Shown: positions 1 to 64,000 of the stretch, piece after piece
How positions within the stretch are numbered: position 1 is the first letter of the stretch
Layout of the letters: every line of letters begins with the position of its first letter
From: a virus
Virus record (IMG/VR): IMGVR_UViG_3300020392_000009
Location: 1 to 64,000 of that record
Strand: one strand, 5' to 3'
DNA: 64,000 nucleotides
The notes under the pieces: model-generated
What the model was told of the DNA's origin: nothing
Seen by the model: the letters and a program-made list of their open reading frames with translations, nothing else
Databases searched by the model: none
Translations under genes and position numbers: made by a program

Positions 1-6
1 AGGGTT

Positions 7-330
7 ATGACTAATAAAACTATGAATGCTATAGGAACTATAGAAACTTTAGATAAGAAGGTTGCAGAACTTTCAACATCAATTGATGTATTACATAGCA
101 CGATTGCAGTTGAAGTCCAACACCAAATAACTAAAGGACTTGAGCCAATTATAGAGAAACTGATAGAGGAAAAGAATAAAGAATTAAAAGACATTATTAT
201 TTCTTCTATGACTAAAGCACAGAAAGCCCAAGAAGAAGTTAAAGAATTAACTAAACTAATGAAAGGTTATAAAAGTTCTAACACAAGAATGAAAAACAAA
301 ATAAAAGAATTTGAGGAGAAATTAAAATGA
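7..330 (+). CDS. hypothetical coiled-coil protein
   Basis: 107 aa ORF, heptad-like K/E/L-rich; stop overlaps next start (ATGA). Confidence 0.6.
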   Translation: MTNKTMNAIGTIETLDKKVAELSTSIDVLHSTIAVEVQHQITKGLEPIIEKLIEEKNKELKDIIISSMTKAQKAQEEVKELTKLMKGYKSSNTRMKNKIKEFEEKLK

Positions 331-491
331 AATATACAAAATATGTAACAGCCAAAATAGAATATGATAATGATGAAACTTGGGAGGAAACTGAAAAAGA
401 CATCAATGATATAATAGAAATGCTAACTAACTTAAAGCGTAGAGCAACTATTATTGAAATAAAACAAGGAGCGAATAATTATGGTGAATGA
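327..491 (+). CDS. small hypothetical protein (54 aa, MKYTKYVTAK...)
   Basis: Read by hand; ATGA-coupled to upstream ORF and preceded by GAGGAG. Confidence 0.55.
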   Translation: MKYTKYVTAKIEYDNDETWEETEKDINDIIEMLTNLKRRATIIEIKQGANNYGE

Positions 492-855
492 CGATATTTT
501 CAAATGTGATTCTCACACTACTAAGGGAGAGCCTTGTAGGAGTTTAACTCATATAATGATACCAAGCAAAAACGGAGAGCCACCTAGTAAAATTAGATGT
601 AATTTTTGCCATATGCATTGTCCCCACCATCAGCAATTCCAAGAAATGAAAGAAACTCTAATTTCATTAGTTTCTATTCTTTTTGGAATCAAGGGTAGTA
701 GAAGTGTATTCAATAGCATTTGGATGCTTTCTCCTGCCACAGAATACTCTCATGTAGACTACAGTAGTTTTATGGAATCATGTGATGATTTAATAGAACA
801 CTTAAAGGAAATAAAAGAAGAGGTAGATAGTCATGTCAATGATGGACAAAACTAA
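481..855 (+). CDS. Cys/His-rich putative Zn-binding protein
   Basis: C-x9-C ... CNFCHMHCPHH; GGAG upstream. Confidence 0.55.
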   Translation: MVNDDIFKCDSHTTKGEPCRSLTHIMIPSKNGEPPSKIRCNFCHMHCPHHQQFQEMKETLISLVSILFGIKGSRSVFNSIWMLSPATEYSHVDYSSFMESCDDLIEHLKEIKEEVDSHVNDGQN

Positions 856-967
856 CGAACTCCTTGAAGAATTACTCGCTATGATTGCTAAGAGCAATAA
901 AATATTAATGATGGTAAATATTGTAAACATAGCGACCATCATAACGATAATAACGGTGATAATATGA
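839..967 (+). CDS. small protein with C-terminal hydrophobic helix (42 aa)
   Basis: Read by hand: MMDKTNELLEE...ILMMVNIVNIATIITIITVII; ATGA-coupled to next ORF. Confidence 0.5.
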   Translation: MMDKTNELLEELLAMIAKSNKILMMVNIVNIATIITIITVII

Positions 968-1185
968 ATAATGAAGATAAGAAAGAAAAAGAAATAAAGC
1001 AATTGAAGTATAAAATAGAAGTATTAGAGGAAAGAATTGAAGGCTTAGAAAAAGACTTGGATTCTATCGTAGAGAACAGCCCCGACTTTGGAATGATAAA
1101 ATATTGCATTGAAGAATTACAAGAAGTAGTTGCCAATATACACAACCAACCCGTCGGAATCTTATTTACCCGCTTAAAGAAGTGA
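964..1185 (+). CDS. hypothetical coiled-coil protein
   Basis: 73 aa ORF, GGTGA RBS. Confidence 0.55.
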   Translation: MNNEDKKEKEIKQLKYKIEVLEERIEGLEKDLDSIVENSPDFGMIKYCIEELQEVVANIHNQPVGILFTRLKK

Positions 1186-1189
1186 TAGT

Positions 1190-2074
1190 ATGAAAGTAGT
1201 TTATGGCCATACAGATTCTATTTATGTTCAAGTAGATTCGGTAGCGAAAGCACAGATGATTTGTGTAGATATTCAGGACAGTGTAAGAAAGCATTTTCCT
1301 AATGTTATGGGATTAGAGCAACACCCAGTTGTATTAGAGTTTGAAAAATACTATTCGGCACTAGGTGTTGGCACAACTAAAAATAGAAACGCAGGAATGA
1401 TTACTTGGAAAGATGGTGAATGGTTAGATGAAGCCGAATTTGTTATGACCGGATTTACTGCTAAAAGAGTTAGTGAAACAAAGTTAGCCAAAGAGGTTCA
1501 AACAGAGGTTTTGAAGTGGTGGGTGTCTCAAGAAACATTAGAGCAGATTAATTCTAAACTAAGTAGCACTTTTAATGATGTTCTTAGTGGTAATTATCCA
1601 CTGGAGAATGTAATTAAAAGAAGTAGACTGAGAGAAGATAGGTTTACAGTGAGATGTCCTCAATGTAAAACTAAGTATGATTTAAGAGAAATGGAAGAAC
1701 TGAAATACTGTAAAAAATGTAGTGTTAGTCCTTCTAAGTTTAGAACATTAGAAGATAGAAATCCTAGTATTGGTTCAGGAATAGCGGGTGTAATTTATGC
1801 TTGCCAAAGCAATTCCAACACCTTTGATGACTCTTATCTTTATCTAAAGGTAATAAGTAAAGAAACATTTACTCATCCTCTGACTAAAGAGAACAAACAA
1901 GTTCAGTATTTAGCAGGTTCTAATTACAAAGACTTTGAGGGTTCTTTACCGGACTGGAAGCACTATGCGGAGCAAGTCGTTAAAAAAGCAGAACCTATTT
2001 ATCGAGCGATGGATTGGGATATATCTAACATAAGAACAGGAACAATACAGAAAACATTAGGAGACTGGTTTTAA
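1190..2074 (+). CDS. polB: family B DNA polymerase, C-terminal subunit of a split PolB (motif C palm + thumb, Zn-finger insert, PIP box)
   Basis: Begins at motif C (YGHTDS for YGDTDS); LEFEKYY, GFTAKR thumb motifs; CPQC..CKKC; C-terminal QKTLGDWF PCNA-binding box. Confidence 0.9.
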   Translation: MKVVYGHTDSIYVQVDSVAKAQMICVDIQDSVRKHFPNVMGLEQHPVVLEFEKYYSALGVGTTKNRNAGMITWKDGEWLDEAEFVMTGFTAKRVSETKLAKEVQTEVLKWWVSQETLEQINSKLSSTFNDVLSGNYPLENVIKRSRLREDRFTVRCPQCKTKYDLREMEELKYCKKCSVSPSKFRTLEDRNPSIGSGIAGVIYACQSNSNTFDDSYLYLKVISKETFTHPLTKENKQVQYLAGSNYKDFEGSLPDWKHYAEQVVKKAEPIYRAMDWDISNIRTGTIQKTLGDWF

Positions 2075-2967
2075 TGAATTATGAAAACGAAATTAAGAAT
2101 ATGAAACAATATACCTATAAATGGAATCCCGAAAATTATGATAAACCAAATGAGCCAATATTGAAGGTTAGTAAATCTTCATTGGGTTCTTTTGATTGGT
2201 GTCCTAAAAAATATGAATTCAATTACATACAAAGATTACCTCAAGATACCACAGAAGCCATGCTAAAAGGAACTGTATTACATAATCATAGAGAAGATTT
2301 CTTCAATGTTTTTGATATCAAGAAAGCCAACACCATGAGCGAACATGAAATACTAGAGTATTGCACTAGTCTTATGCCAATAGATGACTACTACGACATA
2401 TCATTAACCGTAGCCGCATTTGAAGCGCAGAGATTTATTGATGCTAGAAAAGAGAACAAAGTTCATGAGTATTTACCTGCTGTAAATGAAGGGATGTTTG
2501 ATGCTGAAATAACAGTCGAAGCAAACTGGAATGAAAAGTTTCCTCTAAGTAGAGATTATATTATACATATTCAAGGCATTATTGATAGAATATTTGTAGA
2601 AGATAATAAGATTATACTCTTTGAATATAAGACAGGTGGATGGAAAGACTACAAAGCAACTAGCATGCGTAAAGAAATGGCCTTCTATCAATTACTATTA
2701 GAAAGTGCTAGTGATGTTGTATTAGAGAAATATGGATTAAGTAGAGATATGGAGGTTACTCATTGGGGCTGGTATTATCCGGTATCTAATCATGTTCAAG
2801 TTGAACCAATTAAAAAAAGAAGTATGACATCGGTAAAAAACAACCTTGCTAGGCTGATTCATGCCTATGAACAAGACCATTTTTCTACAAAGTATTTTTA
2901 CAAGACTTGCGCTCATTGCAGTTACTTTGGTATTTGTGATGGTAATATGGAGAGTTGGATAGCATGA
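2074..2967 (+). CDS. Cas4-like / PD-(D/E)XK exonuclease with Fe-S cysteines
   Basis: WCPKK, GTVLH, GIIDRI, EYKTG, and C-terminal CAHCSYFGIC (1+3 Cys arrangement). Confidence 0.85.
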   Translation: MNYENEIKNMKQYTYKWNPENYDKPNEPILKVSKSSLGSFDWCPKKYEFNYIQRLPQDTTEAMLKGTVLHNHREDFFNVFDIKKANTMSEHEILEYCTSLMPIDDYYDISLTVAAFEAQRFIDARKENKVHEYLPAVNEGMFDAEITVEANWNEKFPLSRDYIIHIQGIIDRIFVEDNKIILFEYKTGGWKDYKATSMRKEMAFYQLLLESASDVVLEKYGLSRDMEVTHWGWYYPVSNHVQVEPIKKRSMTSVKNNLARLIHAYEQDHFSTKYFYKTCAHCSYFGICDGNMESWIA

Positions 2968-3206
2968 AGTTACAATTTGATAACGGTATCGCTAATATCG
3001 AATATGATATTTCTCCTAGCGGAGATAAATTTGCTAGAGTTAAACTAAGCACAGATAATAAAAAAATAGATAATTTATTTTCTGAGGTTAGTGATTGGGT
3101 AAAAACTCAAAAGATTGATGGCGAAGATTGTGAACATACTGTGCTACTTATGAAGCATAAAGAACCTTATATGGTTGTATTCAAGAAGGTGATGATTGAT
3201 GGATGA
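2964..3206 (+). CDS. hypothetical protein
   Basis: ATGA-coupled ORF in replication operon. Confidence 0.55.
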   Translation: MKLQFDNGIANIEYDISPSGDKFARVKLSTDNKKIDNLFSEVSDWVKTQKIDGEDCEHTVLLMKHKEPYMVVFKKVMIDG

Positions 3207-3564
3207 ATTAATTATAAACAAAGTCCTTTCTAAAGATTGGACTTTTCAAGAAATTGCACAACTTCACGGAACTATTGATTCCTTGTCAAATGAAGTGGTA
3301 AGTGAGATATCTCTACAAGAGAGATTTGACCTTATCAAAGAGTTACGGATAAAGGATAATCATGTAGGTATGCCTATAGAACAAGTAATATCAGAGTTAG
3401 TCCTAGTTAGTGTAAAAGTAGAAGTGGCGGAAAAAATAAGAATAATGCTTAATAAAGCAACAGTAAATTTTGGAGGTAATAAAAATGAAGTTTCCGAGAG
3501 AGATGTGGGCGGGAAGTCACATAAAAAACGCACCACAGATGAAAAGAATAATAGTGAGGAATAA
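3199..3564 (+). CDS. hypothetical protein
   Basis: AGGTGA RBS; overlaps neighbours. Confidence 0.55.
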   Translation: MDELIINKVLSKDWTFQEIAQLHGTIDSLSNEVVSEISLQERFDLIKELRIKDNHVGMPIEQVISELVLVSVKVEVAEKIRIMLNKATVNFGGNKNEVSERDVGGKSHKKRTTDEKNNSEE

Positions 3565-4519
3565 GAATCAATTTCAAAGATTCGTTGCTTCACATAATGG
3601 CAAAGCCAATGTCTATACTACAGTCTATGACTTTGAGGAGTTTAGTGAAACTGCTAAGGTTGATTCGTCTGTAATATTAAATAGAATATTCTTTGATTTC
3701 GATGCACATGAAGATGAACTGGCTGAAGCGTGGGAAGATACTAAATGTATGATTACTTTTCTTGAAGATGCAAACTACAACTTATTCTTCTCCGGTAGAG
3801 GCTTTCATTTATTCGTGCATGGTGAACCTACTGATACTATAAGAAATATTCAGTTCTACTTTAGAAAGGCTAAGAACTATCTAGAAAGCATTAGAGGTAA
3901 AAATACCACGCTCGATGATAGAGTAGGGCAGACCACTAGACTAAGAAGAATGCCAAATACTGTTAATATGTCGGCAACTAACAACAAAGGAGAAATGTTA
4001 TTCTGTATTCCCTTATGTGAAGATGACTTAGACTTAACTATTGAAGAACTACTAGTCCTTGCTACTAAACCTAGAAGCCCTACTAAAAAGATAAATGGAA
4101 GCAGAAGAATAATATTTCCCATATCCCCTCCATTGAGGGAAATTGAAGGTGAGGTAAATGTTCCTAAAACAATAGGCTCAATGCCTATATTGCCTTGCTT
4201 GTATAATGCAATAATGACAGAAAACCCATCTCATCTATCTAGGGCATATCTAGTGTCTTGGTATCGAGACTTAATCTCAGGCTATCAAGATTTGAAAACT
4301 ATGCAAGACAAAGAAGATACCTTGAATTTAATAGTGGATGAACTGGAAAGAGTATTTGCTTCTTCCCAAGATGTATGGTTAGATTGGGATAAAATTACAA
4401 CTAAAAATCACGCCAAGTTCACCGTTTATGGAAACTATAACACCCCCCATTGTGATAAGTTAATTAACGAAGGATTGTGTATAGGAAAGTGTTGGAGGTA
4501 TTCTAGTGCTAGTAATTGA
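3485..4519 (+). CDS. archaeo-eukaryotic primase: PriS-like catalytic domain fused to a PriL-like Cys-containing C-terminal domain
   Basis: FFDFD (motif I), SGRGFH (motif II), DDRV..TTRLRRMPNT (motif III); LPC...PHCDKL...CIGKC. Confidence 0.85.
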   Translation: MKFPREMWAGSHIKNAPQMKRIIVRNKNQFQRFVASHNGKANVYTTVYDFEEFSETAKVDSSVILNRIFFDFDAHEDELAEAWEDTKCMITFLEDANYNLFFSGRGFHLFVHGEPTDTIRNIQFYFRKAKNYLESIRGKNTTLDDRVGQTTRLRRMPNTVNMSATNNKGEMLFCIPLCEDDLDLTIEELLVLATKPRSPTKKINGSRRIIFPISPPLREIEGEVNVPKTIGSMPILPCLYNAIMTENPSHLSRAYLVSWYRDLISGYQDLKTMQDKEDTLNLIVDELERVFASSQDVWLDWDKITTKNHAKFTVYGNYNTPHCDKLINEGLCIGKCWRYSSASN

Positions 4520-5195
4520 CTCTAGAGAAAAATCTCTACTTGCAGACTTAGTTAAGAAGAAGGCTAAGTCACTTAATATTAAAACAGATGTTAAGTGGAT
4601 AGAAGTAGGTGATTATGTTTACGATGATGTTTGTTTCGAGGCTAAATCAGCAGTAGATTTTCTAGGTTCAGTTCTTAGTAAAAGAATGTGGACTCAGTTA
4701 GATAATATGGATAGGTGTTATAAAAATAACATACTACTAATCTATGGTGACTTAGATAAGGCTATAATGAAAGTAATAGAAAATAGCAAAAGCAAATTAC
4801 CAATACAAGGAAGAATAAAACTATTTCACAATAAATTTCTAGGAGGCCTATCTAGAATTATATTAGATACAGATGTTAAACCTATTTGGGTAAAGTCCGA
4901 AGAAGAAGCCGCCCTCATTATTACTTCTGTTAGCAAGATAAAGCCTGTATCAAGAGATACGATACAACCACAAGTCCATAAAAGATTATCAACCGACGAC
5001 CTACGACTAGATTTACTAACTAGCATTAAAGGGGTGTCGATTAAAAAAGCAAAACTATTGATTAAAAACTTCGGTTCAATAATGGAAATAGGTGAATGTT
5101 CAGTAAGAGAACTATGCAAATTAGAAGGGTTTGGAGATACCCTTTCCAAAAGAATACTCTCCACTTTAAACTCCGAAGATAAGGTGAAAATATGA
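4506..5195 (+). CDS. ERCC4/XPF-type structure-specific endonuclease with HhH motifs
   Basis: VIDSRE, VGDYV, FEAKS; IKGVSIKKAK and LEGFGDTLS helix-hairpin-helix pair. Confidence 0.85.
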   Translation: MLVIDSREKSLLADLVKKKAKSLNIKTDVKWIEVGDYVYDDVCFEAKSAVDFLGSVLSKRMWTQLDNMDRCYKNNILLIYGDLDKAIMKVIENSKSKLPIQGRIKLFHNKFLGGLSRIILDTDVKPIWVKSEEEAALIITSVSKIKPVSRDTIQPQVHKRLSTDDLRLDLLTSIKGVSIKKAKLLIKNFGSIMEIGECSVRELCKLEGFGDTLSKRILSTLNSEDKVKI

Positions 5196-6769
5196 ATGAA
5201 AATGAAGAATATGAAATACAAGGATATCAAGAATTATATGAGGACATAGACGACTTCAAAGAGTATGATAATGCGCTTGTAGAAAGCGAGAAAGCCTACA
5301 AAGAATCTCTGCCTAAAGTAGTGTTAGACTATGTTAAATCAGCAGAAGAAGTTTCTCACTACAATGCTATACCCGCAAGCATAAGTTATTTTACTATATT
5401 AGGAAATATATGCAAAGACTTTGTGCATATCCCAAACGGTAGAAACCATGAAGATGTTAGAGTTCACTTTTGTTGGGTTCAAACTTCGGGGACTGGTAAA
5501 ACTACATTATGGAATTTTGTAGAGGGAGTATCGGATTCTGTTTTTAATAAGATAAATCAAGAAGGAACACACCCTCCCTTTATAGACCCCGATACTAAAA
5601 TAGGAGGTAAAAGATTTAGTGAAGATAATCCTAATGGATTGCCTCTAATGGATAATGATGGCTTTCCTATTAAGTTTAATACCTTTAGCGTGATAGATTA
5701 TACTGATTCTTCTTTGATTGGTAAGTTCGACCAACACATGACAGAAGAAGGAGAGAAGCAGTTTAAGCGTAGAGCCGGAGTATTGGAAGGAATGGGATTA
5801 GCGCATTGGGATGAGTTTGAATATTCTGGTATCTTCAAACAAAGTCAGCACAAAGAAAATTCGATTGTGTATCTAAATACTCTCATGAATTCACTAGCAG
5901 GCAAGGGCTGGATAATCAGTAAAGCCTTAGATTCACAAGAAGGCAGAATAATGAACTGCTATGCTATGAGGTCAGTCTTTGCTACTACTTATCCTCCTAA
6001 TAATATAAATCAAGTCATGGCAGAAAAGGGGGTTCTTCAAAGAATGCTTCTGTATATTTGGGAAGTTCCTGCATACAAACAACATGAAATGCGACTTAAG
6101 CAGTATGCAAAGTCCGGAACAATTGAAGATGTAGATACTCCCGTAGAAACTTTTTCTGATGAAATGTTCGAGATTTACAAGGAACTTAGAAAGAAATACT
6201 ATCAGAACGGCGGCAATCCCCTTTTGACAATTGAATACACTGATGAATATCGTTCTAGTTTGATGGAAGCATATAGACAGTTGCTAGGCGAAATGCGTGG
6301 AGTTCCAGAGAAAGTGACTAAGTTAGCATCTACTTTCTTATCTAGAATAATGGTAACTTTGATGAAAGTGTCTACGCTATGTTGCATAGCAGAAACATTA
6401 GAGAGAAAAGAAGAAGATAGGTTCAAGGTTACTGGAGATAATGTTCGTTCAGCAGGTCTAATTGTGCGACAATGTTATAAGACATTGTTAGAGTGGTTGG
6501 AACGAAGCCTAAGAAGTAAGAAGCCGGTATCAGCAAAAGCAGGAGAGAACTACAAAACAATGTTTACAGAAGCATATGAGGGCATGAAGAAAGATGATAA
6601 AGGCTATGTAAACAAGAAAATGTATATGTTAGAGGCTAGAAATAAATTAAAATTATCAAGGTCACAAACATATGAAGTTTACAACAAATACGGCAAAGGT
6701 TATTTTGAAGAAATTAAAGAAGGAAGAAGTTTCTATATAAGAATAAAGAAAACAGGTGATGAAGAATGA
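5192..6769 (+). CDS. MCM-like/AAA+ replicative helicase
   Basis: Walker A SGTGKT, Walker B HWDEFE, LQRM arginine finger, probable C-terminal winged helix; next to primase. Confidence 0.7.
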   Translation: MNENEEYEIQGYQELYEDIDDFKEYDNALVESEKAYKESLPKVVLDYVKSAEEVSHYNAIPASISYFTILGNICKDFVHIPNGRNHEDVRVHFCWVQTSGTGKTTLWNFVEGVSDSVFNKINQEGTHPPFIDPDTKIGGKRFSEDNPNGLPLMDNDGFPIKFNTFSVIDYTDSSLIGKFDQHMTEEGEKQFKRRAGVLEGMGLAHWDEFEYSGIFKQSQHKENSIVYLNTLMNSLAGKGWIISKALDSQEGRIMNCYAMRSVFATTYPPNNINQVMAEKGVLQRMLLYIWEVPAYKQHEMRLKQYAKSGTIEDVDTPVETFSDEMFEIYKELRKKYYQNGGNPLLTIEYTDEYRSSLMEAYRQLLGEMRGVPEKVTKLASTFLSRIMVTLMKVSTLCCIAETLERKEEDRFKVTGDNVRSAGLIVRQCYKTLLEWLERSLRSKKPVSAKAGENYKTMFTEAYEGMKKDDKGYVNKKMYMLEARNKLKLSRSQTYEVYNKYGKGYFEEIKEGRSFYIRIKKTGDEE

Positions 6770-6993
6770 TGTGGGAAAATACATTTTTAGTGTTTGAAGT
6801 TAGTAAAGGGCCGAAAGTTATAATTGAATCTCTGGATAATTATGGTAAAGAGGGTTGGGAATTGTGTTCAATGCTTCTTGTTGCAGGTAATCAGATAGTC
6901 GCTTTTCTAAAAAGAAAAGTCGGAGATGAAGAACCTAAAGAAAATAAGGAAGAACAAAAGATTGCTAAACTTTGGTCTGCTGATGGTAAGTGA
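6766..6993 (+). CDS. DUF4177-like small protein
   Basis: LDNYGKEGWELCS...FLKR pattern. Confidence 0.6.
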   Translation: MMWENTFLVFEVSKGPKVIIESLDNYGKEGWELCSMLLVAGNQIVAFLKRKVGDEEPKENKEEQKIAKLWSADGK

Positions 6994-6997
6994 TAGG

Positions 6998-7591
6998 ATG
7001 TCAGTCTTAGCACTTGACATAGAAACAAAAAATATGTCTTATGAAATAGGGGGATTCTCAAACACCCATATGTTTCAAGTATCTACTGTTGCCACTTGGG
7101 ATGGAAATACTGGAACTGTTTATGTTGATGAAAAAGTTGATTCTTTCGCTAAGTCAGGCCACATTATTAAATCTCTTAGAGAGTTAAAATATGATTTAGA
7201 TGACAGTTTTGAAAAGGGAGTCAAATTACTAGGACATAATATTGCGGCCTTTGATTTACCCATTCTTAGAGATTCTATGGATATTTACTGTATTAATAAA
7301 TTTATTAAGAATAATCAATACATAGATACTTCTAAGATTTTATTAAAGCAACATAAAGAAAGATTCCAACTAAAGAATTTAGTTAAATGCACAATGAACG
7401 ATTTTAAATTGATGGATAGTGCAGATGCGCCTAAGTTATGGAAAATGGGTCAATACGATGAAGTAGTAGAGTATTGTATGAAGGATACTCAATTAGTTTA
7501 CGACCTATGGCAGATAGGTAAGAGTCAAGGAAAAGTAAAAGCATTCTCAATAGATAAAGGAGAACACAAAGAACTGGAGGTGAATTGGTAA
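6998..7591 (+). CDS. DEDD/RNase H-like 3'-5' exonuclease
   Basis: LDIET (Exo I), GHNIAAFDL (Exo II), YCMKD (Exo III). Confidence 0.85.
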   Translation: MSVLALDIETKNMSYEIGGFSNTHMFQVSTVATWDGNTGTVYVDEKVDSFAKSGHIIKSLRELKYDLDDSFEKGVKLLGHNIAAFDLPILRDSMDIYCINKFIKNNQYIDTSKILLKQHKERFQLKNLVKCTMNDFKLMDSADAPKLWKMGQYDEVVEYCMKDTQLVYDLWQIGKSQGKVKAFSIDKGEHKELEVNW

Positions 7592-7740
7592 TGGATGGTT
7601 GGGATTGGTTCGGCCTTATTGCCTTTCTAATCGTTCTTATGCTTCTGTTCTTCGCCGCTTTTGGTGGTTCTAATATCACTGACCAAAGCGTAGAAGATTA
7701 CATGAGGCGTTTGATGCGAGAAGATAAAGGCGTTAAGTGA
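7591..7740 (+). CDS. small single-pass membrane protein (49 aa)
   Basis: Read by hand: MDGWDWFGLIAFLIVLMLLFFAAFGG...; GGAGGTGA RBS. Confidence 0.65.
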   Translation: MDGWDWFGLIAFLIVLMLLFFAAFGGSNITDQSVEDYMRRLMREDKGVK

Positions 7741-7886
7741 TGGCATTAAAAGAAGTTTGTAGATACTGTGACGAATTAACAATACCTAGAAGAATCAGAG
7801 GATTCTATTTAGGCTCGGATGAGCAAGTTAATTTATGGGAATGTAGGCATTGTTTTGTTGTTTGGTCTGATAAGACTAGGCGGTAG
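7740..7886 (+). CDS. small Zn-ribbon protein (48 aa)
   Basis: Read by hand: MALKEVCRYC...WECRHC...; TGATG coupling. Confidence 0.65.
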   Translation: MALKEVCRYCDELTIPRRIRGFYLGSDEQVNLWECRHCFVVWSDKTRR

Positions 7887-7923
7887 AGAAGAAATAAAAA
7901 TCTTCTCTACCGCCTTTTTTTTT
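7878..7923 (+). terminator. hairpin + T-tract terminator at the convergence of replication and virion modules
   Basis: Perfect 15-bp inverted repeat AGGCGGTAGAGAAGA / TCTTCTCTACCGCCT, 8-nt loop, followed by a T9 run. Confidence 0.8.
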
Positions 7924-7975
7924 GGTTTTTTAAAAATCACCAATTTTTAGATTAACAAAAAGTGAGCCTGCAAAA

Positions 7976-8110
7976 TTAATCTTTTTCATCTAGTATAATA
8001 AATCCTATATCTTCTTTTTTATCGTAAGTTAAGTAAATAATAACAAAGCCTAAAATAAAACCAACTAGAAAAAACACAAAAAGTTGGCACAAAATATAAT
8101 TTAAAATCAT
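7976..8110 (-). CDS. small single-pass membrane protein (44 aa)
   Basis: Read by hand: MILNYILCQLFVFFLVGFILGFVIIYLTYDKK...; ATGA-coupled to upstream ORF. Confidence 0.5.
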   Translation of the reverse strand: MILNYILCQLFVFFLVGFILGFVIIYLTYDKKEDIGFIILDEKD

Positions 8111-8817
8111 GTGAGTGTAATTGTTAAATCATGTGTTGCTGTGCAAGCCACCCCATCAACTGTTGCGCTTGCATCTATTCTAATAGTAAAAGTATCTCCC
8201 GCTTGTGGAGTATTACCACTTTTACCTACTAGTTCTAATTTAGGAATATAATGATTAGCAGTTCCACCGATAGCCCTAAAATTAAACATTCCATGAACAG
8301 TTGCACTAAGTCCTGTATTAAATGTCGTCGAGTCTACTTGGTTAGCATTAGTAATCACATTTTGAACCATGATGACTATAGAATTGCTTACTGATGATGA
8401 AACTAAGCCTTTATTAACTGAACCACTAGAAGCATTAACTCTAACTTCAGGATTACTGATGCTAGAGCCATTATGTCTAATAACACATCCGATAGCAAAA
8501 CGAGCCTCAGTGCTTTGTAAAGAACTAGTCCCGTTAAAATAAGCATTAGCCTCTAAATCGGTAGCCGAAATATTTTGATTTTGAGTTGTTCTTGTTGGAG
8601 AAGATGCAGTTCCAAATGTCGAAGTTGAGCCATCGAAAATACCCGTTGAAGTTCCATCAAAGGCAAGAGTATTTTCATTATAGACTCCAAACTTAACAGC
8701 GTTATTGAAATTACCTGTAGCCGCAGTTGCTATTGTAATAGCAGGAGTTACACCTCCACCGGCATTAGCCTCTCTTTCAGCACAAGAACCTGCAATAGCG
8801 AGATAAATGATAATCAC
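8107..8817 (-). CDS. putative tail-fibre-associated/receptor-binding protein
   Basis: G/S/T/N-rich beta-type composition, directly downstream of tail fibre; GTG start overlapping upstream stop. Confidence 0.5.
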   Translation of the reverse strand: MIIIYLAIAGSCAEREANAGGGVTPAITIATAATGNFNNAVKFGVYNENTLAFDGTSTGIFDGSTSTFGTASSPTRTTQNQNISATDLEANAYFNGTSSLQSTEARFAIGCVIRHNGSSISNPEVRVNASSGSVNKGLVSSSVSNSIVIMVQNVITNANQVDSTTFNTGLSATVHGMFNFRAIGGTANHYIPKLELVGKSGNTPQAGDTFTIRIDASATVDGVACTATHDLTITLT

Positions 8818-10229
8818 ACTCCTAATGCAATCCAATCATTACCGCCAATAGCAATACAAGTTACACCATTAAAGGTAGCAACCGTAGCATCCGAACCTGC
8901 GCCATTAATATTATTACCATTTCTTCCAACAGTAATATTACCACCTGTTGTATTTAAAATAGTATAATGCTCTCCTTCTGTTGAAGTAGCAGGTAAAGTT
9001 ATATTTGCCGAACAAAGTAAATATCTCCCTGCGTGGGAGGCTTCTGTTAAAGTAGTGGCGGTGCTTATAGAAACAGTAAGCAATCTAGTGCTTCTAAATG
9101 TTCCTCCATCTTCTACATCTAATGTAGCATCGGGACTAGAATTACCAATTCCTATTTTATTTCCACCAGAATCTACAAAGAACATATGAGTTCTATTATC
9201 GCTTTCTATTCTTGTATCAATAAAATTAGCCCCTATCTCGTTTATTACAATGCCATCTATTCTGCTTATTTTCATCATTTCTATTTCAACACTGTTAGAA
9301 AGAGATTGGAAAATTAAATCAGCATCAGCACTTGCTGATTGTATATCTCTAATTACGGAAGTAATTCTATTGTAATCTTTATCTCCCGCAGCGTTATCTT
9401 TTCCTCTAAATCTAATCGAGCCTATTTCATCACTTACCGCAGGGCTGGCAGAGTTTCTATACAATACTAAATCGGGCGCATCAGTAGCCCCCGCATCAGT
9501 TGATTCTATTATAATAGAATCTCCCGAACCACTTGTTTCAACATGAAGAGGCGCATCGGGACTATTAGTTCCTATACCTACTCTTTTATCTGCTCCATCA
9601 ATTCTTATTATTTCTTGTCCTGCACCTCCACCATCACTATCATTTACTTTGAAAATAATATCTTTATCGGATTCCTTCGCTTCTATTTCTATATCTCCTG
9701 CATTAGATTGTATTGTTAATCCTTCTGTATAAGTTGTTCCATTCTTTCTAGCAATACTCAAACTGTTAGATTTTTTATTTGTAGTTAAATATTGAACCTG
9801 TGCGGCACTACTTCCTCCATTTTGAGAAGAAATCACTGCAATTATTGTATCTCCCGATGTCACATCTGCTACCTTATCAGCAGTAATGGTAGCCCCTGCT
9901 TGTTGATTTCTAAGTGCTAAAGCGCCACTATCAGTAATAACCAATAAGTGATATAAATTAACACCGCTAGAAGTAGTTAAAGTAAAACTATTACTTCCTC
10001 CTAAAGTTATAGCCTTTCTTTGTCCTTCAAACATAATTACCCCATCAGCAACCGTTCCCGCAGTATTGCTACCCATAGTAATATCAAATCCACTAATAAC
10101 ATAATTTCCTTGTATTCCTTGAGATAAAGATTTTATTAAACCTGTATGTGGAAAATCAGCACCATCTACGATTTGATTCAAAGTATTTCCTGTTCCTTGT
10201 TGGCTAAACGCATTAGGATTTGTTACCAT
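8814..10229 (-). CDS. tail fibre protein
   Basis: VGIGTNSPDAPLHV and IGIGNSSPDATLDV fibre repeats; C-terminal ITLPA..EG..YTILN..GGNITV module. Confidence 0.75.
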   Translation of the reverse strand: MVTNPNAFSQQGTGNTLNQIVDGADFPHTGLIKSLSQGIQGNYVISGFDITMGSNTAGTVADGVIMFEGQRKAITLGGSNSFTLTTSSGVNLYHLLVITDSGALALRNQQAGATITADKVADVTSGDTIIAVISSQNGGSSAAQVQYLTTNKKSNSLSIARKNGTTYTEGLTIQSNAGDIEIEAKESDKDIIFKVNDSDGGGAGQEIIRIDGADKRVGIGTNSPDAPLHVETSGSGDSIIIESTDAGATDAPDLVLYRNSASPAVSDEIGSIRFRGKDNAAGDKDYNRITSVIRDIQSASADADLIFQSLSNSVEIEMMKISRIDGIVINEIGANFIDTRIESDNRTHMFFVDSGGNKIGIGNSSPDATLDVEDGGTFRSTRLLTVSISTATTLTEASHAGRYLLCSANITLPATSTEGEHYTILNTTGGNITVGRNGNNINGAGSDATVATFNGVTCIAIGGNDWIALGV

Positions 10230-10230
10230 T

Positions 10231-10578
10231 CTACTCTACCTCCATAATAATAAAAATTTCTAATGTAGCATTATTAGCAATCGGGCCAACAGCATCAAAG
10301 TTAATTCTTTGAATCATGTTTTGATTTCCCGAAGCATGATTAAATAAACCAACTTCTCTTATTATATTGCCGTTCAAAGAAGTTCCAGCAATAGAAATTT
10401 TAGCCTCTATTACATTACTAGTAGAACCACTTGTAGTAGGCGTAATATTAAATCCTAGAGGAACATCCAATGTGTCGCTTATTGGGTTAGTGGAATTTCC
10501 TCCCTGCCCAACATCGGCTTTTAGCATTAAAGTTCTAATATGTGCGGCTACTTCTTCCTGTAATTTTTCTGTTATCAT
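10231..10578 (-). CDS. baseplate/tail-fibre attachment protein
   Basis: NGNIIREVGLF motif typical of fibre-attachment/collar proteins; position. Confidence 0.55.
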   Translation of the reverse strand: MITEKLQEEVAAHIRTLMLKADVGQGGNSTNPISDTLDVPLGFNITPTTSGSTSNVIEAKISIAGTSLNGNIIREVGLFNHASGNQNMIQRINFDAVGPIANNATLEIFIIMEVE

Positions 10579-13500
10579 AACAAATCTTCCTCTAATAAAT
10601 TAGTGAGCGTGATAGTTCCACCTGCAAATCCAAATGTGTTGGCGTTTGTATTTAGTGTTGCCGCAAAGCCTAATTGGAAAGCCCCCGATGCTGTCCTAGT
10701 CCTAATTAGTAGAGAAATTTCCTTCAACTTAACTTTTTCTAAGAAGTCTATTGAGGAACTTTTCTCGTTATGAGTTAAAGTCCTTAGAGCATTAGAATTA
10801 GACTGTGACTGTAATAGTAATTCTGCTAATACATCTTCTAACTTTTTAGAATATTTACCCATCTCTATAGTTACAAATCCATTAATGGGATGAGTTACAT
10901 CTAAAACAATATAGTTATCTAGATTTACATTTTCTTGTCTAGATTCAAACTGTATTATATCTCCTGCTCTTAGTTGTTCATGACCAGTTGGTATAACTCT
11001 GACTTTTACTTTTTTATCAAGATTTTCGTGTATTCTTAGTAACTGGCTTGCTCTATCGTCTACATCTTGTTGTGTAATTAAAGTAGAATCAACTTCCTCA
11101 AGTGTCTTTCTACCAATTTTTTGAATACTAGATAGGTTTTTTCTATCTGCTTTATGAGAAGCACCATAGACGATAACTTGATTATAGAAATCAAAACCAC
11201 TATCAATAGTTTCATAGTCCACCATTTTATCATCATTTACTAAGATATTAGTTCTAAAGATAGTATCATCTCTAGGTTTAACACTAAATGAATTTTCATT
11301 AATTATTAAGGACAAGTCTTTTCTTTCTAATATATAATTGATTGCAGAAAACAAAGAAGTCCCTCTAAATTTAGGAGCGATAAACAACGGAAATGTTGGA
11401 GAAGTGTTATCAAAAGTCAAGCCTTCTTCTTCAAAAAGTTCATTTATTAGAGCCTCAGATTCATCTGCTATTGTTACAGTAGAACCAATACAAGCCCTAG
11501 TTGGCTCTATTTTTAGTTCTTCTAATGAATTAACTATGAATGTTTCTGAAAAAGAGGCTATCCCGTTAATAGTTTTCTTTTTATCAAGAACTATTGCATG
11601 TTTTCCATCTACTGTTACTAGAGACGATAGGGCTGTTTTAACAGAATTTTCTCCGTCGCTTATGTTCATTTCATAATTACCTACCGGCAACAATGTAGTA
11701 GTTGTTGCTTTAGTAGTAATAATGTTTCCTCCCCCGCTATTATTATCTAAATCAACAGCAACAAACATAGATAAAACTGCTTCACTGGAAGATAATGCGC
11801 CATCCCCTTCATGGTAGAAGTAGTTATTTTTTATTTTCCCATATACTTTATCTTCGTTTGCTATCTTTGTATATTCAGGTCTTAGTGTATTTAGATGTAT
11901 TTCATCGGGATGAAAATCATATAAACAAATAGAGTTAGGTTGCATCACTCTATAAGCCATATTATTTGTTAAAGTAGCACTTGTTATTATTTTCACATTA
12001 CTATAAATAGAATTGGCTTCATGAGAATAAATATAAATTGGGTCTGCTGTTCTTCCTAAGCCTAAGTTAGCATCTCCTATGGTAGTTGGAGAAAGAGTGC
12101 CACTGTCCTTTTCTGCTACTAAATAGCACCCAGTTAAATCTACTAATTCTAGCCAACTATTTAGACTTAAAACTCCAATTCCATCTAAACTAATAGTATA
12201 CTCATATAGAGTTCCATTAGAAGAACTTATATCCGTTTTACTCCAAGATGAAGAAAAAAGCCTTAGTTTAAAACCTATAAATGCTCCATCAGCAGGACTG
12301 GCTCTATCACTATCACTACTATAATCGTGTAAAGTGGTTGCTTCTCCTTTAACATAGGTTAAGAATTTTTTATAATGATTTACCGAAGTTAAGGATATTA
12401 TTTCTCTATCAGACAATGAACCTGTTGGGCTTAGATTTAATCCGCCTCTAAAAGTTCCACTACTACCCAAGATATCAGTATTATTTCCTGTTGATAATAG
12501 GTTTGAGCCTCCTTCTATTGGGTATGTGTCTAATATCACACCTATTGTTCCTCCGTGTGGATTCTGTCTAGCAGTTCCAACTACGGCTAATTTTTCTATT
12601 ACATGACTAGTTGCTCCATCCTGAGAACCATAACTAGCGTCCGTTAGCAATCGGTGTGCATTTGAAGAACCAAAAACGCTAGGTAAAATTACTTCACTAT
12701 TATTTAATAGGCTCAAAGCCGTCCCACCATTATCTACTCTAGCAGTATCGGAGGAGTCTTCGCCATAGTCATAATTACTACTTTTTGGCACTATTGCCCC
12801 CTTTAGTGGATGGTAATCTGTTGAAGCAGTCTCTCCGAATAAACTATCTCTATTCTTTCTACCGCCTATTGTAGTAACATAAATGTCAGTTATTCTAAAT
12901 GCGTTTCTATTGGTGGTGCTATCCATATCCGGTGTATTAGTAGTTCCAACTGTAGTATGAAACTGTAAATTGCCACCTCCAGATATTATACCTATATATT
13001 TATTGTCAAGTGTGAATATCTCATCTCCGGCAATCAAGTTCACACTAGAAGTAAATTTGATTACATTTGCCGGATTACCCAAACTATCTACACCAATACT
13101 ATCAATTACTAAAGAAACCCCCGATTCATCAGTTGTGGTTCTTCTAAAGACACTGCCACCAAATTCACTGGGACTATCAAAGTATATTTCATTAACATCT
13201 TTTTCGGGATTGATTAAGTTAAAGTATTCATCAAAAACACATTCCGTTAATCTCATCAATCCAAATCTTTTCAATTGAGTGATATCATCATCAGTAGTAA
13301 AAGATAAACTTTGAAAATTATCGTCTTTTAATATTAAATTATTATTTACATCAGTTACTCTTTTATCTTCTAACAATAGTAATTTATATTCGCTTAATGT
13401 CTTTGTCGCACTACCACTATTTACATGAAAGATGCTATCTGTTCTAAGAGAGGAATATGGAAGAAGGTCGGAAGTAACATAGAAAAATAATCTCGGAAAT

Positions 13501-16500
13501 GAATCGTCTACACTTTGAAATAGATGGTGTTGTGCGGCCATGATTGACGATATTCTCTGGTTTGCCCTATCCGACGAATTTATATTGTCCCTAAACATTC
13601 TTCTCTGTGAAGTCATTTTAGAACCATATATTCCATGATGCCCTCTTTTATCATAAGGAATTTCTTCACTTGAGCCTCTTTGTGAGAATTCAGTTATGGG
13701 AATAGTGCTATCTGCTCTAGGTTTAAATTTATAAGCAGTTTTATTAAAACTAGATACAGTTTTTCTCCCACTATACTTTCCTGCAAAGGAGAAATCAAGG
13801 CTAAGAAATGTATCTTCAAAAGTAGTCGGTTCTGTTCCTAATCTAAAAGAATCTGAATTTATTATTTTATAATAAGGATTACCAAACTCCGAAGTAAAAT
13901 CAGCAGTAGCACTTCTATGGGCATTGAAAGGAACAAGCCCAGTAGCAGTGTGCTTATGATGAGGTATTGAGATTATTTTTCCTCCCCATAAGTGGTTGTT
14001 ATTTATTAAATTAATATGATTTCTACTTCTTTGGCTAATAAATATTTCATCATTTATATCAAAGTCTACTACATTATTACCGGAGGTGGCTGTTCTATCT
14101 AATAATATAAGGTGAGTAGTAGTATTACTAGCAGGGTTGCCTGAACTGATATGGTCTTGCTTTTGTTCTATTGTTAGAATATCTAATACATATCCTATGA
14201 AACCAAAGGTCTCCGTAGAACCGCCTGCAAAATTATTTGCGAACAACGGTTCACCTATCTTCACTTTACTAAATCCCAATGCTGTGTTTGTAGTAGTTAT
14301 GAAGGGGTCTTTTGCTGTAGAATTACTTGTAACTGTAAAAGCCAAAATCATATCTTGATGTATTCTATTGGCATCTATACCTTGAAAATCAACAGCCCTA
14401 CCCAGTGTAATTGGAACATAAGGTGCTAATTCTATTTGAGTAATATTATCTTTTTTAGAAGTAGAAACGATTTCAAAGTCTATTAAAGTATTAACAGTAT
14501 CGAAGGTAGATTTAGTTCCTGCACCAATTTCATCCTTTAATACACATTCAAACGCACTATCCGCCTTAATATTTTTAGGTGAGTTTATCTCATAACCGAC
14601 TGCTTTTTCGTGAGAATTAGAACTTGTATTAGGTAATGCAGAAACCTCAGCCCCAGTAGAATCTATTGTGTTACCCGCAGTAAAAATTAGCCCTTTCCCT
14701 GCTGAACCCGTTAAAGAAGTAGGAGAAGAACTAGCAAAATTTGATGAGCCTAGCGATTTATTAAACATATAGTTCTTTTCATTTTCTTTGAATATATCAT
14801 CTCCTACAAATACCGAGGAAAGTAGGCCTGTAGAAATATTAATCCTTTGTAATGAACTACTGCCTCCTCCCGAATAATTAGTTATTGAAGTAACTGTTCC
14901 TAAAAAACCCCTCTCAGTAAATATTTTTTCTCCTGCAACCAAAGTAGTATTGAAACCTGCTGATATTATACCTGTATCAATGCTAGTTGTTCCAACTGCA
15001 CTTGCCGCAGGAACACTACTGCCACTATTTCCTGTAATGACTTTTGTTAAAGTATTAGTAGGGCTATTAGTAGAATAAATAATATCCTCACTAAATGTAG
15101 TGTCTTTGTTAATAATAGGGGATAGCAACTTATTTAGTTTGTTTCTTCCTTTTATATCTAAGAAGGTCTGAGATTCTTCTTTAACAGTATTTATTTGTTC
15201 TACTTCTCCCTCAAACTTAAGTGAATATACTATATATTCTCCTCTAATAAATTCTAAAGGATTAGCGTAGTAACTGTCCCCTGCATAAGAAATAGTTATC
15301 ATAGATTTATTCTTATCTACTGTTGAAACCGTAGCCAGCAATCTATTCTCATTTGTCGAATTAAATAATATTTCTAAATTATCTGTTCTATTAATTAAAT
15401 TCATGGTGGTTATAATTGTATTATCTGTTGGATTATATGCTCTCCTTGAAAGAACATCTCCATCAGTAGGAGTAAAACTTAATGAAGAAAATAAATTTCC
15501 TGTTTCTGTTCTCTTTTCTGCCCTAACTGTTAAAGTTTGTAGAGTTGCCGGATTAGTAAAAGAACCTATGCTAGACACTAACATTATCTTATCTTGTATT
15601 TTTACTTCATCTCCTACATTAAGAACTGTTCCTAAATCATATTCTGTTCTAATGTTAAAAGTATTTGCTGATGCTTCGGAAACAAAAGAGGCGTTTAGGT
15701 TTACAAAGGCATCTAAATTAGCCCTATGTAATAGATTTCTAACCTTGTATGGGTCAAAGACATTTATCTTTTTATTCATTATTCTTCCATTATCTACTAT
15801 TCTACTTTCTGAAAAACTTCCTTGATTTATTGAATCTCTAGTTTCATTATCTATAACAGCCGTTATAAGATTACATTTTTCCGGAGAGTGACTATAATGT
15901 AAATATCTAGTTTGTCCTAAAGTATCTCTTGTAGTAATAGAATTATCACTACTTCTTCTAGCGTTTATGTAGGCATCTTTATACACATTATAGTCAATAG
16001 TAACTGTGCCGCCTTCATTAGAAGTATTGCTACCACCACTACTTTCATCTAAATCTCTAAGTTTATCTGTCATTTTAACAACTAAAGAATATTTACTGTA
16101 ATCTACTATTCTTTTGCCAAAGTCCGAAACTGTTCTAAAAGTTATGCCATCCGAAGCATGTTGAGCAATAGTTACTGTGGTGGAACTCCCCATCTTACCT
16201 AAAGCATAATATTTGGTATTGTGGTCTAATTGATTCTTTTTATCTAACCTATCATTAAAGAAATAAAATAACGGTCTAGCGCAGACTAATCCGTTTTTTA
16301 AATCGGCACTAGCGGCATCTTGTTTTAACCCAACCGATAAAGCAACAATTTTATTGTTAGTATCATTTATTCCTGTAATGATTCTATATTTTGTTCCCTT
16401 TGGTATTTCATTTCCTAATTTTGGTTCAAATTCAAAAGCATCGCAGGTGCTAGTTCCATTACCGTCATCTTCTACAATTAGGTTAGTTATTTTAGCAAAG

Positions 16501-16796
16501 TGGTGTTTCTTATCATCATCGGAATGAATTAATACAAAATAATCTACTGTATCAAAATTATTAAATGTTAAAGTCAATCCACTTTTTATTCTAAAGCCCT
16601 TTGTTGTAGCCCCGCTAAGTAGTTCCGAACCTATTGTCATACTAGTGCTAAGACTATCATCAGCCATAACAATAACAGAAATAAAATGCCCATCTGTTAC
16701 ACTACTTGTATTTTTAAATTTAGTATTAGTAGGAGTATCTTCAGATTTTCCTGCACTTACTTGGTTAGGGGCTGAAGGTTCTATATTGAATGGCAC
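10575..16796 (-). CDS. very large tail tip/baseplate hub protein (2073 aa)
   Basis: FEGEVEQI..LDIKGRN and FYNQVIVYG...LRAGDIIQF hub-like segments around a long beta-rich insert; downstream of tape measure. Confidence 0.65.
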   Translation of the reverse strand: MPFNIEPSAPNQVSAGKSEDTPTNTKFKNTSSVTDGHFISVIVMADDSLSTSMTIGSELLSGATTKGFRIKSGLTLTFNNFDTVDYFVLIHSDDDKKHHFAKITNLIVEDDGNGTSTCDAFEFEPKLGNEIPKGTKYRIITGINDTNNKIVALSVGLKQDAASADLKNGLVCARPLFYFFNDRLDKKNQLDHNTKYYALGKMGSSTTVTIAQHASDGITFRTVSDFGKRIVDYSKYSLVVKMTDKLRDLDESSGGSNTSNEGGTVTIDYNVYKDAYINARRSSDNSITTRDTLGQTRYLHYSHSPEKCNLITAVIDNETRDSINQGSFSESRIVDNGRIMNKKINVFDPYKVRNLLHRANLDAFVNLNASFVSEASANTFNIRTEYDLGTVLNVGDEVKIQDKIMLVSSIGSFTNPATLQTLTVRAEKRTETGNLFSSLSFTPTDGDVLSRRAYNPTDNTIITTMNLINRTDNLEILFNSTNENRLLATVSTVDKNKSMITISYAGDSYYANPLEFIRGEYIVYSLKFEGEVEQINTVKEESQTFLDIKGRNKLNKLLSPIINKDTTFSEDIIYSTNSPTNTLTKVITGNSGSSVPAASAVGTTSIDTGIISAGFNTTLVAGEKIFTERGFLGTVTSITNYSGGGSSSLQRINISTGLLSSVFVGDDIFKENEKNYMFNKSLGSSNFASSSPTSLTGSAGKGLIFTAGNTIDSTGAEVSALPNTSSNSHEKAVGYEINSPKNIKADSAFECVLKDEIGAGTKSTFDTVNTLIDFEIVSTSKKDNITQIELAPYVPITLGRAVDFQGIDANRIHQDMILAFTVTSNSTAKDPFITTTNTALGFSKVKIGEPLFANNFAGGSTETFGFIGYVLDILTIEQKQDHISSGNPASNTTTHLILLDRTATSGNNVVDFDINDEIFISQRSRNHINLINNNHLWGGKIISIPHHKHTATGLVPFNAHRSATADFTSEFGNPYYKIINSDSFRLGTEPTTFEDTFLSLDFSFAGKYSGRKTVSSFNKTAYKFKPRADSTIPITEFSQRGSSEEIPYDKRGHHGIYGSKMTSQRRMFRDNINSSDRANQRISSIMAAQHHLFQSVDDSFPRLFFYVTSDLLPYSSLRTDSIFHVNSGSATKTLSEYKLLLLEDKRVTDVNNNLILKDDNFQSLSFTTDDDITQLKRFGLMRLTECVFDEYFNLINPEKDVNEIYFDSPSEFGGSVFRRTTTDESGVSLVIDSIGVDSLGNPANVIKFTSSVNLIAGDEIFTLDNKYIGIISGGGNLQFHTTVGTTNTPDMDSTTNRNAFRITDIYVTTIGGRKNRDSLFGETASTDYHPLKGAIVPKSSNYDYGEDSSDTARVDNGGTALSLLNNSEVILPSVFGSSNAHRLLTDASYGSQDGATSHVIEKLAVVGTARQNPHGGTIGVILDTYPIEGGSNLLSTGNNTDILGSSGTFRGGLNLSPTGSLSDREIISLTSVNHYKKFLTYVKGEATTLHDYSSDSDRASPADGAFIGFKLRLFSSSWSKTDISSSNGTLYEYTISLDGIGVLSLNSWLELVDLTGCYLVAEKDSGTLSPTTIGDANLGLGRTADPIYIYSHEANSIYSNVKIITSATLTNNMAYRVMQPNSICLYDFHPDEIHLNTLRPEYTKIANEDKVYGKIKNNYFYHEGDGALSSSEAVLSMFVAVDLDNNSGGGNIITTKATTTTLLPVGNYEMNISDGENSVKTALSSLVTVDGKHAIVLDKKKTINGIASFSETFIVNSLEELKIEPTRACIGSTVTIADESEALINELFEEEGLTFDNTSPTFPLFIAPKFRGTSLFSAINYILERKDLSLIINENSFSVKPRDDTIFRTNILVNDDKMVDYETIDSGFDFYNQVIVYGASHKADRKNLSSIQKIGRKTLEEVDSTLITQQDVDDRASQLLRIHENLDKKVKVRVIPTGHEQLRAGDIIQFESRQENVNLDNYIVLDVTHPINGFVTIEMGKYSKKLEDVLAELLLQSQSNSNALRTLTHNEKSSSIDFLEKVKLKEISLLIRTRTASGAFQLGFAATLNTNANTFGFAGGTITLTNLLEEDLL

Positions 16797-18034
16797 TATT
16801 CATCAACCTCCTCAAATCTAAGATACACTAAAGCGTCACTATAAGTTGGAGTAAGATTAGTTAAAGTAGAAAACACATCTTTTCTTTTATTTACTATCGA
16901 CAACTCATGAAACTCTCCCATAAATTGTTTATTTGTGCTTGCTGAACCTGCTCCTGTATTTCCTTGACCATTAGCCCCTAAGAATAAATCCTCTCTAGCA
17001 AATATAAAATCTCCACTATCTTGATGAGTTTCTTTCAGTATTCTAGAACCGTTTAAGTAAATAGAAACTTCTCTACTAGTATTATCAAATGAACAGGCTA
17101 TATGAAATGAGTTATTTACATAAGCAGGGTCAGCCCTTCCTCGAACAAAGACTTCGCAACCCGCATTTATTATCGCTTCGTTCTCCGAAGAAATACTATT
17201 GTTAGGAAAGTTCAACCTAGTAGTGCCTTTAGCAACAACAAATCCTATGTTTATGTATTGTGAATTTTGCCTTATGAATATATCTGTCTTGCCGTCACTA
17301 GCAAGAGAAACTTCTGTATTATCTAATGAAGAAAAGTTTACCTGTTCTGTTCCACCAAAACCTAAAGCGGGGTCATTTATTCCACTAGCCGCAATAGAAG
17401 TAGCATCACCAATTTTAATAAATTCAGTTCTTCCATTTACTAACCCAGTTAAATCGTCATCACTAGAATATTTAACAAAAGAAGAACGATTTGGTTCTAT
17501 AACAACAGGGCTAGTAAATGTCCTAACTGCATTACTTCCTATTTTTATCTTAGCCATAATTTTGTATCTAGCAGGATTGTTTCTAGTTCTACCTGTCATG
17601 GTGTTAGGGTGTGTTCCGGTAACTTCTGAATTTAACGCTTCGTTTACTAGAAACAAAGAAAAATTAGTGCTGTGAAAAATAGCCATTTCATGTGTATCTC
17701 TTTCAGTTTTATCTAAATATGTTTCTCCTTGTAGAACCGCATCATTAGTTTCTGTAACTAAATGGGCTGGAAATATTTTCTTTGAGGTTAATCTATTAGG
17801 AACAGCCGCTTGACCACTAACACTAGTTCCTGCCCCCATTATATCATATGGTGTGACTACTGCTTCTATTGTAAACGAACCAATATGCGCCCATATGCCA
17901 TAAGTAATATCATCTGTAGTATCACTAGAAGTTCCAGCATCGGGTATATTCTCGGCATAGTCAATAGTAGCAAAACCATTACACATTACGGGAAATACTA
18001 GACTTCTTTGTTTTCCTACAAATATATTATACAT
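16796..18034 (-). CDS. tail protein with LamG/concanavalin A-like domain
   Basis: SFTIEA...FHIACSFD...SIYLNG...LFLGA...FMGEFHELSI. Confidence 0.7.
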   Translation of the reverse strand: MYNIFVGKQRSLVFPVMCNGFATIDYAENIPDAGTSSDTTDDITYGIWAHIGSFTIEAVVTPYDIMGAGTSVSGQAAVPNRLTSKKIFPAHLVTETNDAVLQGETYLDKTERDTHEMAIFHSTNFSLFLVNEALNSEVTGTHPNTMTGRTRNNPARYKIMAKIKIGSNAVRTFTSPVVIEPNRSSFVKYSSDDDLTGLVNGRTEFIKIGDATSIAASGINDPALGFGGTEQVNFSSLDNTEVSLASDGKTDIFIRQNSQYINIGFVVAKGTTRLNFPNNSISSENEAIINAGCEVFVRGRADPAYVNNSFHIACSFDNTSREVSIYLNGSRILKETHQDSGDFIFAREDLFLGANGQGNTGAGSASTNKQFMGEFHELSIVNKRKDVFSTLTNLTPTYSDALVYLRFEEVDE

Positions 18035-18043
18035 TTATTCACC

Positions 18044-18697
18044 TCAAGGCAATACATCTGCTATGGTAAATTCCATGTTAAATTCAATTTCTACTGTTTC
18101 AGCCGCAAGGGTAAAACCAAAACTAGAAACAAACCCCTTCAATCCTGTGCTTGTTACTGAACTAGGAAAGGTATTATTAGCCAAAAAAGCACCATCGTTG
18201 TCTAATTTTTCTTGTGCTGTGCTTCCTCCCCCATCTCCCCTAGCCTTGAAAGTGAAGGGTATTTGAACCGTATCTGTTCTTTGATTATAGTTCTTATCGA
18301 CCTTAGAATCCATTAAGATAGTTATCTCTTGAAAGGCTTGATACTCATTTATTCCTGTGGCATCTACACCCGAAGCGATTAACTGTGCTATTTCTTGGGC
18401 AGTGAAATTTAAACTTTTTATGGCAGAATCTTCGTTATTAGGGTCTACTCTAGTGTGGCTTCTTTTAAGAACAGAATCTACTATATAACCAGTCAATTGT
18501 AATCTTCTTTCTGCTTTACCAGTATCAAGAGCAACTGTTCTAGCCTGACCAAAACCGATTCCCGCAAAAGGAATGGTAAAGTTAGGTATATTTTTATCTA
18601 CACTAAAAGCGGCAGAGGTAACTTTTAGAGGAATAGTGTCTACTGTTAAATCACTACCACTAAATTTCCGTAATTTCAAATATACATAATCTGTCAT
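18044..18697 (-). CDS. putative distal tail (Dit-like) protein
   Basis: Immediately after tape measure; tube-like beta pattern (LQLTG; KGFVSSFGFT..IEFNMEF). Confidence 0.5.
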   Translation of the reverse strand: MTDYVYLKLRKFSGSDLTVDTIPLKVTSAAFSVDKNIPNFTIPFAGIGFGQARTVALDTGKAERRLQLTGYIVDSVLKRSHTRVDPNNEDSAIKSLNFTAQEIAQLIASGVDATGINEYQAFQEITILMDSKVDKNYNQRTDTVQIPFTFKARGDGGGSTAQEKLDNDGAFLANNTFPSSVTSTGLKGFVSSFGFTLAAETVEIEFNMEFTIADVLP

Positions 18698-18706
18698 CTA
18701 CTCACC

Positions 18707-21301
18707 TCATAATATCGAATTTCTAAAAGAAGAACGCCTATTTATTTTAAGACTAACCATTCTACCTATCTCATCAGCCATTCTTCTCATTTCTTCCTTA
18801 GAAGTATCTTTAGCATTGATGGTTATATTGAAATTATTTACAGTAGAACCCATCATCTGCCTAGATTGATTATTAGTATAAACCCTAGAACCCGCAGGTA
18901 ATTTAACTAATTCCGGCCCTCTTTCTCCAACAAGAGTTGTTTCTCCTAGTCCCACTATTCCTCCTCTTGCTTTTTCTTTTATACCTAAGAATTCCCCTAC
19001 TTTACTTAACCCACCACTAACCTTATCTTTTATTCCTTTTAGAATCTTAACCTGCAATACAGCGTCTTTAAGTTTCTCAACGGTTTCCTTAACACCATCC
19101 CTAACTATATCTTTAAGGAATTTATACACTACAAATCCTAATAAAGCCACTAACCAAACTTTTATTCCCAATATGAAAGCAACCACCATTACAATAGCCC
19201 CTGCCGCTACTGCTAGTTTTCCTTTTGTTGATAGGGCTTTGAATTTTTCCCCCAAAGTAACAACCAATCCGCCTATTATTCCTAAAGCAAAAGTAATTAT
19301 TGTTCCACCAAAAGTAATTAACAATCCAGCCGCTAATTGTAATAGTCCCCATGTTAGGGTAACTAAACTATTAACAAAATCAGTAATGCTACCATCTCCG
19401 AAAACCACATTCCAAAGTCCTTGTAGTCCTTCCCAAATAGTAAGAACAGCAGGTAATATCATACTAAGACCGAACAAGAACACCGTTTTAGCGGCTTCAA
19501 AGGCTTTCATTATAGTTGGGCCGATTAGTTTCAAGGTTATGAATAAAATCGCAATAAAGGCTAAGAAACCAAAGAACAACTTACTTACAAATCTAACACC
19601 AGTATAAATACTAAAACCAATAGACTTTATCATCTTTAATGGTTTATAGGTTTTAAATCTCAACTCCATTTTCTTTCTTTCTTTTGCTAGAAAACTTAAT
19701 GGTTCGCCCTGTTTATCTGTAGCCTCATTAATTAACTTTAACTGTGTCACAATTGCTTCATTTTGGCCTCTTGTTAATCCTTTTACCATAGCCGGAAATG
19801 ACCTTTTTATCGGGTCTGCCTTTGCTTTTATATTAAACATTTCATCGGCAGATATTCCTTTTCTAGTTCCTTCTCTTGTTATTTTTCCTATTTTATTTTC
19901 TGATAATGCAAGTTCTTTTTGTGCTTCTTTTATCTTTTTTTCTACTTTTAACATCTCTTTAAGTTTCTTTTTTCCGGCTGGCATCGAGTTTAGTTTTTTA
20001 TCTCTGTCTAGTTGTAATTGCGCTACCTTCTTTTCAGCATCCATTCTATCCTTCATGGCGGTTTTTAAGTTCTTAGTTTGCTCCTTTATGAGTTTCTTAT
20101 GGTCTTTTCTTTCTCCCATTTTATTTAGTCTTTCAGTAACTTGAACCTCGTAAAAAGATTTAATTCTGTTCTTTAGTTTTTTAGCCTCTATTTGTTCATT
20201 TAATTCTACTTCATATTCTGCTTGAGTTTTTCCTAGTTCTCTTAATTTATCGTAGTATAGTAACTTATTATTAAGAATCTCCGAATCCATATTTTCAGCA
20301 AGGCTAGATAGATAACTCATATTAGATTTTATTCCCATAAACATTTTTGGAATAAATTTCTTTATTGATTGAAGAGAAACAGTTCCTGTTTTTCCCTCTA
20401 GTTTTTCTTTGAAATCTTCCGGAGTAGTGTCACTTCCTATGTTCTGCCTTCCTAGCATAAATCCAGCACTTGTTATAAAACTGCTTTTCTTCTGTAATTC
20501 TCCTTCTTTTTTCAGGCTTTTCATAGTAGACTTATGAAGATTTTTTTGTAGTCTATGTTTTTTAGAAATTAACTTTATATTTTCAGTAAAAAATCCCAGT
20601 ATTCTTTTTTGACCCTTAAATTGGAATTTATACAATCCTAATGTTGCTTTTATTGCTTTTTGAGTTTTACTTTCAGTTTTTTCTGCTTGGTTTCCGGTTT
20701 GTTGAAGATTCTCTCTAATCATTCTAAGAGTGCTACCTACTAATTGTAGAGAGAACCCTATTTTACTTATAGCCCTAAAACCACCCGGAATAAATCCAAA
20801 AACAGCCCTTCTTATTTTAGCCGCTTCAAAGGTAGCGATTCTAATTTCTTCTCTACTAGAAGTTAAAAATTCTGCGAAGTATTCAAGAACGCTCCCGCCC
20901 TGTTTCTTATACTCTAGTAATGATTTACTACTAAATAATTCAAATTTTTTAGGTTTAGCCCTATTACTCAACGCCTTTAGAGTATTATTAAATATAGTAG
21001 TTCTTTTATTAGCCCTAGTAATCGCCACCCCAAGTTGAGTTACTTCATGGCCAAATTCATTTGTCTTTTTACTGCTTTCCTCAACAGTTTTATTGTTCTC
21101 TTTAAGGTTATTATCAAATTTTTCAATTCGCTTATCTAGTTTTTTAAATGTTTTATCGAATGCTTTTTCAGTATTTTTCAAGTGGTCTTGTAAAGTAGCC
21201 ATAGTTCCACTAATATTTTCTATTAGTTCGGGCAAACCCGCTAAACCTAATTTATTTAAATTAGCCTTTGCTTGTGCGGCCTTCATAGCCTTTACGCCCA
21301 T
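18707..21301 (-). CDS. tail tape measure protein
   Basis: Long helical protein with hydrophobic segments; C-terminal ARGGIV..TLVGERGPELV motif; follows chaperone pair. Confidence 0.8.
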   Translation of the reverse strand: MGVKAMKAAQAKANLNKLGLAGLPELIENISGTMATLQDHLKNTEKAFDKTFKKLDKRIEKFDNNLKENNKTVEESSKKTNEFGHEVTQLGVAITRANKRTTIFNNTLKALSNRAKPKKFELFSSKSLLEYKKQGGSVLEYFAEFLTSSREEIRIATFEAAKIRRAVFGFIPGGFRAISKIGFSLQLVGSTLRMIRENLQQTGNQAEKTESKTQKAIKATLGLYKFQFKGQKRILGFFTENIKLISKKHRLQKNLHKSTMKSLKKEGELQKKSSFITSAGFMLGRQNIGSDTTPEDFKEKLEGKTGTVSLQSIKKFIPKMFMGIKSNMSYLSSLAENMDSEILNNKLLYYDKLRELGKTQAEYEVELNEQIEAKKLKNRIKSFYEVQVTERLNKMGERKDHKKLIKEQTKNLKTAMKDRMDAEKKVAQLQLDRDKKLNSMPAGKKKLKEMLKVEKKIKEAQKELALSENKIGKITREGTRKGISADEMFNIKAKADPIKRSFPAMVKGLTRGQNEAIVTQLKLINEATDKQGEPLSFLAKERKKMELRFKTYKPLKMIKSIGFSIYTGVRFVSKLFFGFLAFIAILFITLKLIGPTIMKAFEAAKTVFLFGLSMILPAVLTIWEGLQGLWNVVFGDGSITDFVNSLVTLTWGLLQLAAGLLITFGGTIITFALGIIGGLVVTLGEKFKALSTKGKLAVAAGAIVMVVAFILGIKVWLVALLGFVVYKFLKDIVRDGVKETVEKLKDAVLQVKILKGIKDKVSGGLSKVGEFLGIKEKARGGIVGLGETTLVGERGPELVKLPAGSRVYTNNQSRQMMGSTVNNFNITINAKDTSKEEMRRMADEIGRMVSLKINRRSSFRNSIL

Positions 21302-21317
21302 AACTTAATCACACCAC

Positions 21318-21530
21318 CTATACCTTCATTTTCTTTTGAGCCTTCTCTATCTCTTCTGCTTCAAGTTCCTTAACCGTTTGATGTATAAATAACATTTCCT
21401 TAACTAGACTTACTGGCATTCTATACACTTCTAAAGGACTTATAGAAAAAGCCGTCGCTAAAGTATATACTACTAACTTCGGTGCAAAGTGAGGAGGGCA
21501 TTCTCCTGTTCTAACTGCCTTCCTCATCAT
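21318..21530 (-). CDS. tail assembly chaperone, C-terminal (gpT-like) -1 frameshift extension
   Basis: In -1 frame relative to upstream ORF, just after slippery A AAA AAC; SPLEVYRMP motif. Confidence 0.7.
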   Translation of the reverse strand: MMRKAVRTGECPPHFAPKLVVYTLATAFSISPLEVYRMPVSLVKEMLFIHQTVKELEAEEIEKAQKKMKV

Positions 21531-21889
21531 TCGTTTTTTTCTTCATCACCACTATCGGATAAAGGATTTGGCAAAATTTCTTTAATTTGGTCGCCAATAT
21601 AAGGAGTTAATTTTAGAATATCAATTGCCGAAAGTTTAGGTTCAGTCTTAACAATAAAGTTCTCAACCATATATTTGAACATACCATTAAGGTCAATATC
21701 CATATTTTGAGTTCGAGCATCAATCTTCATCAAAGTATTAACTGCTCTATCAACTTCTATCCAAGTAGGTTCTTTTACCCATACTTTCAGATATTCTTCT
21801 ATTTCGGGTGCTACTTTAATATAATGTAGCGTAGGCTCTTGTGCCGCAAACAGCACACTCTTATCACTTATTATTTTCTTTTCAGTCAT
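21527..21889 (-). CDS. tail assembly chaperone (gpG-like)
   Basis: Between tail tube and tape measure; ends in slippery heptamer; GGTGG RBS before MTEKK. Confidence 0.7.
   Translation of the reverse strand: MTEKKIISDKSVLFAAQEPTLHYIKVAPEIEEYLKVWVKEPTWIEVDRAVNTLMKIDARTQNMDIDLNGMFKYMVENFIVKTEPKLSAIDILKLTPYIGDQIKEILPNPLSDSGDEEKNE
21533..21539 (-). promoter_or_regulatory. programmed -1 ribosomal frameshift site A AAA AAC
   Basis: X XXY YYZ heptamer in the correct frame, one codon before the chaperone stop; -1 frame is open into the 70 aa ORF. Confidence 0.75.
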
Positions 21890-21942
21890 ATTATCCACCT
21901 TCAAAACCAACAAACAAACAAACGGTGTTGGTGGAATGTAAC

Positions 21943-22074
21943 TTATTCAGACTTTGGTTCTTCTTTTTTCTCCTCAGTCTTTTTAGTTGTAGCCTTCTTA
22001 GGCTTAGATTTAGCCGCAGTCATTTCTGCTTTTTGATTCTTTATCATTATCATTTTTTCTTGTCTTGTAACCAA
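21943..22074 (-). CDS. small Lys-rich protein (43 aa)
   Basis: Read by hand: TTG start after GGGGTGA; MVTRQEK...KSKPKKATTKK. Confidence 0.45.
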   Translation of the reverse strand: MVTRQEKMIMIKNQKAEMTAAKSKPKKATTKKTEEKKEEPKSE

Positions 22075-22078
22075 ATAA

Positions 22079-23935
22079 TCACCCCTGCAAAACCCAATGT
22101 GTTTTAACTGTGCAAAGTGTTAGATTTCTAGGCATTACTGTTGCTTCTACTGCAATTGGCCCTTTATCATCTGCAATTGGGAAATTATTAGTATTTACAA
22201 AATAATCAGTAAAGTTTAGAGTAATTGCTTCTCCATTAGGTTTGGTGAAGACTAACTCAATAGTTTGTGTTGTGTTTTCTGTATCATCTCTAAGTGCTTT
22301 GTATAGAGCATTGTTGGTAACATGGCCAGTAAATGAAATCTCATATGTCCTTTGTGCGGGTAAAGATTCTTGAACTTCCTTACTTCCCACTCCTAAGAAT
22401 CTTCTTTCTGCGAGGTTATTATTCATGGTCAAAGTTAAGGTGTTAATCTTTAGGAAGTTTTCACCTAGAACTTTGAAAGTTCCATCAGAAAAGAAGAAAG
22501 GTTCTCTAAACTCTTGAGCCGCATTTGCCCCAGTAGATTCTCCTTCATAATTGAAGAAGTCTGCTTCGTTACTTACACCTCTTCTAGCATCATATTGTTC
22601 TGTTTCTTTTGGACTGTGAACATTTCTAGGATTTAGGCTCAAAGTCATCTTAACTTCTTCATTTTCATTTGCAGTCATTGTTAGAGTATTAACTCTATTT
22701 CCTCTAGCAATTTGAACAAAAGAGTTATCTTCATCTTCTGTTACAGTAAATGTTAGACTTGAACCAGTAGCGGTAGCGGCAGTAGTTAATTCTGCCTTAG
22801 TGCCACTAACAATTTGTGCAATTTTAGTATGAGCAGGAATGCCTGTTCCGCTAATCAACTGACCAACTTGTAATTTTGCAGAATCAGCATTATCTGTATA
22901 AGTAATTGTAGTGCTTCCCGAATTAGTAGTTCCTGCCGCAAGGCTAAAACTAGTAGTATCTGTTCTAAATGGTGTAGTTGCCGCTAATTTACTATCACTT
23001 CTTTCAATAGTAAAGGAAGGTAAATTGTCTGTATCTGCTTCTTGAAATGTATATGTAATAGCGTTTGTTATTTGCCCATCTGTATTAATTGTTGGCCTTA
23101 TCAAAGAATCCATATTAGCAATATTTCCAACTGCGTTATCTGCTAAAGGCGGGCAAATATCTTGACCTATTGTTCTGTAAAAGAATGGCCCAGTATCAAC
23201 AAATCCACCAATATCTTTACCCGTTCCAAAAGGAACATTAGCGCCTGCTGAATCTAATCCTTCAATCATAATAGCATTCGCATCGTTTGAATCTGCTGTA
23301 AATCTATCATCGGGTGAATTATCTGATGCGGCTAATTCGGCAGTAGAACAATTAATATTAGTGCATCTCCCTAAGAAATAATATAACCAAGCACCATGAT
23401 TTGCTACAAAATTTAAATCACCGTTTCCAAAGTTAGTAATTCCTTTGTATTGGTAAGTAAAGTTTCTAGTTCCACCTAGAGAAATGTTTGTCTGCTTAAA
23501 GTCCGGCTCTACTGTTGGGAAAGTAGCAGATTCTAAAATTCCTAACCATTGGTCTGATAGTAATCTCTTAGCAGTAGAAGTTGTTGCCGGAACAGGTGCG
23601 CCATATGCTCTAATTATAAAATAATCATCTTGATGGGGAGTAACAGTATCGGTAATAGTTACAGTATCAGCAGTATTAGATTTTATTCTATGAGTAGATA
23701 TTAGACCATCAACAGTATATCTTTCCAATAAACATCCCGCATACAAATCTTCTAACAAAGAAAAATTGCCAGTAAATCCGGATGATGCTTTTATTTGATT
23801 AGTCGTAACTGACCCGTTAGTTGGAAAGGCAGAACTTCCTCCTGCTTGCACCCCAACTCCCAAATATAAATCACATTCGGGTATAAATGTTAAACTTGTT
23901 CCTGCTCCTAAAAATATATCTTGATTCAATGCCAT
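22079..23935 (-). CDS. major tail tube protein with inserted domains
   Basis: Tube motifs (GNRVNTLTMT..EEVKMTLS; LTLTMNNNL; YEISFTG); position before chaperones. Confidence 0.75.
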   Translation of the reverse strand: MALNQDIFLGAGTSLTFIPECDLYLGVGVQAGGSSAFPTNGSVTTNQIKASSGFTGNFSLLEDLYAGCLLERYTVDGLISTHRIKSNTADTVTITDTVTPHQDDYFIIRAYGAPVPATTSTAKRLLSDQWLGILESATFPTVEPDFKQTNISLGGTRNFTYQYKGITNFGNGDLNFVANHGAWLYYFLGRCTNINCSTAELAASDNSPDDRFTADSNDANAIMIEGLDSAGANVPFGTGKDIGGFVDTGPFFYRTIGQDICPPLADNAVGNIANMDSLIRPTINTDGQITNAITYTFQEADTDNLPSFTIERSDSKLAATTPFRTDTTSFSLAAGTTNSGSTTITYTDNADSAKLQVGQLISGTGIPAHTKIAQIVSGTKAELTTAATATGSSLTFTVTEDEDNSFVQIARGNRVNTLTMTANENEEVKMTLSLNPRNVHSPKETEQYDARRGVSNEADFFNYEGESTGANAAQEFREPFFFSDGTFKVLGENFLKINTLTLTMNNNLAERRFLGVGSKEVQESLPAQRTYEISFTGHVTNNALYKALRDDTENTTQTIELVFTKPNGEAITLNFTDYFVNTNNFPIADDKGPIAVEATVMPRNLTLCTVKTHWVLQG

Positions 23936-23962
23936 AATAACCTACTCTTTTAAACTTACATA

Positions 23963-24493
23963 CTAAGACGGGATGGTTAGTCCAAATCTCTTTACCTCAA
24001 GCGATACTTTATATCCATATAATCTTTTTCCTCTATCATTACTTTCGGTTCTAGAACCTAAGAACAATTGATGAATTTTCGAGCCATCACTTGCGGTAAA
24101 TCCTCTTCTATTATCTTCTATTACTTTTCTTAAGATAGCGTATAAATCTCTTAATCTATCTCTTCCATAATTTAAATTATTATTTGCTCTTTCGTCATGT
24201 ATAACTCTAAGGTGCAAAGTAAAAGAATAAGTTTCATTTCTAATATCATAATGAATTGTTGGGTAGGCTATGCTTTGAGAATCTTCAAAGACCAATATAG
24301 TTGCTCCGCCACCACTATTACTCATATCATATCTACTTCCTTTATTTGGTTGTAGTGTTCTAACATCAATAACAGTGGGAGTAACTATATTTCCATCTAA
24401 AGATAAAGCGTCTCTAGCCCTACTCCATCGAGAAGAACTTTGTCCTGCATCAGTTCCAGTTAGTAATTCTACGATAATACTGACTTCATCCAT
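23963..24493 (-). CDS. putative tail terminator/neck protein
   Basis: Size, alpha/beta pattern and position upstream of tube. Confidence 0.5.
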   Translation of the reverse strand: MDEVSIIVELLTGTDAGQSSSRWSRARDALSLDGNIVTPTVIDVRTLQPNKGSRYDMSNSGGGATILVFEDSQSIAYPTIHYDIRNETYSFTLHLRVIHDERANNNLNYGRDRLRDLYAILRKVIEDNRRGFTASDGSKIHQLFLGSRTESNDRGKRLYGYKVSLEVKRFGLTIPS

Positions 24494-24684
24494 GCCTCTA
24501 CCTCCTGTTTAATTGAGTTATTCACTTTTTTAAGTATTTCTTCTTGTGCAAATTTAATAACTTCTTCATCACTAAAACTAATGTCTATCCCTAATTGCTC
24601 GGATAATTGTTGAGTTGCTAGTTGTCTTTCTTTCTGTATTCGCACTAGTTCATTTATTTCCTTCATGCTAATATAGAATGCCAT
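24469..24684 (-). CDS. hypothetical neck-region protein
   Basis: 71 aa ORF coupled to neighbours. Confidence 0.5.
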   Translation of the reverse strand: MAFYISMKEINELVRIQKERQLATQQLSEQLGIDISFSDEEVIKFAQEEILKKVNNSIKQEVEAWMKSVLS

Positions 24685-24689
24685 AATAA

Positions 24690-26072
24690 TCAGTCCAAGA
24701 AATAAACTAAGTCCTTTTTTCCATTAAGAGTTTCCATAGCCTCTTTTCTAAGAATATCATATTTTTCTTTTGTAGAAATATTAGCCCCTGTTTCCGCCAC
24801 TAATATGCTTTGGTCATCGTGCCTTAGTATTTCAGCCGCTACTAATTTAGTTGTGGCTTCGTGTATTTGAGCAGGAACTCTTCCCTCTCCTGCTTCATAT
24901 GTTACTACAATAGAGTTCTTACTGTGGAAAGGATATTCCTGCATAAAGAATATTCTTCCTTCATCTGCAATAGTCCAAAAATCTCCTAGCCTTCTAACAT
25001 CCTCTTTGTCAGTAAATCGAGATACCGAACACACACTAGGAACATCTTGATTTACTGAAACAAAATTAAGTGTATTTGTTCCAGCAGTTATTCCTGAACC
25101 GCTATTTAAAACAACAGTAGTTGCATCTGTAATAGAACTAATTGTTTTAGTTCCTGTTATTCCCGTTCCGCTAACAACCATACCAACAGCAAGTTTTGAA
25201 GAATCTTCAACTGTAAGATTTGCAGAAGATAAAGTAGTAGTGCAAGTTTGTTGAGTTGTTATTTCTACTACACAATCAGAGCCATCATCTCCTGCCAATA
25301 AAGAAGAAATTAGAATATTACTTCCGCTACTTTTATCTTTTGAAGCATAGAAAAAGTCTGAAATAGATAGTTGACTGGTTGTATCTAGTAGTGACTTATG
25401 ATTTCTAGCCTTCGTGAAAGATTGAGTTTTACTAGGCTTTTCTTCATTAATTAGAGAAATAAGTTCATTAGCAGTAGTCTTTATTCCAAACGCATTGTTA
25501 AATTCGCTGTCTAATAATCTTGGAGAAGAAGTTGTAACTATTTTATTTGATGATTCCAAATTAAAAGAATAAGTGCTATTTGGTGTTTTAAGGGTTATTA
25601 TTTTTATTTCTGTATGATTTTCTAATAGTCTTATTTGCGCTTGAGCCGAAGCGAGTTCCTCATATTGACTACCCTGCCAAACTTGTAATGATACAATCTT
25701 TCTAACCTTTAATTTTGGTAGTTGTATAAATCCAACATAACCACCATAATAGGTATTCATTGGTAAGTTTTTAAATTGAAAATCGTGAAACTCATCTCTA
25801 GTAATTATAGGGCGATACGAACGCTTGGTTGTTTCATCAACTGTTCCTTCTATTCTTTTTATTATCTTACCTACTTGCGCTCTAGTAGGATAAGTTGTGT
25901 CGGTAAAATGCGCTATTTGTAACATATCTGCAACAGAAGCAAAGTCCGTGTAAAATCCTACTCCTTTGTCATATGCCCCAGTAAAAAATCCCAATGCTAT
26001 TGTATAGGTGGCAACCCCGTTTACATTCTCATCAAAAGAATAGTCGCTTGGAAATCCAGTTGTTCCCATCAA
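24690..26072 (-). CDS. head-tail adaptor (gp6/gp15-like) with insertions
   Basis: YTDFASVADML N-terminal helix; VVTYEAG..RVPAQIHEATTKLVAAEIL C-terminal motif. Confidence 0.7.
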   Translation of the reverse strand: MMGTTGFPSDYSFDENVNGVATYTIALGFFTGAYDKGVGFYTDFASVADMLQIAHFTDTTYPTRAQVGKIIKRIEGTVDETTKRSYRPIITRDEFHDFQFKNLPMNTYYGGYVGFIQLPKLKVRKIVSLQVWQGSQYEELASAQAQIRLLENHTEIKIITLKTPNSTYSFNLESSNKIVTTSSPRLLDSEFNNAFGIKTTANELISLINEEKPSKTQSFTKARNHKSLLDTTSQLSISDFFYASKDKSSGSNILISSLLAGDDGSDCVVEITTQQTCTTTLSSANLTVEDSSKLAVGMVVSGTGITGTKTISSITDATTVVLNSGSGITAGTNTLNFVSVNQDVPSVCSVSRFTDKEDVRRLGDFWTIADEGRIFFMQEYPFHSKNSIVVTYEAGEGRVPAQIHEATTKLVAAEILRHDDQSILVAETGANISTKEKYDILRKEAMETLNGKKDLVYFLD

Positions 26073-28420
26073 TATCCCTCTATTGTTTCTCTAATATCTA
26101 GTATTCTATTACTTAGGTCATCTAAGTGTTCTCTCATGGCTTTATTTTGCCCCCTTCCTCTTAGTGGGCTTAGATTAAAAGAGGCATATTTTTTAAGATA
26201 GACGCTATAAAATACTGAAACATCTTCTTCATTATCTACCATTTTTGGCTTACCTTTTTCATCTTTTTCACCGCTATCTACTTGCATTAAATCTTCAACA
26301 GTAAATGCCGACGCTTCGTATTTATCTTTACCGAACTCACTACCTTCTATTATCTTAGAACCCTCAACAATCGCAGTTTCGGAAACTAAAGGAAGAAGAA
26401 TATATATTTGAGCCGCTTGCTTATTAGTTTCATAGAGTTTAATCCATCTTTTAGTAGACATTTTTTTCTCTACGCTAATATCATCTAAGTCTTGTTTGTT
26501 TAGTTGCTGTGAACTCAACCTTCTTCTAGAATCCGTTCCACCTTCTGCCGGAGTTATCTTAGGAGTTGGAACAGTTGCCCCCGCAGGCCCAACTATATCT
26601 TTATCGCTATAAGAGATTCCTAGAGCGTCTAACAGTCTTTTAGAATAAGATTCAGTAGAACCAAAAGTGCTAGGCAATTTTACATTTTTTTCTCCTGTTA
26701 AAATATAATAGTAAAGGTCTGCCTTTTGTCCTTCATTAAGACCTAAATCAGCATATTTACCGATATCAGTTTGTTTAACCTTATCTTTTCTATAAAACAC
26801 ATAATCGGAAAATGCTTCTCCATACTTTTCTTGCACTACTTTAAAGTCGCCTTGTTCTATTTGTCTTGCTTCTGCTTCTGTAATAGGTTCGCTTCTTCTA
26901 TCTATATATGCATATTTTAGTCTCTCTTGGCCTTGAAAATCTGAATCAAACAGAGCCTTATCTTTAAATTTACCAATTCCTTCTCTTTTTATCATTTCAA
27001 ATTTTTCATCAAAGAAACTATGAACTATCATTCTTATCTTATTGTTACCAAACCCAAACTTATCGTATGCTTTTTCTGCTTTTTTATAAACAGGATTGTC
27101 ATTAAAAATCAATAAATATTTATTTCCATCTACTTCTATTTCAGTTGTAGCGGCTCTTAATTCATTATATTGAGCAATTATTTTCTGCCTCTCTTCTTTT
27201 AATTTATTGTAGATTTTTTGCCTAGCATTCTTATTTTCTTCACTATCTCCCTTTAGTCTATCGGGTATTCTGTATTCTTCCATAGGTATCAATGGATATT
27301 CTTCTTCCGCAGTAACATCAAAGTTTAGATTAATAGCAAACGCTTTTGGTATTCTATACTTTAAGGCAGTGAATTTACTATATTTATCTTTTATTTTACC
27401 ATCATCATCCGGTAGTGTTTCTTTTACTCTCTGTGTTAATGTTTTTACTTTCTTTTGTTCTCTAACAAATGAGACCTCCACCATTAATTGATAGAGCGTT
27501 CCGTCTTGAACCATAGTGTTAAAGTATTCATCACCAATTGTTTCATCAAACCACTGTTCTAATTTTAAATTAAGTTCGTCTATAAACTTATAATCAAACT
27601 GTAGGCCATCTTTAATTTCACCATCTTCTATATATTCATTCATTGACGAAAATTTAATTGCGTTTTCAATTCCTTTTTTATCTATTGCACTATCAATTAA
27701 GATTTTTCCTCTCTTTGGTAGGAAAGTAACTTCTGCGCCCGTATATCTAGCAATTATATTTTGTGCCTTTGTAATTAGTTGTTCCATATCGCTATTTGTT
27801 GGAAAGGTCATAACAGAGTGTGCATTCTTAAACCCCCTATTGTTGCTTTTTGAAAAACTTAATTTGTTTTCGCCTGTTATAGTTTTAGCAGTTTTAAATC
27901 TTATTTCTGACTCTATTTCTAACGATAAAGAATCACTTTCAAATTCTTCATCTGACATATCTGCTTGCGATATTACAGCAACAATATCCTTTCTAATTTG
28001 TTCTCCTACATTAGCAATATCGCTGACTACTGTTCCACTTAACTGAGCAACTAATTTTTCATCAAACTCAGGATTATCTTCTTCTATATTTTTAAGACTC
28101 GCCTCTGCCAGCATTTTTTCATCTTCTTCTTTTCTTTTTTCAGTCCTTCTCTTGACAAAACTACTGTATGCCTGTCTGTTAGATTTTAAGTATAAAGTAA
28201 GAGGATTCTCTAATAATTCTTCAAAAACACTTTTTAGTTGTTCTATTAATTGTTTAGGGTCATTATCTCTTGCCTCTATTAAATTTATTGACTGCTCAAT
28301 GAGTTCAACGAAACCCTCGTCTTTACTAGTTCCTAAAATGTATTTTTCCATCTGTTCATTAATAAAATCTGATGCGGCAGGAAATCTTCTAGTTACTCCA
28401 TCGTAATCAAAAGCAACCAT
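26069..28420 (-). CDS. large hypothetical (probably virion) protein
   Basis: 783 aa ORF, no recognised motif. Confidence 0.55.
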   Translation of the reverse strand: MVAFDYDGVTRRFPAASDFINEQMEKYILGTSKDEGFVELIEQSINLIEARDNDPKQLIEQLKSVFEELLENPLTLYLKSNRQAYSSFVKRRTEKRKEEDEKMLAEASLKNIEEDNPEFDEKLVAQLSGTVVSDIANVGEQIRKDIVAVISQADMSDEEFESDSLSLEIESEIRFKTAKTITGENKLSFSKSNNRGFKNAHSVMTFPTNSDMEQLITKAQNIIARYTGAEVTFLPKRGKILIDSAIDKKGIENAIKFSSMNEYIEDGEIKDGLQFDYKFIDELNLKLEQWFDETIGDEYFNTMVQDGTLYQLMVEVSFVREQKKVKTLTQRVKETLPDDDGKIKDKYSKFTALKYRIPKAFAINLNFDVTAEEEYPLIPMEEYRIPDRLKGDSEENKNARQKIYNKLKEERQKIIAQYNELRAATTEIEVDGNKYLLIFNDNPVYKKAEKAYDKFGFGNNKIRMIVHSFFDEKFEMIKREGIGKFKDKALFDSDFQGQERLKYAYIDRRSEPITEAEARQIEQGDFKVVQEKYGEAFSDYVFYRKDKVKQTDIGKYADLGLNEGQKADLYYYILTGEKNVKLPSTFGSTESYSKRLLDALGISYSDKDIVGPAGATVPTPKITPAEGGTDSRRRLSSQQLNKQDLDDISVEKKMSTKRWIKLYETNKQAAQIYILLPLVSETAIVEGSKIIEGSEFGKDKYEASAFTVEDLMQVDSGEKDEKGKPKMVDNEEDVSVFYSVYLKKYASFNLSPLRGRGQNKAMREHLDDLSNRILDIRETIEGY

Positions 28421-28429
28421 TTAACCAAC

Positions 28430-29086
28430 TCACATTAACCATTTAGCCCAAGCCGCACCTTTCTGTATTGCACTACCTAAACCTAAACCGCTTTGTGGTG
28501 GTTCATAACTCATTTGTCCTTGAGCATCTATCCAATATGGTCTACCATATCCATCTGTTCCGCTAGGTGGAATAGGATATCCACTACCATTATTCATAGC
28601 GCCCTGCACTTGTTGGTATTGTTGAGTTTGTCCTGTTATTCCTGCTATTGCCATACCTGCCGTTGGTTGTGTTGGCATTTGACCTCCTCCACTAAATCCT
28701 TGCGATTCTAAGTATTGTTGTTTTGCTAGTTTTCTTTGATTAACTACTTCTGTGTTAATAGCGGAGTTTAGGAGTTTTTGAATGTCTAAATCTATATTTT
28801 CCTGAGTAATCTTTTCGTATTCTCTAAGTGAATCAGCATTCACAATAATATTACTACCATTAGAAGTAAGTTTTAATTTTGCTAACATTTGACTAACCAC
28901 TCTTTCTATAACATCTTCCATCATCTGTTCTAAAGCCGTCAAAAACATTTCTCCGTGATATTGGAAAAATTCTTCTACATGATTATCTTGTAGAGAAAGT
29001 AGGTTGTTCATTGACTTGAAGTTATTTTGCTGACCTTGTTGAACAGCCCCTAAAACCGTTCCATTACTTGTTCCTAATATTCCCAC
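28430..29086 (-). CDS. Gln/Gly-rich protein with WW-like segment and amphipathic C-terminus
   Basis: DGYGRPYWIDAQGQMSYEPP; GAAWAKWLM end. Confidence 0.5.
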   Translation of the reverse strand: MGILGTSNGTVLGAVQQGQQNNFKSMNNLLSLQDNHVEEFFQYHGEMFLTALEQMMEDVIERVVSQMLAKLKLTSNGSNIIVNADSLREYEKITQENIDLDIQKLLNSAINTEVVNQRKLAKQQYLESQGFSGGGQMPTQPTAGMAIAGITGQTQQYQQVQGAMNNGSGYPIPPSGTDGYGRPYWIDAQGQMSYEPPQSGLGLGSAIQKGAAWAKWLM

Positions 29087-29088
29087 AT

Positions 29089-29766
29089 TTATTCCTCCAC
29101 GACTTCTTGACTAATTTCTTCCTTTACTTTTTTAATATCATCAACTTTAACTTCTTTATTTATCATTAAATAATTCAATCTATCTGTTAGTATATTTATT
29201 TCTCCAATTATCTCTACGGCTTCATTGGTCGCTGACCTGTTATCTCCTAAAGTTGGTGGCTTTATTAAATAACCGTTTGCTGTTAGTGCTACAATATCAT
29301 CCTTTGTTAGATTAGATACTGGGCCGCCTTTTAAAATCTTAGGCATTTTAGGCTTAAATGCCTTAAAATCTAAGCCATGCTTATCTGCTAATATTTGCTG
29401 TTGTAGCATTTCTAGTTGCATATACATTGAAGCATGTTTAGGGCAGTAAGTTCCCATTAATGGACGACCCTTTGTTACCTTATCTAGAGGAATAGGTGGC
29501 CTAAGATAATCTCCCGCTTCCCAAATATGGTGCATTCCACATACAACACATCTATCCTTGAGATTAAATTTTTTTCCATATCTTAGAAATAGTAACTTCT
29601 TAGGTTCTGCCTTTAAAACAGCAGTCAATTCTGCTAATTGTTTCTTAGGCTTGATAGCCATAAAGTGGTATTCCGTCACTGCTCCACTTGCTCTAGCCTG
29701 TTTGATAGGCGATAAACCTAAATTCATATTATTCGTCTGTGCTAACATCTGCTGATTTTGATACAT
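29089..29766 (-). CDS. putative Zn-binding protein
   Basis: RCVVCG...YCPKH (C2CH). Confidence 0.55.
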   Translation of the reverse strand: MYQNQQMLAQTNNMNLGLSPIKQARASGAVTEYHFMAIKPKKQLAELTAVLKAEPKKLLFLRYGKKFNLKDRCVVCGMHHIWEAGDYLRPPIPLDKVTKGRPLMGTYCPKHASMYMQLEMLQQQILADKHGLDFKAFKPKMPKILKGGPVSNLTKDDIVALTANGYLIKPPTLGDNRSATNEAVEIIGEINILTDRLNYLMINKEVKVDDIKKVKEEISQEVVEE

Positions 29767-29769
29767 CTT

Positions 29770-30336
29770 TTATTCCTCCAATTCTTTTCTCCAATTTTGA
29801 GACTCTCTCATTTCTTCTACTTGTTCGGGTGTAAGATACATAGCAGGGTGAATATTTGCTCCCATCATACCGAATCTTTCGATTATTTCTTTTTGCTTTT
29901 TATTAACAAATTGTTTTACTTGTGGATTTTCTTCAAAGGTCTTTATTTCAAAATGAGGGGGGTCGCCATATTGACCCAAAGTATAACCGTAAATAACATT
30001 CGTAGGAATATTAAATAAATAATCTTCTCCTAATCTTTCTTTATCTTGTTCATCAATACCAAAATATGTAATTGCATCTATGTTAATATCTACGGGGTTT
30101 CCGTCAAAATCTTCTCCGCCAAAATCGCCATCTACTAAATCTCTTAATGCCACATCGCCATCAATAGTCAGTGAATATTCTTTTGACATATATGTAATAT
30201 ATCCTCCAGAATCAAAAAATACCTTACTGTCTTTCCCGTATATTCTTTTGAGTTCGTCTAATATCTCTTTAGTTAAATCATCAATATATTTTTGAGCCGA
30301 AGCCCTATCCATTCTTTTTAATATATCAAACCACAT
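29770..30336 (-). CDS. acidic hypothetical protein with N-terminal WxDILK tag
   Basis: Starts MWFDILKR. Confidence 0.6.
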   Translation of the reverse strand: MWFDILKRMDRASAQKYIDDLTKEILDELKRIYGKDSKVFFDSGGYITYMSKEYSLTIDGDVALRDLVDGDFGGEDFDGNPVDINIDAITYFGIDEQDKERLGEDYLFNIPTNVIYGYTLGQYGDPPHFEIKTFEENPQVKQFVNKKQKEIIERFGMMGANIHPAMYLTPEQVEEMRESQNWRKELEE

Positions 30337-30341
30337 AACAA

Positions 30342-31004
30342 TCAATAATCCTTTATCATAGTAGTTATTCCTTTATACACCATTTCGGGGTCTGATTTTG
30401 CTGATACAATATATTTAAAACAAGGTATTCCCTTATCATTAAGTTGCCTCATACCATAAGAGAACGGCTCGAATATCTCATGTTTATCTATGGGCTTTTC
30501 ACTTTTATATTTATCTCCCCAAATGTCATATTTATTAGCCCAAATACCAACTGCCATAGGATAATCCGAATCTTTTTTCTTTCTACCAGTAGGCCAACGG
30601 CTAGCAACAATAGTATCTACTAAAAATTTCCATGCTACTTGGTGGTCTAAGTTTGATGGGTTATCTAAGTGTCTATGGTCTATCATAAATATAACATACT
30701 TTACTCTACGGGTTTGCATGTCTTTTACCCATTCTTTCCAATAAATCGCCTCTCCTCCAATATCAGCACTTTTTATTGTATGAGAGTCCCCATCTAATTT
30801 TATAGTTTTTCTAGAAGCCCTATGCAATCCCACCGTTCTTTTATTTATCTGAGGAACTTCTCCTCTAGTTCTTAATTGATAACTTAAGGTTGTTTTACCA
30901 ACCATAGTAGCACCATAAACACCAAAATTAATTGCGTGAATTTTTTTGTAAAAACCTATTATGGCTTCACCAACTAGTATGGCAAAGCCTGTCATTATTG
31001 ACAT
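30342..31004 (-). CDS. Ras-superfamily (Arf-like) small GTPase
   Basis: G1 GATMVGKT, G2 RTVG, G3 DIGG, G4 NKYD, G5 SAK; hydrophobic N-terminal helix. Confidence 0.85.
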   Translation of the reverse strand: MSIMTGFAILVGEAIIGFYKKIHAINFGVYGATMVGKTTLSYQLRTRGEVPQINKRTVGLHRASRKTIKLDGDSHTIKSADIGGEAIYWKEWVKDMQTRRVKYVIFMIDHRHLDNPSNLDHQVAWKFLVDTIVASRWPTGRKKKDSDYPMAVGIWANKYDIWGDKYKSEKPIDKHEIFEPFSYGMRQLNDKGIPCFKYIVSAKSDPEMVYKGITTMIKDY

Positions 31005-31009
31005 TAAAA

Positions 31010-31546
31010 TCACCCGAAGTATTTTTCTAATATTTTATCTATATGAAAAATCATTTCATTTTCAGTATCTATGTTGATAGGTAAACCAATAGCAGAAGCA
31101 ATATATGTTGCATTGAGATGAGTTAATCCATCATCAATTTCATCTTTCAAATTAACTATCAATTCCTTAACTCTAGAATCAGGTAAATATTTGTAATCTA
31201 TATTATCAAGAGAAATGCCTCTGGGCATTCCCATTTCTTTTTTGTTTCTTATATTTCTATTATCGGTGTATTCTCTATCGCCTTCTAGCCATTTCTCTTT
31301 ATTTGTTTTCAAGGCTTGCTTTATCATGGGTTTATCTTTTAATTTAATTCTATCACGGGAAGAACCAAAAATAGCATAAATTAATGCTTCATCTAAAGAA
31401 GGAGTCCAATATTCGGTATCTTCTTTTCCTTGTGTTCCTTGAAATAACTTATTGTAAGTATTAATGTAAGTTTCTGTTGGGTAATCATTTGAATCAAAAA
31501 TAGTAGATTGTATTTTGTAAGGTGATTTGAGAATGTCTTTCCACAT
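31010..31546 (-). CDS. WxDILK-tagged protein, possible ADP-ribosyltransferase-like fold
   Basis: Starts MWKDILKS; KLFQGT...YWTPSLDEALIYA resembles ART strand 1/2 motifs (function low confidence). Confidence 0.45.
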   Translation of the reverse strand: MWKDILKSPYKIQSTIFDSNDYPTETYINTYNKLFQGTQGKEDTEYWTPSLDEALIYAIFGSSRDRIKLKDKPMIKQALKTNKEKWLEGDREYTDNRNIRNKKEMGMPRGISLDNIDYKYLPDSRVKELIVNLKDEIDDGLTHLNATYIASAIGLPINIDTENEMIFHIDKILEKYFG

Positions 31547-31547
31547 A

Positions 31548-31766
31548 TTAATGACTCCAAATATCTTTAGCCCTCTCTATAATCCAACCCATTATATTAA
31601 TGTCAAAGACTCCCATAATATTACCAACTAAGAACATAGACAAAGTAGAAAAACCTCCCCAAAACCATGCTCTCATTTTCAAAAAGAAAATGTCTGCTGA
31701 GTGCGCTCTAGATTGATTATAGGCGTAGTCAGAATCAGAAAAGCCCATTATATCTCCAAGAACCAT
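31548..31766 (-). CDS. small membrane protein
   Basis: Hydrophobic AWFWGGFSTLSMFLVGNIMGVF segment; GGGTGG RBS. Confidence 0.6.
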   Translation of the reverse strand: MVLGDIMGFSDSDYAYNQSRAHSADIFFLKMRAWFWGGFSTLSMFLVGNIMGVFDINIMGWIIERAKDIWSH

Positions 31767-31777
31767 TTAGCCACCCC

Positions 31778-32167
31778 TCATTGAAGGACTGCTAAAAACT
31801 CATTACTAACGGTATTTTCATCGTTTTCATTCTGATTTGCTGAATAGGTAAAACTAGTATTATATTGCTTTGCGCTTTCAGCCATCTTTCTTCTCTGTTG
31901 GTCATCCCTAGCCTTTCTTTCCCAAAACGCAGAAATCTTTCTATCTAGTAGCCAAATTTCTATCTTGTCATTTAGGGCTAAATCAAACAAAGCCTTCATT
32001 ACCATAATTGCTCCTATTGTTCCTAGTCCAAATAATACAGAATGTGCTAAAGCACCATAAGGAAAACCAGTTCCTATTTTAGCATAAGCAAATACATTAG
32101 CCCCACTTACTGCTCCAACAAAAAGTATAGTCATTACTAATCTAGTATCTTGATTTAAAACCGCCAT
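31778..32167 (-). CDS. two-TM membrane protein (holin-like candidate)
   Basis: Two hydrophobic helices then charged tail; GAGG RBS. Confidence 0.55.
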   Translation of the reverse strand: MAVLNQDTRLVMTILFVGAVSGANVFAYAKIGTGFPYGALAHSVLFGLGTIGAIMVMKALFDLALNDKIEIWLLDRKISAFWERKARDDQQRRKMAESAKQYNTSFTYSANQNENDENTVSNEFLAVLQ

Positions 32168-32176
32168 TGTAAAACC

Positions 32177-32458
32177 TCATGAGAACTCAATAGAACAAGC
32201 CACTGCACCACTTACTTCCTCGAAAAATAATCCATTTTCACAAAGAACAGAATGCATATCAAACTCTATCGTTTGTCCCGAAGATAGTTTTAATCTCGCT
32301 ATTTCTTTTCCGGAGTTACTAGTTCCATCAAATACTTTTACTTCTGCTGTGCTACCACCTACTTCGCAAGCATGAATAGAAACTAATCTACAACTACCAT
32401 CAAAGACAATAGCATCTGCTGTCAATACTCCGCTTGTTCTACAACCACCGCTAGGCAT
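32177..32458 (-). CDS. small beta-sandwich virion protein
   Basis: 93 aa, all-beta pattern, downstream of capsid genes. Confidence 0.5.
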   Translation of the reverse strand: MPSGGCRTSGVLTADAIVFDGSCRLVSIHACEVGGSTAEVKVFDGTSNSGKEIARLKLSSGQTIEFDMHSVLCENGLFFEEVSGAVACSIEFS

Positions 32459-32491
32459 ATTATCTCCTCAAACAGCGTTAGTTACAATACC

Positions 32492-32505
32492 TATTATAAC
32501 TTTCC
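32492..32505 (-). promoter_or_regulatory. candidate archaeal promoter (BRE + TATA: GGAAAG TTATAATA)
   Basis: In one of the few intergenic gaps, about 35 nt upstream of the 32458 start. Confidence 0.35.
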
Positions 32506-32514
32506 TAAGTCAAT

Positions 32515-32859
32515 CTACTCCTTTTTTGGAGTTTTTGCCTTAGTAGTTTTAGGTTTTGTTGTCTTTGGTTTGGTATTTCTAGTCTTTTTTACAGCCTTTG
32601 GTATTAGCAAATCCACTAAATCTTGATGAGTCTTTATCGCTTGTTTTGTTTCAAAAGCGGCTACTTTTAGTTTGGCCTCTTCTAAGCCAAGTATGGCTTC
32701 TTCATCTTCTTTAGTAAATGTAAACATAAAGTCTGGGTGTCCCAACATAGATATTGCAGACCTCAAAGGAAACTCAACGGGTGTATCTTTTGTTACCAAT
32801 ACACCCGCTAAGTTCTTTTTTTGTATTTCTGCTTTTTCTGTTAGTATAACAGTAGGCAA
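32515..32859 (-). CDS. hypothetical protein with Lys/Thr/Pro-rich tail
   Basis: KPKTT repeats at C-terminus; AGGTGA RBS. Confidence 0.55.
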   Translation of the reverse strand: MPTVILTEKAEIQKKNLAGVLVTKDTPVEFPLRSAISMLGHPDFMFTFTKEDEEAILGLEEAKLKVAAFETKQAIKTHQDLVDLLIPKAVKKTRNTKPKTTKPKTTKAKTPKKE

Positions 32860-32868
32860 TAAATCACC

Positions 32869-33447
32869 TCAAAGGTTTCCAAAGACCTTTAGTTTTACAG
32901 TTCCCAAATCACCGGATTGTAGAGAAGCCGACAATAAAGCGGCTGAACCTGTGGTGTATGCATAAAGGTAAAAGAAAGTCTTATCCGCAGAGATATCACC
33001 GATAATATAGTGGCAATCATGGTCTGATTGACCTACTAATTCAATAGAAGTTATAGTGTCTAGTCCAAAACTAGATGCTAAAATCTTTTCACCTGCATGA
33101 GTAACTTGTTCATCACCGTCACCGGATTCTGCCGCTACTACTTGAAGTGTGTTAAATACTGTTGCTGATAAAGCACTAATTTTTATCACATCATCATTGT
33201 TATTTGCGGCTGAACCTTCTATAACAACATGGTCGCCAACTACAAATCCGTCATCAATGTAACTACCTGCGGCTCTTGTATATTTCTTAGCCGCAGCAGA
33301 AGTAATGGTTTGACTTGCCGCAGTAGCAGTTGTTCCTGTTCTGTAAGAGGAAATGGCTACGCTACCCAATGCTATGTATTCATCACCAACGGCTCTAGGT
33401 TTAGTAAATCCCTTATGGTCGGGTAAAAGTGTTACAGTATTAGTCAC
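32869..33447 (-). CDS. putative capsid decoration/minor head protein
   Basis: Directly downstream of MCP; beta-rich with inserted GFVVGDHVVIEGS module. Confidence 0.55.
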   Translation of the reverse strand: MTNTVTLLPDHKGFTKPRAVGDEYIALGSVAISSYRTGTTATAASQTITSAAAKKYTRAAGSYIDDGFVVGDHVVIEGSAANNNDDVIKISALSATVFNTLQVVAAESGDGDEQVTHAGEKILASSFGLDTITSIELVGQSDHDCHYIIGDISADKTFFYLYAYTTGSAALLSASLQSGDLGTVKLKVFGNL

Positions 33448-33457
33448 TTAAACCACC

Positions 33458-34843
33458 TCAAAGTAGATTTGTAATCTTACCCTGTCCTCTAAAGTATGAA
33501 CAACCAGTTTCACCAATAGTTCGGTAAAGTGCTTGGTTTCCTAGAGTTCCAACACCGAATGGGTTTCCGTTACTAATACCATCTTCAAAGTATTGAGTTG
33601 GTTTCATAACTGATAACCACAAATGGTCAGTATCTAGAATCAACATATCAGAAAGTCCAGTAGATAGAGAGTGGTGCTTTGTTGATGGCATAGCCGCAAC
33701 AGGAATTAGTGGGATATCGTAATAAGTAGAAACTCTAAATCCAACTTCTTGACCCTTTACACCACGAACACCGTTTACGGTTGGCACAATTTCTTTACCG
33801 TCCATGAATCTTTCTTGTGCTTGTAGCAAATCACTCAATGTTTGTAGAGTATCATATCCAGTTAGTATAACTTTTGGAGAACCACCGTTTTGTCGAATCT
33901 CTCTTAGAGTTTGGTTAATCAAACTTAGAGTCAAAGACCTTTGGCCACTTGCTGAGTAAGTTCCGTCATTTACAACTGCATTCATGAAAGAAGAGTTTGT
34001 TCCTGCTCTATCGCTGTTACCGAATAGAGTAGAAGTTTCTGCCTTTCCATTTGTCAAATCAGTATCGTCAAATGTTCCATTCTTAATCAAGTCGTTTGCT
34101 TTCATGTTTTGTAGTTCTGCGTTGCTTGAAACAATCTTTAGTAGAGAAGTATAGTTTCTTTCAATTGTAGTAACGCCCGAAGTAATTCCTCCATCAAAGT
34201 CATAGGCTTCTAGAGGCATAACTAGCATTTGGTTCTGAACTTCTGCATGGTGCTTACCCATATCTTCACGCATTTGCGCTCTAATGTCGCCAATACCATC
34301 ATCAATTTGTGCAAGTTCCATAGCAAGTTCGCTGAACTCAAATTGATGTGCAATAATCTTTGGGCTTGTAAATAGGGTAGAATACTTTGGTGCAATAGAA
34401 AACAATCCATCAGCATTAGTTCCTAGTTTAGCATTTTCAGGAACACCACCAATTAAATCTGCTTTAAGTGAACTTGCTCCAACAAGTGCATCAGAGTTTG
34501 ATGCTGTAGAATCAAGGTCAATAGATAGTGAATTTCCGCTACCACCAGCAGGTCTTTCTACCAATACTCTCCAACCACTTGAAACATAAGGTCTCTTTGA
34601 AATAACTGAAAGTGCATTACATTCTCTGTTTAGCATTGACCAAACTTTTTGACCAAATACTCGGTTATACAAAGCAGACCTATCTCCTATTGATGAAGTT
34701 CCGCTTCCTACTCCTAATGTGGTATCATGGCCACTGTGTAGTGCTTGAACTGCACCACTTTGTTTTAGCAATTGACCGCTAATGCCCGATAATCCGTATG
34801 TCTGTCTTTCTAAATCTGCTATTGTGTTAATATATCCTGTCAT
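33458..34843 (-). CDS. major capsid protein (HK97 fold)
   Basis: Follows protease-scaffold; YNRVFGQKVWSMLN, PKIIAHQFEFSE, GGSPKVILTG, GKITNL terminus like halovirus/magrovirus MCPs. Confidence 0.88.
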   Translation of the reverse strand: MTGYINTIADLERQTYGLSGISGQLLKQSGAVQALHSGHDTTLGVGSGTSSIGDRSALYNRVFGQKVWSMLNRECNALSVISKRPYVSSGWRVLVERPAGGSGNSLSIDLDSTASNSDALVGASSLKADLIGGVPENAKLGTNADGLFSIAPKYSTLFTSPKIIAHQFEFSELAMELAQIDDGIGDIRAQMREDMGKHHAEVQNQMLVMPLEAYDFDGGITSGVTTIERNYTSLLKIVSSNAELQNMKANDLIKNGTFDDTDLTNGKAETSTLFGNSDRAGTNSSFMNAVVNDGTYSASGQRSLTLSLINQTLREIRQNGGSPKVILTGYDTLQTLSDLLQAQERFMDGKEIVPTVNGVRGVKGQEVGFRVSTYYDIPLIPVAAMPSTKHHSLSTGLSDMLILDTDHLWLSVMKPTQYFEDGISNGNPFGVGTLGNQALYRTIGETGCSYFRGQGKITNLL

Positions 34844-34844
34844 C

Positions 34845-36140
34845 TTAATAACCTCCTACCATTTTGTGAATCTCTGACCAATCCATTTCAGCCAAATCTT
34901 CCATACTTGGGAGTTCTTCTTCTGCCGCCTTTTGTGCCTTTAGAATTGTTTCTTTTTCAGCAGTCAAAGACTTTCTTAGTTGAGTAAACTCATCTTTTAG
35001 AGATGCTATTTCGGCTTGAGCATCATATTGTGACTTTGCCAAAACATTTTCTCGGTTTGCTTTTTCTGCGTTAAATCTTGCACTAAATTGCTTTTCTAGG
35101 TTATCTAGAGCAATCTTTTCTAGTTGCTCTTGTCGGAAAGACTCGTATGCTTTCTCGATATTTAGGTTAGAAAGGTTTAGTGTATCTAATTCATTATTGT
35201 TAAATGCTTTAACAACAGGAAGTCCACTTGGCTTAGGATTGCCATTATCAATAACAATTCTATCAGCAGGTTCTCCAATTTCGACACCTGCTCCGTCTAA
35301 TGTAGCAACATAGGCTTTATCTGCCATTTTGTCACCATATGCACCTCTTTCCATGTCATCGGTAGGGACATCTTGCATTCTTTCCATGTCTTTCATTCTT
35401 TCCATGTCTTTCATCCTTTCCATGTCTTTCATAGATTCTTTTTCATCATCCATGTTTTCCATCATATTCTCATCTTCCATAGACTCTTTCATGGATTCTT
35501 TATCCTCCATCATTTCAGTGTCCATCATTTCGGCTTCTTCTTTTCGTAGCGTATTGACTTGCTCCATTAGAGTGTCAAGTTCCGCCAATGCTTTTTCTAA
35601 CTTGCTCATATTTTTCACCTGTTTATCTTGCTTTAAAATATCAAATCTTGCTTCGGGATTTATTCCTTTTTCACAAATTGTTACCTCATGCAATTCCAGT
35701 TTGCTTATTTCATTGTAATCTCCTAACTCCGGATGACTTTTCTTTACTTTTTGTAATGCCTGTCCTCCTATGCTAAATGACCTCAATGAACCTTTTCTTA
35801 CGCCTCTTCCTATTTCTTTGGCTTTTTCTATATCATCTCTTAACTTAATTACTACGAAGAAACCAACATCATCTACTTCTGTTTTCCACAATCTCCCCGT
35901 TTTATCTCGATATGATTTTACTACTTCTCCAACTTGAACATTTGAGTGATTTGTCATTACATTTCTAAATTTTGGATTCTGCATATATTTTACTACTGCT
36001 TCTTCTAGAGCCTTTAGTGTAATTAAATCGTTTTGTTTGTCTACGATTTCTATGCTTGCATATCCTCCAATCATTAAATCTTGATTACTTTTTAAGATGC
36101 TAAAGTCGTTGGCTCTATTACTTATCACCGCAGAACTCAT
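34845..36140 (-). CDS. prohead protease (HK97-family) fused to scaffold domain
   Basis: GYAS..VDKQND, NHSNVQVG (His), SFSIGG (Ser), LHEVTICEKGINPEA; acidic coiled-coil C-terminal half ending MDWSEIHKMVGGY. Confidence 0.9.
   Translation of the reverse strand: MSSAVISNRANDFSILKSNQDLMIGGYASIEIVDKQNDLITLKALEEAVVKYMQNPKFRNVMTNHSNVQVGEVVKSYRDKTGRLWKTEVDDVGFFVVIKLRDDIEKAKEIGRGVRKGSLRSFSIGGQALQKVKKSHPELGDYNEISKLELHEVTICEKGINPEARFDILKQDKQVKNMSKLEKALAELDTLMEQVNTLRKEEAEMMDTEMMEDKESMKESMEDENMMENMDDEKESMKDMERMKDMERMKDMERMQDVPTDDMERGAYGDKMADKAYVATLDGAGVEIGEPADRIVIDNGNPKPSGLPVVKAFNNNELDTLNLSNLNIEKAYESFRQEQLEKIALDNLEKQFSARFNAEKANRENVLAKSQYDAQAEIASLKDEFTQLRKSLTAEKETILKAQKAAEEELPSMEDLAEMDWSEIHKMVGGY
35379..35432 (-). 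repeat. 3 x 18-bp coding tandem repeat (MKDMER)
   Basis: TCTTTCCATGTCTTTCAT twice exact, third copy with one mismatch, in scaffold linker. Confidence 0.9.
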
Positions 36141-36171
36141 ACCTCTCGTTTTAATGATTTTAAACTTTCAC

Positions 36172-36179
36172 TATTTAAA
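36172..36179 (-). promoter_or_regulatory. candidate TATA box (TTTAAATA) for protease-MCP operon
   Basis: Intergenic gap about 32 nt upstream of protease start. Confidence 0.35.
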
Positions 36180-36197
36180 GAACACGGTATTTTCCAT

Positions 36198-38687
36198 TTA
36201 TTTTGGTATTTTAACAGAATTAAATTTATCTTCGTAAATATCCCAAATACCTTCATCTCCGGCTTTATCGGCAGGTTTTTGTTTATATCCAGTCCATGCT
36301 AGCCACATCTTTTTATCCTCAACAGGTAAATATCTAATATGTAACTTAGTTTCAAATTTGTTACCTTCTAAGAAATATTCGTGATATCCATTTCGTTGTA
36401 TTCCTAATTTTATCTTACCGTAATCAATGGTTTTTTTGTTTTGAACATTTTCTGAAACTTCGGCAGGGTATTTGCCTGCCGCACCAAATAAATCAAATAG
36501 TTCTTTTTCATCATCAACCTCAATAGTCCAGTGTAAATTTTTATCTTTTAATCTAATTGAAAATTGTATATTGTTATCTTTTCTAAGCGATATTTTGAAT
36601 TCGCCCTCTCTATATTTTTCAGGAGTTTCATATTTTTTAATTTCGTCTGCACCAAATTTAAATTCGGGGTCTGCCTTTATTTTATTGCTCTGTCCTTCTA
36701 ATATCGGTTCTCGTTGAACAGCCCAATCTCTTAGTTTACTTTGTTTAGCATCTAGTATATCTTGATACAAACTTCTATGATTAGTTATTAAGAATTCATG
36801 TAGTTGTCGAGTTGTTTGCTCTCCCTTCTTAGTTAGGAATTGATGAATAGCCGCAGTAAGTTCTCCCTGTTTTGTTTTCATTATCTCTATCGCTTTGCTT
36901 TTCCACATATCTAAATCTGCTAAAGCATTCTTTGACATTAAATTGTTTTCTTCAAAGCCATAAAGGGTAAAACCATTCATATCATATTTGAGAATAGCAG
37001 TAGTTTCTCCATGAACATAATCTGTTACCTTGATTCCTTTTTCCAATGCTGAAACATCATAGTTCAAAGACTTCTTTGTGTCTTTAGCAAGCATGGCTAA
37101 AGTAACTAATTTATCCGGATATTCTACTTCCGGAACTTCAATTACCTTAGCAGAAAATAAAGAGTAGCCGTTAGCCGTTTTCTTAACTTCATCTACCTTT
37201 ACTCTAATTATATCCCCGACATCAACTGCTATCTTAGTGTTTAGTGCTTTGCCTACATCTAGATATCTTATATCGTCTATTTCAACAGTATTAGGTATAT
37301 CGTCTAATATTGGGCCAACTCCTACACTATAAGAATGCAAGCCACTTTTTGTCTTAGTTTTACTAAGAACTACTACATCTAAGTCTACAAACTTTTTCCA
37401 TTTGACCCATTTAGGGTTCTTTTTAGTTCCCACATAATATATTGAAGTAATGTCTTTTATCATGACTCCTTCCGCAGTAGGAATATCCATTATGTCTTTA
37501 GAGTATTCCGCTACCTCCTTAATTGAATCAGCAAAGCGAGTATCTTTCTTTGAGGGGAAAAGTAGAACATCAGAAGAGTGCTGTGAATAATTATTAAACA
37601 GAGTCCTAATTCTACTATCTAATTCTTCTTCTAATAACATTTGAGAATCATGCCTCATAATATCAAAGACATGGGCTTTTAGAGTGGCTTCAGGATATTT
37701 ATTTTTAAATACATGAGCAATTGTATCAGCCCGATGCAGTGCTTCTTTACCATCAAATAGAATTAGTTCTGCATCCAAAATACACTCTCCGAAGTGTTTT
37801 GCTTTTAATTCTCTAACTATATCTTTACACTTTTCAGTAATGTCTTTTTGATTATATGAGTATATCTTTATATTACCGTCTATTTTATGCAGTTGTATTC
37901 TCATACCGTCATACTTTTCTTGAACAATATATTCTCCACTAAATCCTTTTAGTTCGTTCATATCATTTATCTCAAATATTCTATACATTGGTTTGTTGGG
38001 AATAATAAAGTCGCTTTGGGCTTTTTCTGCTTTCTTCATATCAATATCTAAAAGTTCATCCCAATCTTCTTCACTGTGTTGTGAAAAGTAAATTAACTCT
38101 AACATATCCATAGCGGCTTTAACTTTGGATTTGACCTTTTTAGAATCTTTATCATCACCATAGTTTTCTATTATGTATAGTGCCACATCATCCGGTTCTA
38201 AATCTAGTCCTGCTAGTCCATCGGTCAAAGTATCTTCTTCCATATCTTTTATTTGTAGGGTTTCTTTTCCTAGTGCATGAGTGTTATCTCTGATAGCATA
38301 ATGAACAAACTTAACCATAGATTCAGGATTATCTAGTAACTCTTCTAAGACACCTTCTCCAAATCTTTTAGCAAATGGGTCTATAACGACATCCGATTTA
38401 TATCTAATAAGTTTAATATCTTCATAAAGTTCTCTTGCTTGAGGAGATGTGGGGTCACTAACATCTTGATGTTCTAATAGATTCCTTTCTATAAAGTTCT
38501 TTAATTCTCTGCCTGCTACATTTAATTTATCATAAGATTCTCTAACTTGCTCTACAGCCTTTCTCCATTTGTGACCGTATTCTTTAGGGTCACTATTAGC
38601 AGATAAAAAGGCCACTCTAGTTATCTCAAATAATTTTACTAACTCTACCGATGAACGCTTGTCTTTTTCAAAAGAGCCGAGTTTCAA
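36198..38687 (-). CDS. lig: ATP-dependent DNA ligase with N- and C-terminal extra domains
   Basis: QEKYDGMR (motif I), LDAEL, HVFDI, EGVMIK, WVKWKK, OB fold. Confidence 0.9.
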   Translation of the reverse strand: MKLGSFEKDKRSSVELVKLFEITRVAFLSANSDPKEYGHKWRKAVEQVRESYDKLNVAGRELKNFIERNLLEHQDVSDPTSPQARELYEDIKLIRYKSDVVIDPFAKRFGEGVLEELLDNPESMVKFVHYAIRDNTHALGKETLQIKDMEEDTLTDGLAGLDLEPDDVALYIIENYGDDKDSKKVKSKVKAAMDMLELIYFSQHSEEDWDELLDIDMKKAEKAQSDFIIPNKPMYRIFEINDMNELKGFSGEYIVQEKYDGMRIQLHKIDGNIKIYSYNQKDITEKCKDIVRELKAKHFGECILDAELILFDGKEALHRADTIAHVFKNKYPEATLKAHVFDIMRHDSQMLLEEELDSRIRTLFNNYSQHSSDVLLFPSKKDTRFADSIKEVAEYSKDIMDIPTAEGVMIKDITSIYYVGTKKNPKWVKWKKFVDLDVVVLSKTKTKSGLHSYSVGVGPILDDIPNTVEIDDIRYLDVGKALNTKIAVDVGDIIRVKVDEVKKTANGYSLFSAKVIEVPEVEYPDKLVTLAMLAKDTKKSLNYDVSALEKGIKVTDYVHGETTAILKYDMNGFTLYGFEENNLMSKNALADLDMWKSKAIEIMKTKQGELTAAIHQFLTKKGEQTTRQLHEFLITNHRSLYQDILDAKQSKLRDWAVQREPILEGQSNKIKADPEFKFGADEIKKYETPEKYREGEFKISLRKDNNIQFSIRLKDKNLHWTIEVDDEKELFDLFGAAGKYPAEVSENVQNKKTIDYGKIKLGIQRNGYHEYFLEGNKFETKLHIRYLPVEDKKMWLAWTGYKQKPADKAGDEGIWDIYEDKFNSVKIPK

Positions 38688-38701
38688 AACAACCCCGCCC
38701 T

Positions 38702-38950
38702 TTAGAACTCATATGTATCTCCGGCTTGGCCGTAACCTACATTTGTTCCTTCTTTTTGACTTTCCGGAACATTTTCCTCTTCTTTTGCTTTAGGTCTTTT
38801 TAGTTTCACTGCTTCATTTTTATCTTCAGAGGGAAGCCTATTATTATCTGTAAGAGATTGATGTAGTATTTCTTTAACTTCTTTGGCCTTCTCTATGGTC
38901 ATAGAAATGACTCTTTCTTTCTTTGTTACTCTTTCCGGCATATACATCAT
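38702..38950 (-). CDS. hypothetical head-region protein
   Basis: 82 aa coupled ORF. Confidence 0.55.
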   Translation of the reverse strand: MMYMPERVTKKERVISMTIEKAKEVKEILHQSLTDNNRLPSEDKNEAVKLKRPKAKEEENVPESQKEGTNVGYGQAGDTYEF

Positions 38951-39177
38951 CCCATACTGTCTACCATTTTATGAATTTCGCTCCATTCCATGCCACTTAC
39001 TTCTTCCTTAGTATCTATTACTTTCATCGTAGGAGATGGGCTATTTACAACAACAAGACCGGATTTCATTAATAGATTATCGTCATTGTAAACCGTTCTT
39101 TCTAAGTTTTCTATCTTAGCAGTAAGGGCTTTTATTATCTCAAGTAGTTCTTTATTAATTGATTCTTCTTCACTCAT
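38947..39177 (-). CDS. mini-scaffold-like protein
   Basis: Coiled coil; C-terminus MEWSEIHKMV nearly identical to scaffold end MDWSEIHKMV. Confidence 0.6.
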   Translation of the reverse strand: MSEEESINKELLEIIKALTAKIENLERTVYNDDNLLMKSGLVVVNSPSPTMKVIDTKEEVSGMEWSEIHKMVDSMG

Positions 39178-39535
39178 TTTTCTCACCTTTTCTTTTTGGA
39201 TAAACTAAATCTCTAATCTGTCTATAAAGCAGTTCATACTCTTTACGAAGTTTCGTAGCAGTGGCGACTATATCAATATTCCTTTCATCCATAGATTTTA
39301 CTTTTTTATTTAATTTCTTATCAGATTTAGTAAAATCTAATGCGTCAATCATCTCTAGTAAATCACCTAATTTAGTAAAGTCTTGACCAAAAAATTCAGT
39401 TGGTTCAGCCGCTTGTAATGTTTTCTTTAATTTCTTTTTCTGTTTAGGGTTTAAAGAATCTAATATATTTTCAGACTTCTTTTCCTCTTTAGATATATCG
39501 AATGTTTTTCCCTCTTCATAATAATCCCATGTCAT
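39170..39535 (-). CDS. hypothetical head-region protein
   Basis: 121 aa helical ORF. Confidence 0.55.
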   Translation of the reverse strand: MTWDYYEEGKTFDISKEEKKSENILDSLNPKQKKKLKKTLQAAEPTEFFGQDFTKLGDLLEMIDALDFTKSDKKLNKKVKSMDERNIDIVATATKLRKEYELLYRQIRDLVYPKRKGEKNE

Positions 39536-39539
39536 TTTA

Positions 39540-41243
39540 TCAATCCCTTTTTTCTAACATATTTCTAACTATATTTATCTGTTCCTGTAAAGAATCAAAT
39601 CTAGTATTTACTCTGTCTACTAAATCTCCAATAAGTCTAACTTCTTTAGGGGTAGTATCTCCTATTCCTGCTCCTACTTTTCCATATATATTCAGGTCTA
39701 GACTTACACTCTTTTCGGCGTTTCCTATCCACTCTTCTAGAGATTGTTCGTTTTCTTTGTTTAGTTGTCTTAATATTCTGTCTATTTCCTTTACTCCCTG
39801 TGCGGCAAGTTTTACTTTATTACCTAATGTCACTTGGGCTTGGAAGATTTCTTGGTCACCTGTATATTCTCCAATTAGACCCCTAGCGTCACGAAATAGT
39901 GGCCTATATTTTTCTACGGTTTTTAATTTAGTTTCTATTTCTGCAAGTCTTTGTTTTTCTATTTCTAACTGACCTTCTATTTCTTTTTGAATGTCTTTTC
40001 TTGCTTCCTGTAATATTTCCGGCTGTGCAGACTGAAGTTCTTCCAACATATCTTCTATTTGTTTTTTGGTTAATCTTCTAGAAATATTTCCCAATTTTAC
40101 TCTAACTGCTCCCTCGGCCTCTTCGACTAACTGTCGTCTTGGGTCTGATTTTCTCAACTCCCTTCTTTTCTTGGCATCTCTTTTGTATCTCTCTAATCTA
40201 GCAGTTTCTTTTTTTCTTTCTCGTTCAATGCTTTCTGCTATTCTTCGTTGCTGTTCTTCTTCTTCAGGAGTTTTATCCCTCTTAGGTTTTTTATCAAGGG
40301 CTTCTCTAAACTTACTATCATCTACTAATGCCCTATCTGTATCATCGGAAGCAATATCCGGTAGTCTTTGTGCTACATATTCAGCAATTTTTCTTTGAAC
40401 AGTAGAATAGGCTAAGGTCAGAGCCTTCATTCTTCTTTCAATTAGTATTTCTAAGTCAGCATCCTTTAGAGTATCTAAATCATCAATCTGTTTAGTTAGT
40501 AATTCTTTAGCACTCATAAGTTCACTAAAAGCAAACATGCTTCTATTTAACGACTTAAGCATGTCCTGTTGTATTTCCTTCTGTCTTACTATTCCACCGG
40601 TAGGGTCGCCAATAACTATGGAACTAATCAGTCTATTCAGTTGTTGCCTACTTCTAGGTTTATCAATTAAAGAAGGAGGTATTTCACCGCTAAATCTTCT
40701 AGTATATAGCCCCTGTAAAAAAGTTAGAAAATCTTCGTCTGCACCTAGTTCGATATATTCCCGTTGTAGTTTTTTAACATCTACTAATTCAGAACTATCT
40801 CCTTCCCCTAATCTAAACTTTCCATTGATGATAAATTCTTCATAAGGTTGCTCCATCAAAAGATTTCTTCTACTCTGTAAAAACACCAATTTGTCGATAA
40901 TGATATTTATATTGGCCTTACTTATTTTCTTGAAAGTATTTCTAGACATTATATCATAAACGCCATCTTCTACTGTTCCTCTTTCTTTTATATCTTTCAT
41001 GTCTTGTAGATATTGATTAAGAACTCTAATATCTCTAGCAGGTTTTCTTCTCCGCTTTTTAGCCATATCGGTTTTTAGCCTTTCAGCCGCTTCCTCTACC
41101 TCAGTCTGTCTAGTTCTATCTTCTAGAGGGTCGAGTCCCTCACTAAAATTTTCTTCTAATTTTTTATCTTCTTCTAAGTCTCTTGCTATTTCGTCAGGTA
41201 TGGAGTCATCATCCTCATCTTCCTGTTTGAAAAACAAAGTCAT
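39540..41243 (-). CDS. large helical/coiled-coil head-region protein
   Basis: 567 aa, E/R/K-rich; GGGTGA RBS. Confidence 0.6.
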   Translation of the reverse strand: MTLFFKQEDEDDDSIPDEIARDLEEDKKLEENFSEGLDPLEDRTRQTEVEEAAERLKTDMAKKRRRKPARDIRVLNQYLQDMKDIKERGTVEDGVYDIMSRNTFKKISKANINIIIDKLVFLQSRRNLLMEQPYEEFIINGKFRLGEGDSSELVDVKKLQREYIELGADEDFLTFLQGLYTRRFSGEIPPSLIDKPRSRQQLNRLISSIVIGDPTGGIVRQKEIQQDMLKSLNRSMFAFSELMSAKELLTKQIDDLDTLKDADLEILIERRMKALTLAYSTVQRKIAEYVAQRLPDIASDDTDRALVDDSKFREALDKKPKRDKTPEEEEQQRRIAESIERERKKETARLERYKRDAKKRRELRKSDPRRQLVEEAEGAVRVKLGNISRRLTKKQIEDMLEELQSAQPEILQEARKDIQKEIEGQLEIEKQRLAEIETKLKTVEKYRPLFRDARGLIGEYTGDQEIFQAQVTLGNKVKLAAQGVKEIDRILRQLNKENEQSLEEWIGNAEKSVSLDLNIYGKVGAGIGDTTPKEVRLIGDLVDRVNTRFDSLQEQINIVRNMLEKRD

Positions 41244-41252
41244 CTAATCACC

Positions 41253-41477
41253 CTAGAATGGAATATTTTCTTTTTTTCCTCTCTGTTTAGGTGGAAGAGT
41301 TATCACATCGGGGATATCCGCACTACTAGGCCTTGATTTTGGTGTAGTGTCTTTTGGCAGTCCTACACTAAAATCTCTATTTTTAGTAGTCTTTCTACTT
41401 TCGTTATTATTAGCGGCTCTTACCTGTGCCAACTCTTTTCTTAGTCTTATTTCTTTTTGTCTATTATCTTCGGTCAT
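41253..41477 (-). CDS. hypothetical protein
   Basis: 74 aa, ATGA-coupled to portal. Confidence 0.55.
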   Translation of the reverse strand: MTEDNRQKEIRLRKELAQVRAANNNESRKTTKNRDFSVGLPKDTTPKSRPSSADIPDVITLPPKQRGKKENIPF

Positions 41478-43108
41478 GGTATTCTCCTCTCACTTCTTCT
41501 ATCTACATTTTGATTGCCAGCATCTTCGGGTAATCCTGTTAGTCGCTTATCCGGCCCTACACTCATAGAAGGTTTATTTCTTGTGGTTGCTGGATTTTCT
41601 TGTTTCTTTGAACCTTGTAATTGTTGTTCTTGCATTTGCCCCAATTGGCTTGCATCAATATTAGTTCCCGCATAAGGGTCTAATTCGACTTCATCTTCAC
41701 TAGAACCTTCTTGTGGAGGTTCTTCAACAGGTTCAGGCTTTTTGAAAGTAAAGTTTCCATCTTCATCCATTTCAACTTCAAAACCTAGATTCTTAGTAGA
41801 GGCCGCAATATTAACTTCGATTTCTCTTTTTCTTAATACTGCTATTTCATCTTCTTCTTCGCTCGGTGGTAGTTTTAGATTCCAGTCAGTAATGCCAAAT
41901 TGCTTAACTAAAAATGGAAATACATAATTGTTGTAAACATTCTGTGCCATTTGAACGGCTCTATTAGTTACTAATATCTGCATACCCTCATTATTCAATC
42001 CGCCACTAGTAGTATTATCTGCCATAAACACTTTACTAACCCCAAAGAAAGCAGAAATTCTATCTCTTAAATCATCCTTAACAGAAACATACTCCATTTC
42101 TTTTAGACTATCCATAAATTTAATCCATTCTACTGAACCTTTACCTTCTGCTTCTATACCCATAATAGGAATAAAGTGAGGGTCTTGTTCCATCTTTTCT
42201 TTTACGGCTTTCCAAAAAGATTGCATGGAGTCCATGTTTCTAGTTTGAACTGCTAATAATCCTCTAGGCATACGGCTCTTAGTGTAAGATGAATTAACAT
42301 AGTTCTCCATAGCAATAAGAGTCATTATATTATTAAATAAAGTAACAATAGGAGACTGACCATATAATCTAGAAGGACTATATTTACTAAAATGTAATAC
42401 TTCTCCTTTCAAGAAATACTGTTCTTCTCCAGTTGCCCTATTAACATAATGAACAGGGAATGTCTTAGCACCACACTGTTCACAAGGAACATGAGCGTCT
42501 TTTGAGAAAAATTCTCTATGATTAACACAAGTAAAAGCACTATTTCCTCTTTCTCCATATTCATCAGTGTAGATATACATTGTTGCAGGGTCGCCACGAT
42601 ATACTTCTTTGATTCGATGCATTCTAATATCACCATTACCATCTAAAAAGTATTCTTTTACCAATACGATGTAAGCGTCATCCATAACATTTAGGTCATC
42701 CTCTAATTGTTTTAGCACATCAATAAACAACTGCTCTGATTTATTGACATATCCCTCAATAAACTCCTCTGCATATTTTAGTTGGTCTACATCCGGAACT
42801 TTTAGTTTTTCACTACCACATCTAGAACATTCAGAGACAGGCCTTTGGTGTTTCTTTTTACAGTTTAAACACATAGCCTCGTATGCCTTTTCCCAAACAT
42901 ACCCTCTACGAAATATCTCTTGCTTTAATTGAGTAATACAGGTTCTAACAATTACCGACTGATTTACTATGTGGTAAATTAAAGGGGCAGTCATATGATA
43001 GGTATTTGGCCTCTCTTGTATTCCTATATTGTAGATTTGCCTATCAGCAGGTTTAGGAGTAGTTCTTCTAAATAAATTCCTAATTGAGAATCGTCTTTGC
43101 TCAACCAT
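41474..43108 (-). CDS. portal protein with two Zn-finger insertions
   Basis: EVLHF..YSPSRLYGQSPI, MPRGLL, RISAFFGVS portal motifs; CLNC..CSRC and CVNH..CEQC. Confidence 0.88.
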   Translation of the reverse strand: MVEQRRFSIRNLFRRTTPKPADRQIYNIGIQERPNTYHMTAPLIYHIVNQSVIVRTCITQLKQEIFRRGYVWEKAYEAMCLNCKKKHQRPVSECSRCGSEKLKVPDVDQLKYAEEFIEGYVNKSEQLFIDVLKQLEDDLNVMDDAYIVLVKEYFLDGNGDIRMHRIKEVYRGDPATMYIYTDEYGERGNSAFTCVNHREFFSKDAHVPCEQCGAKTFPVHYVNRATGEEQYFLKGEVLHFSKYSPSRLYGQSPIVTLFNNIMTLIAMENYVNSSYTKSRMPRGLLAVQTRNMDSMQSFWKAVKEKMEQDPHFIPIMGIEAEGKGSVEWIKFMDSLKEMEYVSVKDDLRDRISAFFGVSKVFMADNTTSGGLNNEGMQILVTNRAVQMAQNVYNNYVFPFLVKQFGITDWNLKLPPSEEEDEIAVLRKREIEVNIAASTKNLGFEVEMDEDGNFTFKKPEPVEEPPQEGSSEDEVELDPYAGTNIDASQLGQMQEQQLQGSKKQENPATTRNKPSMSVGPDKRLTGLPEDAGNQNVDRRSERRIP

Positions 43109-43160
43109 ATAACCTACCCCTAATCATTCTCAATCTACTACACATTATAGTATCTTTGGC

Positions 43161-43499
43161 TCAACTTCCCTTTCGCCACTTTTTATTTTTCTTTTCTTTT
43201 GTTTTTCTAGGACTCCATTTTACTTTATCAGCCCAATAAGCCGCAGACATTTTACCCCTCTTAATATTCTTTTTATGTCTACTTTTGAAAGCCCTTCGCT
43301 GTCCTGCGGTTTGATTTGTTTTTACTCCTTGTTGCCCAAACCTAATTGTTTTTACTTTATCACCATCTTTTACAACAACAATGTGAGATTTACTTGGGTG
43401 TTTTGGAGTTCTTTTTGGCTTGCTGAATCCACTTACTCCGGCTCTAGCAAGAGCAGGATGTTTCTTCTTCTTCTTGAGAATATCCATCCAATTACTCAT
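43161..43499 (-). CDS. basic tagged protein (DUF6321-like)
   Basis: MSNWMDILK tag; KTIRFGQQG..RRAFKSRH..SAAYWA..KW. Confidence 0.6.
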   Translation of the reverse strand: MSNWMDILKKKKKHPALARAGVSGFSKPKRTPKHPSKSHIVVVKDGDKVKTIRFGQQGVKTNQTAGQRRAFKSRHKKNIKRGKMSAAYWADKVKWSPRKTKEKKNKKWRKGS

Positions 43500-44064
43500 A
43501 AGCATCACCTAACATATATCCTATTTTTTTTCCCGCCTCTATATCGCTTGGATAGTGGCTTCCCATCTGTATTCTAGATAATGATATTCTATCAGCCATT
43601 TGTTTTAATTGTTTCTTCTTTTCTGGAAACTTTCTACCTAATACTCTTTCTAGCCCATGTGCTAGCATAGAGTGACCACTAGGAAAAGCAGGAGTATCAT
43701 CAGTTGTTGTTTTTGTTGAGGATATTTTATCACTTACTTGATATGGTCTAGGCCTCATATACTTCATTTTTTCAGTAATAGCGTAGTGATTCACATCTAA
43801 CATAAAATCTTTATAATCTTCTTTGTTTGCTTTAACAATTTTAAACATCTCTACATCGGGTTTTAAATCAGCATCCTTCATTTCTTTTGGTTCAAGTTTC
43901 TTTTCTTTCATAACCTTTAGAACTTCGGGTATTTCTTTTTCTTCTTTAGGGTAACTCATTTCGGGTATCTTTATTTTTATTGATGGATTTCTCTGTAGTG
44001 ATTCTTTTCTATTAGCGGCAAGTTTTCCTTGCCACTTTCTTTTGAGAATATCCATCCAACTCAT
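43492..44064 (-). CDS. PAP2-family phosphatase (soluble), tagged
   Basis: KxxxxRPRP, FPSGH, SRIQMGSHYPSD; starts MSWMDILK. Confidence 0.85.
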   Translation of the reverse strand: MSWMDILKRKWQGKLAANRKESLQRNPSIKIKIPEMSYPKEEKEIPEVLKVMKEKKLEPKEMKDADLKPDVEMFKIVKANKEDYKDFMLDVNHYAITEKMKYMRPRPYQVSDKISSTKTTTDDTPAFPSGHSMLAHGLERVLGRKFPEKKKQLKQMADRISLSRIQMGSHYPSDIEAGKKIGYMLGDAYE

Positions 44065-44402
44065 GCTTTCATCCTCTTTGTTTTTTCTTTGCTTGATTTT
44101 TTTCTTGCTAGTGCTACTTTATGTGCCGCATTTAATCTCTTTTTTGCTTCGGGGTCTTTAGCCCTTCTAGCCGCAACCCTCGCTCGTTGCTCTACTAAAT
44201 TAATTATTTGTGATTGCCTCTTGTGAGGTTTATCCTTAAACGCAGAACTTGAGAAAGTTTCTCTTACATCTTGTGCTGTTCTAAATTTAACAGGAACAGT
44301 ATCTTTTGGATTCTCATCTGTATATAATCTTCTAGCAGAACCTTTTGGTTTTTTACCCGTTCCTTTCTTTGGGTCTTTCTTTATAATATCTTGCCAACTC
44401 AT
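44061..44402 (-). CDS. basic tagged protein
   Basis: MSWQDIIK; GTGKKPKGS.RRLYTDENPKDTV body. Confidence 0.65.
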   Translation of the reverse strand: MSWQDIIKKDPKKGTGKKPKGSARRLYTDENPKDTVPVKFRTAQDVRETFSSSAFKDKPHKRQSQIINLVEQRARVAARRAKDPEAKKRLNAAHKVALARKKSSKEKTKRMKA

Positions 44403-44944
44403 TACAATTTTTCCCTCTTTTCTTTTTCTCTTTTCTCTTTAATTTTTTGGTATCTTTTCCTATCATATTCTATTTTTCTTTCTCTAACTTCCGGCCTTTG
44501 GGTATATTCCTTGTCATATGCAACTTTTTTTGCTCTAACTTCTGGTTTTTGAACATATTCTCTTCTTCTTTGTTTAACTGATTTTTTCCATAGTTCTTCT
44601 AAATTGTTAATTAATTCTTGATACCTTTTCCCTTCGGCAATACTCATTAGTCTATAAAATTCTTGTTCAGTAATGTTATTTATAAATTTTCCAATACTTA
44701 TTGCTTGCATAAGACCTTTTGACGCTTTAATGTTTTTACTATCTTCTCTTGGAATATTAAATACATCTGATAAAAATAATTGAAAGTTGTTAATTTGTCG
44801 ATTAGACTTAAGAATATCTTTCCAACTCTTTTTTACATAGCCACTAGCATAAGCCGCTTGAGCGACTTGAACTGCCTTTTTTCTTGTTTTAAATGGCCCT
44901 CTTGAACCCCAATAATAGCCATCTTTCTTTTTAGTAATAGGCAT
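44402..44944 (-). CDS. basic protein with internal tag
   Basis: MPITKKKDGYYWG..AYASGY module, then VKKSWKDILKS, then Y.Q.PEVR repeats. Confidence 0.6.
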   Translation of the reverse strand: MPITKKKDGYYWGSRGPFKTRKKAVQVAQAAYASGYVKKSWKDILKSNRQINNFQLFLSDVFNIPREDSKNIKASKGLMQAISIGKFINNITEQEFYRLMSIAEGKRYQELINNLEELWKKSVKQRRREYVQKPEVRAKKVAYDKEYTQRPEVRERKIEYDRKRYQKIKEKREKEKREKL

Positions 44945-44945
44945 A

Positions 44946-45434
44946 TTATCTACCCCTATCAAAAGATTGTTCTAAATCTTTAGCATATCTAAGCATATTT
45001 CTACCTTCTCTAATTCTTTTTCTACTACCAGTCATTAATAACTCTCCAGTTAATTTCATCATCTTTATTGTTTTTTGAAACATGGCTTCTATTCCTTCAT
45101 CTAATTTATCGGAATATTTTCTACGCCGTGTATATTTTCCCCTTTCAAAATCTTTTAAGACATTTTCAACTATTTTATTTGTAATTCCTTGTTGTAGGCT
45201 ACCCTGTGATAATTCAAACCATCTACCGTCAGCGTAAAATTCAGCAAGAAAATTATAATACTCTTCAAATTTTTCCTGTGGAACTTGTATCGGTATTGAA
45301 GAAAGATTCTGTGGTTTAGATGTAAAGACATTACCTATATTTTGTTTAGTCCCTTTTCTTTGTAACCAAAGATTAGCATTAGTGGCCATTCTGCCAACTA
45401 TTGCTGTTTGTTTGATTACATTTAGCCAAGACAT
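44946..45434 (-). CDS. tagged hypothetical protein
   Basis: Starts MSWLNVIK. Confidence 0.6.
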   Translation of the reverse strand: MSWLNVIKQTAIVGRMATNANLWLQRKGTKQNIGNVFTSKPQNLSSIPIQVPQEKFEEYYNFLAEFYADGRWFELSQGSLQQGITNKIVENVLKDFERGKYTRRRKYSDKLDEGIEAMFQKTIKMMKLTGELLMTGSRKRIREGRNMLRYAKDLEQSFDRGR

Positions 45435-45439
45435 TTTAA

Positions 45440-45724
45440 TCACTTTTGACTAAACTTCTTTCCTGTTGGAACATGCTGTTTTCCCTTCTTTCGGCCTTTT
45501 CTTTTCTTAGCATCTTGATACCTTAGAGTTTTTTTATCTGTTCTTTTGTAGGTCGCTCTCGGCATGTATCTTCCTTTGGTCTTTGATTTAGGTTTTTTAC
45601 CCTTATCTTTGGCTCTATGTTGTTCAGCACTTCCCCAATCCTCATCAGTCCATGTGGATAAATCCCGTTGCCTTTTCGATTTTGCTTTTAGGATATTACG
45701 CCAATTAATTCTTATAGCCACCAC
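45440..45724 (-). CDS. basic tagged protein (C-terminal DUF5872-like part)
   Basis: NWRNILK; QRDLSTWTDEDW...GRYMP; GTG start uncertain (45721/45724). Confidence 0.55.
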   Translation of the reverse strand: MVAIRINWRNILKAKSKRQRDLSTWTDEDWGSAEQHRAKDKGKKPKSKTKGRYMPRATYKRTDKKTLRYQDAKKRKGRKKGKQHVPTGKKFSQK

Positions 45725-45917
45725 CAGCCCTTTTATATGCTTGAGCCAACATTTGTGCTTTTCTTGCAGACCATTGACCTGCTGCACCACCCTTAGTTCC
45801 TCTTTTTATTCTATTGAATATTCTTTTACGCATAGCGGGTTTAGTATAATTACCCGACTGATTAACAGTTGATTTTCGCTTTTTCTTTTTCTTTTTCAAT
45901 ATATCTTGCCAACTCAT
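45705..45917 (-). CDS. basic tagged protein (N-terminal DUF5872-like part)
   Basis: MSWQDILK; NYTKP.MRK...GQWSARKAQMLA.AYK..GGGYK. Confidence 0.65.
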   Translation of the reverse strand: MSWQDILKKKKKKRKSTVNQSGNYTKPAMRKRIFNRIKRGTKGGAAGQWSARKAQMLAQAYKRAGGGYKN

Positions 45918-46060
45918 TTCTTCATCCCCTTTGGCTTATCTGCCTGTTCCCAACATCTTCTACAAAAACCAAATGGGTGAACATCTCTTGTCATATAACA
46001 TCTACCGCAGTATTTGAAATTAAGTTTCTGCTTCTTAATTACCCACTCTTTAGTATTCAA
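45914..46060 (-). CDS. small Zn-finger protein (48 aa)
   Basis: Read by hand: ...YCGRC...FCRRCW...; coupled on both sides (TTGA, ATGA). Confidence 0.55.
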   Translation of the reverse strand: MNTKEWVIKKQKLNFKYCGRCYMTRDVHPFGFCRRCWEQADKPKGMKK

Positions 46061-47415
46061 GCCAGTATTCCTCCTACATTTTCTAGTTCATCCATCACTG
46101 ACATTTTACAATTGTCTTTGTATTTCTGTATATCATCCAAGTATATTCCTTCTTTTAGCCAATCAAAACCAACATGGTCTTTATGATTCTCCCACTTCAT
46201 TAATTTAAAGATTTCATCACAACGGCTCTTATACCAATCAGCCTTCTTGTAAGATTTCTTCATTCTAATTAATTCTAACAAAAGTTCTGCATTACCCTTC
46301 TTTAATCTAAAGTGAGGCAGACATTTTGTTAGAAGTTCACTAACATCTGCTTGAGAATAAAAGTTTAAGCGATTAATTAATCTAGTGTCTTGAGGAGATT
46401 TTTGGTCTAGGTGCATACGACCAAATCCTATTGACTTGTGCATTTCTTTCATGAATACCTTTCCTCTTTCTCCAGTAGCAACTAGCCCAACTCTAGGATT
46501 CATATTTCTATCTAAAGTAATATAGCCATCCGAATCAATAAATGCGGCAGTATAAGCCCAAATATTCTTTTTGATAAGAGATGGAACTTTGTAGTAAGAA
46601 CCATTATGTGAAGCAACCTCTAACTTTCTTATTGTCTTAGAAATCATATTTGGGTTTGTTATGTTAAACATATCAACAGGCATCTTTTCATGTATGCCTT
46701 TAGCGGTAATGCCTTGATGTTTTGTTATAGTATTTTCAATAAACTCTAGTTGTCTTTCTTTTTTGCTTTTGTTTAGGGTCTGAGTCTTGACTGCTTTAAG
46801 ACACTCCCTAAATTCTTTTTTTGCTTGCGACATTTCCTTAGATAATTTACTATATTCTTTTGAATAAGCCATTCCTTCTCTATCTAATTCAGCCTCCCAG
46901 TATTTACAAAGCGAATCTACTATGCCTCTTCTAGACTTAATATCTTTCATTTTATTTAGTCTCGATAAATCTTTTTCAGTGAATCTCATTTTCCTAAAAG
47001 GTTGTTTGTAAGGTGCTAACCAAAAGATACTATCAATTGATTTCTCTAAATGCTCACTATAAGCATCTATTACTACATCAATGGCCTTAGACATATTTTC
47101 TCTAAGACTCCCCTTTAATTCTCTACGATTATTTCTCATTTTTTTAACAAGTTCTGGGACAGTTTGTTCATGAATAATATATTGTTTTGGAAAGACATCT
47201 AGCATCTTTCTTGCTTCACTGGCATTAATAGAATATGTTTTAGAAACCAGTGCCAATTCATCCACTTCTGACATTACATAATCCTTTGATACTAAACTCT
47301 TAATTGTTATACTTTCAGGTAAATTACTTACAATTTTACCCTCTTCTTCATTCAGTTCTTTTAGTCTACCAAACTGTTCTTCGGCTTCTTCTAGTTCTTC
47401 GACTGTTAGATTCAT
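46057..47415 (-). CDS. protein with C-terminal LAGLIDADG endonuclease domain
   Basis: AYTAAFIDSDGYI, LLTKCLPHFRLKK; about 280 aa helical N-terminal region. Confidence 0.8.
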   Translation of the reverse strand: MNLTVEELEEAEEQFGRLKELNEEEGKIVSNLPESITIKSLVSKDYVMSEVDELALVSKTYSINASEARKMLDVFPKQYIIHEQTVPELVKKMRNNRRELKGSLRENMSKAIDVVIDAYSEHLEKSIDSIFWLAPYKQPFRKMRFTEKDLSRLNKMKDIKSRRGIVDSLCKYWEAELDREGMAYSKEYSKLSKEMSQAKKEFRECLKAVKTQTLNKSKKERQLEFIENTITKHQGITAKGIHEKMPVDMFNITNPNMISKTIRKLEVASHNGSYYKVPSLIKKNIWAYTAAFIDSDGYITLDRNMNPRVGLVATGERGKVFMKEMHKSIGFGRMHLDQKSPQDTRLINRLNFYSQADVSELLTKCLPHFRLKKGNAELLLELIRMKKSYKKADWYKSRCDEIFKLMKWENHKDHVGFDWLKEGIYLDDIQKYKDNCKMSVMDELENVGGILA

Positions 47416-47424
47416 ATTTATTCC

Positions 47425-48846
47425 TCAAAAGTTTAATCCAAGTAGTCCGTTGTTTCTTGTTGGTTTAGGGTCATCAAATAGCCCCATATTATCTAATAGT
47501 ATGAATTTATCTGATATTTGGTAAGTGGCCGCATTCGCTAAGGCTAGGCTCATAACCATATCGTCATGCGCCCCTACGCCCTCAAACTTACCTCTTTCAG
47601 TAATAGCAAACATAGACAACTCTTCTATCAATGTGGAAGTAACTCTACGGCTTTCTTCATTACCATAGGGAAAGTTCATTTTTTTATTTTCTAAACTCAT
47701 TTGTAGGTTGAGAATTATCTCTTGTTTCTTTTTTCTAGTAGTATTAAAATCATATAAGTTTAAATCAGCAACCTGTCGTAACTCTTGGGTAAATGATTTA
47801 GCAAAAGTGTTCGTCTCAAATAATATTACCTCCGGTCTAAATACTTGATTGATTAGTTTTACCTTCTGTATGTTTTCTCTAAACTCTACATTTTTTGCCC
47901 TGTCTACATAGATGATTGATTTATTTTCTTCTTCATCCATTTCAATCACTGTAATTACATTGTAGTCCCCATCAGTAGAAATAGCAGGGTCAATTCCAAC
48001 ATAGTATTTGTAGCCCTCTCTTTTCATAGGCTTCAAAACTAAACTACTATTTTTTGCCGACTCTAAATATTCCGGATTAAATAGAGAAGTTCCTGTAGAA
48101 ATAGGAACACACATATATTCTCTTGTAAACATTAGTGAACCCACTTCTGCCTTTCTAGCCATAAGAGAATCATAATCCCATCTATTAGGCCATAGTGGTT
48201 CATTAAGAGCATTAAGGCATGGATATGTTCTAAGAGTGTATGCAGGATTTTCTGATAGTTGAGCATAGATATCAGTATAACTAAACGGAGTTCCAATAAC
48301 TCTTAGCGATGCTGAGTGATGAAGTGTCGGTATCATATCACCATAAAACCAATCAGTTACCTTTTGAATACCACTTATACTAAATTCTTTCAAAGGGTCG
48401 TCAATGATAATCTCTTGAGGGTGAAGTCCACGAATCTGTGAACCAACAGAACGCTCTAAAATTTGATTACCATTAGTTAATGTAATATTTCCTATCGCCC
48501 AACCTCTAGGCGGCTTGAATTTTTTAAGCAGAGGATTATTGAATAGTTTATCTATATCCCTCATATGAACCATAGTCTGTTTTTGGTTAGAAGAAATGTA
48601 TAGCATTTGATAGGGAGGCTCTTGAAATACTAAATTCCATACTACCCAAGCATGCATAAATACAGATTTACCGTGACCTCTCGAACAAATTATAACTGTT
48701 CTTTGAGTATCTTTCATAAGTTCTAACCATTCTTCTTGGTGCTTAGCAAACTCCCAACCCAATACATTTTGAAAGAAGTATGGAAATGAGTTTTTAGATA
48801 ACTCCATATCCATTTGATGTTCAAAGTTTAACGCCTCTATATCCAA
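47425..48846 (-). CDS. terL: terminase large subunit
   Basis: Walker A SRGHGKS, Walker B IIIDD, VIGTP, GIDPA nuclease, HDDMVMSLALA. Confidence 0.93.
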   Translation of the reverse strand: MDIEALNFEHQMDMELSKNSFPYFFQNVLGWEFAKHQEEWLELMKDTQRTVIICSRGHGKSVFMHAWVVWNLVFQEPPYQMLYISSNQKQTMVHMRDIDKLFNNPLLKKFKPPRGWAIGNITLTNGNQILERSVGSQIRGLHPQEIIIDDPLKEFSISGIQKVTDWFYGDMIPTLHHSASLRVIGTPFSYTDIYAQLSENPAYTLRTYPCLNALNEPLWPNRWDYDSLMARKAEVGSLMFTREYMCVPISTGTSLFNPEYLESAKNSSLVLKPMKREGYKYYVGIDPAISTDGDYNVITVIEMDEEENKSIIYVDRAKNVEFRENIQKVKLINQVFRPEVILFETNTFAKSFTQELRQVADLNLYDFNTTRKKKQEIILNLQMSLENKKMNFPYGNEESRRVTSTLIEELSMFAITERGKFEGVGAHDDMVMSLALANAATYQISDKFILLDNMGLFDDPKPTRNNGLLGLNF

Positions 48847-48847
48847 A

Positions 48848-49351
48848 TTAATACCTCTTTAAAATTAAATGCCAAGATTTTTCTATCTTATTAGCAGGTT
48901 TAATTCCCCAAACCCGCCCTTTTTCCTTAGCATAATCCGTTATTTTTTTAATTATATTTTTAGGAATAGAATTTAACAGACTTGGTTCTATATTTGTTAT
49001 CTGCCAACCAGTTTTTTCGTTAGCCGCTATCCAACTTGGTGCATTGATGAATACAGCAAGTAGGGGCTTATTTGGAATAACGCTAGCACGATAAGGAACT
49101 AAATCAGTCATGTGGCCTCTAGGAGAACCTTCAATAGATTGAGTTCCTCCAACTATTACATAATCGGGATGCTCCGTCCAACCAGTAGTGGAAATAGTCT
49201 TGTCATTATCATCAACTCTAATAATCCATTTGTTTAAATCGTAAAAAGGAGGTGGTGAACCTGCTCTAACATAAGGCTCATTCGGATTATCAGTATTCCA
49301 CCTTTCTTTCATCTCCTCGAAAGAAAAAATCTCATCCAAAACTTTCGGCAT
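48848..49351 (-). CDS. hypothetical protein with C-terminal tag; weak GNAT-like pattern
   Basis: Ends IEKSWHLILKRY. Confidence 0.55.
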   Translation of the reverse strand: MPKVLDEIFSFEEMKERWNTDNPNEPYVRAGSPPPFYDLNKWIIRVDDNDKTISTTGWTEHPDYVIVGGTQSIEGSPRGHMTDLVPYRASVIPNKPLLAVFINAPSWIAANEKTGWQITNIEPSLLNSIPKNIIKKITDYAKEKGRVWGIKPANKIEKSWHLILKRY

Positions 49352-49359
49352 AATTATCC

Positions 49360-51963
49360 CTACCAAACTCTTTGTCTAAATCTAGCCTTGATTAAATATA
49401 CATGGTCAGTAGTTATACCATAATCTCTACCTATAGATTCATGAGAATCAATTGACTTAACAATGTTCTCTACCTCCATATGACTCAAATCCAAGTTTTC
49501 CTCTTTGTGCATTTTTTCTATTACCAAATCTATGTTATCAAAAGTCAATGGTAAGAACCCATACACGGTTTCTTTTCCTAAAGATTTTCTTATAACATCG
49601 TGCGCTTTTAATAATTTTTTATTAACCATTTTACCGATAGTCAAAGGAGAATCTTGCTTAACACTATCTCTTAATAGTTGTATTAGTTCAAAGTAGGCTT
49701 CTCTTTTATCTCTTTCATCTTGACCGCCTCCAGCAAATAGGCTTTGTTTTTCCTCTAAGGTATTAATAAAATCTAACTTAAATGAGGAACTACCCGTCCT
49801 TGTTTCGTTAGCCCTATCTTCTATTGTTTCTCCTTTTATCTTTCTATCCTTTTTAGAAAAGTCTTGTGTTTCATCCATTATGTTAAACAATAAAAGTGAA
49901 ATAAAACCAAAGGCATCTTTATCTTCTACTCCAAATTTTTTCAAAGAGGTTGCGGCTCTTTTTCCTGCCGCAATAAGTTGGTCATTTACATTAGTGTCAA
50001 TGTCTTGGTAATCTCTTAGATAATCTATAATGTTTCTAAAATCTACTGAACTTATATTTCTAAATCTTCTACTTCCCCTAAAAAACGGACTAGTAATCCC
50101 AGTCTTATTACCTAGTAACTTATTTATTTCCTTAACTACTTTTCCACCAACAGCATTGTAAAAAGAAGGAACAGAAACAGGTAGCATACCTCTATTCATA
50201 GGCTCGTAGTAATATTCCTCAGCAGATTTGAAGAACTTTTTAAGAACTTTTTTTGCCTCGGCTTCGTCAAAGGTTTCATTAAATTTAGGTGGTTTAGGTT
50301 TGAAGGCAGTATCTTTTGCATAAGACTGTATTGCTGAACCTGCCGTTGTATCTTTAAAATCAACCATAGTTTTGTCTTGTCCTCTAGTCGCCCTTGTTCC
50401 AACTGCTTCTCTTGCGCCCATAGGGAATTGGTCTGGGTCACTAACCAATACTAGCGACGACAAATCATTAAAGAAATCTTTAATAAAATTAATATTATCA
50501 TAGTCTATTTTCTTAGAGTAATCTATATTATTTCTGTCTCCGCCATCGCTTCTTCTTAGAGGATAGAACCCGCTTTTTTCAACAAAGTCCCTTGTGCCAT
50601 ATGTAGAATAAAAGGTCTTATCTGCCAAAACAGAAAGGGGTAATGCAAAAGGAAATGTTGAATTAGTTCCATCGGGGTTATCTTCTATTCCTTCTACCGT
50701 TAGTGTATCTTCCAATTCATCTATTAATCTTTCAAAGTCTTGCCTTACATTTATGGTTAAGTCATCTTGTGCCAAAGCATTTTCCAAATAAGACTTTAAG
50801 ATAGTATAGTGTTTTTCTATAATGGCTACAAGTTTTATGTTTCTACTATTTTCCCAAACTAAAAGAGGGTCTGCTTTAGAAGGAATTGATTTTGCCTGCT
50901 CCATAAATTTAGCATAGACTCCTTCTCCCGCTAATTCTTCAAATTCTTCTATTGATTGTTGTAATTCATCTTCCGAAATAGTAGCGCCAGTATATTGACT
51001 ATCTCCCCCAACCGTATTTAGAAAGGCTTGCTCCATAGCCTCTTGCTTTCCACCCGAAATATCTTCTTCTATTGCTCTTTCTTCTGGAGTATCTTTTATT
51101 TCAGTTATTCTATCATAGAGACCTTGAGTTTGCATTAGTCTAATTATCAATAGAACTAACCTCGCTCCTGCATCTGCTACTAGTATATCAGTAAATGGGA
51201 AGTCTGCTATGTAAACAAATTTAGTTAGGTCGTTTTCTAAATTATATCTAATAATAAATTTGTTAGCCTCTTCATTGTTTAACTGCTTCAAAAGAATACC
51301 TAAATCTTTCAAATCATCAAGAAACTTACCTTCTTTTTCTCTAACAACATTAGTCCAAAACTTATACACAGCCTTTCTAGTTTCACCTTTAGAAACATCA
51401 ACTGCTCCCATGAGTTCGCCCAAAGGATATTTTAATTGTCTCTGTTTTGGTTCTACATCTTGTTCTTCTATTCGTTCTATTATGAACATAAGATTATCTT
51501 CTGAAATTGGATTAGACTCGAAAAGACCTGCCCCCAATCTGTTTTCTATGAGTTTCTTTGTTCTATTTTGAACTTCTTTACTAGCATTTATTTTGAAATC
51601 TTCAGGCAGTCTAGTGGTAACTAAAAACCTAGCATCCAGCACTCTACCTCTATTATCCTCTAACATTAGTTTTTGGGAATAGTTCTGTATTTGATTTTCT
51701 AAACTCACTGTATCTAAAACATCCTCAGTTGTTTCTAACTCATCTAGTGTTTTTATTAGCGCATCTCTAAATAATTTTCTTTGTTTTATGTATTCCTTAT
51801 CTGTTCTATCAACATTATTTTGTTCGAGATATTTTTCAGCCCATTCGTTTATAATCTCTTCCTGCTTCCTTCTTTTTTTTCCTCTTGCAGAAATACCGGC
51901 TATGGTTTTTAAATCCTCTTCGCTCCTTTCAACGGCTATGCCGCCACTCTCTATCTTCACCAT
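49360..51963 (-). CDS. large hypothetical protein (possible internal virion protein)
   Basis: 867 aa acidic helical ORF. Confidence 0.6.
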   Translation of the reverse strand: MVKIESGGIAVERSEEDLKTIAGISARGKKRRKQEEIINEWAEKYLEQNNVDRTDKEYIKQRKLFRDALIKTLDELETTEDVLDTVSLENQIQNYSQKLMLEDNRGRVLDARFLVTTRLPEDFKINASKEVQNRTKKLIENRLGAGLFESNPISEDNLMFIIERIEEQDVEPKQRQLKYPLGELMGAVDVSKGETRKAVYKFWTNVVREKEGKFLDDLKDLGILLKQLNNEEANKFIIRYNLENDLTKFVYIADFPFTDILVADAGARLVLLIIRLMQTQGLYDRITEIKDTPEERAIEEDISGGKQEAMEQAFLNTVGGDSQYTGATISEDELQQSIEEFEELAGEGVYAKFMEQAKSIPSKADPLLVWENSRNIKLVAIIEKHYTILKSYLENALAQDDLTINVRQDFERLIDELEDTLTVEGIEDNPDGTNSTFPFALPLSVLADKTFYSTYGTRDFVEKSGFYPLRRSDGGDRNNIDYSKKIDYDNINFIKDFFNDLSSLVLVSDPDQFPMGAREAVGTRATRGQDKTMVDFKDTTAGSAIQSYAKDTAFKPKPPKFNETFDEAEAKKVLKKFFKSAEEYYYEPMNRGMLPVSVPSFYNAVGGKVVKEINKLLGNKTGITSPFFRGSRRFRNISSVDFRNIIDYLRDYQDIDTNVNDQLIAAGKRAATSLKKFGVEDKDAFGFISLLLFNIMDETQDFSKKDRKIKGETIEDRANETRTGSSSFKLDFINTLEEKQSLFAGGGQDERDKREAYFELIQLLRDSVKQDSPLTIGKMVNKKLLKAHDVIRKSLGKETVYGFLPLTFDNIDLVIEKMHKEENLDLSHMEVENIVKSIDSHESIGRDYGITTDHVYLIKARFRQRVW

Positions 51964-51964
51964 A

Positions 51965-54088
51965 TTAACTCTCCCTTAATATCCCAACGCTTTCATCTGA
52001 TAGAGCCTCAAGAGCCTTCTTTGCTTTAGTCGAGCCTCCCCTTCCTAATTTAAATTTCCCTCCAGTAAAGTTCTCTGCAAATAGTTTGACATGGTTCTCA
52101 AATGCAGAAATAATTTCTTTTTTAAGGTTGTTTAAGATTATAGGTATATCTTCTTTTATTTGGTCTGCTATTTTTACATCTCCCGTTTCATCTAATTCTG
52201 CATAAGCATCCAAAAGACCATCAGCCCCCACTACTTCTGCATTAAGACCAATAAAACCAATAAACTCGTCTAATGATAAATTAGGTATAGTAGCGGAAAT
52301 ATCAAATGTATTAACTAACTCTACTAGTCCCTTAGTTTCAGAAATAGAGATTAAATGCTTGGAGAATACATCATCGGTTAAGCCACTTAGTTCCCTCAAT
52401 CTAATAAGAGTGGGATTGTTAAATTGAGTATCTACTGTTCTTACTCTTTTAGCAGGACTTACTTCTCCTAATTTACTTCTAGATGGGGCAAACTCAGAGG
52501 CTCTGTCTTTATATCTGCCCTCTTCTGTTCTTTGTTCTCCAATATCTGCTAATTCTTCGTAGATATCTTTGAATTGAATTACTTCTGTGGGGTCGTCTTT
52601 ATCATATATCTGAGCGTGAGTAGCACCAACGGCTGTATTAGCCATAATTATCTGTCCTGCATCATCTCTTTCATCAGTTGGTTTGTTATTTTCTTCTTTA
52701 CCATTAAAATATACCACATCATATATGTCAGAATACTCATTTTCAATGATTTTTGCCTCAGAAACACTAGGATTATCCCTTAAATAAGCAGGTAAATTAG
52801 CCTTTAATTGGCCTGTTAATCTACCAAAACCTTGCGATAACCTACTAGGGTTTTTCCTATTTTTTACTAAATCAGTAACTTTTCTCTTTTTTTGCTCTCT
52901 TGTTCCAGTTATTTCATACTCTGAAAGGTCTAATCCTTTGTAATTAGTGCCTCCGGACTGTAAAACTTCTACTATTTCTTCAATTAATTTTCTTTCTATG
53001 GCATAATCACTCAATAAGTTCTCTCTTCTAATTACACCTGTTAAAGTAGTTACCCATTTGTCATCAAAATTAGGCCTTAGTATTGTTTTTGCTATTGAGG
53101 ACATAACTAAATCATCTCCTATACCCGAAATCATAACATAATTTTTAATAAATGGCTCATTAGGAATGAATATCTTCTTACTACCTTCAACAGACTCGTT
53201 AATTACTTCTATATACTCTTTTACTGTATTTTCTGTAAATGTTTTAACAGTATATTCTAATCCTAGTATTCTATCTCTTGTCATTCTCAAAGCGTCTTTA
53301 TCAAGAGAAGTCGATGACTCATCCTTAACAAATTTAACGCTCAAATTTCTAATATTTTCATTATAGTAAGTTAAAATGTCCGGATTTGAGTTCACTAGTT
53401 GAATAAATTCGTTAAATCCAGTAAAATCACCACTTTTCTTGTATAATTTACCATCTTTATTGTTCGCACCTATCATTTCTGCAAATTTATTGATTTTATC
53501 TTCGTTTCCTTTGTATGGAGTTATAGTAAAGTAAGGGTTTTGCCTTCTAGTTATAACATATTGCCACATAGTCTGTGCATCGGGGTATCTATTCCACTTT
53601 CCTCCCTTTCCACTAAGCGGAAATTGCCCCGTCTTTGTCAAAAATGCCTCAGTTTCTTTTCTTAATCTACTTTGTTCCGCTAAAAGTTCATCACTAGCAC
53701 CATCCGGCTTCTTTTTAGCAACTTCAACCTTTCTAGTTACATTGTGAAGGTCGGTAATTAGTTTCATTAGGGAATCTTTTGTTTTAGTGGGGCGTTTTAC
53801 TCTCAATTCCATTAATTTTTCCAGTCTTTTTCTTGCTTCTTCCGGATTCAAGCCCTTCTTTTCAGAAAATTTAGCAATTTCTTCAAACAAACTTCTTCTA
53901 TTTGGTGTATCTCCGGAAAGATTATCTAAAAATCTAGAAAATTGCTTGGATTCTGCACTATTTTTGTCTGCATTCTTGAAACTTTCATAAAAATCATTGA
54001 ACATTTGCTCTCTAACTAGAGTTCTAGCCAAAACTTTTACTCTAGTTATGGGTAAGAAGTCCTCTTTTAAAATTTCTAGCCAATTCAA
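51965..54088 (-). CDS. large tagged hypothetical protein
   Basis: 707 aa; starts MNWLEILK (TTG after GGAG). Confidence 0.65.
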   Translation of the reverse strand: MNWLEILKEDFLPITRVKVLARTLVREQMFNDFYESFKNADKNSAESKQFSRFLDNLSGDTPNRRSLFEEIAKFSEKKGLNPEEARKRLEKLMELRVKRPTKTKDSLMKLITDLHNVTRKVEVAKKKPDGASDELLAEQSRLRKETEAFLTKTGQFPLSGKGGKWNRYPDAQTMWQYVITRRQNPYFTITPYKGNEDKINKFAEMIGANNKDGKLYKKSGDFTGFNEFIQLVNSNPDILTYYNENIRNLSVKFVKDESSTSLDKDALRMTRDRILGLEYTVKTFTENTVKEYIEVINESVEGSKKIFIPNEPFIKNYVMISGIGDDLVMSSIAKTILRPNFDDKWVTTLTGVIRRENLLSDYAIERKLIEEIVEVLQSGGTNYKGLDLSEYEITGTREQKKRKVTDLVKNRKNPSRLSQGFGRLTGQLKANLPAYLRDNPSVSEAKIIENEYSDIYDVVYFNGKEENNKPTDERDDAGQIIMANTAVGATHAQIYDKDDPTEVIQFKDIYEELADIGEQRTEEGRYKDRASEFAPSRSKLGEVSPAKRVRTVDTQFNNPTLIRLRELSGLTDDVFSKHLISISETKGLVELVNTFDISATIPNLSLDEFIGFIGLNAEVVGADGLLDAYAELDETGDVKIADQIKEDIPIILNNLKKEIISAFENHVKLFAENFTGGKFKLGRGGSTKAKKALEALSDESVGILRES

Positions 54089-54099
54089 ACGCTCAACTC

Positions 54100-54378
54100 C
54101 TACAAATTGAGTGCTTCTTCAACAGGTTCTAGTAGTTTTTCTAAATTAAAATTAGTAAATCGCTCAACTACCATGTTATTTTCTCTAATAAAAATAGTAA
54201 AGCCCCCTCTTCCTTTTTGTAATAGTTCTAATCTTTTATCTTCAAAGTCAATAAACATTTTAATTCCTGCTTTTCCGTGACCGCCCTTTACTGCATCGGC
54301 TTCAAGTCCTAGTTTAAATGCAAAATGCTCCATAAATTGTCTAGGTAAAAGCATCTTTAGTATATTTTTCCAACTCAT
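54100..54378 (-). CDS. tagged hypothetical protein
   Basis: Starts MSWKNILK. Confidence 0.65.
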   Translation of the reverse strand: MSWKNILKMLLPRQFMEHFAFKLGLEADAVKGGHGKAGIKMFIDFEDKRLELLQKGRGGFTIFIRENNMVVERFTNFNLEKLLEPVEEALNL

Positions 54379-54695
54379 TGTAACTTCTCCTGCATTTGGT
54401 ATAAATCGTATAGGTGGCGTTCAAAGGCATTTTTCTTACGCAGTAAATTACTTCTTTTTGGTTCTTCACTACTATTTACTCCTGCTATTATAGATTCTAA
54501 ATCTTTAATTAATTTTTGATAAGACTTTATGTATTTTCTAAGATATGTTCTTAATCCAATGTCCTCCGCCAGTTCTAAACTCCAATCCACATATTCATCT
54601 CCTGTTCTATCTTCTAAACGCTCAAGAGATTCCTTTAATTGTGATAAATCTTCTTTTAATATATCTTTCCAACTCATTGTAATTTCTCCTGCATT
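54356..54695. repeat. 41-bp direct repeat (54356-54396 and 54655-54695) flanking one tagged gene
   Basis: 38/41 identical by hand alignment; covers MQEKLQ-stop/RBS/MSWK[ND]ILK junction. Confidence 0.85.
54375..54677 (-). CDS. tagged helical hypothetical protein
   Basis: Starts MSWKDILK. Confidence 0.65.
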   Translation of the reverse strand: MSWKDILKEDLSQLKESLERLEDRTGDEYVDWSLELAEDIGLRTYLRKYIKSYQKLIKDLESIIAGVNSSEEPKRSNLLRKKNAFERHLYDLYQMQEKLQ

Positions 54696-55336
54696 CTTTG
54701 TTTAATCTCTAACCATATTTGCGGATTATTTTGTGCTAATACTTCTTGGACTATTTGCATTTGATGAACAATTACGGTATCTTGTCGCCTATGTATCAAT
54801 TTACCCTTAAACTCCATCAAGTATTTTAATGATTCTCTAATCTCTCTAGCAAGTTTAGTTAGAGCATCAATCATCTTAGGGTCTAGGTCATTTCCTAATT
54901 CATCAAAGACCTGTTCTAATCTCATATCCAACTTAGATACATTCCTAGAAAGTAAATCTACTTCATTTACTTCTTTCTTTGCTATCATCATAGCCGCACT
55001 CTCTTGAACAATAGGAGTTAAGTGGTGTTTAAGATGTCTTTGTATTTGTTGTTGTGTAGTATCTAATTCAACCGCTACTTCTTTAGTAGTAATTTCTCCA
55101 TTAGACAAGGCCATTTCTATTTCTTTTCTATTTGGTTCTACGCATAATTTACATTTAGGATTAGAACTCATTTCAAAATCTCCCATATGGTTTCTTTGGT
55201 GTTGTGCCGCAGTTCCGCTTCTCCAACCATATTTTTCATCTAAGTCATCACAAGTAGTAGTGCCACTCTCTAACAAATTTTCTAGTTCTGTTCTATCTTC
55301 ATGTTGGCACATGCCACAACGCTTTCTTGTTACCAT
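54674..55336 (-). CDS. duplicated Zn-finger/HTH protein, candidate terminase small subunit
   Basis: Two CxxC...HxxxH units each enclosing an HTH-like segment, then a helical hairpin. Confidence 0.5.
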   Translation of the reverse strand: MVTRKRCGMCQHEDRTELENLLESGTTTCDDLDEKYGWRSGTAAQHQRNHMGDFEMSSNPKCKLCVEPNRKEIEMALSNGEITTKEVAVELDTTQQQIQRHLKHHLTPIVQESAAMMIAKKEVNEVDLLSRNVSKLDMRLEQVFDELGNDLDPKMIDALTKLAREIRESLKYLMEFKGKLIHRRQDTVIVHQMQIVQEVLAQNNPQIWLEIKQRMQEKLQ

Positions 55337-55337
55337 A

Positions 55338-56729
55338 TTAATTCCTCAAAATATCCATCCATGATTTCAATACTATTCTTTCATCTGTGTTAGGTGCATT
55401 CATACTTTGTAAATCTCTAGTTCGAGTAATCACCGATTGGTTTAGCAAAGCCTTCATAGCATTCTTTGTAAGTTTGAAATTTATTTTTCTAACATCTGAT
55501 AGATTAAACATATCCATTATTTTATTTCTAGAAGTGGGGGAGAAATCAAAATTCTTTTCTCTTAACATTCTAAGAGACTGGGAAGTTTGAAAGTCATTAT
55601 CGTTATATAGTGAAGTATTCCTAAGTAAAGCCTGTGCATACCTCTTTATCTCCGGTATCTTTGCTAATGCTACTGCCTGTGTCTTTTTACTAACAGGAAC
55701 TACTATGTCTTGTAGTCCCTCACTTCTAAAATCAAAGCCCTTCTTTTTATCCTTGATAAGATTCTGCCATGCGGGTTTTCCATCCGGTGCTTTAGATGTT
55801 CCTCTTATCTTTAGTGCTTGCTTAACAAACATAACAATAACTTCGGGTGTAGCCTTACAAGTCACCATTCCAACTTCTCCCGCAGGAGCATCCTTTGTAT
55901 TTAGTTTAGTCAATCTTTCAATTGCCTGCTTTTCTTTGTTACCTATTTTAAATTCAGTTGATTCAAACTCTCTTCTTAATTTATTTACTAATAGTTTACC
56001 ATCTTTCCAAAACGCAGTATTTCTAGTGGACTTAACAAAAAAAGTTTCAAAGGCGTTTAACTTTATCCAATCTATAAAATCATCTTCTCCTATCGGTGCG
56101 CTCCCTACCTCTATTGGTTCTGATACTGCTTGTATTGCATCTTCTAAAATATATTTAAGCCCTCTAGAATCAAACTCGGAACTGGATTTTTCATTGTATA
56201 ATGCTTGATGGGGAATATTTCCGCCATCCATTGTTCCTGTAAACCAAGCGTCGGGGGCTTTAGTTGTGTTATATTTTTTAGCATATTTAGCAGTAGCATA
56301 GTGACCTGTTATTGTTTTAGGTTTCATTGGATTTCCTCTAGAATCTTTTCTAGGCTCACTAAAAACGATAAATGCGGGGTCTAGGGCTATTCCTTCTTTA
56401 CCTACATCCTTTCCTGTTTCAAATAAATCATCCAATACCTTTGCCAAATCAGTAATATCTTCTAAGTCATCATCGCTAAGATAGTTTTTTTGTAAAACTT
56501 TATCCATTGTTTTGATAGCCTCTACTGCCCCTTGACCTATTGCGCCAGCCCTTCTGTTTCTACTCTTTTCTCTAACATAAGTTCCAGTAAGATGATTCTT
56601 TAGAAAGTCAAAAAGAGTTGGAACATTCTTCACTTGCATTTTGCTACCGGAAGTATTCAAACAGGTTTGTTTCCACTTAGCATACTCATTAACAAAATCA
56701 TACTTATCGAGGTTTTGATTGATTTCCAT
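55338..56729 (-). CDS. hypothetical protein with C-terminal tag
   Basis: Ends VLKSWMDILRN; start placed at MEINQ after upstream small ORF (uncertain). Confidence 0.6.
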   Translation of the reverse strand: MEINQNLDKYDFVNEYAKWKQTCLNTSGSKMQVKNVPTLFDFLKNHLTGTYVREKSRNRRAGAIGQGAVEAIKTMDKVLQKNYLSDDDLEDITDLAKVLDDLFETGKDVGKEGIALDPAFIVFSEPRKDSRGNPMKPKTITGHYATAKYAKKYNTTKAPDAWFTGTMDGGNIPHQALYNEKSSSEFDSRGLKYILEDAIQAVSEPIEVGSAPIGEDDFIDWIKLNAFETFFVKSTRNTAFWKDGKLLVNKLRREFESTEFKIGNKEKQAIERLTKLNTKDAPAGEVGMVTCKATPEVIVMFVKQALKIRGTSKAPDGKPAWQNLIKDKKKGFDFRSEGLQDIVVPVSKKTQAVALAKIPEIKRYAQALLRNTSLYNDNDFQTSQSLRMLREKNFDFSPTSRNKIMDMFNLSDVRKINFKLTKNAMKALLNQSVITRTRDLQSMNAPNTDERIVLKSWMDILRN

Positions 56730-56739
56730 TCCTTTGTAA

Positions 56740-56910
56740 TCAATCGTTTTCTTCTTTATCCTTTTTCTTTTTACCACGCTTTTTTCCCCCATAAGTTATG
56801 TTAAATAATTTTCCTGAAACTGCCGAAGGAGAAGTAGTAGTGACTGCTCCCGCTTCTTTCTCTATACTTTCCTTATTAGTCTTTTCTTTAAGAATGTCTT
56901 TCCACTTCAT
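56740..56910 (-). CDS. small tagged protein (56 aa) missing from ORF track
   Basis: Read by hand: MKWKDILKEKTNKESIEKEAGAVTTTS...KKRGKKKKDKEEND. Confidence 0.7.
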   Translation of the reverse strand: MKWKDILKEKTNKESIEKEAGAVTTTSPSAVSGKLFNITYGGKKRGKKKKDKEEND

Positions 56911-56914
56911 AATA

Positions 56915-57574
56915 TCACTTATGCCACCTAAGCGAGAATTCCGTGTCTGCGTTAATTCCCGACTTTTTTGCTATTTCTTTAAAAAGAATATTTTGTTCTC
57001 TAACAAATAGTGCTTCAATAGAATAATAAGAAGGATATTTTAATGCTATTTCTGAAATTGTCTCAAGTATTAAAACAGTTTTTCCATTTTTATAAACTTG
57101 TAGGCCATTTATGCTAAATATTTCGTTGGTGTCCTTTGTCTTATTAAAGGTTCTTTCAATTCTATAATAAGTCCCATTTATCTCAATATTTTCATTGTCA
57201 CTTTTTTCTTCTTTAAGCATTTCTAACGCCTTGCAAGCGACACTTTCCGGAATATTATCGGGTTCGTAAAAATGATATATTAAGAATTCTACTATAGGAA
57301 AACTATAGTCTCTATTATTTCTTATAACAAAACTTTTGCCGTCGCCATCAGCAATAGGCTCAACCTCTATTATCAGTTCACCATATTTACTGTAGTTCTC
57401 ATGCCAACCCTCTTTCCATGTTTTTTCAACAACGGGCTTGTAATTTTTTAATTTGTTCGCTAATCTTTGTAGTTCTCTTTTACAATCATCATCTTCGATA
57501 TCTATATCAATATCTTCTATCTCTTTTACACGGCCTTGCGTGATTACATTTTTAAGAATATCTTTCCATTTCAT
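56915..57574 (-). CDS. constant-leader/variable-body paralog 6
   Basis: MKWKDILKNVITQGRVKEIEDIDIDIEDDDC. Confidence 0.8.
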   Translation of the reverse strand: MKWKDILKNVITQGRVKEIEDIDIDIEDDDCKRELQRLANKLKNYKPVVEKTWKEGWHENYSKYGELIIEVEPIADGDGKSFVIRNNRDYSFPIVEFLIYHFYEPDNIPESVACKALEMLKEEKSDNENIEINGTYYRIERTFNKTKDTNEIFSINGLQVYKNGKTVLILETISEIALKYPSYYSIEALFVREQNILFKEIAKKSGINADTEFSLRWHK

Positions 57575-58170
57575 TAGAAAGCCCCATATCTCTCTAGTGT
57601 GTCAATAGCCCAAGTCTGTTCTAAATGCCGAAGTAACTCTTTAATAGTGTTTTTATTTTCTTTTATTCTCTCATCGGTAAGAACACCCGTCACACTAACT
57701 TTTGAGTCTGGACCGCTACCCCTTCTTTCCCAACTTATGAAAACCTCTAACGCAACATCTCCATATTCAGTATCTCTTTTTTCTCCTAACCTTTCAAATA
57801 AAGTATAAATTTTAACAGCATATATGAATTCTTGAACACCAAAATCGGCAACAATAAAACCATGTTTCCGATAGGTTTCCTTAGCCCTATTTTGCCTGTT
57901 TATGCTTTCAGTGTTTATGGTGTATTGTTCAGTTAAATCTTTTTTAAGAAGGCAAGCGGTTTCTTCATCTAAGTCTGGGACAGGTTCATAAAGCCATCCC
58001 TCGATTAGTAAGTTGGATGCTGGTTTTTTAATAGAAACACTACTAAGAATCTTAATAAGCCTGTCATACCATCTACGACAATCATCTTCATCTATATCAA
58101 TATCTATATCTTCTATCTCTTTCACTCTCCCTTGAGTAATAGCATTTTTTAAGATATCTTTCCAATCCAT
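57574..58170 (-). CDS. constant-leader/variable-body paralog 5
   Basis: MDWKDILKNAITQGRVKEIEDIDIDIDEDDC. Confidence 0.8.
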   Translation of the reverse strand: MDWKDILKNAITQGRVKEIEDIDIDIDEDDCRRWYDRLIKILSSVSIKKPASNLLIEGWLYEPVPDLDEETACLLKKDLTEQYTINTESINRQNRAKETYRKHGFIVADFGVQEFIYAVKIYTLFERLGEKRDTEYGDVALEVFISWERRGSGPDSKVSVTGVLTDERIKENKNTIKELLRHLEQTWAIDTLERYGAF

Positions 58171-58838
58171 TAATATCCCCCAAACCGTTTAGATATCACA
58201 TACAAAAAAGAACCCTCTCCATAATTAACATCTGTTCTAGTAGTATGTTCTGAAATTACATTACTTATTGCTCTATCTACATACTTAACATAATCATCAA
58301 AGAATACTCTATTATCACAATGTTTAGAAAATTGTTTTATCATTTTTGCATATGGCTCATAGAAAGAAATTAACTTATTATAAACTTCTTTATCTGTATC
58401 ATTAGGATTAGTAAATTCTTTTATTAAATTATCCGTTGATGCTTCCATACTATCTTCAAAAAGCCCAAAAAATACCGCCCATTCTTGATATTTGGGTAGT
58501 TTTACCGAAATACTAAAAACATAGTCCCTTCCCTTATTGACATAAAAAATAAATATTGGAAAACGACCATCTTCCTTCCTAAGTTTAAAACTAATACCAT
58601 CATAATTTTCTAATTTGTCTTTTAGTTCACAAGCCAGTTCTTCTGAAACTAAATTTATATCTCCGTATGTTGCAAATTTTCTGTGCAATCTGTGTGTAGG
58701 TTTGTATGATTTTATTATTTGGTGTAATCGTATTAGCCACCTTCTGCAATCATCATCTTCTATATCAATATCTATATCCTCAATTTCTTTCACTCTACTT
58801 TGAGTAATAACATTTTTTAAGATATCTTTCCAAACCAT
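58170..58838 (-). CDS. constant-leader/variable-body paralog 4
   Basis: MVWKDILKNVITQSRVKEIEDIDIDIEDDDC. Confidence 0.8.
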   Translation of the reverse strand: MVWKDILKNVITQSRVKEIEDIDIDIEDDDCRRWLIRLHQIIKSYKPTHRLHRKFATYGDINLVSEELACELKDKLENYDGISFKLRKEDGRFPIFIFYVNKGRDYVFSISVKLPKYQEWAVFFGLFEDSMEASTDNLIKEFTNPNDTDKEVYNKLISFYEPYAKMIKQFSKHCDNRVFFDDYVKYVDRAISNVISEHTTRTDVNYGEGSFLYVISKRFGGY

Positions 58839-59527
58839 TAATATCCCCCGAAACTGCTCTTTATAGCCCTTTCAAAAACATCATCGTCAAGGTTAATATT
58901 ATCGTCAAATCTTCCGCCTAATTGCTCAGAACGCATTAACAGCACTTTTTTCACCCTTCTTGCTACATGACTTATATAATTATCAAAGAATATTCTATTC
59001 TTACAATGTTTAGAAAATTGTTTTATCATTTTTCCATATGGCTTATAGAAAGATACTAAGTCATCAAAAAGTTGTAGAAATGGTTCATCCGGTTTAATAA
59101 ATTCCTCTAGCAATATTCGAGGAAAACTACCACCAGCATGTGTTGTTATCGACCATGCCCTATTTTTAGGCTGTCCTGCCAAAATTATAAGAGTATGGCC
59201 TAAAGTTCTAGGGTTATAAAAAAATCCAGCCCCATCTTCTACCTCATCATCAAGACTGGGAGCAAAGCCGAGATATACCGCAGAACCATCATGGTTTTCT
59301 AATTTGCTTTTTATTAGACAAGCCTGTTCTTCTGTAACTCCAGTTATATCTCCATTTGTTACAACCTTACCATGCATTTTGTGTGTAGGCTTGTATGATT
59401 TTATTATTCGTTCTAATTGTATTAGCCATCTGCTACAATCATCGTCGTCAATATCTATATCAATATCCTCTATCTCTTTTACCCTACTTTGAGTAATAAC
59501 ATTCTTGAGAATATCTATCCAATTCAT
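58838..59527 (-). CDS. constant-leader/variable-body paralog 3
   Basis: MNWIDILKNVITQSRVKEIEDIDIDIDDDDC. Confidence 0.8.
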   Translation of the reverse strand: MNWIDILKNVITQSRVKEIEDIDIDIDDDDCSRWLIQLERIIKSYKPTHKMHGKVVTNGDITGVTEEQACLIKSKLENHDGSAVYLGFAPSLDDEVEDGAGFFYNPRTLGHTLIILAGQPKNRAWSITTHAGGSFPRILLEEFIKPDEPFLQLFDDLVSFYKPYGKMIKQFSKHCKNRIFFDNYISHVARRVKKVLLMRSEQLGGRFDDNINLDDDVFERAIKSSFGGY

Positions 59528-59528
59528 A

Positions 59529-60209
59529 TTACTCCCCCCCCTTATACTTACCATTAAATTTCTTTCTTGCTTCTTTCGATGAATCCGGTATTTTTCTAAC
59601 CCTTTCCATGTAATCCTGCATCAATCTTCTAGTGCCTGTAAAATCCCAAGAACAATGCCTATATAACCTCTCAAGAAATCTAAATAAATTTTTATCGGAA
59701 TCAGCAAAATCGTCAAAATCTACCCTTTCAATATGAATTTCAATAAACGATTCGTCTAATTCTTCAAAAGTATTTCTTGGCCAAGATTCCATAAATCTAA
59801 GACTAAGGCTAAGATAAGGTTTTATAGTCCGTTCATACCTATAAGGGTCGCCTTCTTCTTCAACAACAGATAGTCCCATTCTTACTATACTTTCTCCTCT
59901 TTTATTGCTTCCCTCAATCCTAGTATGAGAATTGAAAGGAATAGGCAAGTCTCCCTTTTTATTTACTACCAAAGTTTTTTCTATCGCTTCTTTAAATTCA
60001 CAGGCTTCTGCTTCTGTTATACCTTTACCAACCTTATTGTCTGTTAAGTTATCCATTCCCGCGTCTTTCTTAGCAAAGCCTACAATAATATCTTGAAGTT
60101 GTTTAAGCCATCTAAGACAATCATCATCTTCTATATCAATGTCTATATCCTCAATTTCTTTTACCCTACTTTGGGTAACAGTTTCCTTTAAGATATCCTG
60201 CCACCTCAT
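59529..60209 (-). CDS. constant-leader/variable-body paralog 2
   Basis: MRWQDILKETVTQSRVKEIEDIDIDIEDDDC. Confidence 0.8.
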   Translation of the reverse strand: MRWQDILKETVTQSRVKEIEDIDIDIEDDDCLRWLKQLQDIIVGFAKKDAGMDNLTDNKVGKGITEAEACEFKEAIEKTLVVNKKGDLPIPFNSHTRIEGSNKRGESIVRMGLSVVEEEGDPYRYERTIKPYLSLSLRFMESWPRNTFEELDESFIEIHIERVDFDDFADSDKNLFRFLERLYRHCSWDFTGTRRLMQDYMERVRKIPDSSKEARKKFNGKYKGGE

Positions 60210-60214
60210 ATTAA

Positions 60215-60859
60215 TCACTCATGCCAACTAAATCCAAATTCTCTTGCGTCATAATATCCTGAGTATTTATATATTCCCATAGTATCAATTTTATTATCGT
60301 TTTCATCATAAATACCAGTAAAGAACTCACCATTTGACCACGATAAAATTATAGAAAAGGGTTTACCTTTCTCAGCAATAATGAGTTCATTGATATTATA
60401 TTGATAGTCAAAATTAAAACTTCTCATTATTTCCCAATCTACTCCATCGTGTTCAAAATCATATATTTTATATGTATCACCTACAGCCGATTCATTTCTT
60501 TGATGGCTTTTTAAAATTTCCAATGCTTTACAGGCTACGGGTTCGGGAACAGGATTATAGAGGAATTTAGCACTTTCAAAAAACTCTGAAAATTGTTTAT
60601 TTAATTTTTTTTGAGATAATGAAAAATTTTTTTTATTGACCGCAGGATTGTTATCCTCTATTATTTCAAAATATTCTGCATTTCTTGGCCAACCTGCCTT
60701 CCACCGTTCTTCTAAAAGAAGATTGTAATTTTTCAATTTATTTGCCATTTGCTGTAGTTTTCTATTACAGTCATCATCCTCAATATCAATATCTATATCT
60801 TCGATTTCCTTAACCCTATTTTGGGCTATCGTTTCTTTAAGGATATCTTGCCATGACAA
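60215..60859 (-). CDS. constant-leader/variable-body paralog 1
   Basis: MSWQDILKETIAQNRVKEIEDIDIDIEDDDC. Confidence 0.8.
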   Translation of the reverse strand: MSWQDILKETIAQNRVKEIEDIDIDIEDDDCNRKLQQMANKLKNYNLLLEERWKAGWPRNAEYFEIIEDNNPAVNKKNFSLSQKKLNKQFSEFFESAKFLYNPVPEPVACKALEILKSHQRNESAVGDTYKIYDFEHDGVDWEIMRSFNFDYQYNINELIIAEKGKPFSIILSWSNGEFFTGIYDENDNKIDTMGIYKYSGYYDAREFGFSWHE

Positions 60860-60860
60860 T

Positions 60861-61622
60861 TCAATCCCTCAAATGATTAGACCAACTCTTACTAACCCAA
60901 TCAAAATCTTTAGGGAACGGGGAAATAAATTCTCCTAATATTTGAGCAAGGGCATTCATTTCTATCGGGTATATCTTGTCGCCTTCGGGCAGACTTCTAT
61001 CAATAATCATTCTTTCAATGACTCCTAATTTGACCATATCTTGGGTTACATTAAAGGTGTAATTTATCTTAAATTGCTTATCTTTTACTAGTTCTTTGAG
61101 AGTATTTTTGACCTTTTTTTCTGTTTCGTTTATTTTAACTCTATCTATTTCACTATCCATAGAATCTTGTAAATCTTCTCTTAATTCATCTAAGGCAGAA
61201 TATAAGACTTTTCTAACTTCAGACATCGCTTCATCAGTAACCAACTTTGCTATGTTTTTTATTACTTCTATTTGTTTAGGAGTAAATTTAAATTGTTCTT
61301 TTTCGGGGTCGGGTTCTTCTTCCAATACTGCTATTTCTCCTAAATCTGCTATCTCCTGCAAATCTTCTTGAAACTGCTCATCTTGTAATTTATTTTGAAA
61401 TACATTAAGAGGCGCTGATAAAGCCTCTAACATAACTTCCTCTATCTTAGGAACAGATAAAAATTCAGTTCCTTCTAATTCTCTAATGTATTTGCTTACT
61501 AAATTTTTAGAGGTTTCTATGTAAATACCCCTACTTTTCGCTTGACTAGCCAAATTCTGCAAAACTTTTAACAATCTATTCATAAAAGGATTTCTTTCTT
61601 TTAATATATATTTCCAACTCAT
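60861..61622 (-). CDS. helical protein tagged at N-terminus and possibly C-terminus
   Basis: MSWKYILK ... VSKSWSNHLRD. Confidence 0.65.
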   Translation of the reverse strand: MSWKYILKERNPFMNRLLKVLQNLASQAKSRGIYIETSKNLVSKYIRELEGTEFLSVPKIEEVMLEALSAPLNVFQNKLQDEQFQEDLQEIADLGEIAVLEEEPDPEKEQFKFTPKQIEVIKNIAKLVTDEAMSEVRKVLYSALDELREDLQDSMDSEIDRVKINETEKKVKNTLKELVKDKQFKINYTFNVTQDMVKLGVIERMIIDRSLPEGDKIYPIEMNALAQILGEFISPFPKDFDWVSKSWSNHLRD

Positions 61623-62197
61623 TTTTTATCACCTAAATACTTGTGATGATACTTCTTCTTACCAACCTGCCTACCCTCTCCTGAAAACGGATTATATGGG
61701 CGATTTCTTGCTTTCATTCTAGCCCTTGTTGGCATTGGGTTAGTTTTGATACCTCCCATTCCAAGCCCTCTCTTTTTTCCTTTTCTTTGTTGATTTGCCT
61801 TTGGTTGAGGTTGTCCGTAACTAGGTGAATCTGTTACATTACCAAACTCTTCTTCTAGTTCTTGCATTTCTATATCTCTAACTTTTTTAGAATCTCTTGG
61901 ATTTCTATTTTGTCTTTTGAGCCTAAGTTCTTCTCTTTCACGCTTTTTTCTACCTCTATTTATTAGTCGCATTTCTTTTTCGTTAAAAAAACTACCTTTC
62001 CCTTTTGCTTTCTTTTGACCTAAGCGTTCTTCTGTTTGTCGTTGTTTAGTTTCTCTATTAATTTGAGTTTGCTCAAATTTACTAGGTCGCCTAAAACCAC
62101 CAAAAAGGCTGTCTTTGCCTTTAAAATAAGATTCAGCATCTTTAGTATAGGGATATTTTTCATCCTTACTTCTCTTCAAGATATTTTTCCAACTCAT
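61619..62197 (-). CDS. very basic, probably disordered tagged protein
   Basis: MSWKNILK; K/R-rich. Confidence 0.65.
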   Translation of the reverse strand: MSWKNILKRSKDEKYPYTKDAESYFKGKDSLFGGFRRPSKFEQTQINRETKQRQTEERLGQKKAKGKGSFFNEKEMRLINRGRKKREREELRLKRQNRNPRDSKKVRDIEMQELEEEFGNVTDSPSYGQPQPKANQQRKGKKRGLGMGGIKTNPMPTRARMKARNRPYNPFSGEGRQVGKKKYHHKYLGDKK

Positions 62198-62301
62198 TTC
62201 TTATCACCTGTAACAAAACACTTCTTTGACTTTGCCTCTTTCTCATCAACTTCTTTTGACTTTGCATCAAACCACTTATCGAGATAATTGCACCTTGTCA
62301 T
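62194..62301 (-). CDS. small hypothetical protein (35 aa)
   Basis: Read by hand: MTRCNYLDKWFDAKSKE...CFVTGDKK; fills the gap exactly, ATGA-coupled. Confidence 0.45.
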   Translation of the reverse strand: MTRCNYLDKWFDAKSKEVDEKEAKSKKCFVTGDKK

Positions 62302-62302
62302 A

Positions 62303-62683
62303 TTATTCATCTCTTGTATATTCTAAATCATATTTTAAATCGCCTAAAACAGAAGCAAATATTTTATTTTTCATCAAATCTTGCATGATATCATACTTCT
62401 TCGTTCCATCAAGTATGCTTCTTATTTTTCTTTCTAATATACGCTCTGTTTGCTTCCTATCATAAAACCCTTTCTTAACCAGTTGTTGTGCAGGGGTAGT
62501 CAATATTTGTAATACACTTTCCGGTATTTTATCTACTTCTTCCATGAGGTTTTTTACTATTTCTTTAGTAGCCATATAACTTTCTTTTCCTCCATCGGGA
62601 TTTCTCCTACCGCTACCGTCGGATAATCTATAAGGTGTATCTTTGATACTTATTTTTTTCTTTATCTCATCTTTCCATGTCAT
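62303..62683 (-). CDS. tagged hypothetical protein
   Basis: Starts MTWKDEIK. Confidence 0.65.
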   Translation of the reverse strand: MTWKDEIKKKISIKDTPYRLSDGSGRRNPDGGKESYMATKEIVKNLMEEVDKIPESVLQILTTPAQQLVKKGFYDRKQTERILERKIRSILDGTKKYDIMQDLMKNKIFASVLGDLKYDLEYTRDE

Positions 62684-63042
62684 GATACATCACCTGTAAA
62701 GCCCCTACCCCTGCTCCTTAGTCTTTTCAAATCCTTTGCGTCAATATCACCGTCATTATCAGTATCTAATTTCTTTTGGCCACCAACAAGTTTCTTTTTC
62801 TTTTTACCCATCTTTTCTTCTTCTTTCATTAATCTTGTAGGTAAATCGTCATACGCTCCTTCTATTACTTGAACTGCTTCTTCTACATCGTCGAGAGATA
62901 TATTCAAAGCCCTAGCAATACTTAGATTACTAGGTGGGGAATCGGGATATTTCGCCATCCTTTTATCTACATACGCTTTTACTTTCTTAGCATTTAGCAA
63001 CTTAGTAGTTCTCTTAACTTTCAGTATATCTTGCCATGCCAT
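62680..63042 (-). CDS. tagged protein with HTH-like segment and EF-hand-like loop
   Basis: MAWQDILK; IARALNISLDDV; DTDNDGDIDAKD. Confidence 0.65.
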   Translation of the reverse strand: MAWQDILKVKRTTKLLNAKKVKAYVDKRMAKYPDSPPSNLSIARALNISLDDVEEAVQVIEGAYDDLPTRLMKEEEKMGKKKKKLVGGQKKLDTDNDGDIDAKDLKRLRSRGRGFTGDVS

Positions 63043-63043
63043 G

Positions 63044-63184
63044 TTAATCCCCTTTAATTTTATCAAGATATTCTTTTATTCTTTTGGCTTGGCTTTCATG
63101 CATCTCAACTGCTTTGCCTAGTTCTTCGATTATTTTTTCTAGTTCTGCTACACTACTTTTCTTTATTTCTTCTTTCCATGTCAT
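63044..63184 (-). CDS. small tagged helical protein (46 aa) missing from ORF track
   Basis: Read by hand: MTWKEEIKKSSVAELEKIIEELGKAVEMH...KGD. Confidence 0.65.
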   Translation of the reverse strand: MTWKEEIKKSSVAELEKIIEELGKAVEMHESQAKRIKEYLDKIKGD

Positions 63185-63189
63185 ATTAA

Positions 63190-63405
63190 TCAATCCCTCT
63201 TTCTAAGTCGTTTAATTTCTGTTATATCTGCTTGACATAATTTTATTATTTTTTGAAGTGGTTTTATTAAAAATTTACTACCTTCTTTTTTTACTTTCTC
63301 ATCTAAATCAGGTGTTGCCACAAGTTCGTCATATTCATCTAATAATTCTCTTATGGTGTTTTTTCTCCAACCTATGTTCTTTTTAATAATATCTTTCCAT
63401 GCCAT
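63190..63405 (-). CDS. tagged hypothetical protein
   Basis: Starts MAWKDIIK after GGTGA. Confidence 0.65.
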   Translation of the reverse strand: MAWKDIIKKNIGWRKNTIRELLDEYDELVATPDLDEKVKKEGSKFLIKPLQKIIKLCQADITEIKRLRKRD

Positions 63406-63418
63406 ATTATTCACCTAA

Positions 63419-63718
63419 TCAAACCGGATATATTATTACACATTTATCGTTGTCGTCAAGATTTCTTGGAATTTGACCTGTGTTTTGAAGAATACTAATA
63501 GCACTAGGATTATTGGGAGCATATTCTATTCTTAAATCGCCATCTGTTTCTTCAATGATAATTCCTTCGGCAATCCTATCAATTTGTATTGCCTTTGTCA
63601 TCATATGTTCATCAATATAAACTGTGCTAGATTTATCAAATGTGTTTAATTTTGCTATCAATTCACCTACTGTCATTCCAACTTTTCTTTGCTTTCTTAT
63701 CTCTTCTTTCCATGTCAT
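63419..63718 (-). CDS. tagged hypothetical protein
   Basis: MTWKEEIRK tag ahead of MTVGELIAKLNTFD body. Confidence 0.65.
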   Translation of the reverse strand: MTWKEEIRKQRKVGMTVGELIAKLNTFDKSSTVYIDEHMMTKAIQIDRIAEGIIIEETDGDLRIEYAPNNPSAISILQNTGQIPRNLDDNDKCVIIYPV

Positions 63719-63753
63719 ATTAATTTCTCCTAAAATTTTGTGGCGGATTTTTT

Positions 63754-63999
63754 TTACCTCTTTCTAACTTTGCCACCATCTAAAATAACCCTCGCATAAA
63801 AACGATTAAATTCTTGCAGATGTTTGTTAAATCCTCCTGCATCATCTTTCAATGCCATATCACTCATTTGAGAAATTATCTTATCTGCTTCTTTTCTTTC
63901 CTTCTCACTTAAATCATATGTCTTCATATCATCAACAACTCTTTCAACGGTTGAAAGAAGCCTTGTTGATTTCTTTCGTTGGTTATCATTTTTTAATAT
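63754..63999 (-). CDS. partial ORF cut by window edge, probably another tagged gene
   Basis: Open frame begins ...ILKNDNQRKK at the edge; 81 aa to stop. Confidence 0.55.
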   Translation of the reverse strand: MLKNDNQRKKSTRLLSTVERVVDDMKTYDLSEKERKEADKIISQMSDMALKDDAGGFNKHLQEFNRFYARVILDGGKVRKR

Positions 64000-64000
64000 C

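Follow-up and report, generated by a model that had tools for sequence, protein, structure and literature searches.

A tandem gene array in a magrovirus-like virus joins a constant leader peptide to exchangeable bodies and may encode capsid-addressed accessory proteins

In the 64,000-nucleotide window that we analyzed (positions 1 to 64,000 of IMG/VR record IMGVR_UViG_3300020392_000009), six adjacent genes encode proteins in which a near-invariant N-terminal leader is joined to strongly divergent bodies. Leader constancy is due to selection on the peptide and not to gene conversion, while relatives of the virus exchange, gain and lose the bodies by recombination inside the leader DNA. We consider it roughly 45% probable that the array encodes capsid-addressed, probably injected, accessory proteins analogous to the internal proteins of phage T4.

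The source record (91.7 kb) encodes PolB, RFC, an ATP-dependent ligase, UvrD, a Cpn60_TCP1 thermosome-type chaperonin and a ThiF/E1-like enzyme. Portal, tail tube, terminase and protease-scaffold genes were all identified, and the major capsid protein was nearest to those of the haloarchaeal tailed viruses HCTV-1/HVTV-1. The genes for PolB, RFC, the ATP-dependent ligase and the chaperonin lie in the other half of the genome, away from the head-assembly block. All of the relatives of the virus came from marine metagenomes. With dsDNA of the ~90-100 kb class, the PolB/RFC/ligase/chaperonin set, a halovirus-like head module and a marine origin, the virus is, judging by its gene content, a magrovirus-like archaeal tailed virus. 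The hosts of magroviruses are Poseidoniales, among the commonest archaea of the surface ocean; to our knowledge, magroviruses are so far represented by metagenome sequences only, with no function assigned to most of their genes. The magrovirus literature that we compared makes no mention of the leader family or of the tag described below.

The initial annotation had described six tightly packed genes. This arrangement was borne out on the minus strand, with neighbors overlapping by 1 base (TAATG) or lying 1-5 nt apart. From first to last these are g6 (60215-60859; 214 aa, body family B, ending in FSWHE), g5 (59529-60209; 226 aa, family E, ending in KYKGGE), g4 (58838-59527; 229 aa, family C, ending in FGGY), g3 (58170-58838; 222 aa, family C), g2 (57574-58170; 198 aa, family D, ending in ERYGAF) and g1 (56915-57574; 219 aa, family B, ending in LRWHK). 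The TTG start of g6 is kept in nine contigs, and the leader-consistent starts of g4 (ATG 59527) and g5 (ATG 60209) lie inside longer mechanical ORFs. The leader is encoded by the minus-strand segments at 60761-60859 (g6, codons 1-33), 60111-60209 (g5), 59429-59527 (g4), 58740-58838 (g3), 58072-58170 (g2) and 57476-57574 (g1). Upstream, also on the minus strand, a tagged gene of 253 aa (60861-61622; beginning MSWKYILK and ending SWSNHLRD) forms the start of the array slot in every array-bearing relative, and makes up a single alignment block with the first half-leader. The slot ends at 55338-56910 (minus strand) with two genes, one a small tagged ORF (56740-56910) and the other conserved and 484 aa long; this flank has 93% nucleotide identity to the relative G001, and its 484-aa gene served to find the array slot in five further genomes.

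In an alignment of the six array proteins, 23 of the 33 N-terminal residues did not vary, and mean pairwise identity was 81% in the leader vs 24% in the bodies. The constant N-terminal part noted earlier was therefore upheld, at a length of 33 aa and not of ~35. Its WxDILK start was likewise found on all six proteins, but is not theirs alone, as the first eight residues (M-x-W-x-D-I-L-K), hereafter the tag, also head ~20 other ORFs. The leader is laid out as an amphipathic helix (W-x-D-I-L-K-x-V-I-T-Q; residues 3-13, with W3, I6, L7, V10 and I11 on one helical face), followed by R-V-K, an acidic strand (E-I-E-D-I-D-I-D-I), an acidic run and a Cys, and carries a net charge of -5.5 to -8.5. In an exhaustive search of 1.84 billion representative proteins, the leader profile matched only 29 clusters. 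Clear matches accounted for 28 of these, in proteins of 33-247 aa with the leader always N-terminal; the other was a 1,082-aa acidic-repeat outlier (E 1e-5). In AF2 models of g3 (m42cb7482d7ee) and g6 (m772a959c9cb1), leader residues 1-27/28 were unpacked with pLDDT values below 50, the bodies having values of 70-94. The leader thus behaves as a detachable part, in agreement with the earlier view of it as a signal. Among identical leader codons, 41% differed synonymously. Leader dN was ~0.1 vs a dS of ~1.5. Given that the peptide is near-invariant while its synonymous sites are near saturation, selection acts on the protein.

The bodies had been called hypervariable, but they are not freely variable and sort into five recurrent families. 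The two closer pairs recognized earlier were recovered, with body identities of 34% (g1/g6) and 41% (g3/g4). Equally, the E-x-x-A-C motif was present in all six array proteins and in every one of the 132 distinct leader-bearing proteins, although the search pattern used to collect them did not include it. This motif lies at residues 57-71 in four families and at 106-120 in the g1/g6 family, and every body has a helix after the leader Cys and then a second helix that carries it. Structure and profile comparisons of the bodies yielded no known fold or family and no convincing structural match, and their effector activity cannot be named for this reason. The median dN/dS of the bodies was 0.69 vs 0.03-0.25 in flanking genes. 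As to the positive selection to be tested for under host-virus conflict, omega was at or above 1 in only 7 of 78 body pairs; the values, most of them under 1, do not demonstrate an arms race.

Comparison across relatives revealed an accessory, fast-turning-over locus that varies in number, order and content. Six copies are present here and eight in G001, a 93-95% identical relative (range six to at least eight), and array order and content differ in every contig; one order was recovered twice, in the independent assemblies L012 and L038. Against G001, the flanks were 93-95% identical and the array 68-90%. The array is thus not invariant among relatives, nor do its bodies match a structural protein. 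The diversity from which a diversifying family had been proposed is real, but its source is mainly the shuffling of the five body families and not hypermutation.

The body of g4 is orthologous to that of its G001 copy (dS 0.15), whereas its leader is not (dS 0.82). Similarly, dS of the leader exceeded that of the body more than threefold in 76 of the 83 pairs of close alleles (medians 1.54 vs 0.16). Across 60 pairs, identity was 49-59% upstream, 78-80% over leader nucleotides 0-60, 88-94% from nucleotide 60 and ~90% in the body, falling to 83-78% in the next leader and then to 53%. Cassette junctions lie at about nucleotides 45-120 of the leader, around the DNA coding for KEIEDIDIDI. In nine contigs, the TTG-started half-leader of the first position precedes bodies of four families (A, B, D and E). 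The nearest neighbor of a 3' half-leader belonged to the same body family in 75% of cases vs 27% expected, the figure for the 5' half being 39%. Each array position thus retains its 5' half-leader, and bodies move together with their 3' half. As the junctions fall in the DIDIDI-coding stretch, a role for it at the DNA level is as well supported as the protein-signal role first suggested. Elsewhere in the genome, a second cassette slot has as its borders a repeated junction that encodes MQEKLQ and then the tag.

In the more distant relative G005, the same slot holds a seven-gene array whose leader is different and clade-specific but built to the same design (Q-x-S-R-x-x-[V/I]-N-L-D-W-D-E-E, then C), and lacks the GATAT repeat. 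No array was detectable by profile search in four other complete relatives, and in the two of these whose slots were inspected, G003 and G006, the slot contained only small tagged genes. Since the leader is uniform within a genome and differs between clades, all copies must fit one common partner.

The distribution of the tag points to what this partner may be. All 26 tag-bearing ORFs share the strand of the head genes and lie within 29770-64011, and none was found in the tail module (8-29 kb) or in the replication half of the genome. Several of the ~20 further tagged ORFs are very basic. The head maturation protease (34845-36140, minus strand; assigned by PHROG) is fused to the scaffold and has the C-terminus MDWSEIHKMVGGY. 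This C-terminus, together with DFSILKS and RFDILKQ on either side of the protease domain, resembles leader residues 1-8, a likeness that consists of a motif of 6-8 residues and was noticed post hoc. In the virus and 15 relatives, all 16 protease-scaffolds keep the C-terminus as M-D-W-x-[D/E]-I-H-K, and the same 16 sequences have F-x-I-L-K motifs (F-S-I-L-K, F-D-I-L-K) bracketing the protease domain. The leader carries D-I-L-K at residues 5-8, and the tag ends in [D/S]-I-L-K as these bracketing motifs do. In well-studied phages, the C-terminus of the scaffold is the part that binds the coat protein. Because the tag is confined to the head-assembly block and copies the scaffold C-terminus, we infer that the assembling head is the partner of the leader.

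If so, the array proteins would be loaded into the procapsid through the leader tag, trimmed by the head protease and delivered with the DNA into the host, where the bodies, variable themselves, would act on host targets that vary as well. Several observations count against head loading, the short, post hoc likeness of tag and scaffold among them. A cut after I-L-K would remove only eight residues and leave the acidic strand unaccounted for, as are the two invariant Cys residues, and the tag heads further proteins that have no obvious reason to be in a capsid. We also consider, more tentatively, a two-part address, in which a generic W-x-D-I-L-K capsid tag, removable by the protease, would load the protein, the array-private acidic strand and Cys pair would be retained and would hold or activate the payload, and the leader DNA would serve as the joint for body swapping.

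The closest parallel is with the T-even internal proteins, a diverse defense-countering set with only the capsid-targeting sequence in common (Rao & Black 2010, PMC3012670, citing Repoila et al. 1994). Like the T4 proteins IPI, IPII, IPIII and Alt, the array combines a short constant N-terminal peptide with diverse small proteins, occupies a locus that is polymorphic among close relatives and has a proposed role in injected counter-defense. The T4 peptide ends in a protease site; the last residues of the tag here are I-L-K, as also found on either side of the protease domain. Homology to the T4 IP/CTS families was rejected, as no significant Pfam/PHROG match was obtained (best E 0.16 and 0.007, short of curated cut-offs), and tblastn against the GenBank phage collection gave no match. 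Unlike T4, the virus has a presumably archaeal host and an HK97-type protease fused to the scaffold, and the leader is three times longer and bipartite, with a generic tag followed by the array-private acidic strand and Cys. It is also acidic, in contrast to the basic T4 internal proteins, which would be awkward beside packaged DNA and counts against head loading as well. A further difference is that population data document recombination junctions in the middle of the leader.

Other delivery systems share parts of this design. Encapsulin cargo-loading peptides and the C-terminal targeting segments of HK97-family proteases and scaffolds, which direct unrelated proteins into the interior of HK97-fold shells, are likewise short, terminal and disordered on their own; our tag, however, is N-terminal and is borne by about 26 viral ORFs and not by a few enzymes. 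The ejection or inner-body proteins of phiKZ and SPN3US are tandem head-internal paralogs that undergo processing by the prohead protease and reach the host by ejection (PMC5694885, PMC7411985). Those families resemble the array in their tandem paralogy, but have no long invariant leader, are core genes as opposed to shuffled accessory cassettes and are backed by virion proteomics. Polymorphic toxin loci (CdiA-CT, Rhs) similarly unite a constant delivery part with a variable C-terminal part exchanged at a conserved junction, and shuffle recurrent families across strains. The array differs from them in its viral setting, small proteins and lack of immunity genes or a detected toxin domain. Toxin/immunity cassettes were rejected as a candidate, since the six genes abut or overlap by 1 base with no intervening ORF on the coding strand.

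A rather unlikely alternative is that the proteins are not packaged but work in the infected cell, the leader docking all paralogs on one viral machine and the bodies picking host targets. F-box/BTB adaptor families of eukaryotes and poxviruses are built in this way, with variable parts choosing different targets. Candidate machines would be ubiquitin-like conjugation enzymes, the thermosome-type chaperonin or a protease. The combination of a constant docking part with a variable recognition part fits this proposal, as do the detachment of the leader from the body in the AF2 models, the uniform, clade-specific leader with its implied co-evolving partner, the ThiF/E1-like enzyme and Cpn60_TCP1 chaperonin of the virus, and the two invariant Cys residues, which could carry out thioester or metal chemistry. 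However, the tags occur only in the head-assembly block, with none on the strand of the E1 and chaperonin genes, their likeness to the scaffold C-terminus and protease-flanking motifs is left unaccounted for, and no E2, E3 or adaptor fold was detected.

We consider it improbable that the leader is a docking peptide by which interchangeable heads for host binding or decoration are attached to the surface of the tail or capsid. A constant N-terminal peptide, interchangeable bodies and cassette turnover are indeed features of branched tailspike systems, as in the secondary receptor-binding proteins of SP6/K1-5-like phages with their conserved docking peptides. Those genes, however, lie in tail modules and have binding folds, while the array belongs to the head/packaging block and its bodies are small (about 130-215 aa), with no beta-helix, propeller, lectin or Ig-like match. 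An array of receptor-binding proteins with docking peptides was rejected on location, as the array lies upstream of terminase and portal, outside a tail module in which no ORF is tagged. The ~20 further tagged ORFs, several of them very basic, are also hard to place on a virion surface.

Still less probable is a membrane-binding N-terminal helix that would let the family act at host or virus-induced membranes in entry block, egress or superinfection exclusion. The shared helical face of W3, I6, L7, V10 and I11 would suit this, and the string WKDILKNA also opens dermaseptin-PS3, a membrane-active peptide from frogs (PMC6115755). Nevertheless, an 8-11-residue helix followed by a stretch with a net charge of about -8 binds anionic membranes poorly, the proteins have no transmembrane segments, and the resemblance to the scaffold C-terminus and protease-flanking motifs is again unaccounted for. 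Finally, although the junctions around the KEIEDIDIDI-coding DNA and at the second cassette slot are in its favor, there is very little chance that the leader is mainly a recombination handle, in which the GATAT-rich DIDIDI-coding stretch promotes exchange and the peptide has no addressing role, since the dN and dS values indicate selection on protein, the design persists in the G005 clade although the sequence is another one and lacks the GATAT repeat, and such exchange is a consequence of a repeated leader and not an alternative to protein function.

Whatever its function, the array is a natural example of modular evolution, in which selection holds a peptide constant while its DNA is synonymously scrambled and yet provides the site of crossover. 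Were the leader a capsid address, a single sequence rule would find packaged, probably injected, magrovirus proteins, and the five body families would be prime candidate inhibitors of Poseidoniales defense systems. The leader may also provide a loading tag for HK97-fold shells. Should the two-part address prove true, it would be the first system of capsid cargo and injected effectors described for archaeal viruses.

The IMG/VR record of this virus comprises 91,671 bp with a CheckV completeness of 99%, and the window, with a GC content of ~33%, is its first 64 kb. Morphogenesis genes, i.e., those for the tail tube, portal, an ATP-ligase-domain protein, the large terminase and a head-maturation protease fused to scaffold, lie on the minus strand at ~8-64 kb, and the remainder of the genome carries UvrD helicase, a thermosome-type chaperonin, an ATP-dependent ligase, RFC and PolB on the plus strand. 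The major capsid protein was nearest to those of the haloarchaeal tailed viruses HCTV-1 and HVTV-1, and the relatives of the virus were of marine origin without exception. Its size, gene content and purely marine relatives fit a magrovirus-like virus, with marine archaea as putative hosts. Two genes of the genome encode ATP-dependent ligase domains: an 829-aa protein in the head block (36198-38687, minus strand), between portal and protease, and a canonical three-domain ligase in the replication half (862-2397 of stretch L139). The large terminase match was confined to a 473-aa ORF (47425-48846, minus strand; profile positions 256-699), preceded within 46057-49366 (minus strand) by a 172-aa ORF and followed by a 452-aa ORF that matches HNH endonucleases weakly; the terminase gene at this locus may be split or invaded.

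The initial annotation had described an array of six genes with a constant leader and hypervariable bodies. We confirmed six abutting minus-strand genes at 56915-60859, running from g6 (60215-60859), the first, to g1 (56915-57574), the last; a bacterial promoter and terminator scan of the locus yielded no excess of sites, which is uninformative for an archaeal virus, and consistent with the array being one operon. An alignment of the six proteins showed 23 of the 33 leader positions to be invariant, with a mean pairwise identity of 81% for leaders vs. 24% for bodies. The two closer body pairs proposed previously were recovered (g1/g6, 34% identity; g3/g4, 41%). So was the second conserved cysteine, as E-x-x-A-C occurred once per protein in all 132 distinct leader-bearing proteins, despite its absence from the search pattern. 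The whole genome holds only these six copies of the leader. Given that 41% of the codons for identical leader residues differed synonymously in the DNA alignment, recent duplication or gene conversion was ruled out as the cause of leader constancy, which therefore reflects selection at the peptide level.

To gauge the size of the family, we searched for further members. A word-indexed search returned 80 clusters at 90% identity, every one unnamed and from marine metagenomes. An exhaustive profile search with the 48-residue N-terminus, against 1.84 billion representatives, gave only 29 clusters at 50% identity, of which 28 matched at the N-terminus (proteins of 33-247 aa) and the last was a 1,082-aa acidic-repeat outlier (E 1e-5). 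Relatives were found through leader pattern scans of IMG/VR and metagenomes, which yielded two more IMG/VR records and 33 metagenome contigs. In cellular genomes, the pattern produced just eight single chance matches in unrelated bacteria and archaea, and hence neither a provirus nor a clue to the host. The array proteins had no match in the GenBank phage collection, no significant match in Pfam or PHROGs and, in profile searches against PDB sequences, none below E = 0.05. By BLAST clustering, the bodies fell into five families, i.e., A (162-193 aa), B (g1, g6), C (g3, g4), D (g2) and E (g5). Thus, they are recurrent modules rather than products of free hypervariation.

AlphaFold2 models of g3 and g6 had a mean pLDDT of 69 and 73 and a pTM of 0.70 and 0.71, respectively. 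The leader was modeled with a pLDDT below 50 (residues 1-27 in g3, 1-28 in g6), as a short helix (residues 3-13) followed by coil, and the confident body began in both models with a helix at the conserved Cys31. The modeled bodies differed, that of g3 being mostly helical and that of g6 combining helix with antiparallel sheets. For neither model did Foldseek return a PDB match at E <= 1e-3; VIA-align, run over 48,161 chains, reached best Z scores at noise level (4.8 for g6, 3.8 for g3), and the ESM Atlas provided no usable match. A PsbP/Mog1-like sandwich was considered for g6 and set aside, as the structural matches clustered only loosely. The single BFVD match, an unnamed 220-aa viral protein (E 8e-4, TM 0.42), was functionally uninformative; it may itself be a family member.

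Copy number and content proved to vary among relatives. In the 92.8-kb relative G001, the flanking genes were 93-95% identical to those of the window and the array merely 68-90%, with eight genes in the slot (A A A A D B C C) vs. six in the window (B E C C D B). Array order was different again in every further contig. One order was obtained twice, in L012 and L038, which were assembled independently, and this speaks against chimeric assemblies. For 83 cross-contig pairs of closely related body alleles, median dS was 0.16 in the body vs. 1.54 in the leader, and leader dS exceeded three times body dS in 76 pairs. Averaged over 60 such pairs, identity was 49-59% upstream of the start, 78-80% over leader nt 0-60, 88-94% from nt 60 and about 90% in the body, then 83-78% in the leader of the next gene and 53% past it. 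A TTG-started 5' half-leader (S-W-Q-D-I-L-K-E-T-I-A-Q-N) was near-identical in DNA across nine contigs, headed the first listed gene in all seven of those listed with at least two array genes, and was joined to four body families. Finally, nearest neighbors of the 3' half-leader had their body family in common in 75% of cases vs. 27% expected, compared with 39% for the 5' half. Taken together, the profile, the TTG half-leader and the neighbor test place the crossovers in mid-leader, around the DNA coding K-E-I-E-D-I-D-I-D-I. A purely DNA-level recombination handle is an unlikely rival reading of the leader, to be weighed against the selection on its peptide.

A second small cassette slot lies at 54100-55336 (1812-3499 in L012; 2933-4529 in L013), between a 220-aa DNA-binding protein and a 92-aa gene. 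It contains a single gene in the window, where G001 and a further relative, G002, have two different genes each. Most genes upstream of the slot or in it, namely the 220-aa gene, the 100-aa gene of the window and an 88-aa gene found in both G001 and G002, finish with ...MQEKLQ directly before the next tag (leader residues 1-8); exceptions are a 73-aa gene of G002, ending KEKLQ, and a 98-aa gene of G001 that lacks the ending.

The flanking genes of the array had dN/dS values of 0.03-0.25, and the bodies about 0.5 in three ortholog pairs; across 78 body pairs the median was 0.69, and seven of these pairs reached at least 1. Leader dN was about 0.1, with dS saturated. This shows strong constraint on the leader and, for the bodies, selection that is relaxed or in part diversifying; positive selection on the bodies is not proven by these values.

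The acidic strand and Cys pair of the leader are private to the array. The tag, M-x-W-x-D-I-L-K, is not, and heads about 20 other ORFs. As M-x-W-x-[D/N/E]-I-L-K, it starts 26 ORFs in the genome, the six array genes counted, and all 26 lie at 29770-64011 in the head-assembly block, on the same strand as the head genes (minus); none was found in the tail module, in plus-strand genes or in the 64-91.7 kb replication half. A 707-aa protein (51965-54088, minus strand) starts M-N-W-L-E-I-L-K-E-D-F-L-P-I-T-R-V-K-V and thus has both the tag and R-V-K (residues 15-17) in common with the array leader, the middle part of which, judging from this sequence, may have relatives outside the array.

The protease-scaffold (34845-36140, minus strand) has the C-terminus M-D-W-S-E-I-H-K-M-V-G-G-Y, the core of which, M-D-W-x-[D/E]-I-H-K, is in register with the tag and is conserved across the 16 protease-scaffolds of the comparison (15 relatives plus this virus). 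Its protease domain is flanked by D-F-x-I-L-K-[S/N] (residues 12-18; D-F-S-I-L-K-S in this virus) and [R/K]-F-D-I-L-K-Q (165-171; R-F-D-I-L-K-Q), both conserved in 16/16 between variable neighboring linkers. The C-termini of scaffolds and proteases attach to the inner face of the coat in P22, phi29 and HK97, and fused protease-scaffolds release themselves by self-cleavage. The flanking motifs and scaffold end are candidate self-cleavage and coat-binding sites. By analogy with the T4 capsid-targeting sequence, which ends in a protease site (PMC3012670), the tag would be a coat-binding mimic with a protease site at its end, and we infer that it may act as a protease-cleaved capsid address directing array proteins to the virus head. 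The acidic strand and Cys pair are left unexplained by this capsid reading. A literature search found no capsid-targeting system of an archaeal virus, and the magrovirus papers examined mention neither paralogs, tandem genes nor an N-terminal motif. Where many of the genes end in VGGY, FGGY, YGAF or KGGE (34843-34860; 57574-57590; 58170-58186; 58838-58854; 59529-59545), the DNA coding these residues is the GGAGG/GGGGG Shine-Dalgarno sequence from which the following gene is translated. The Gly-Gly that such endings have in common is thus a side effect of translational coupling, and FGGY, YGAF and KGGE were rejected as a second capsid signal copying the scaffold VGGY.

The restriction of tags to the head block, together with the scaffold and protease motifs, favors the capsid reading, though not decisively, over the recombination handle and three other rivals. 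A cytoplasmic hub-adaptor family would suit a virus that encodes a chaperonin and a ThiF/E1-like enzyme (Pfam E 8e-17; 13828-14448 of stretch L138, i.e., genome 77828-78448, in the plus-strand half). The latter gene neighbors a small ORF and a TFIIB-zinc-ribbon protein; Pfam did not confirm the JAB and Ubl parts of a ubiquitin-like system. A membrane-binding helix draws on the g2 leader peptide W-K-D-I-L-K-N-A (58146-58167), identical to residues 3-10, at the start of the frog antimicrobial peptide dermaseptin-PS3 (PMC6115755); the match shows that this string forms an amphipathic helix, and the identity is almost certainly chance. External docking modules are likewise disfavored by the absence of tags outside the head block.

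Distant relatives bear on the partner of the leader. In G005 (IMGVR_UViG_3300030012_003086), a complete relative whose protease-scaffold is about 71% identical, seven tandem paralogs (L135 496-4419) occupy the same slot, between homologs of the 253-aa and 484-aa flanking genes. All seven have in common a leader of the same design and other sequence (...Q-x-S-R-x-x-[V/I]-N-L-D-W-D-E-E...C). The tag W-W-[N/D]-I-[I/L]-K is followed by Q-x-S-R, by a strand in which hydrophobic and acidic residues alternate ([V/I]-N-L-D-W-D-E-E) and by an acidic stretch; Cys and a helix come next, with P-E-x-V-A-C or a similar motif further on. Some G005 bodies, with P-E-x-V-A-C and ending ...L-D-W-R, are related to family B. 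Profile searches detected no array in four further complete relatives, and the slot as read in two of these, G003 and G006, held small tagged genes only. A leader that is uniform within each genome and unlike between clades is what would be expected of a peptide fitted to one common, co-evolving partner.
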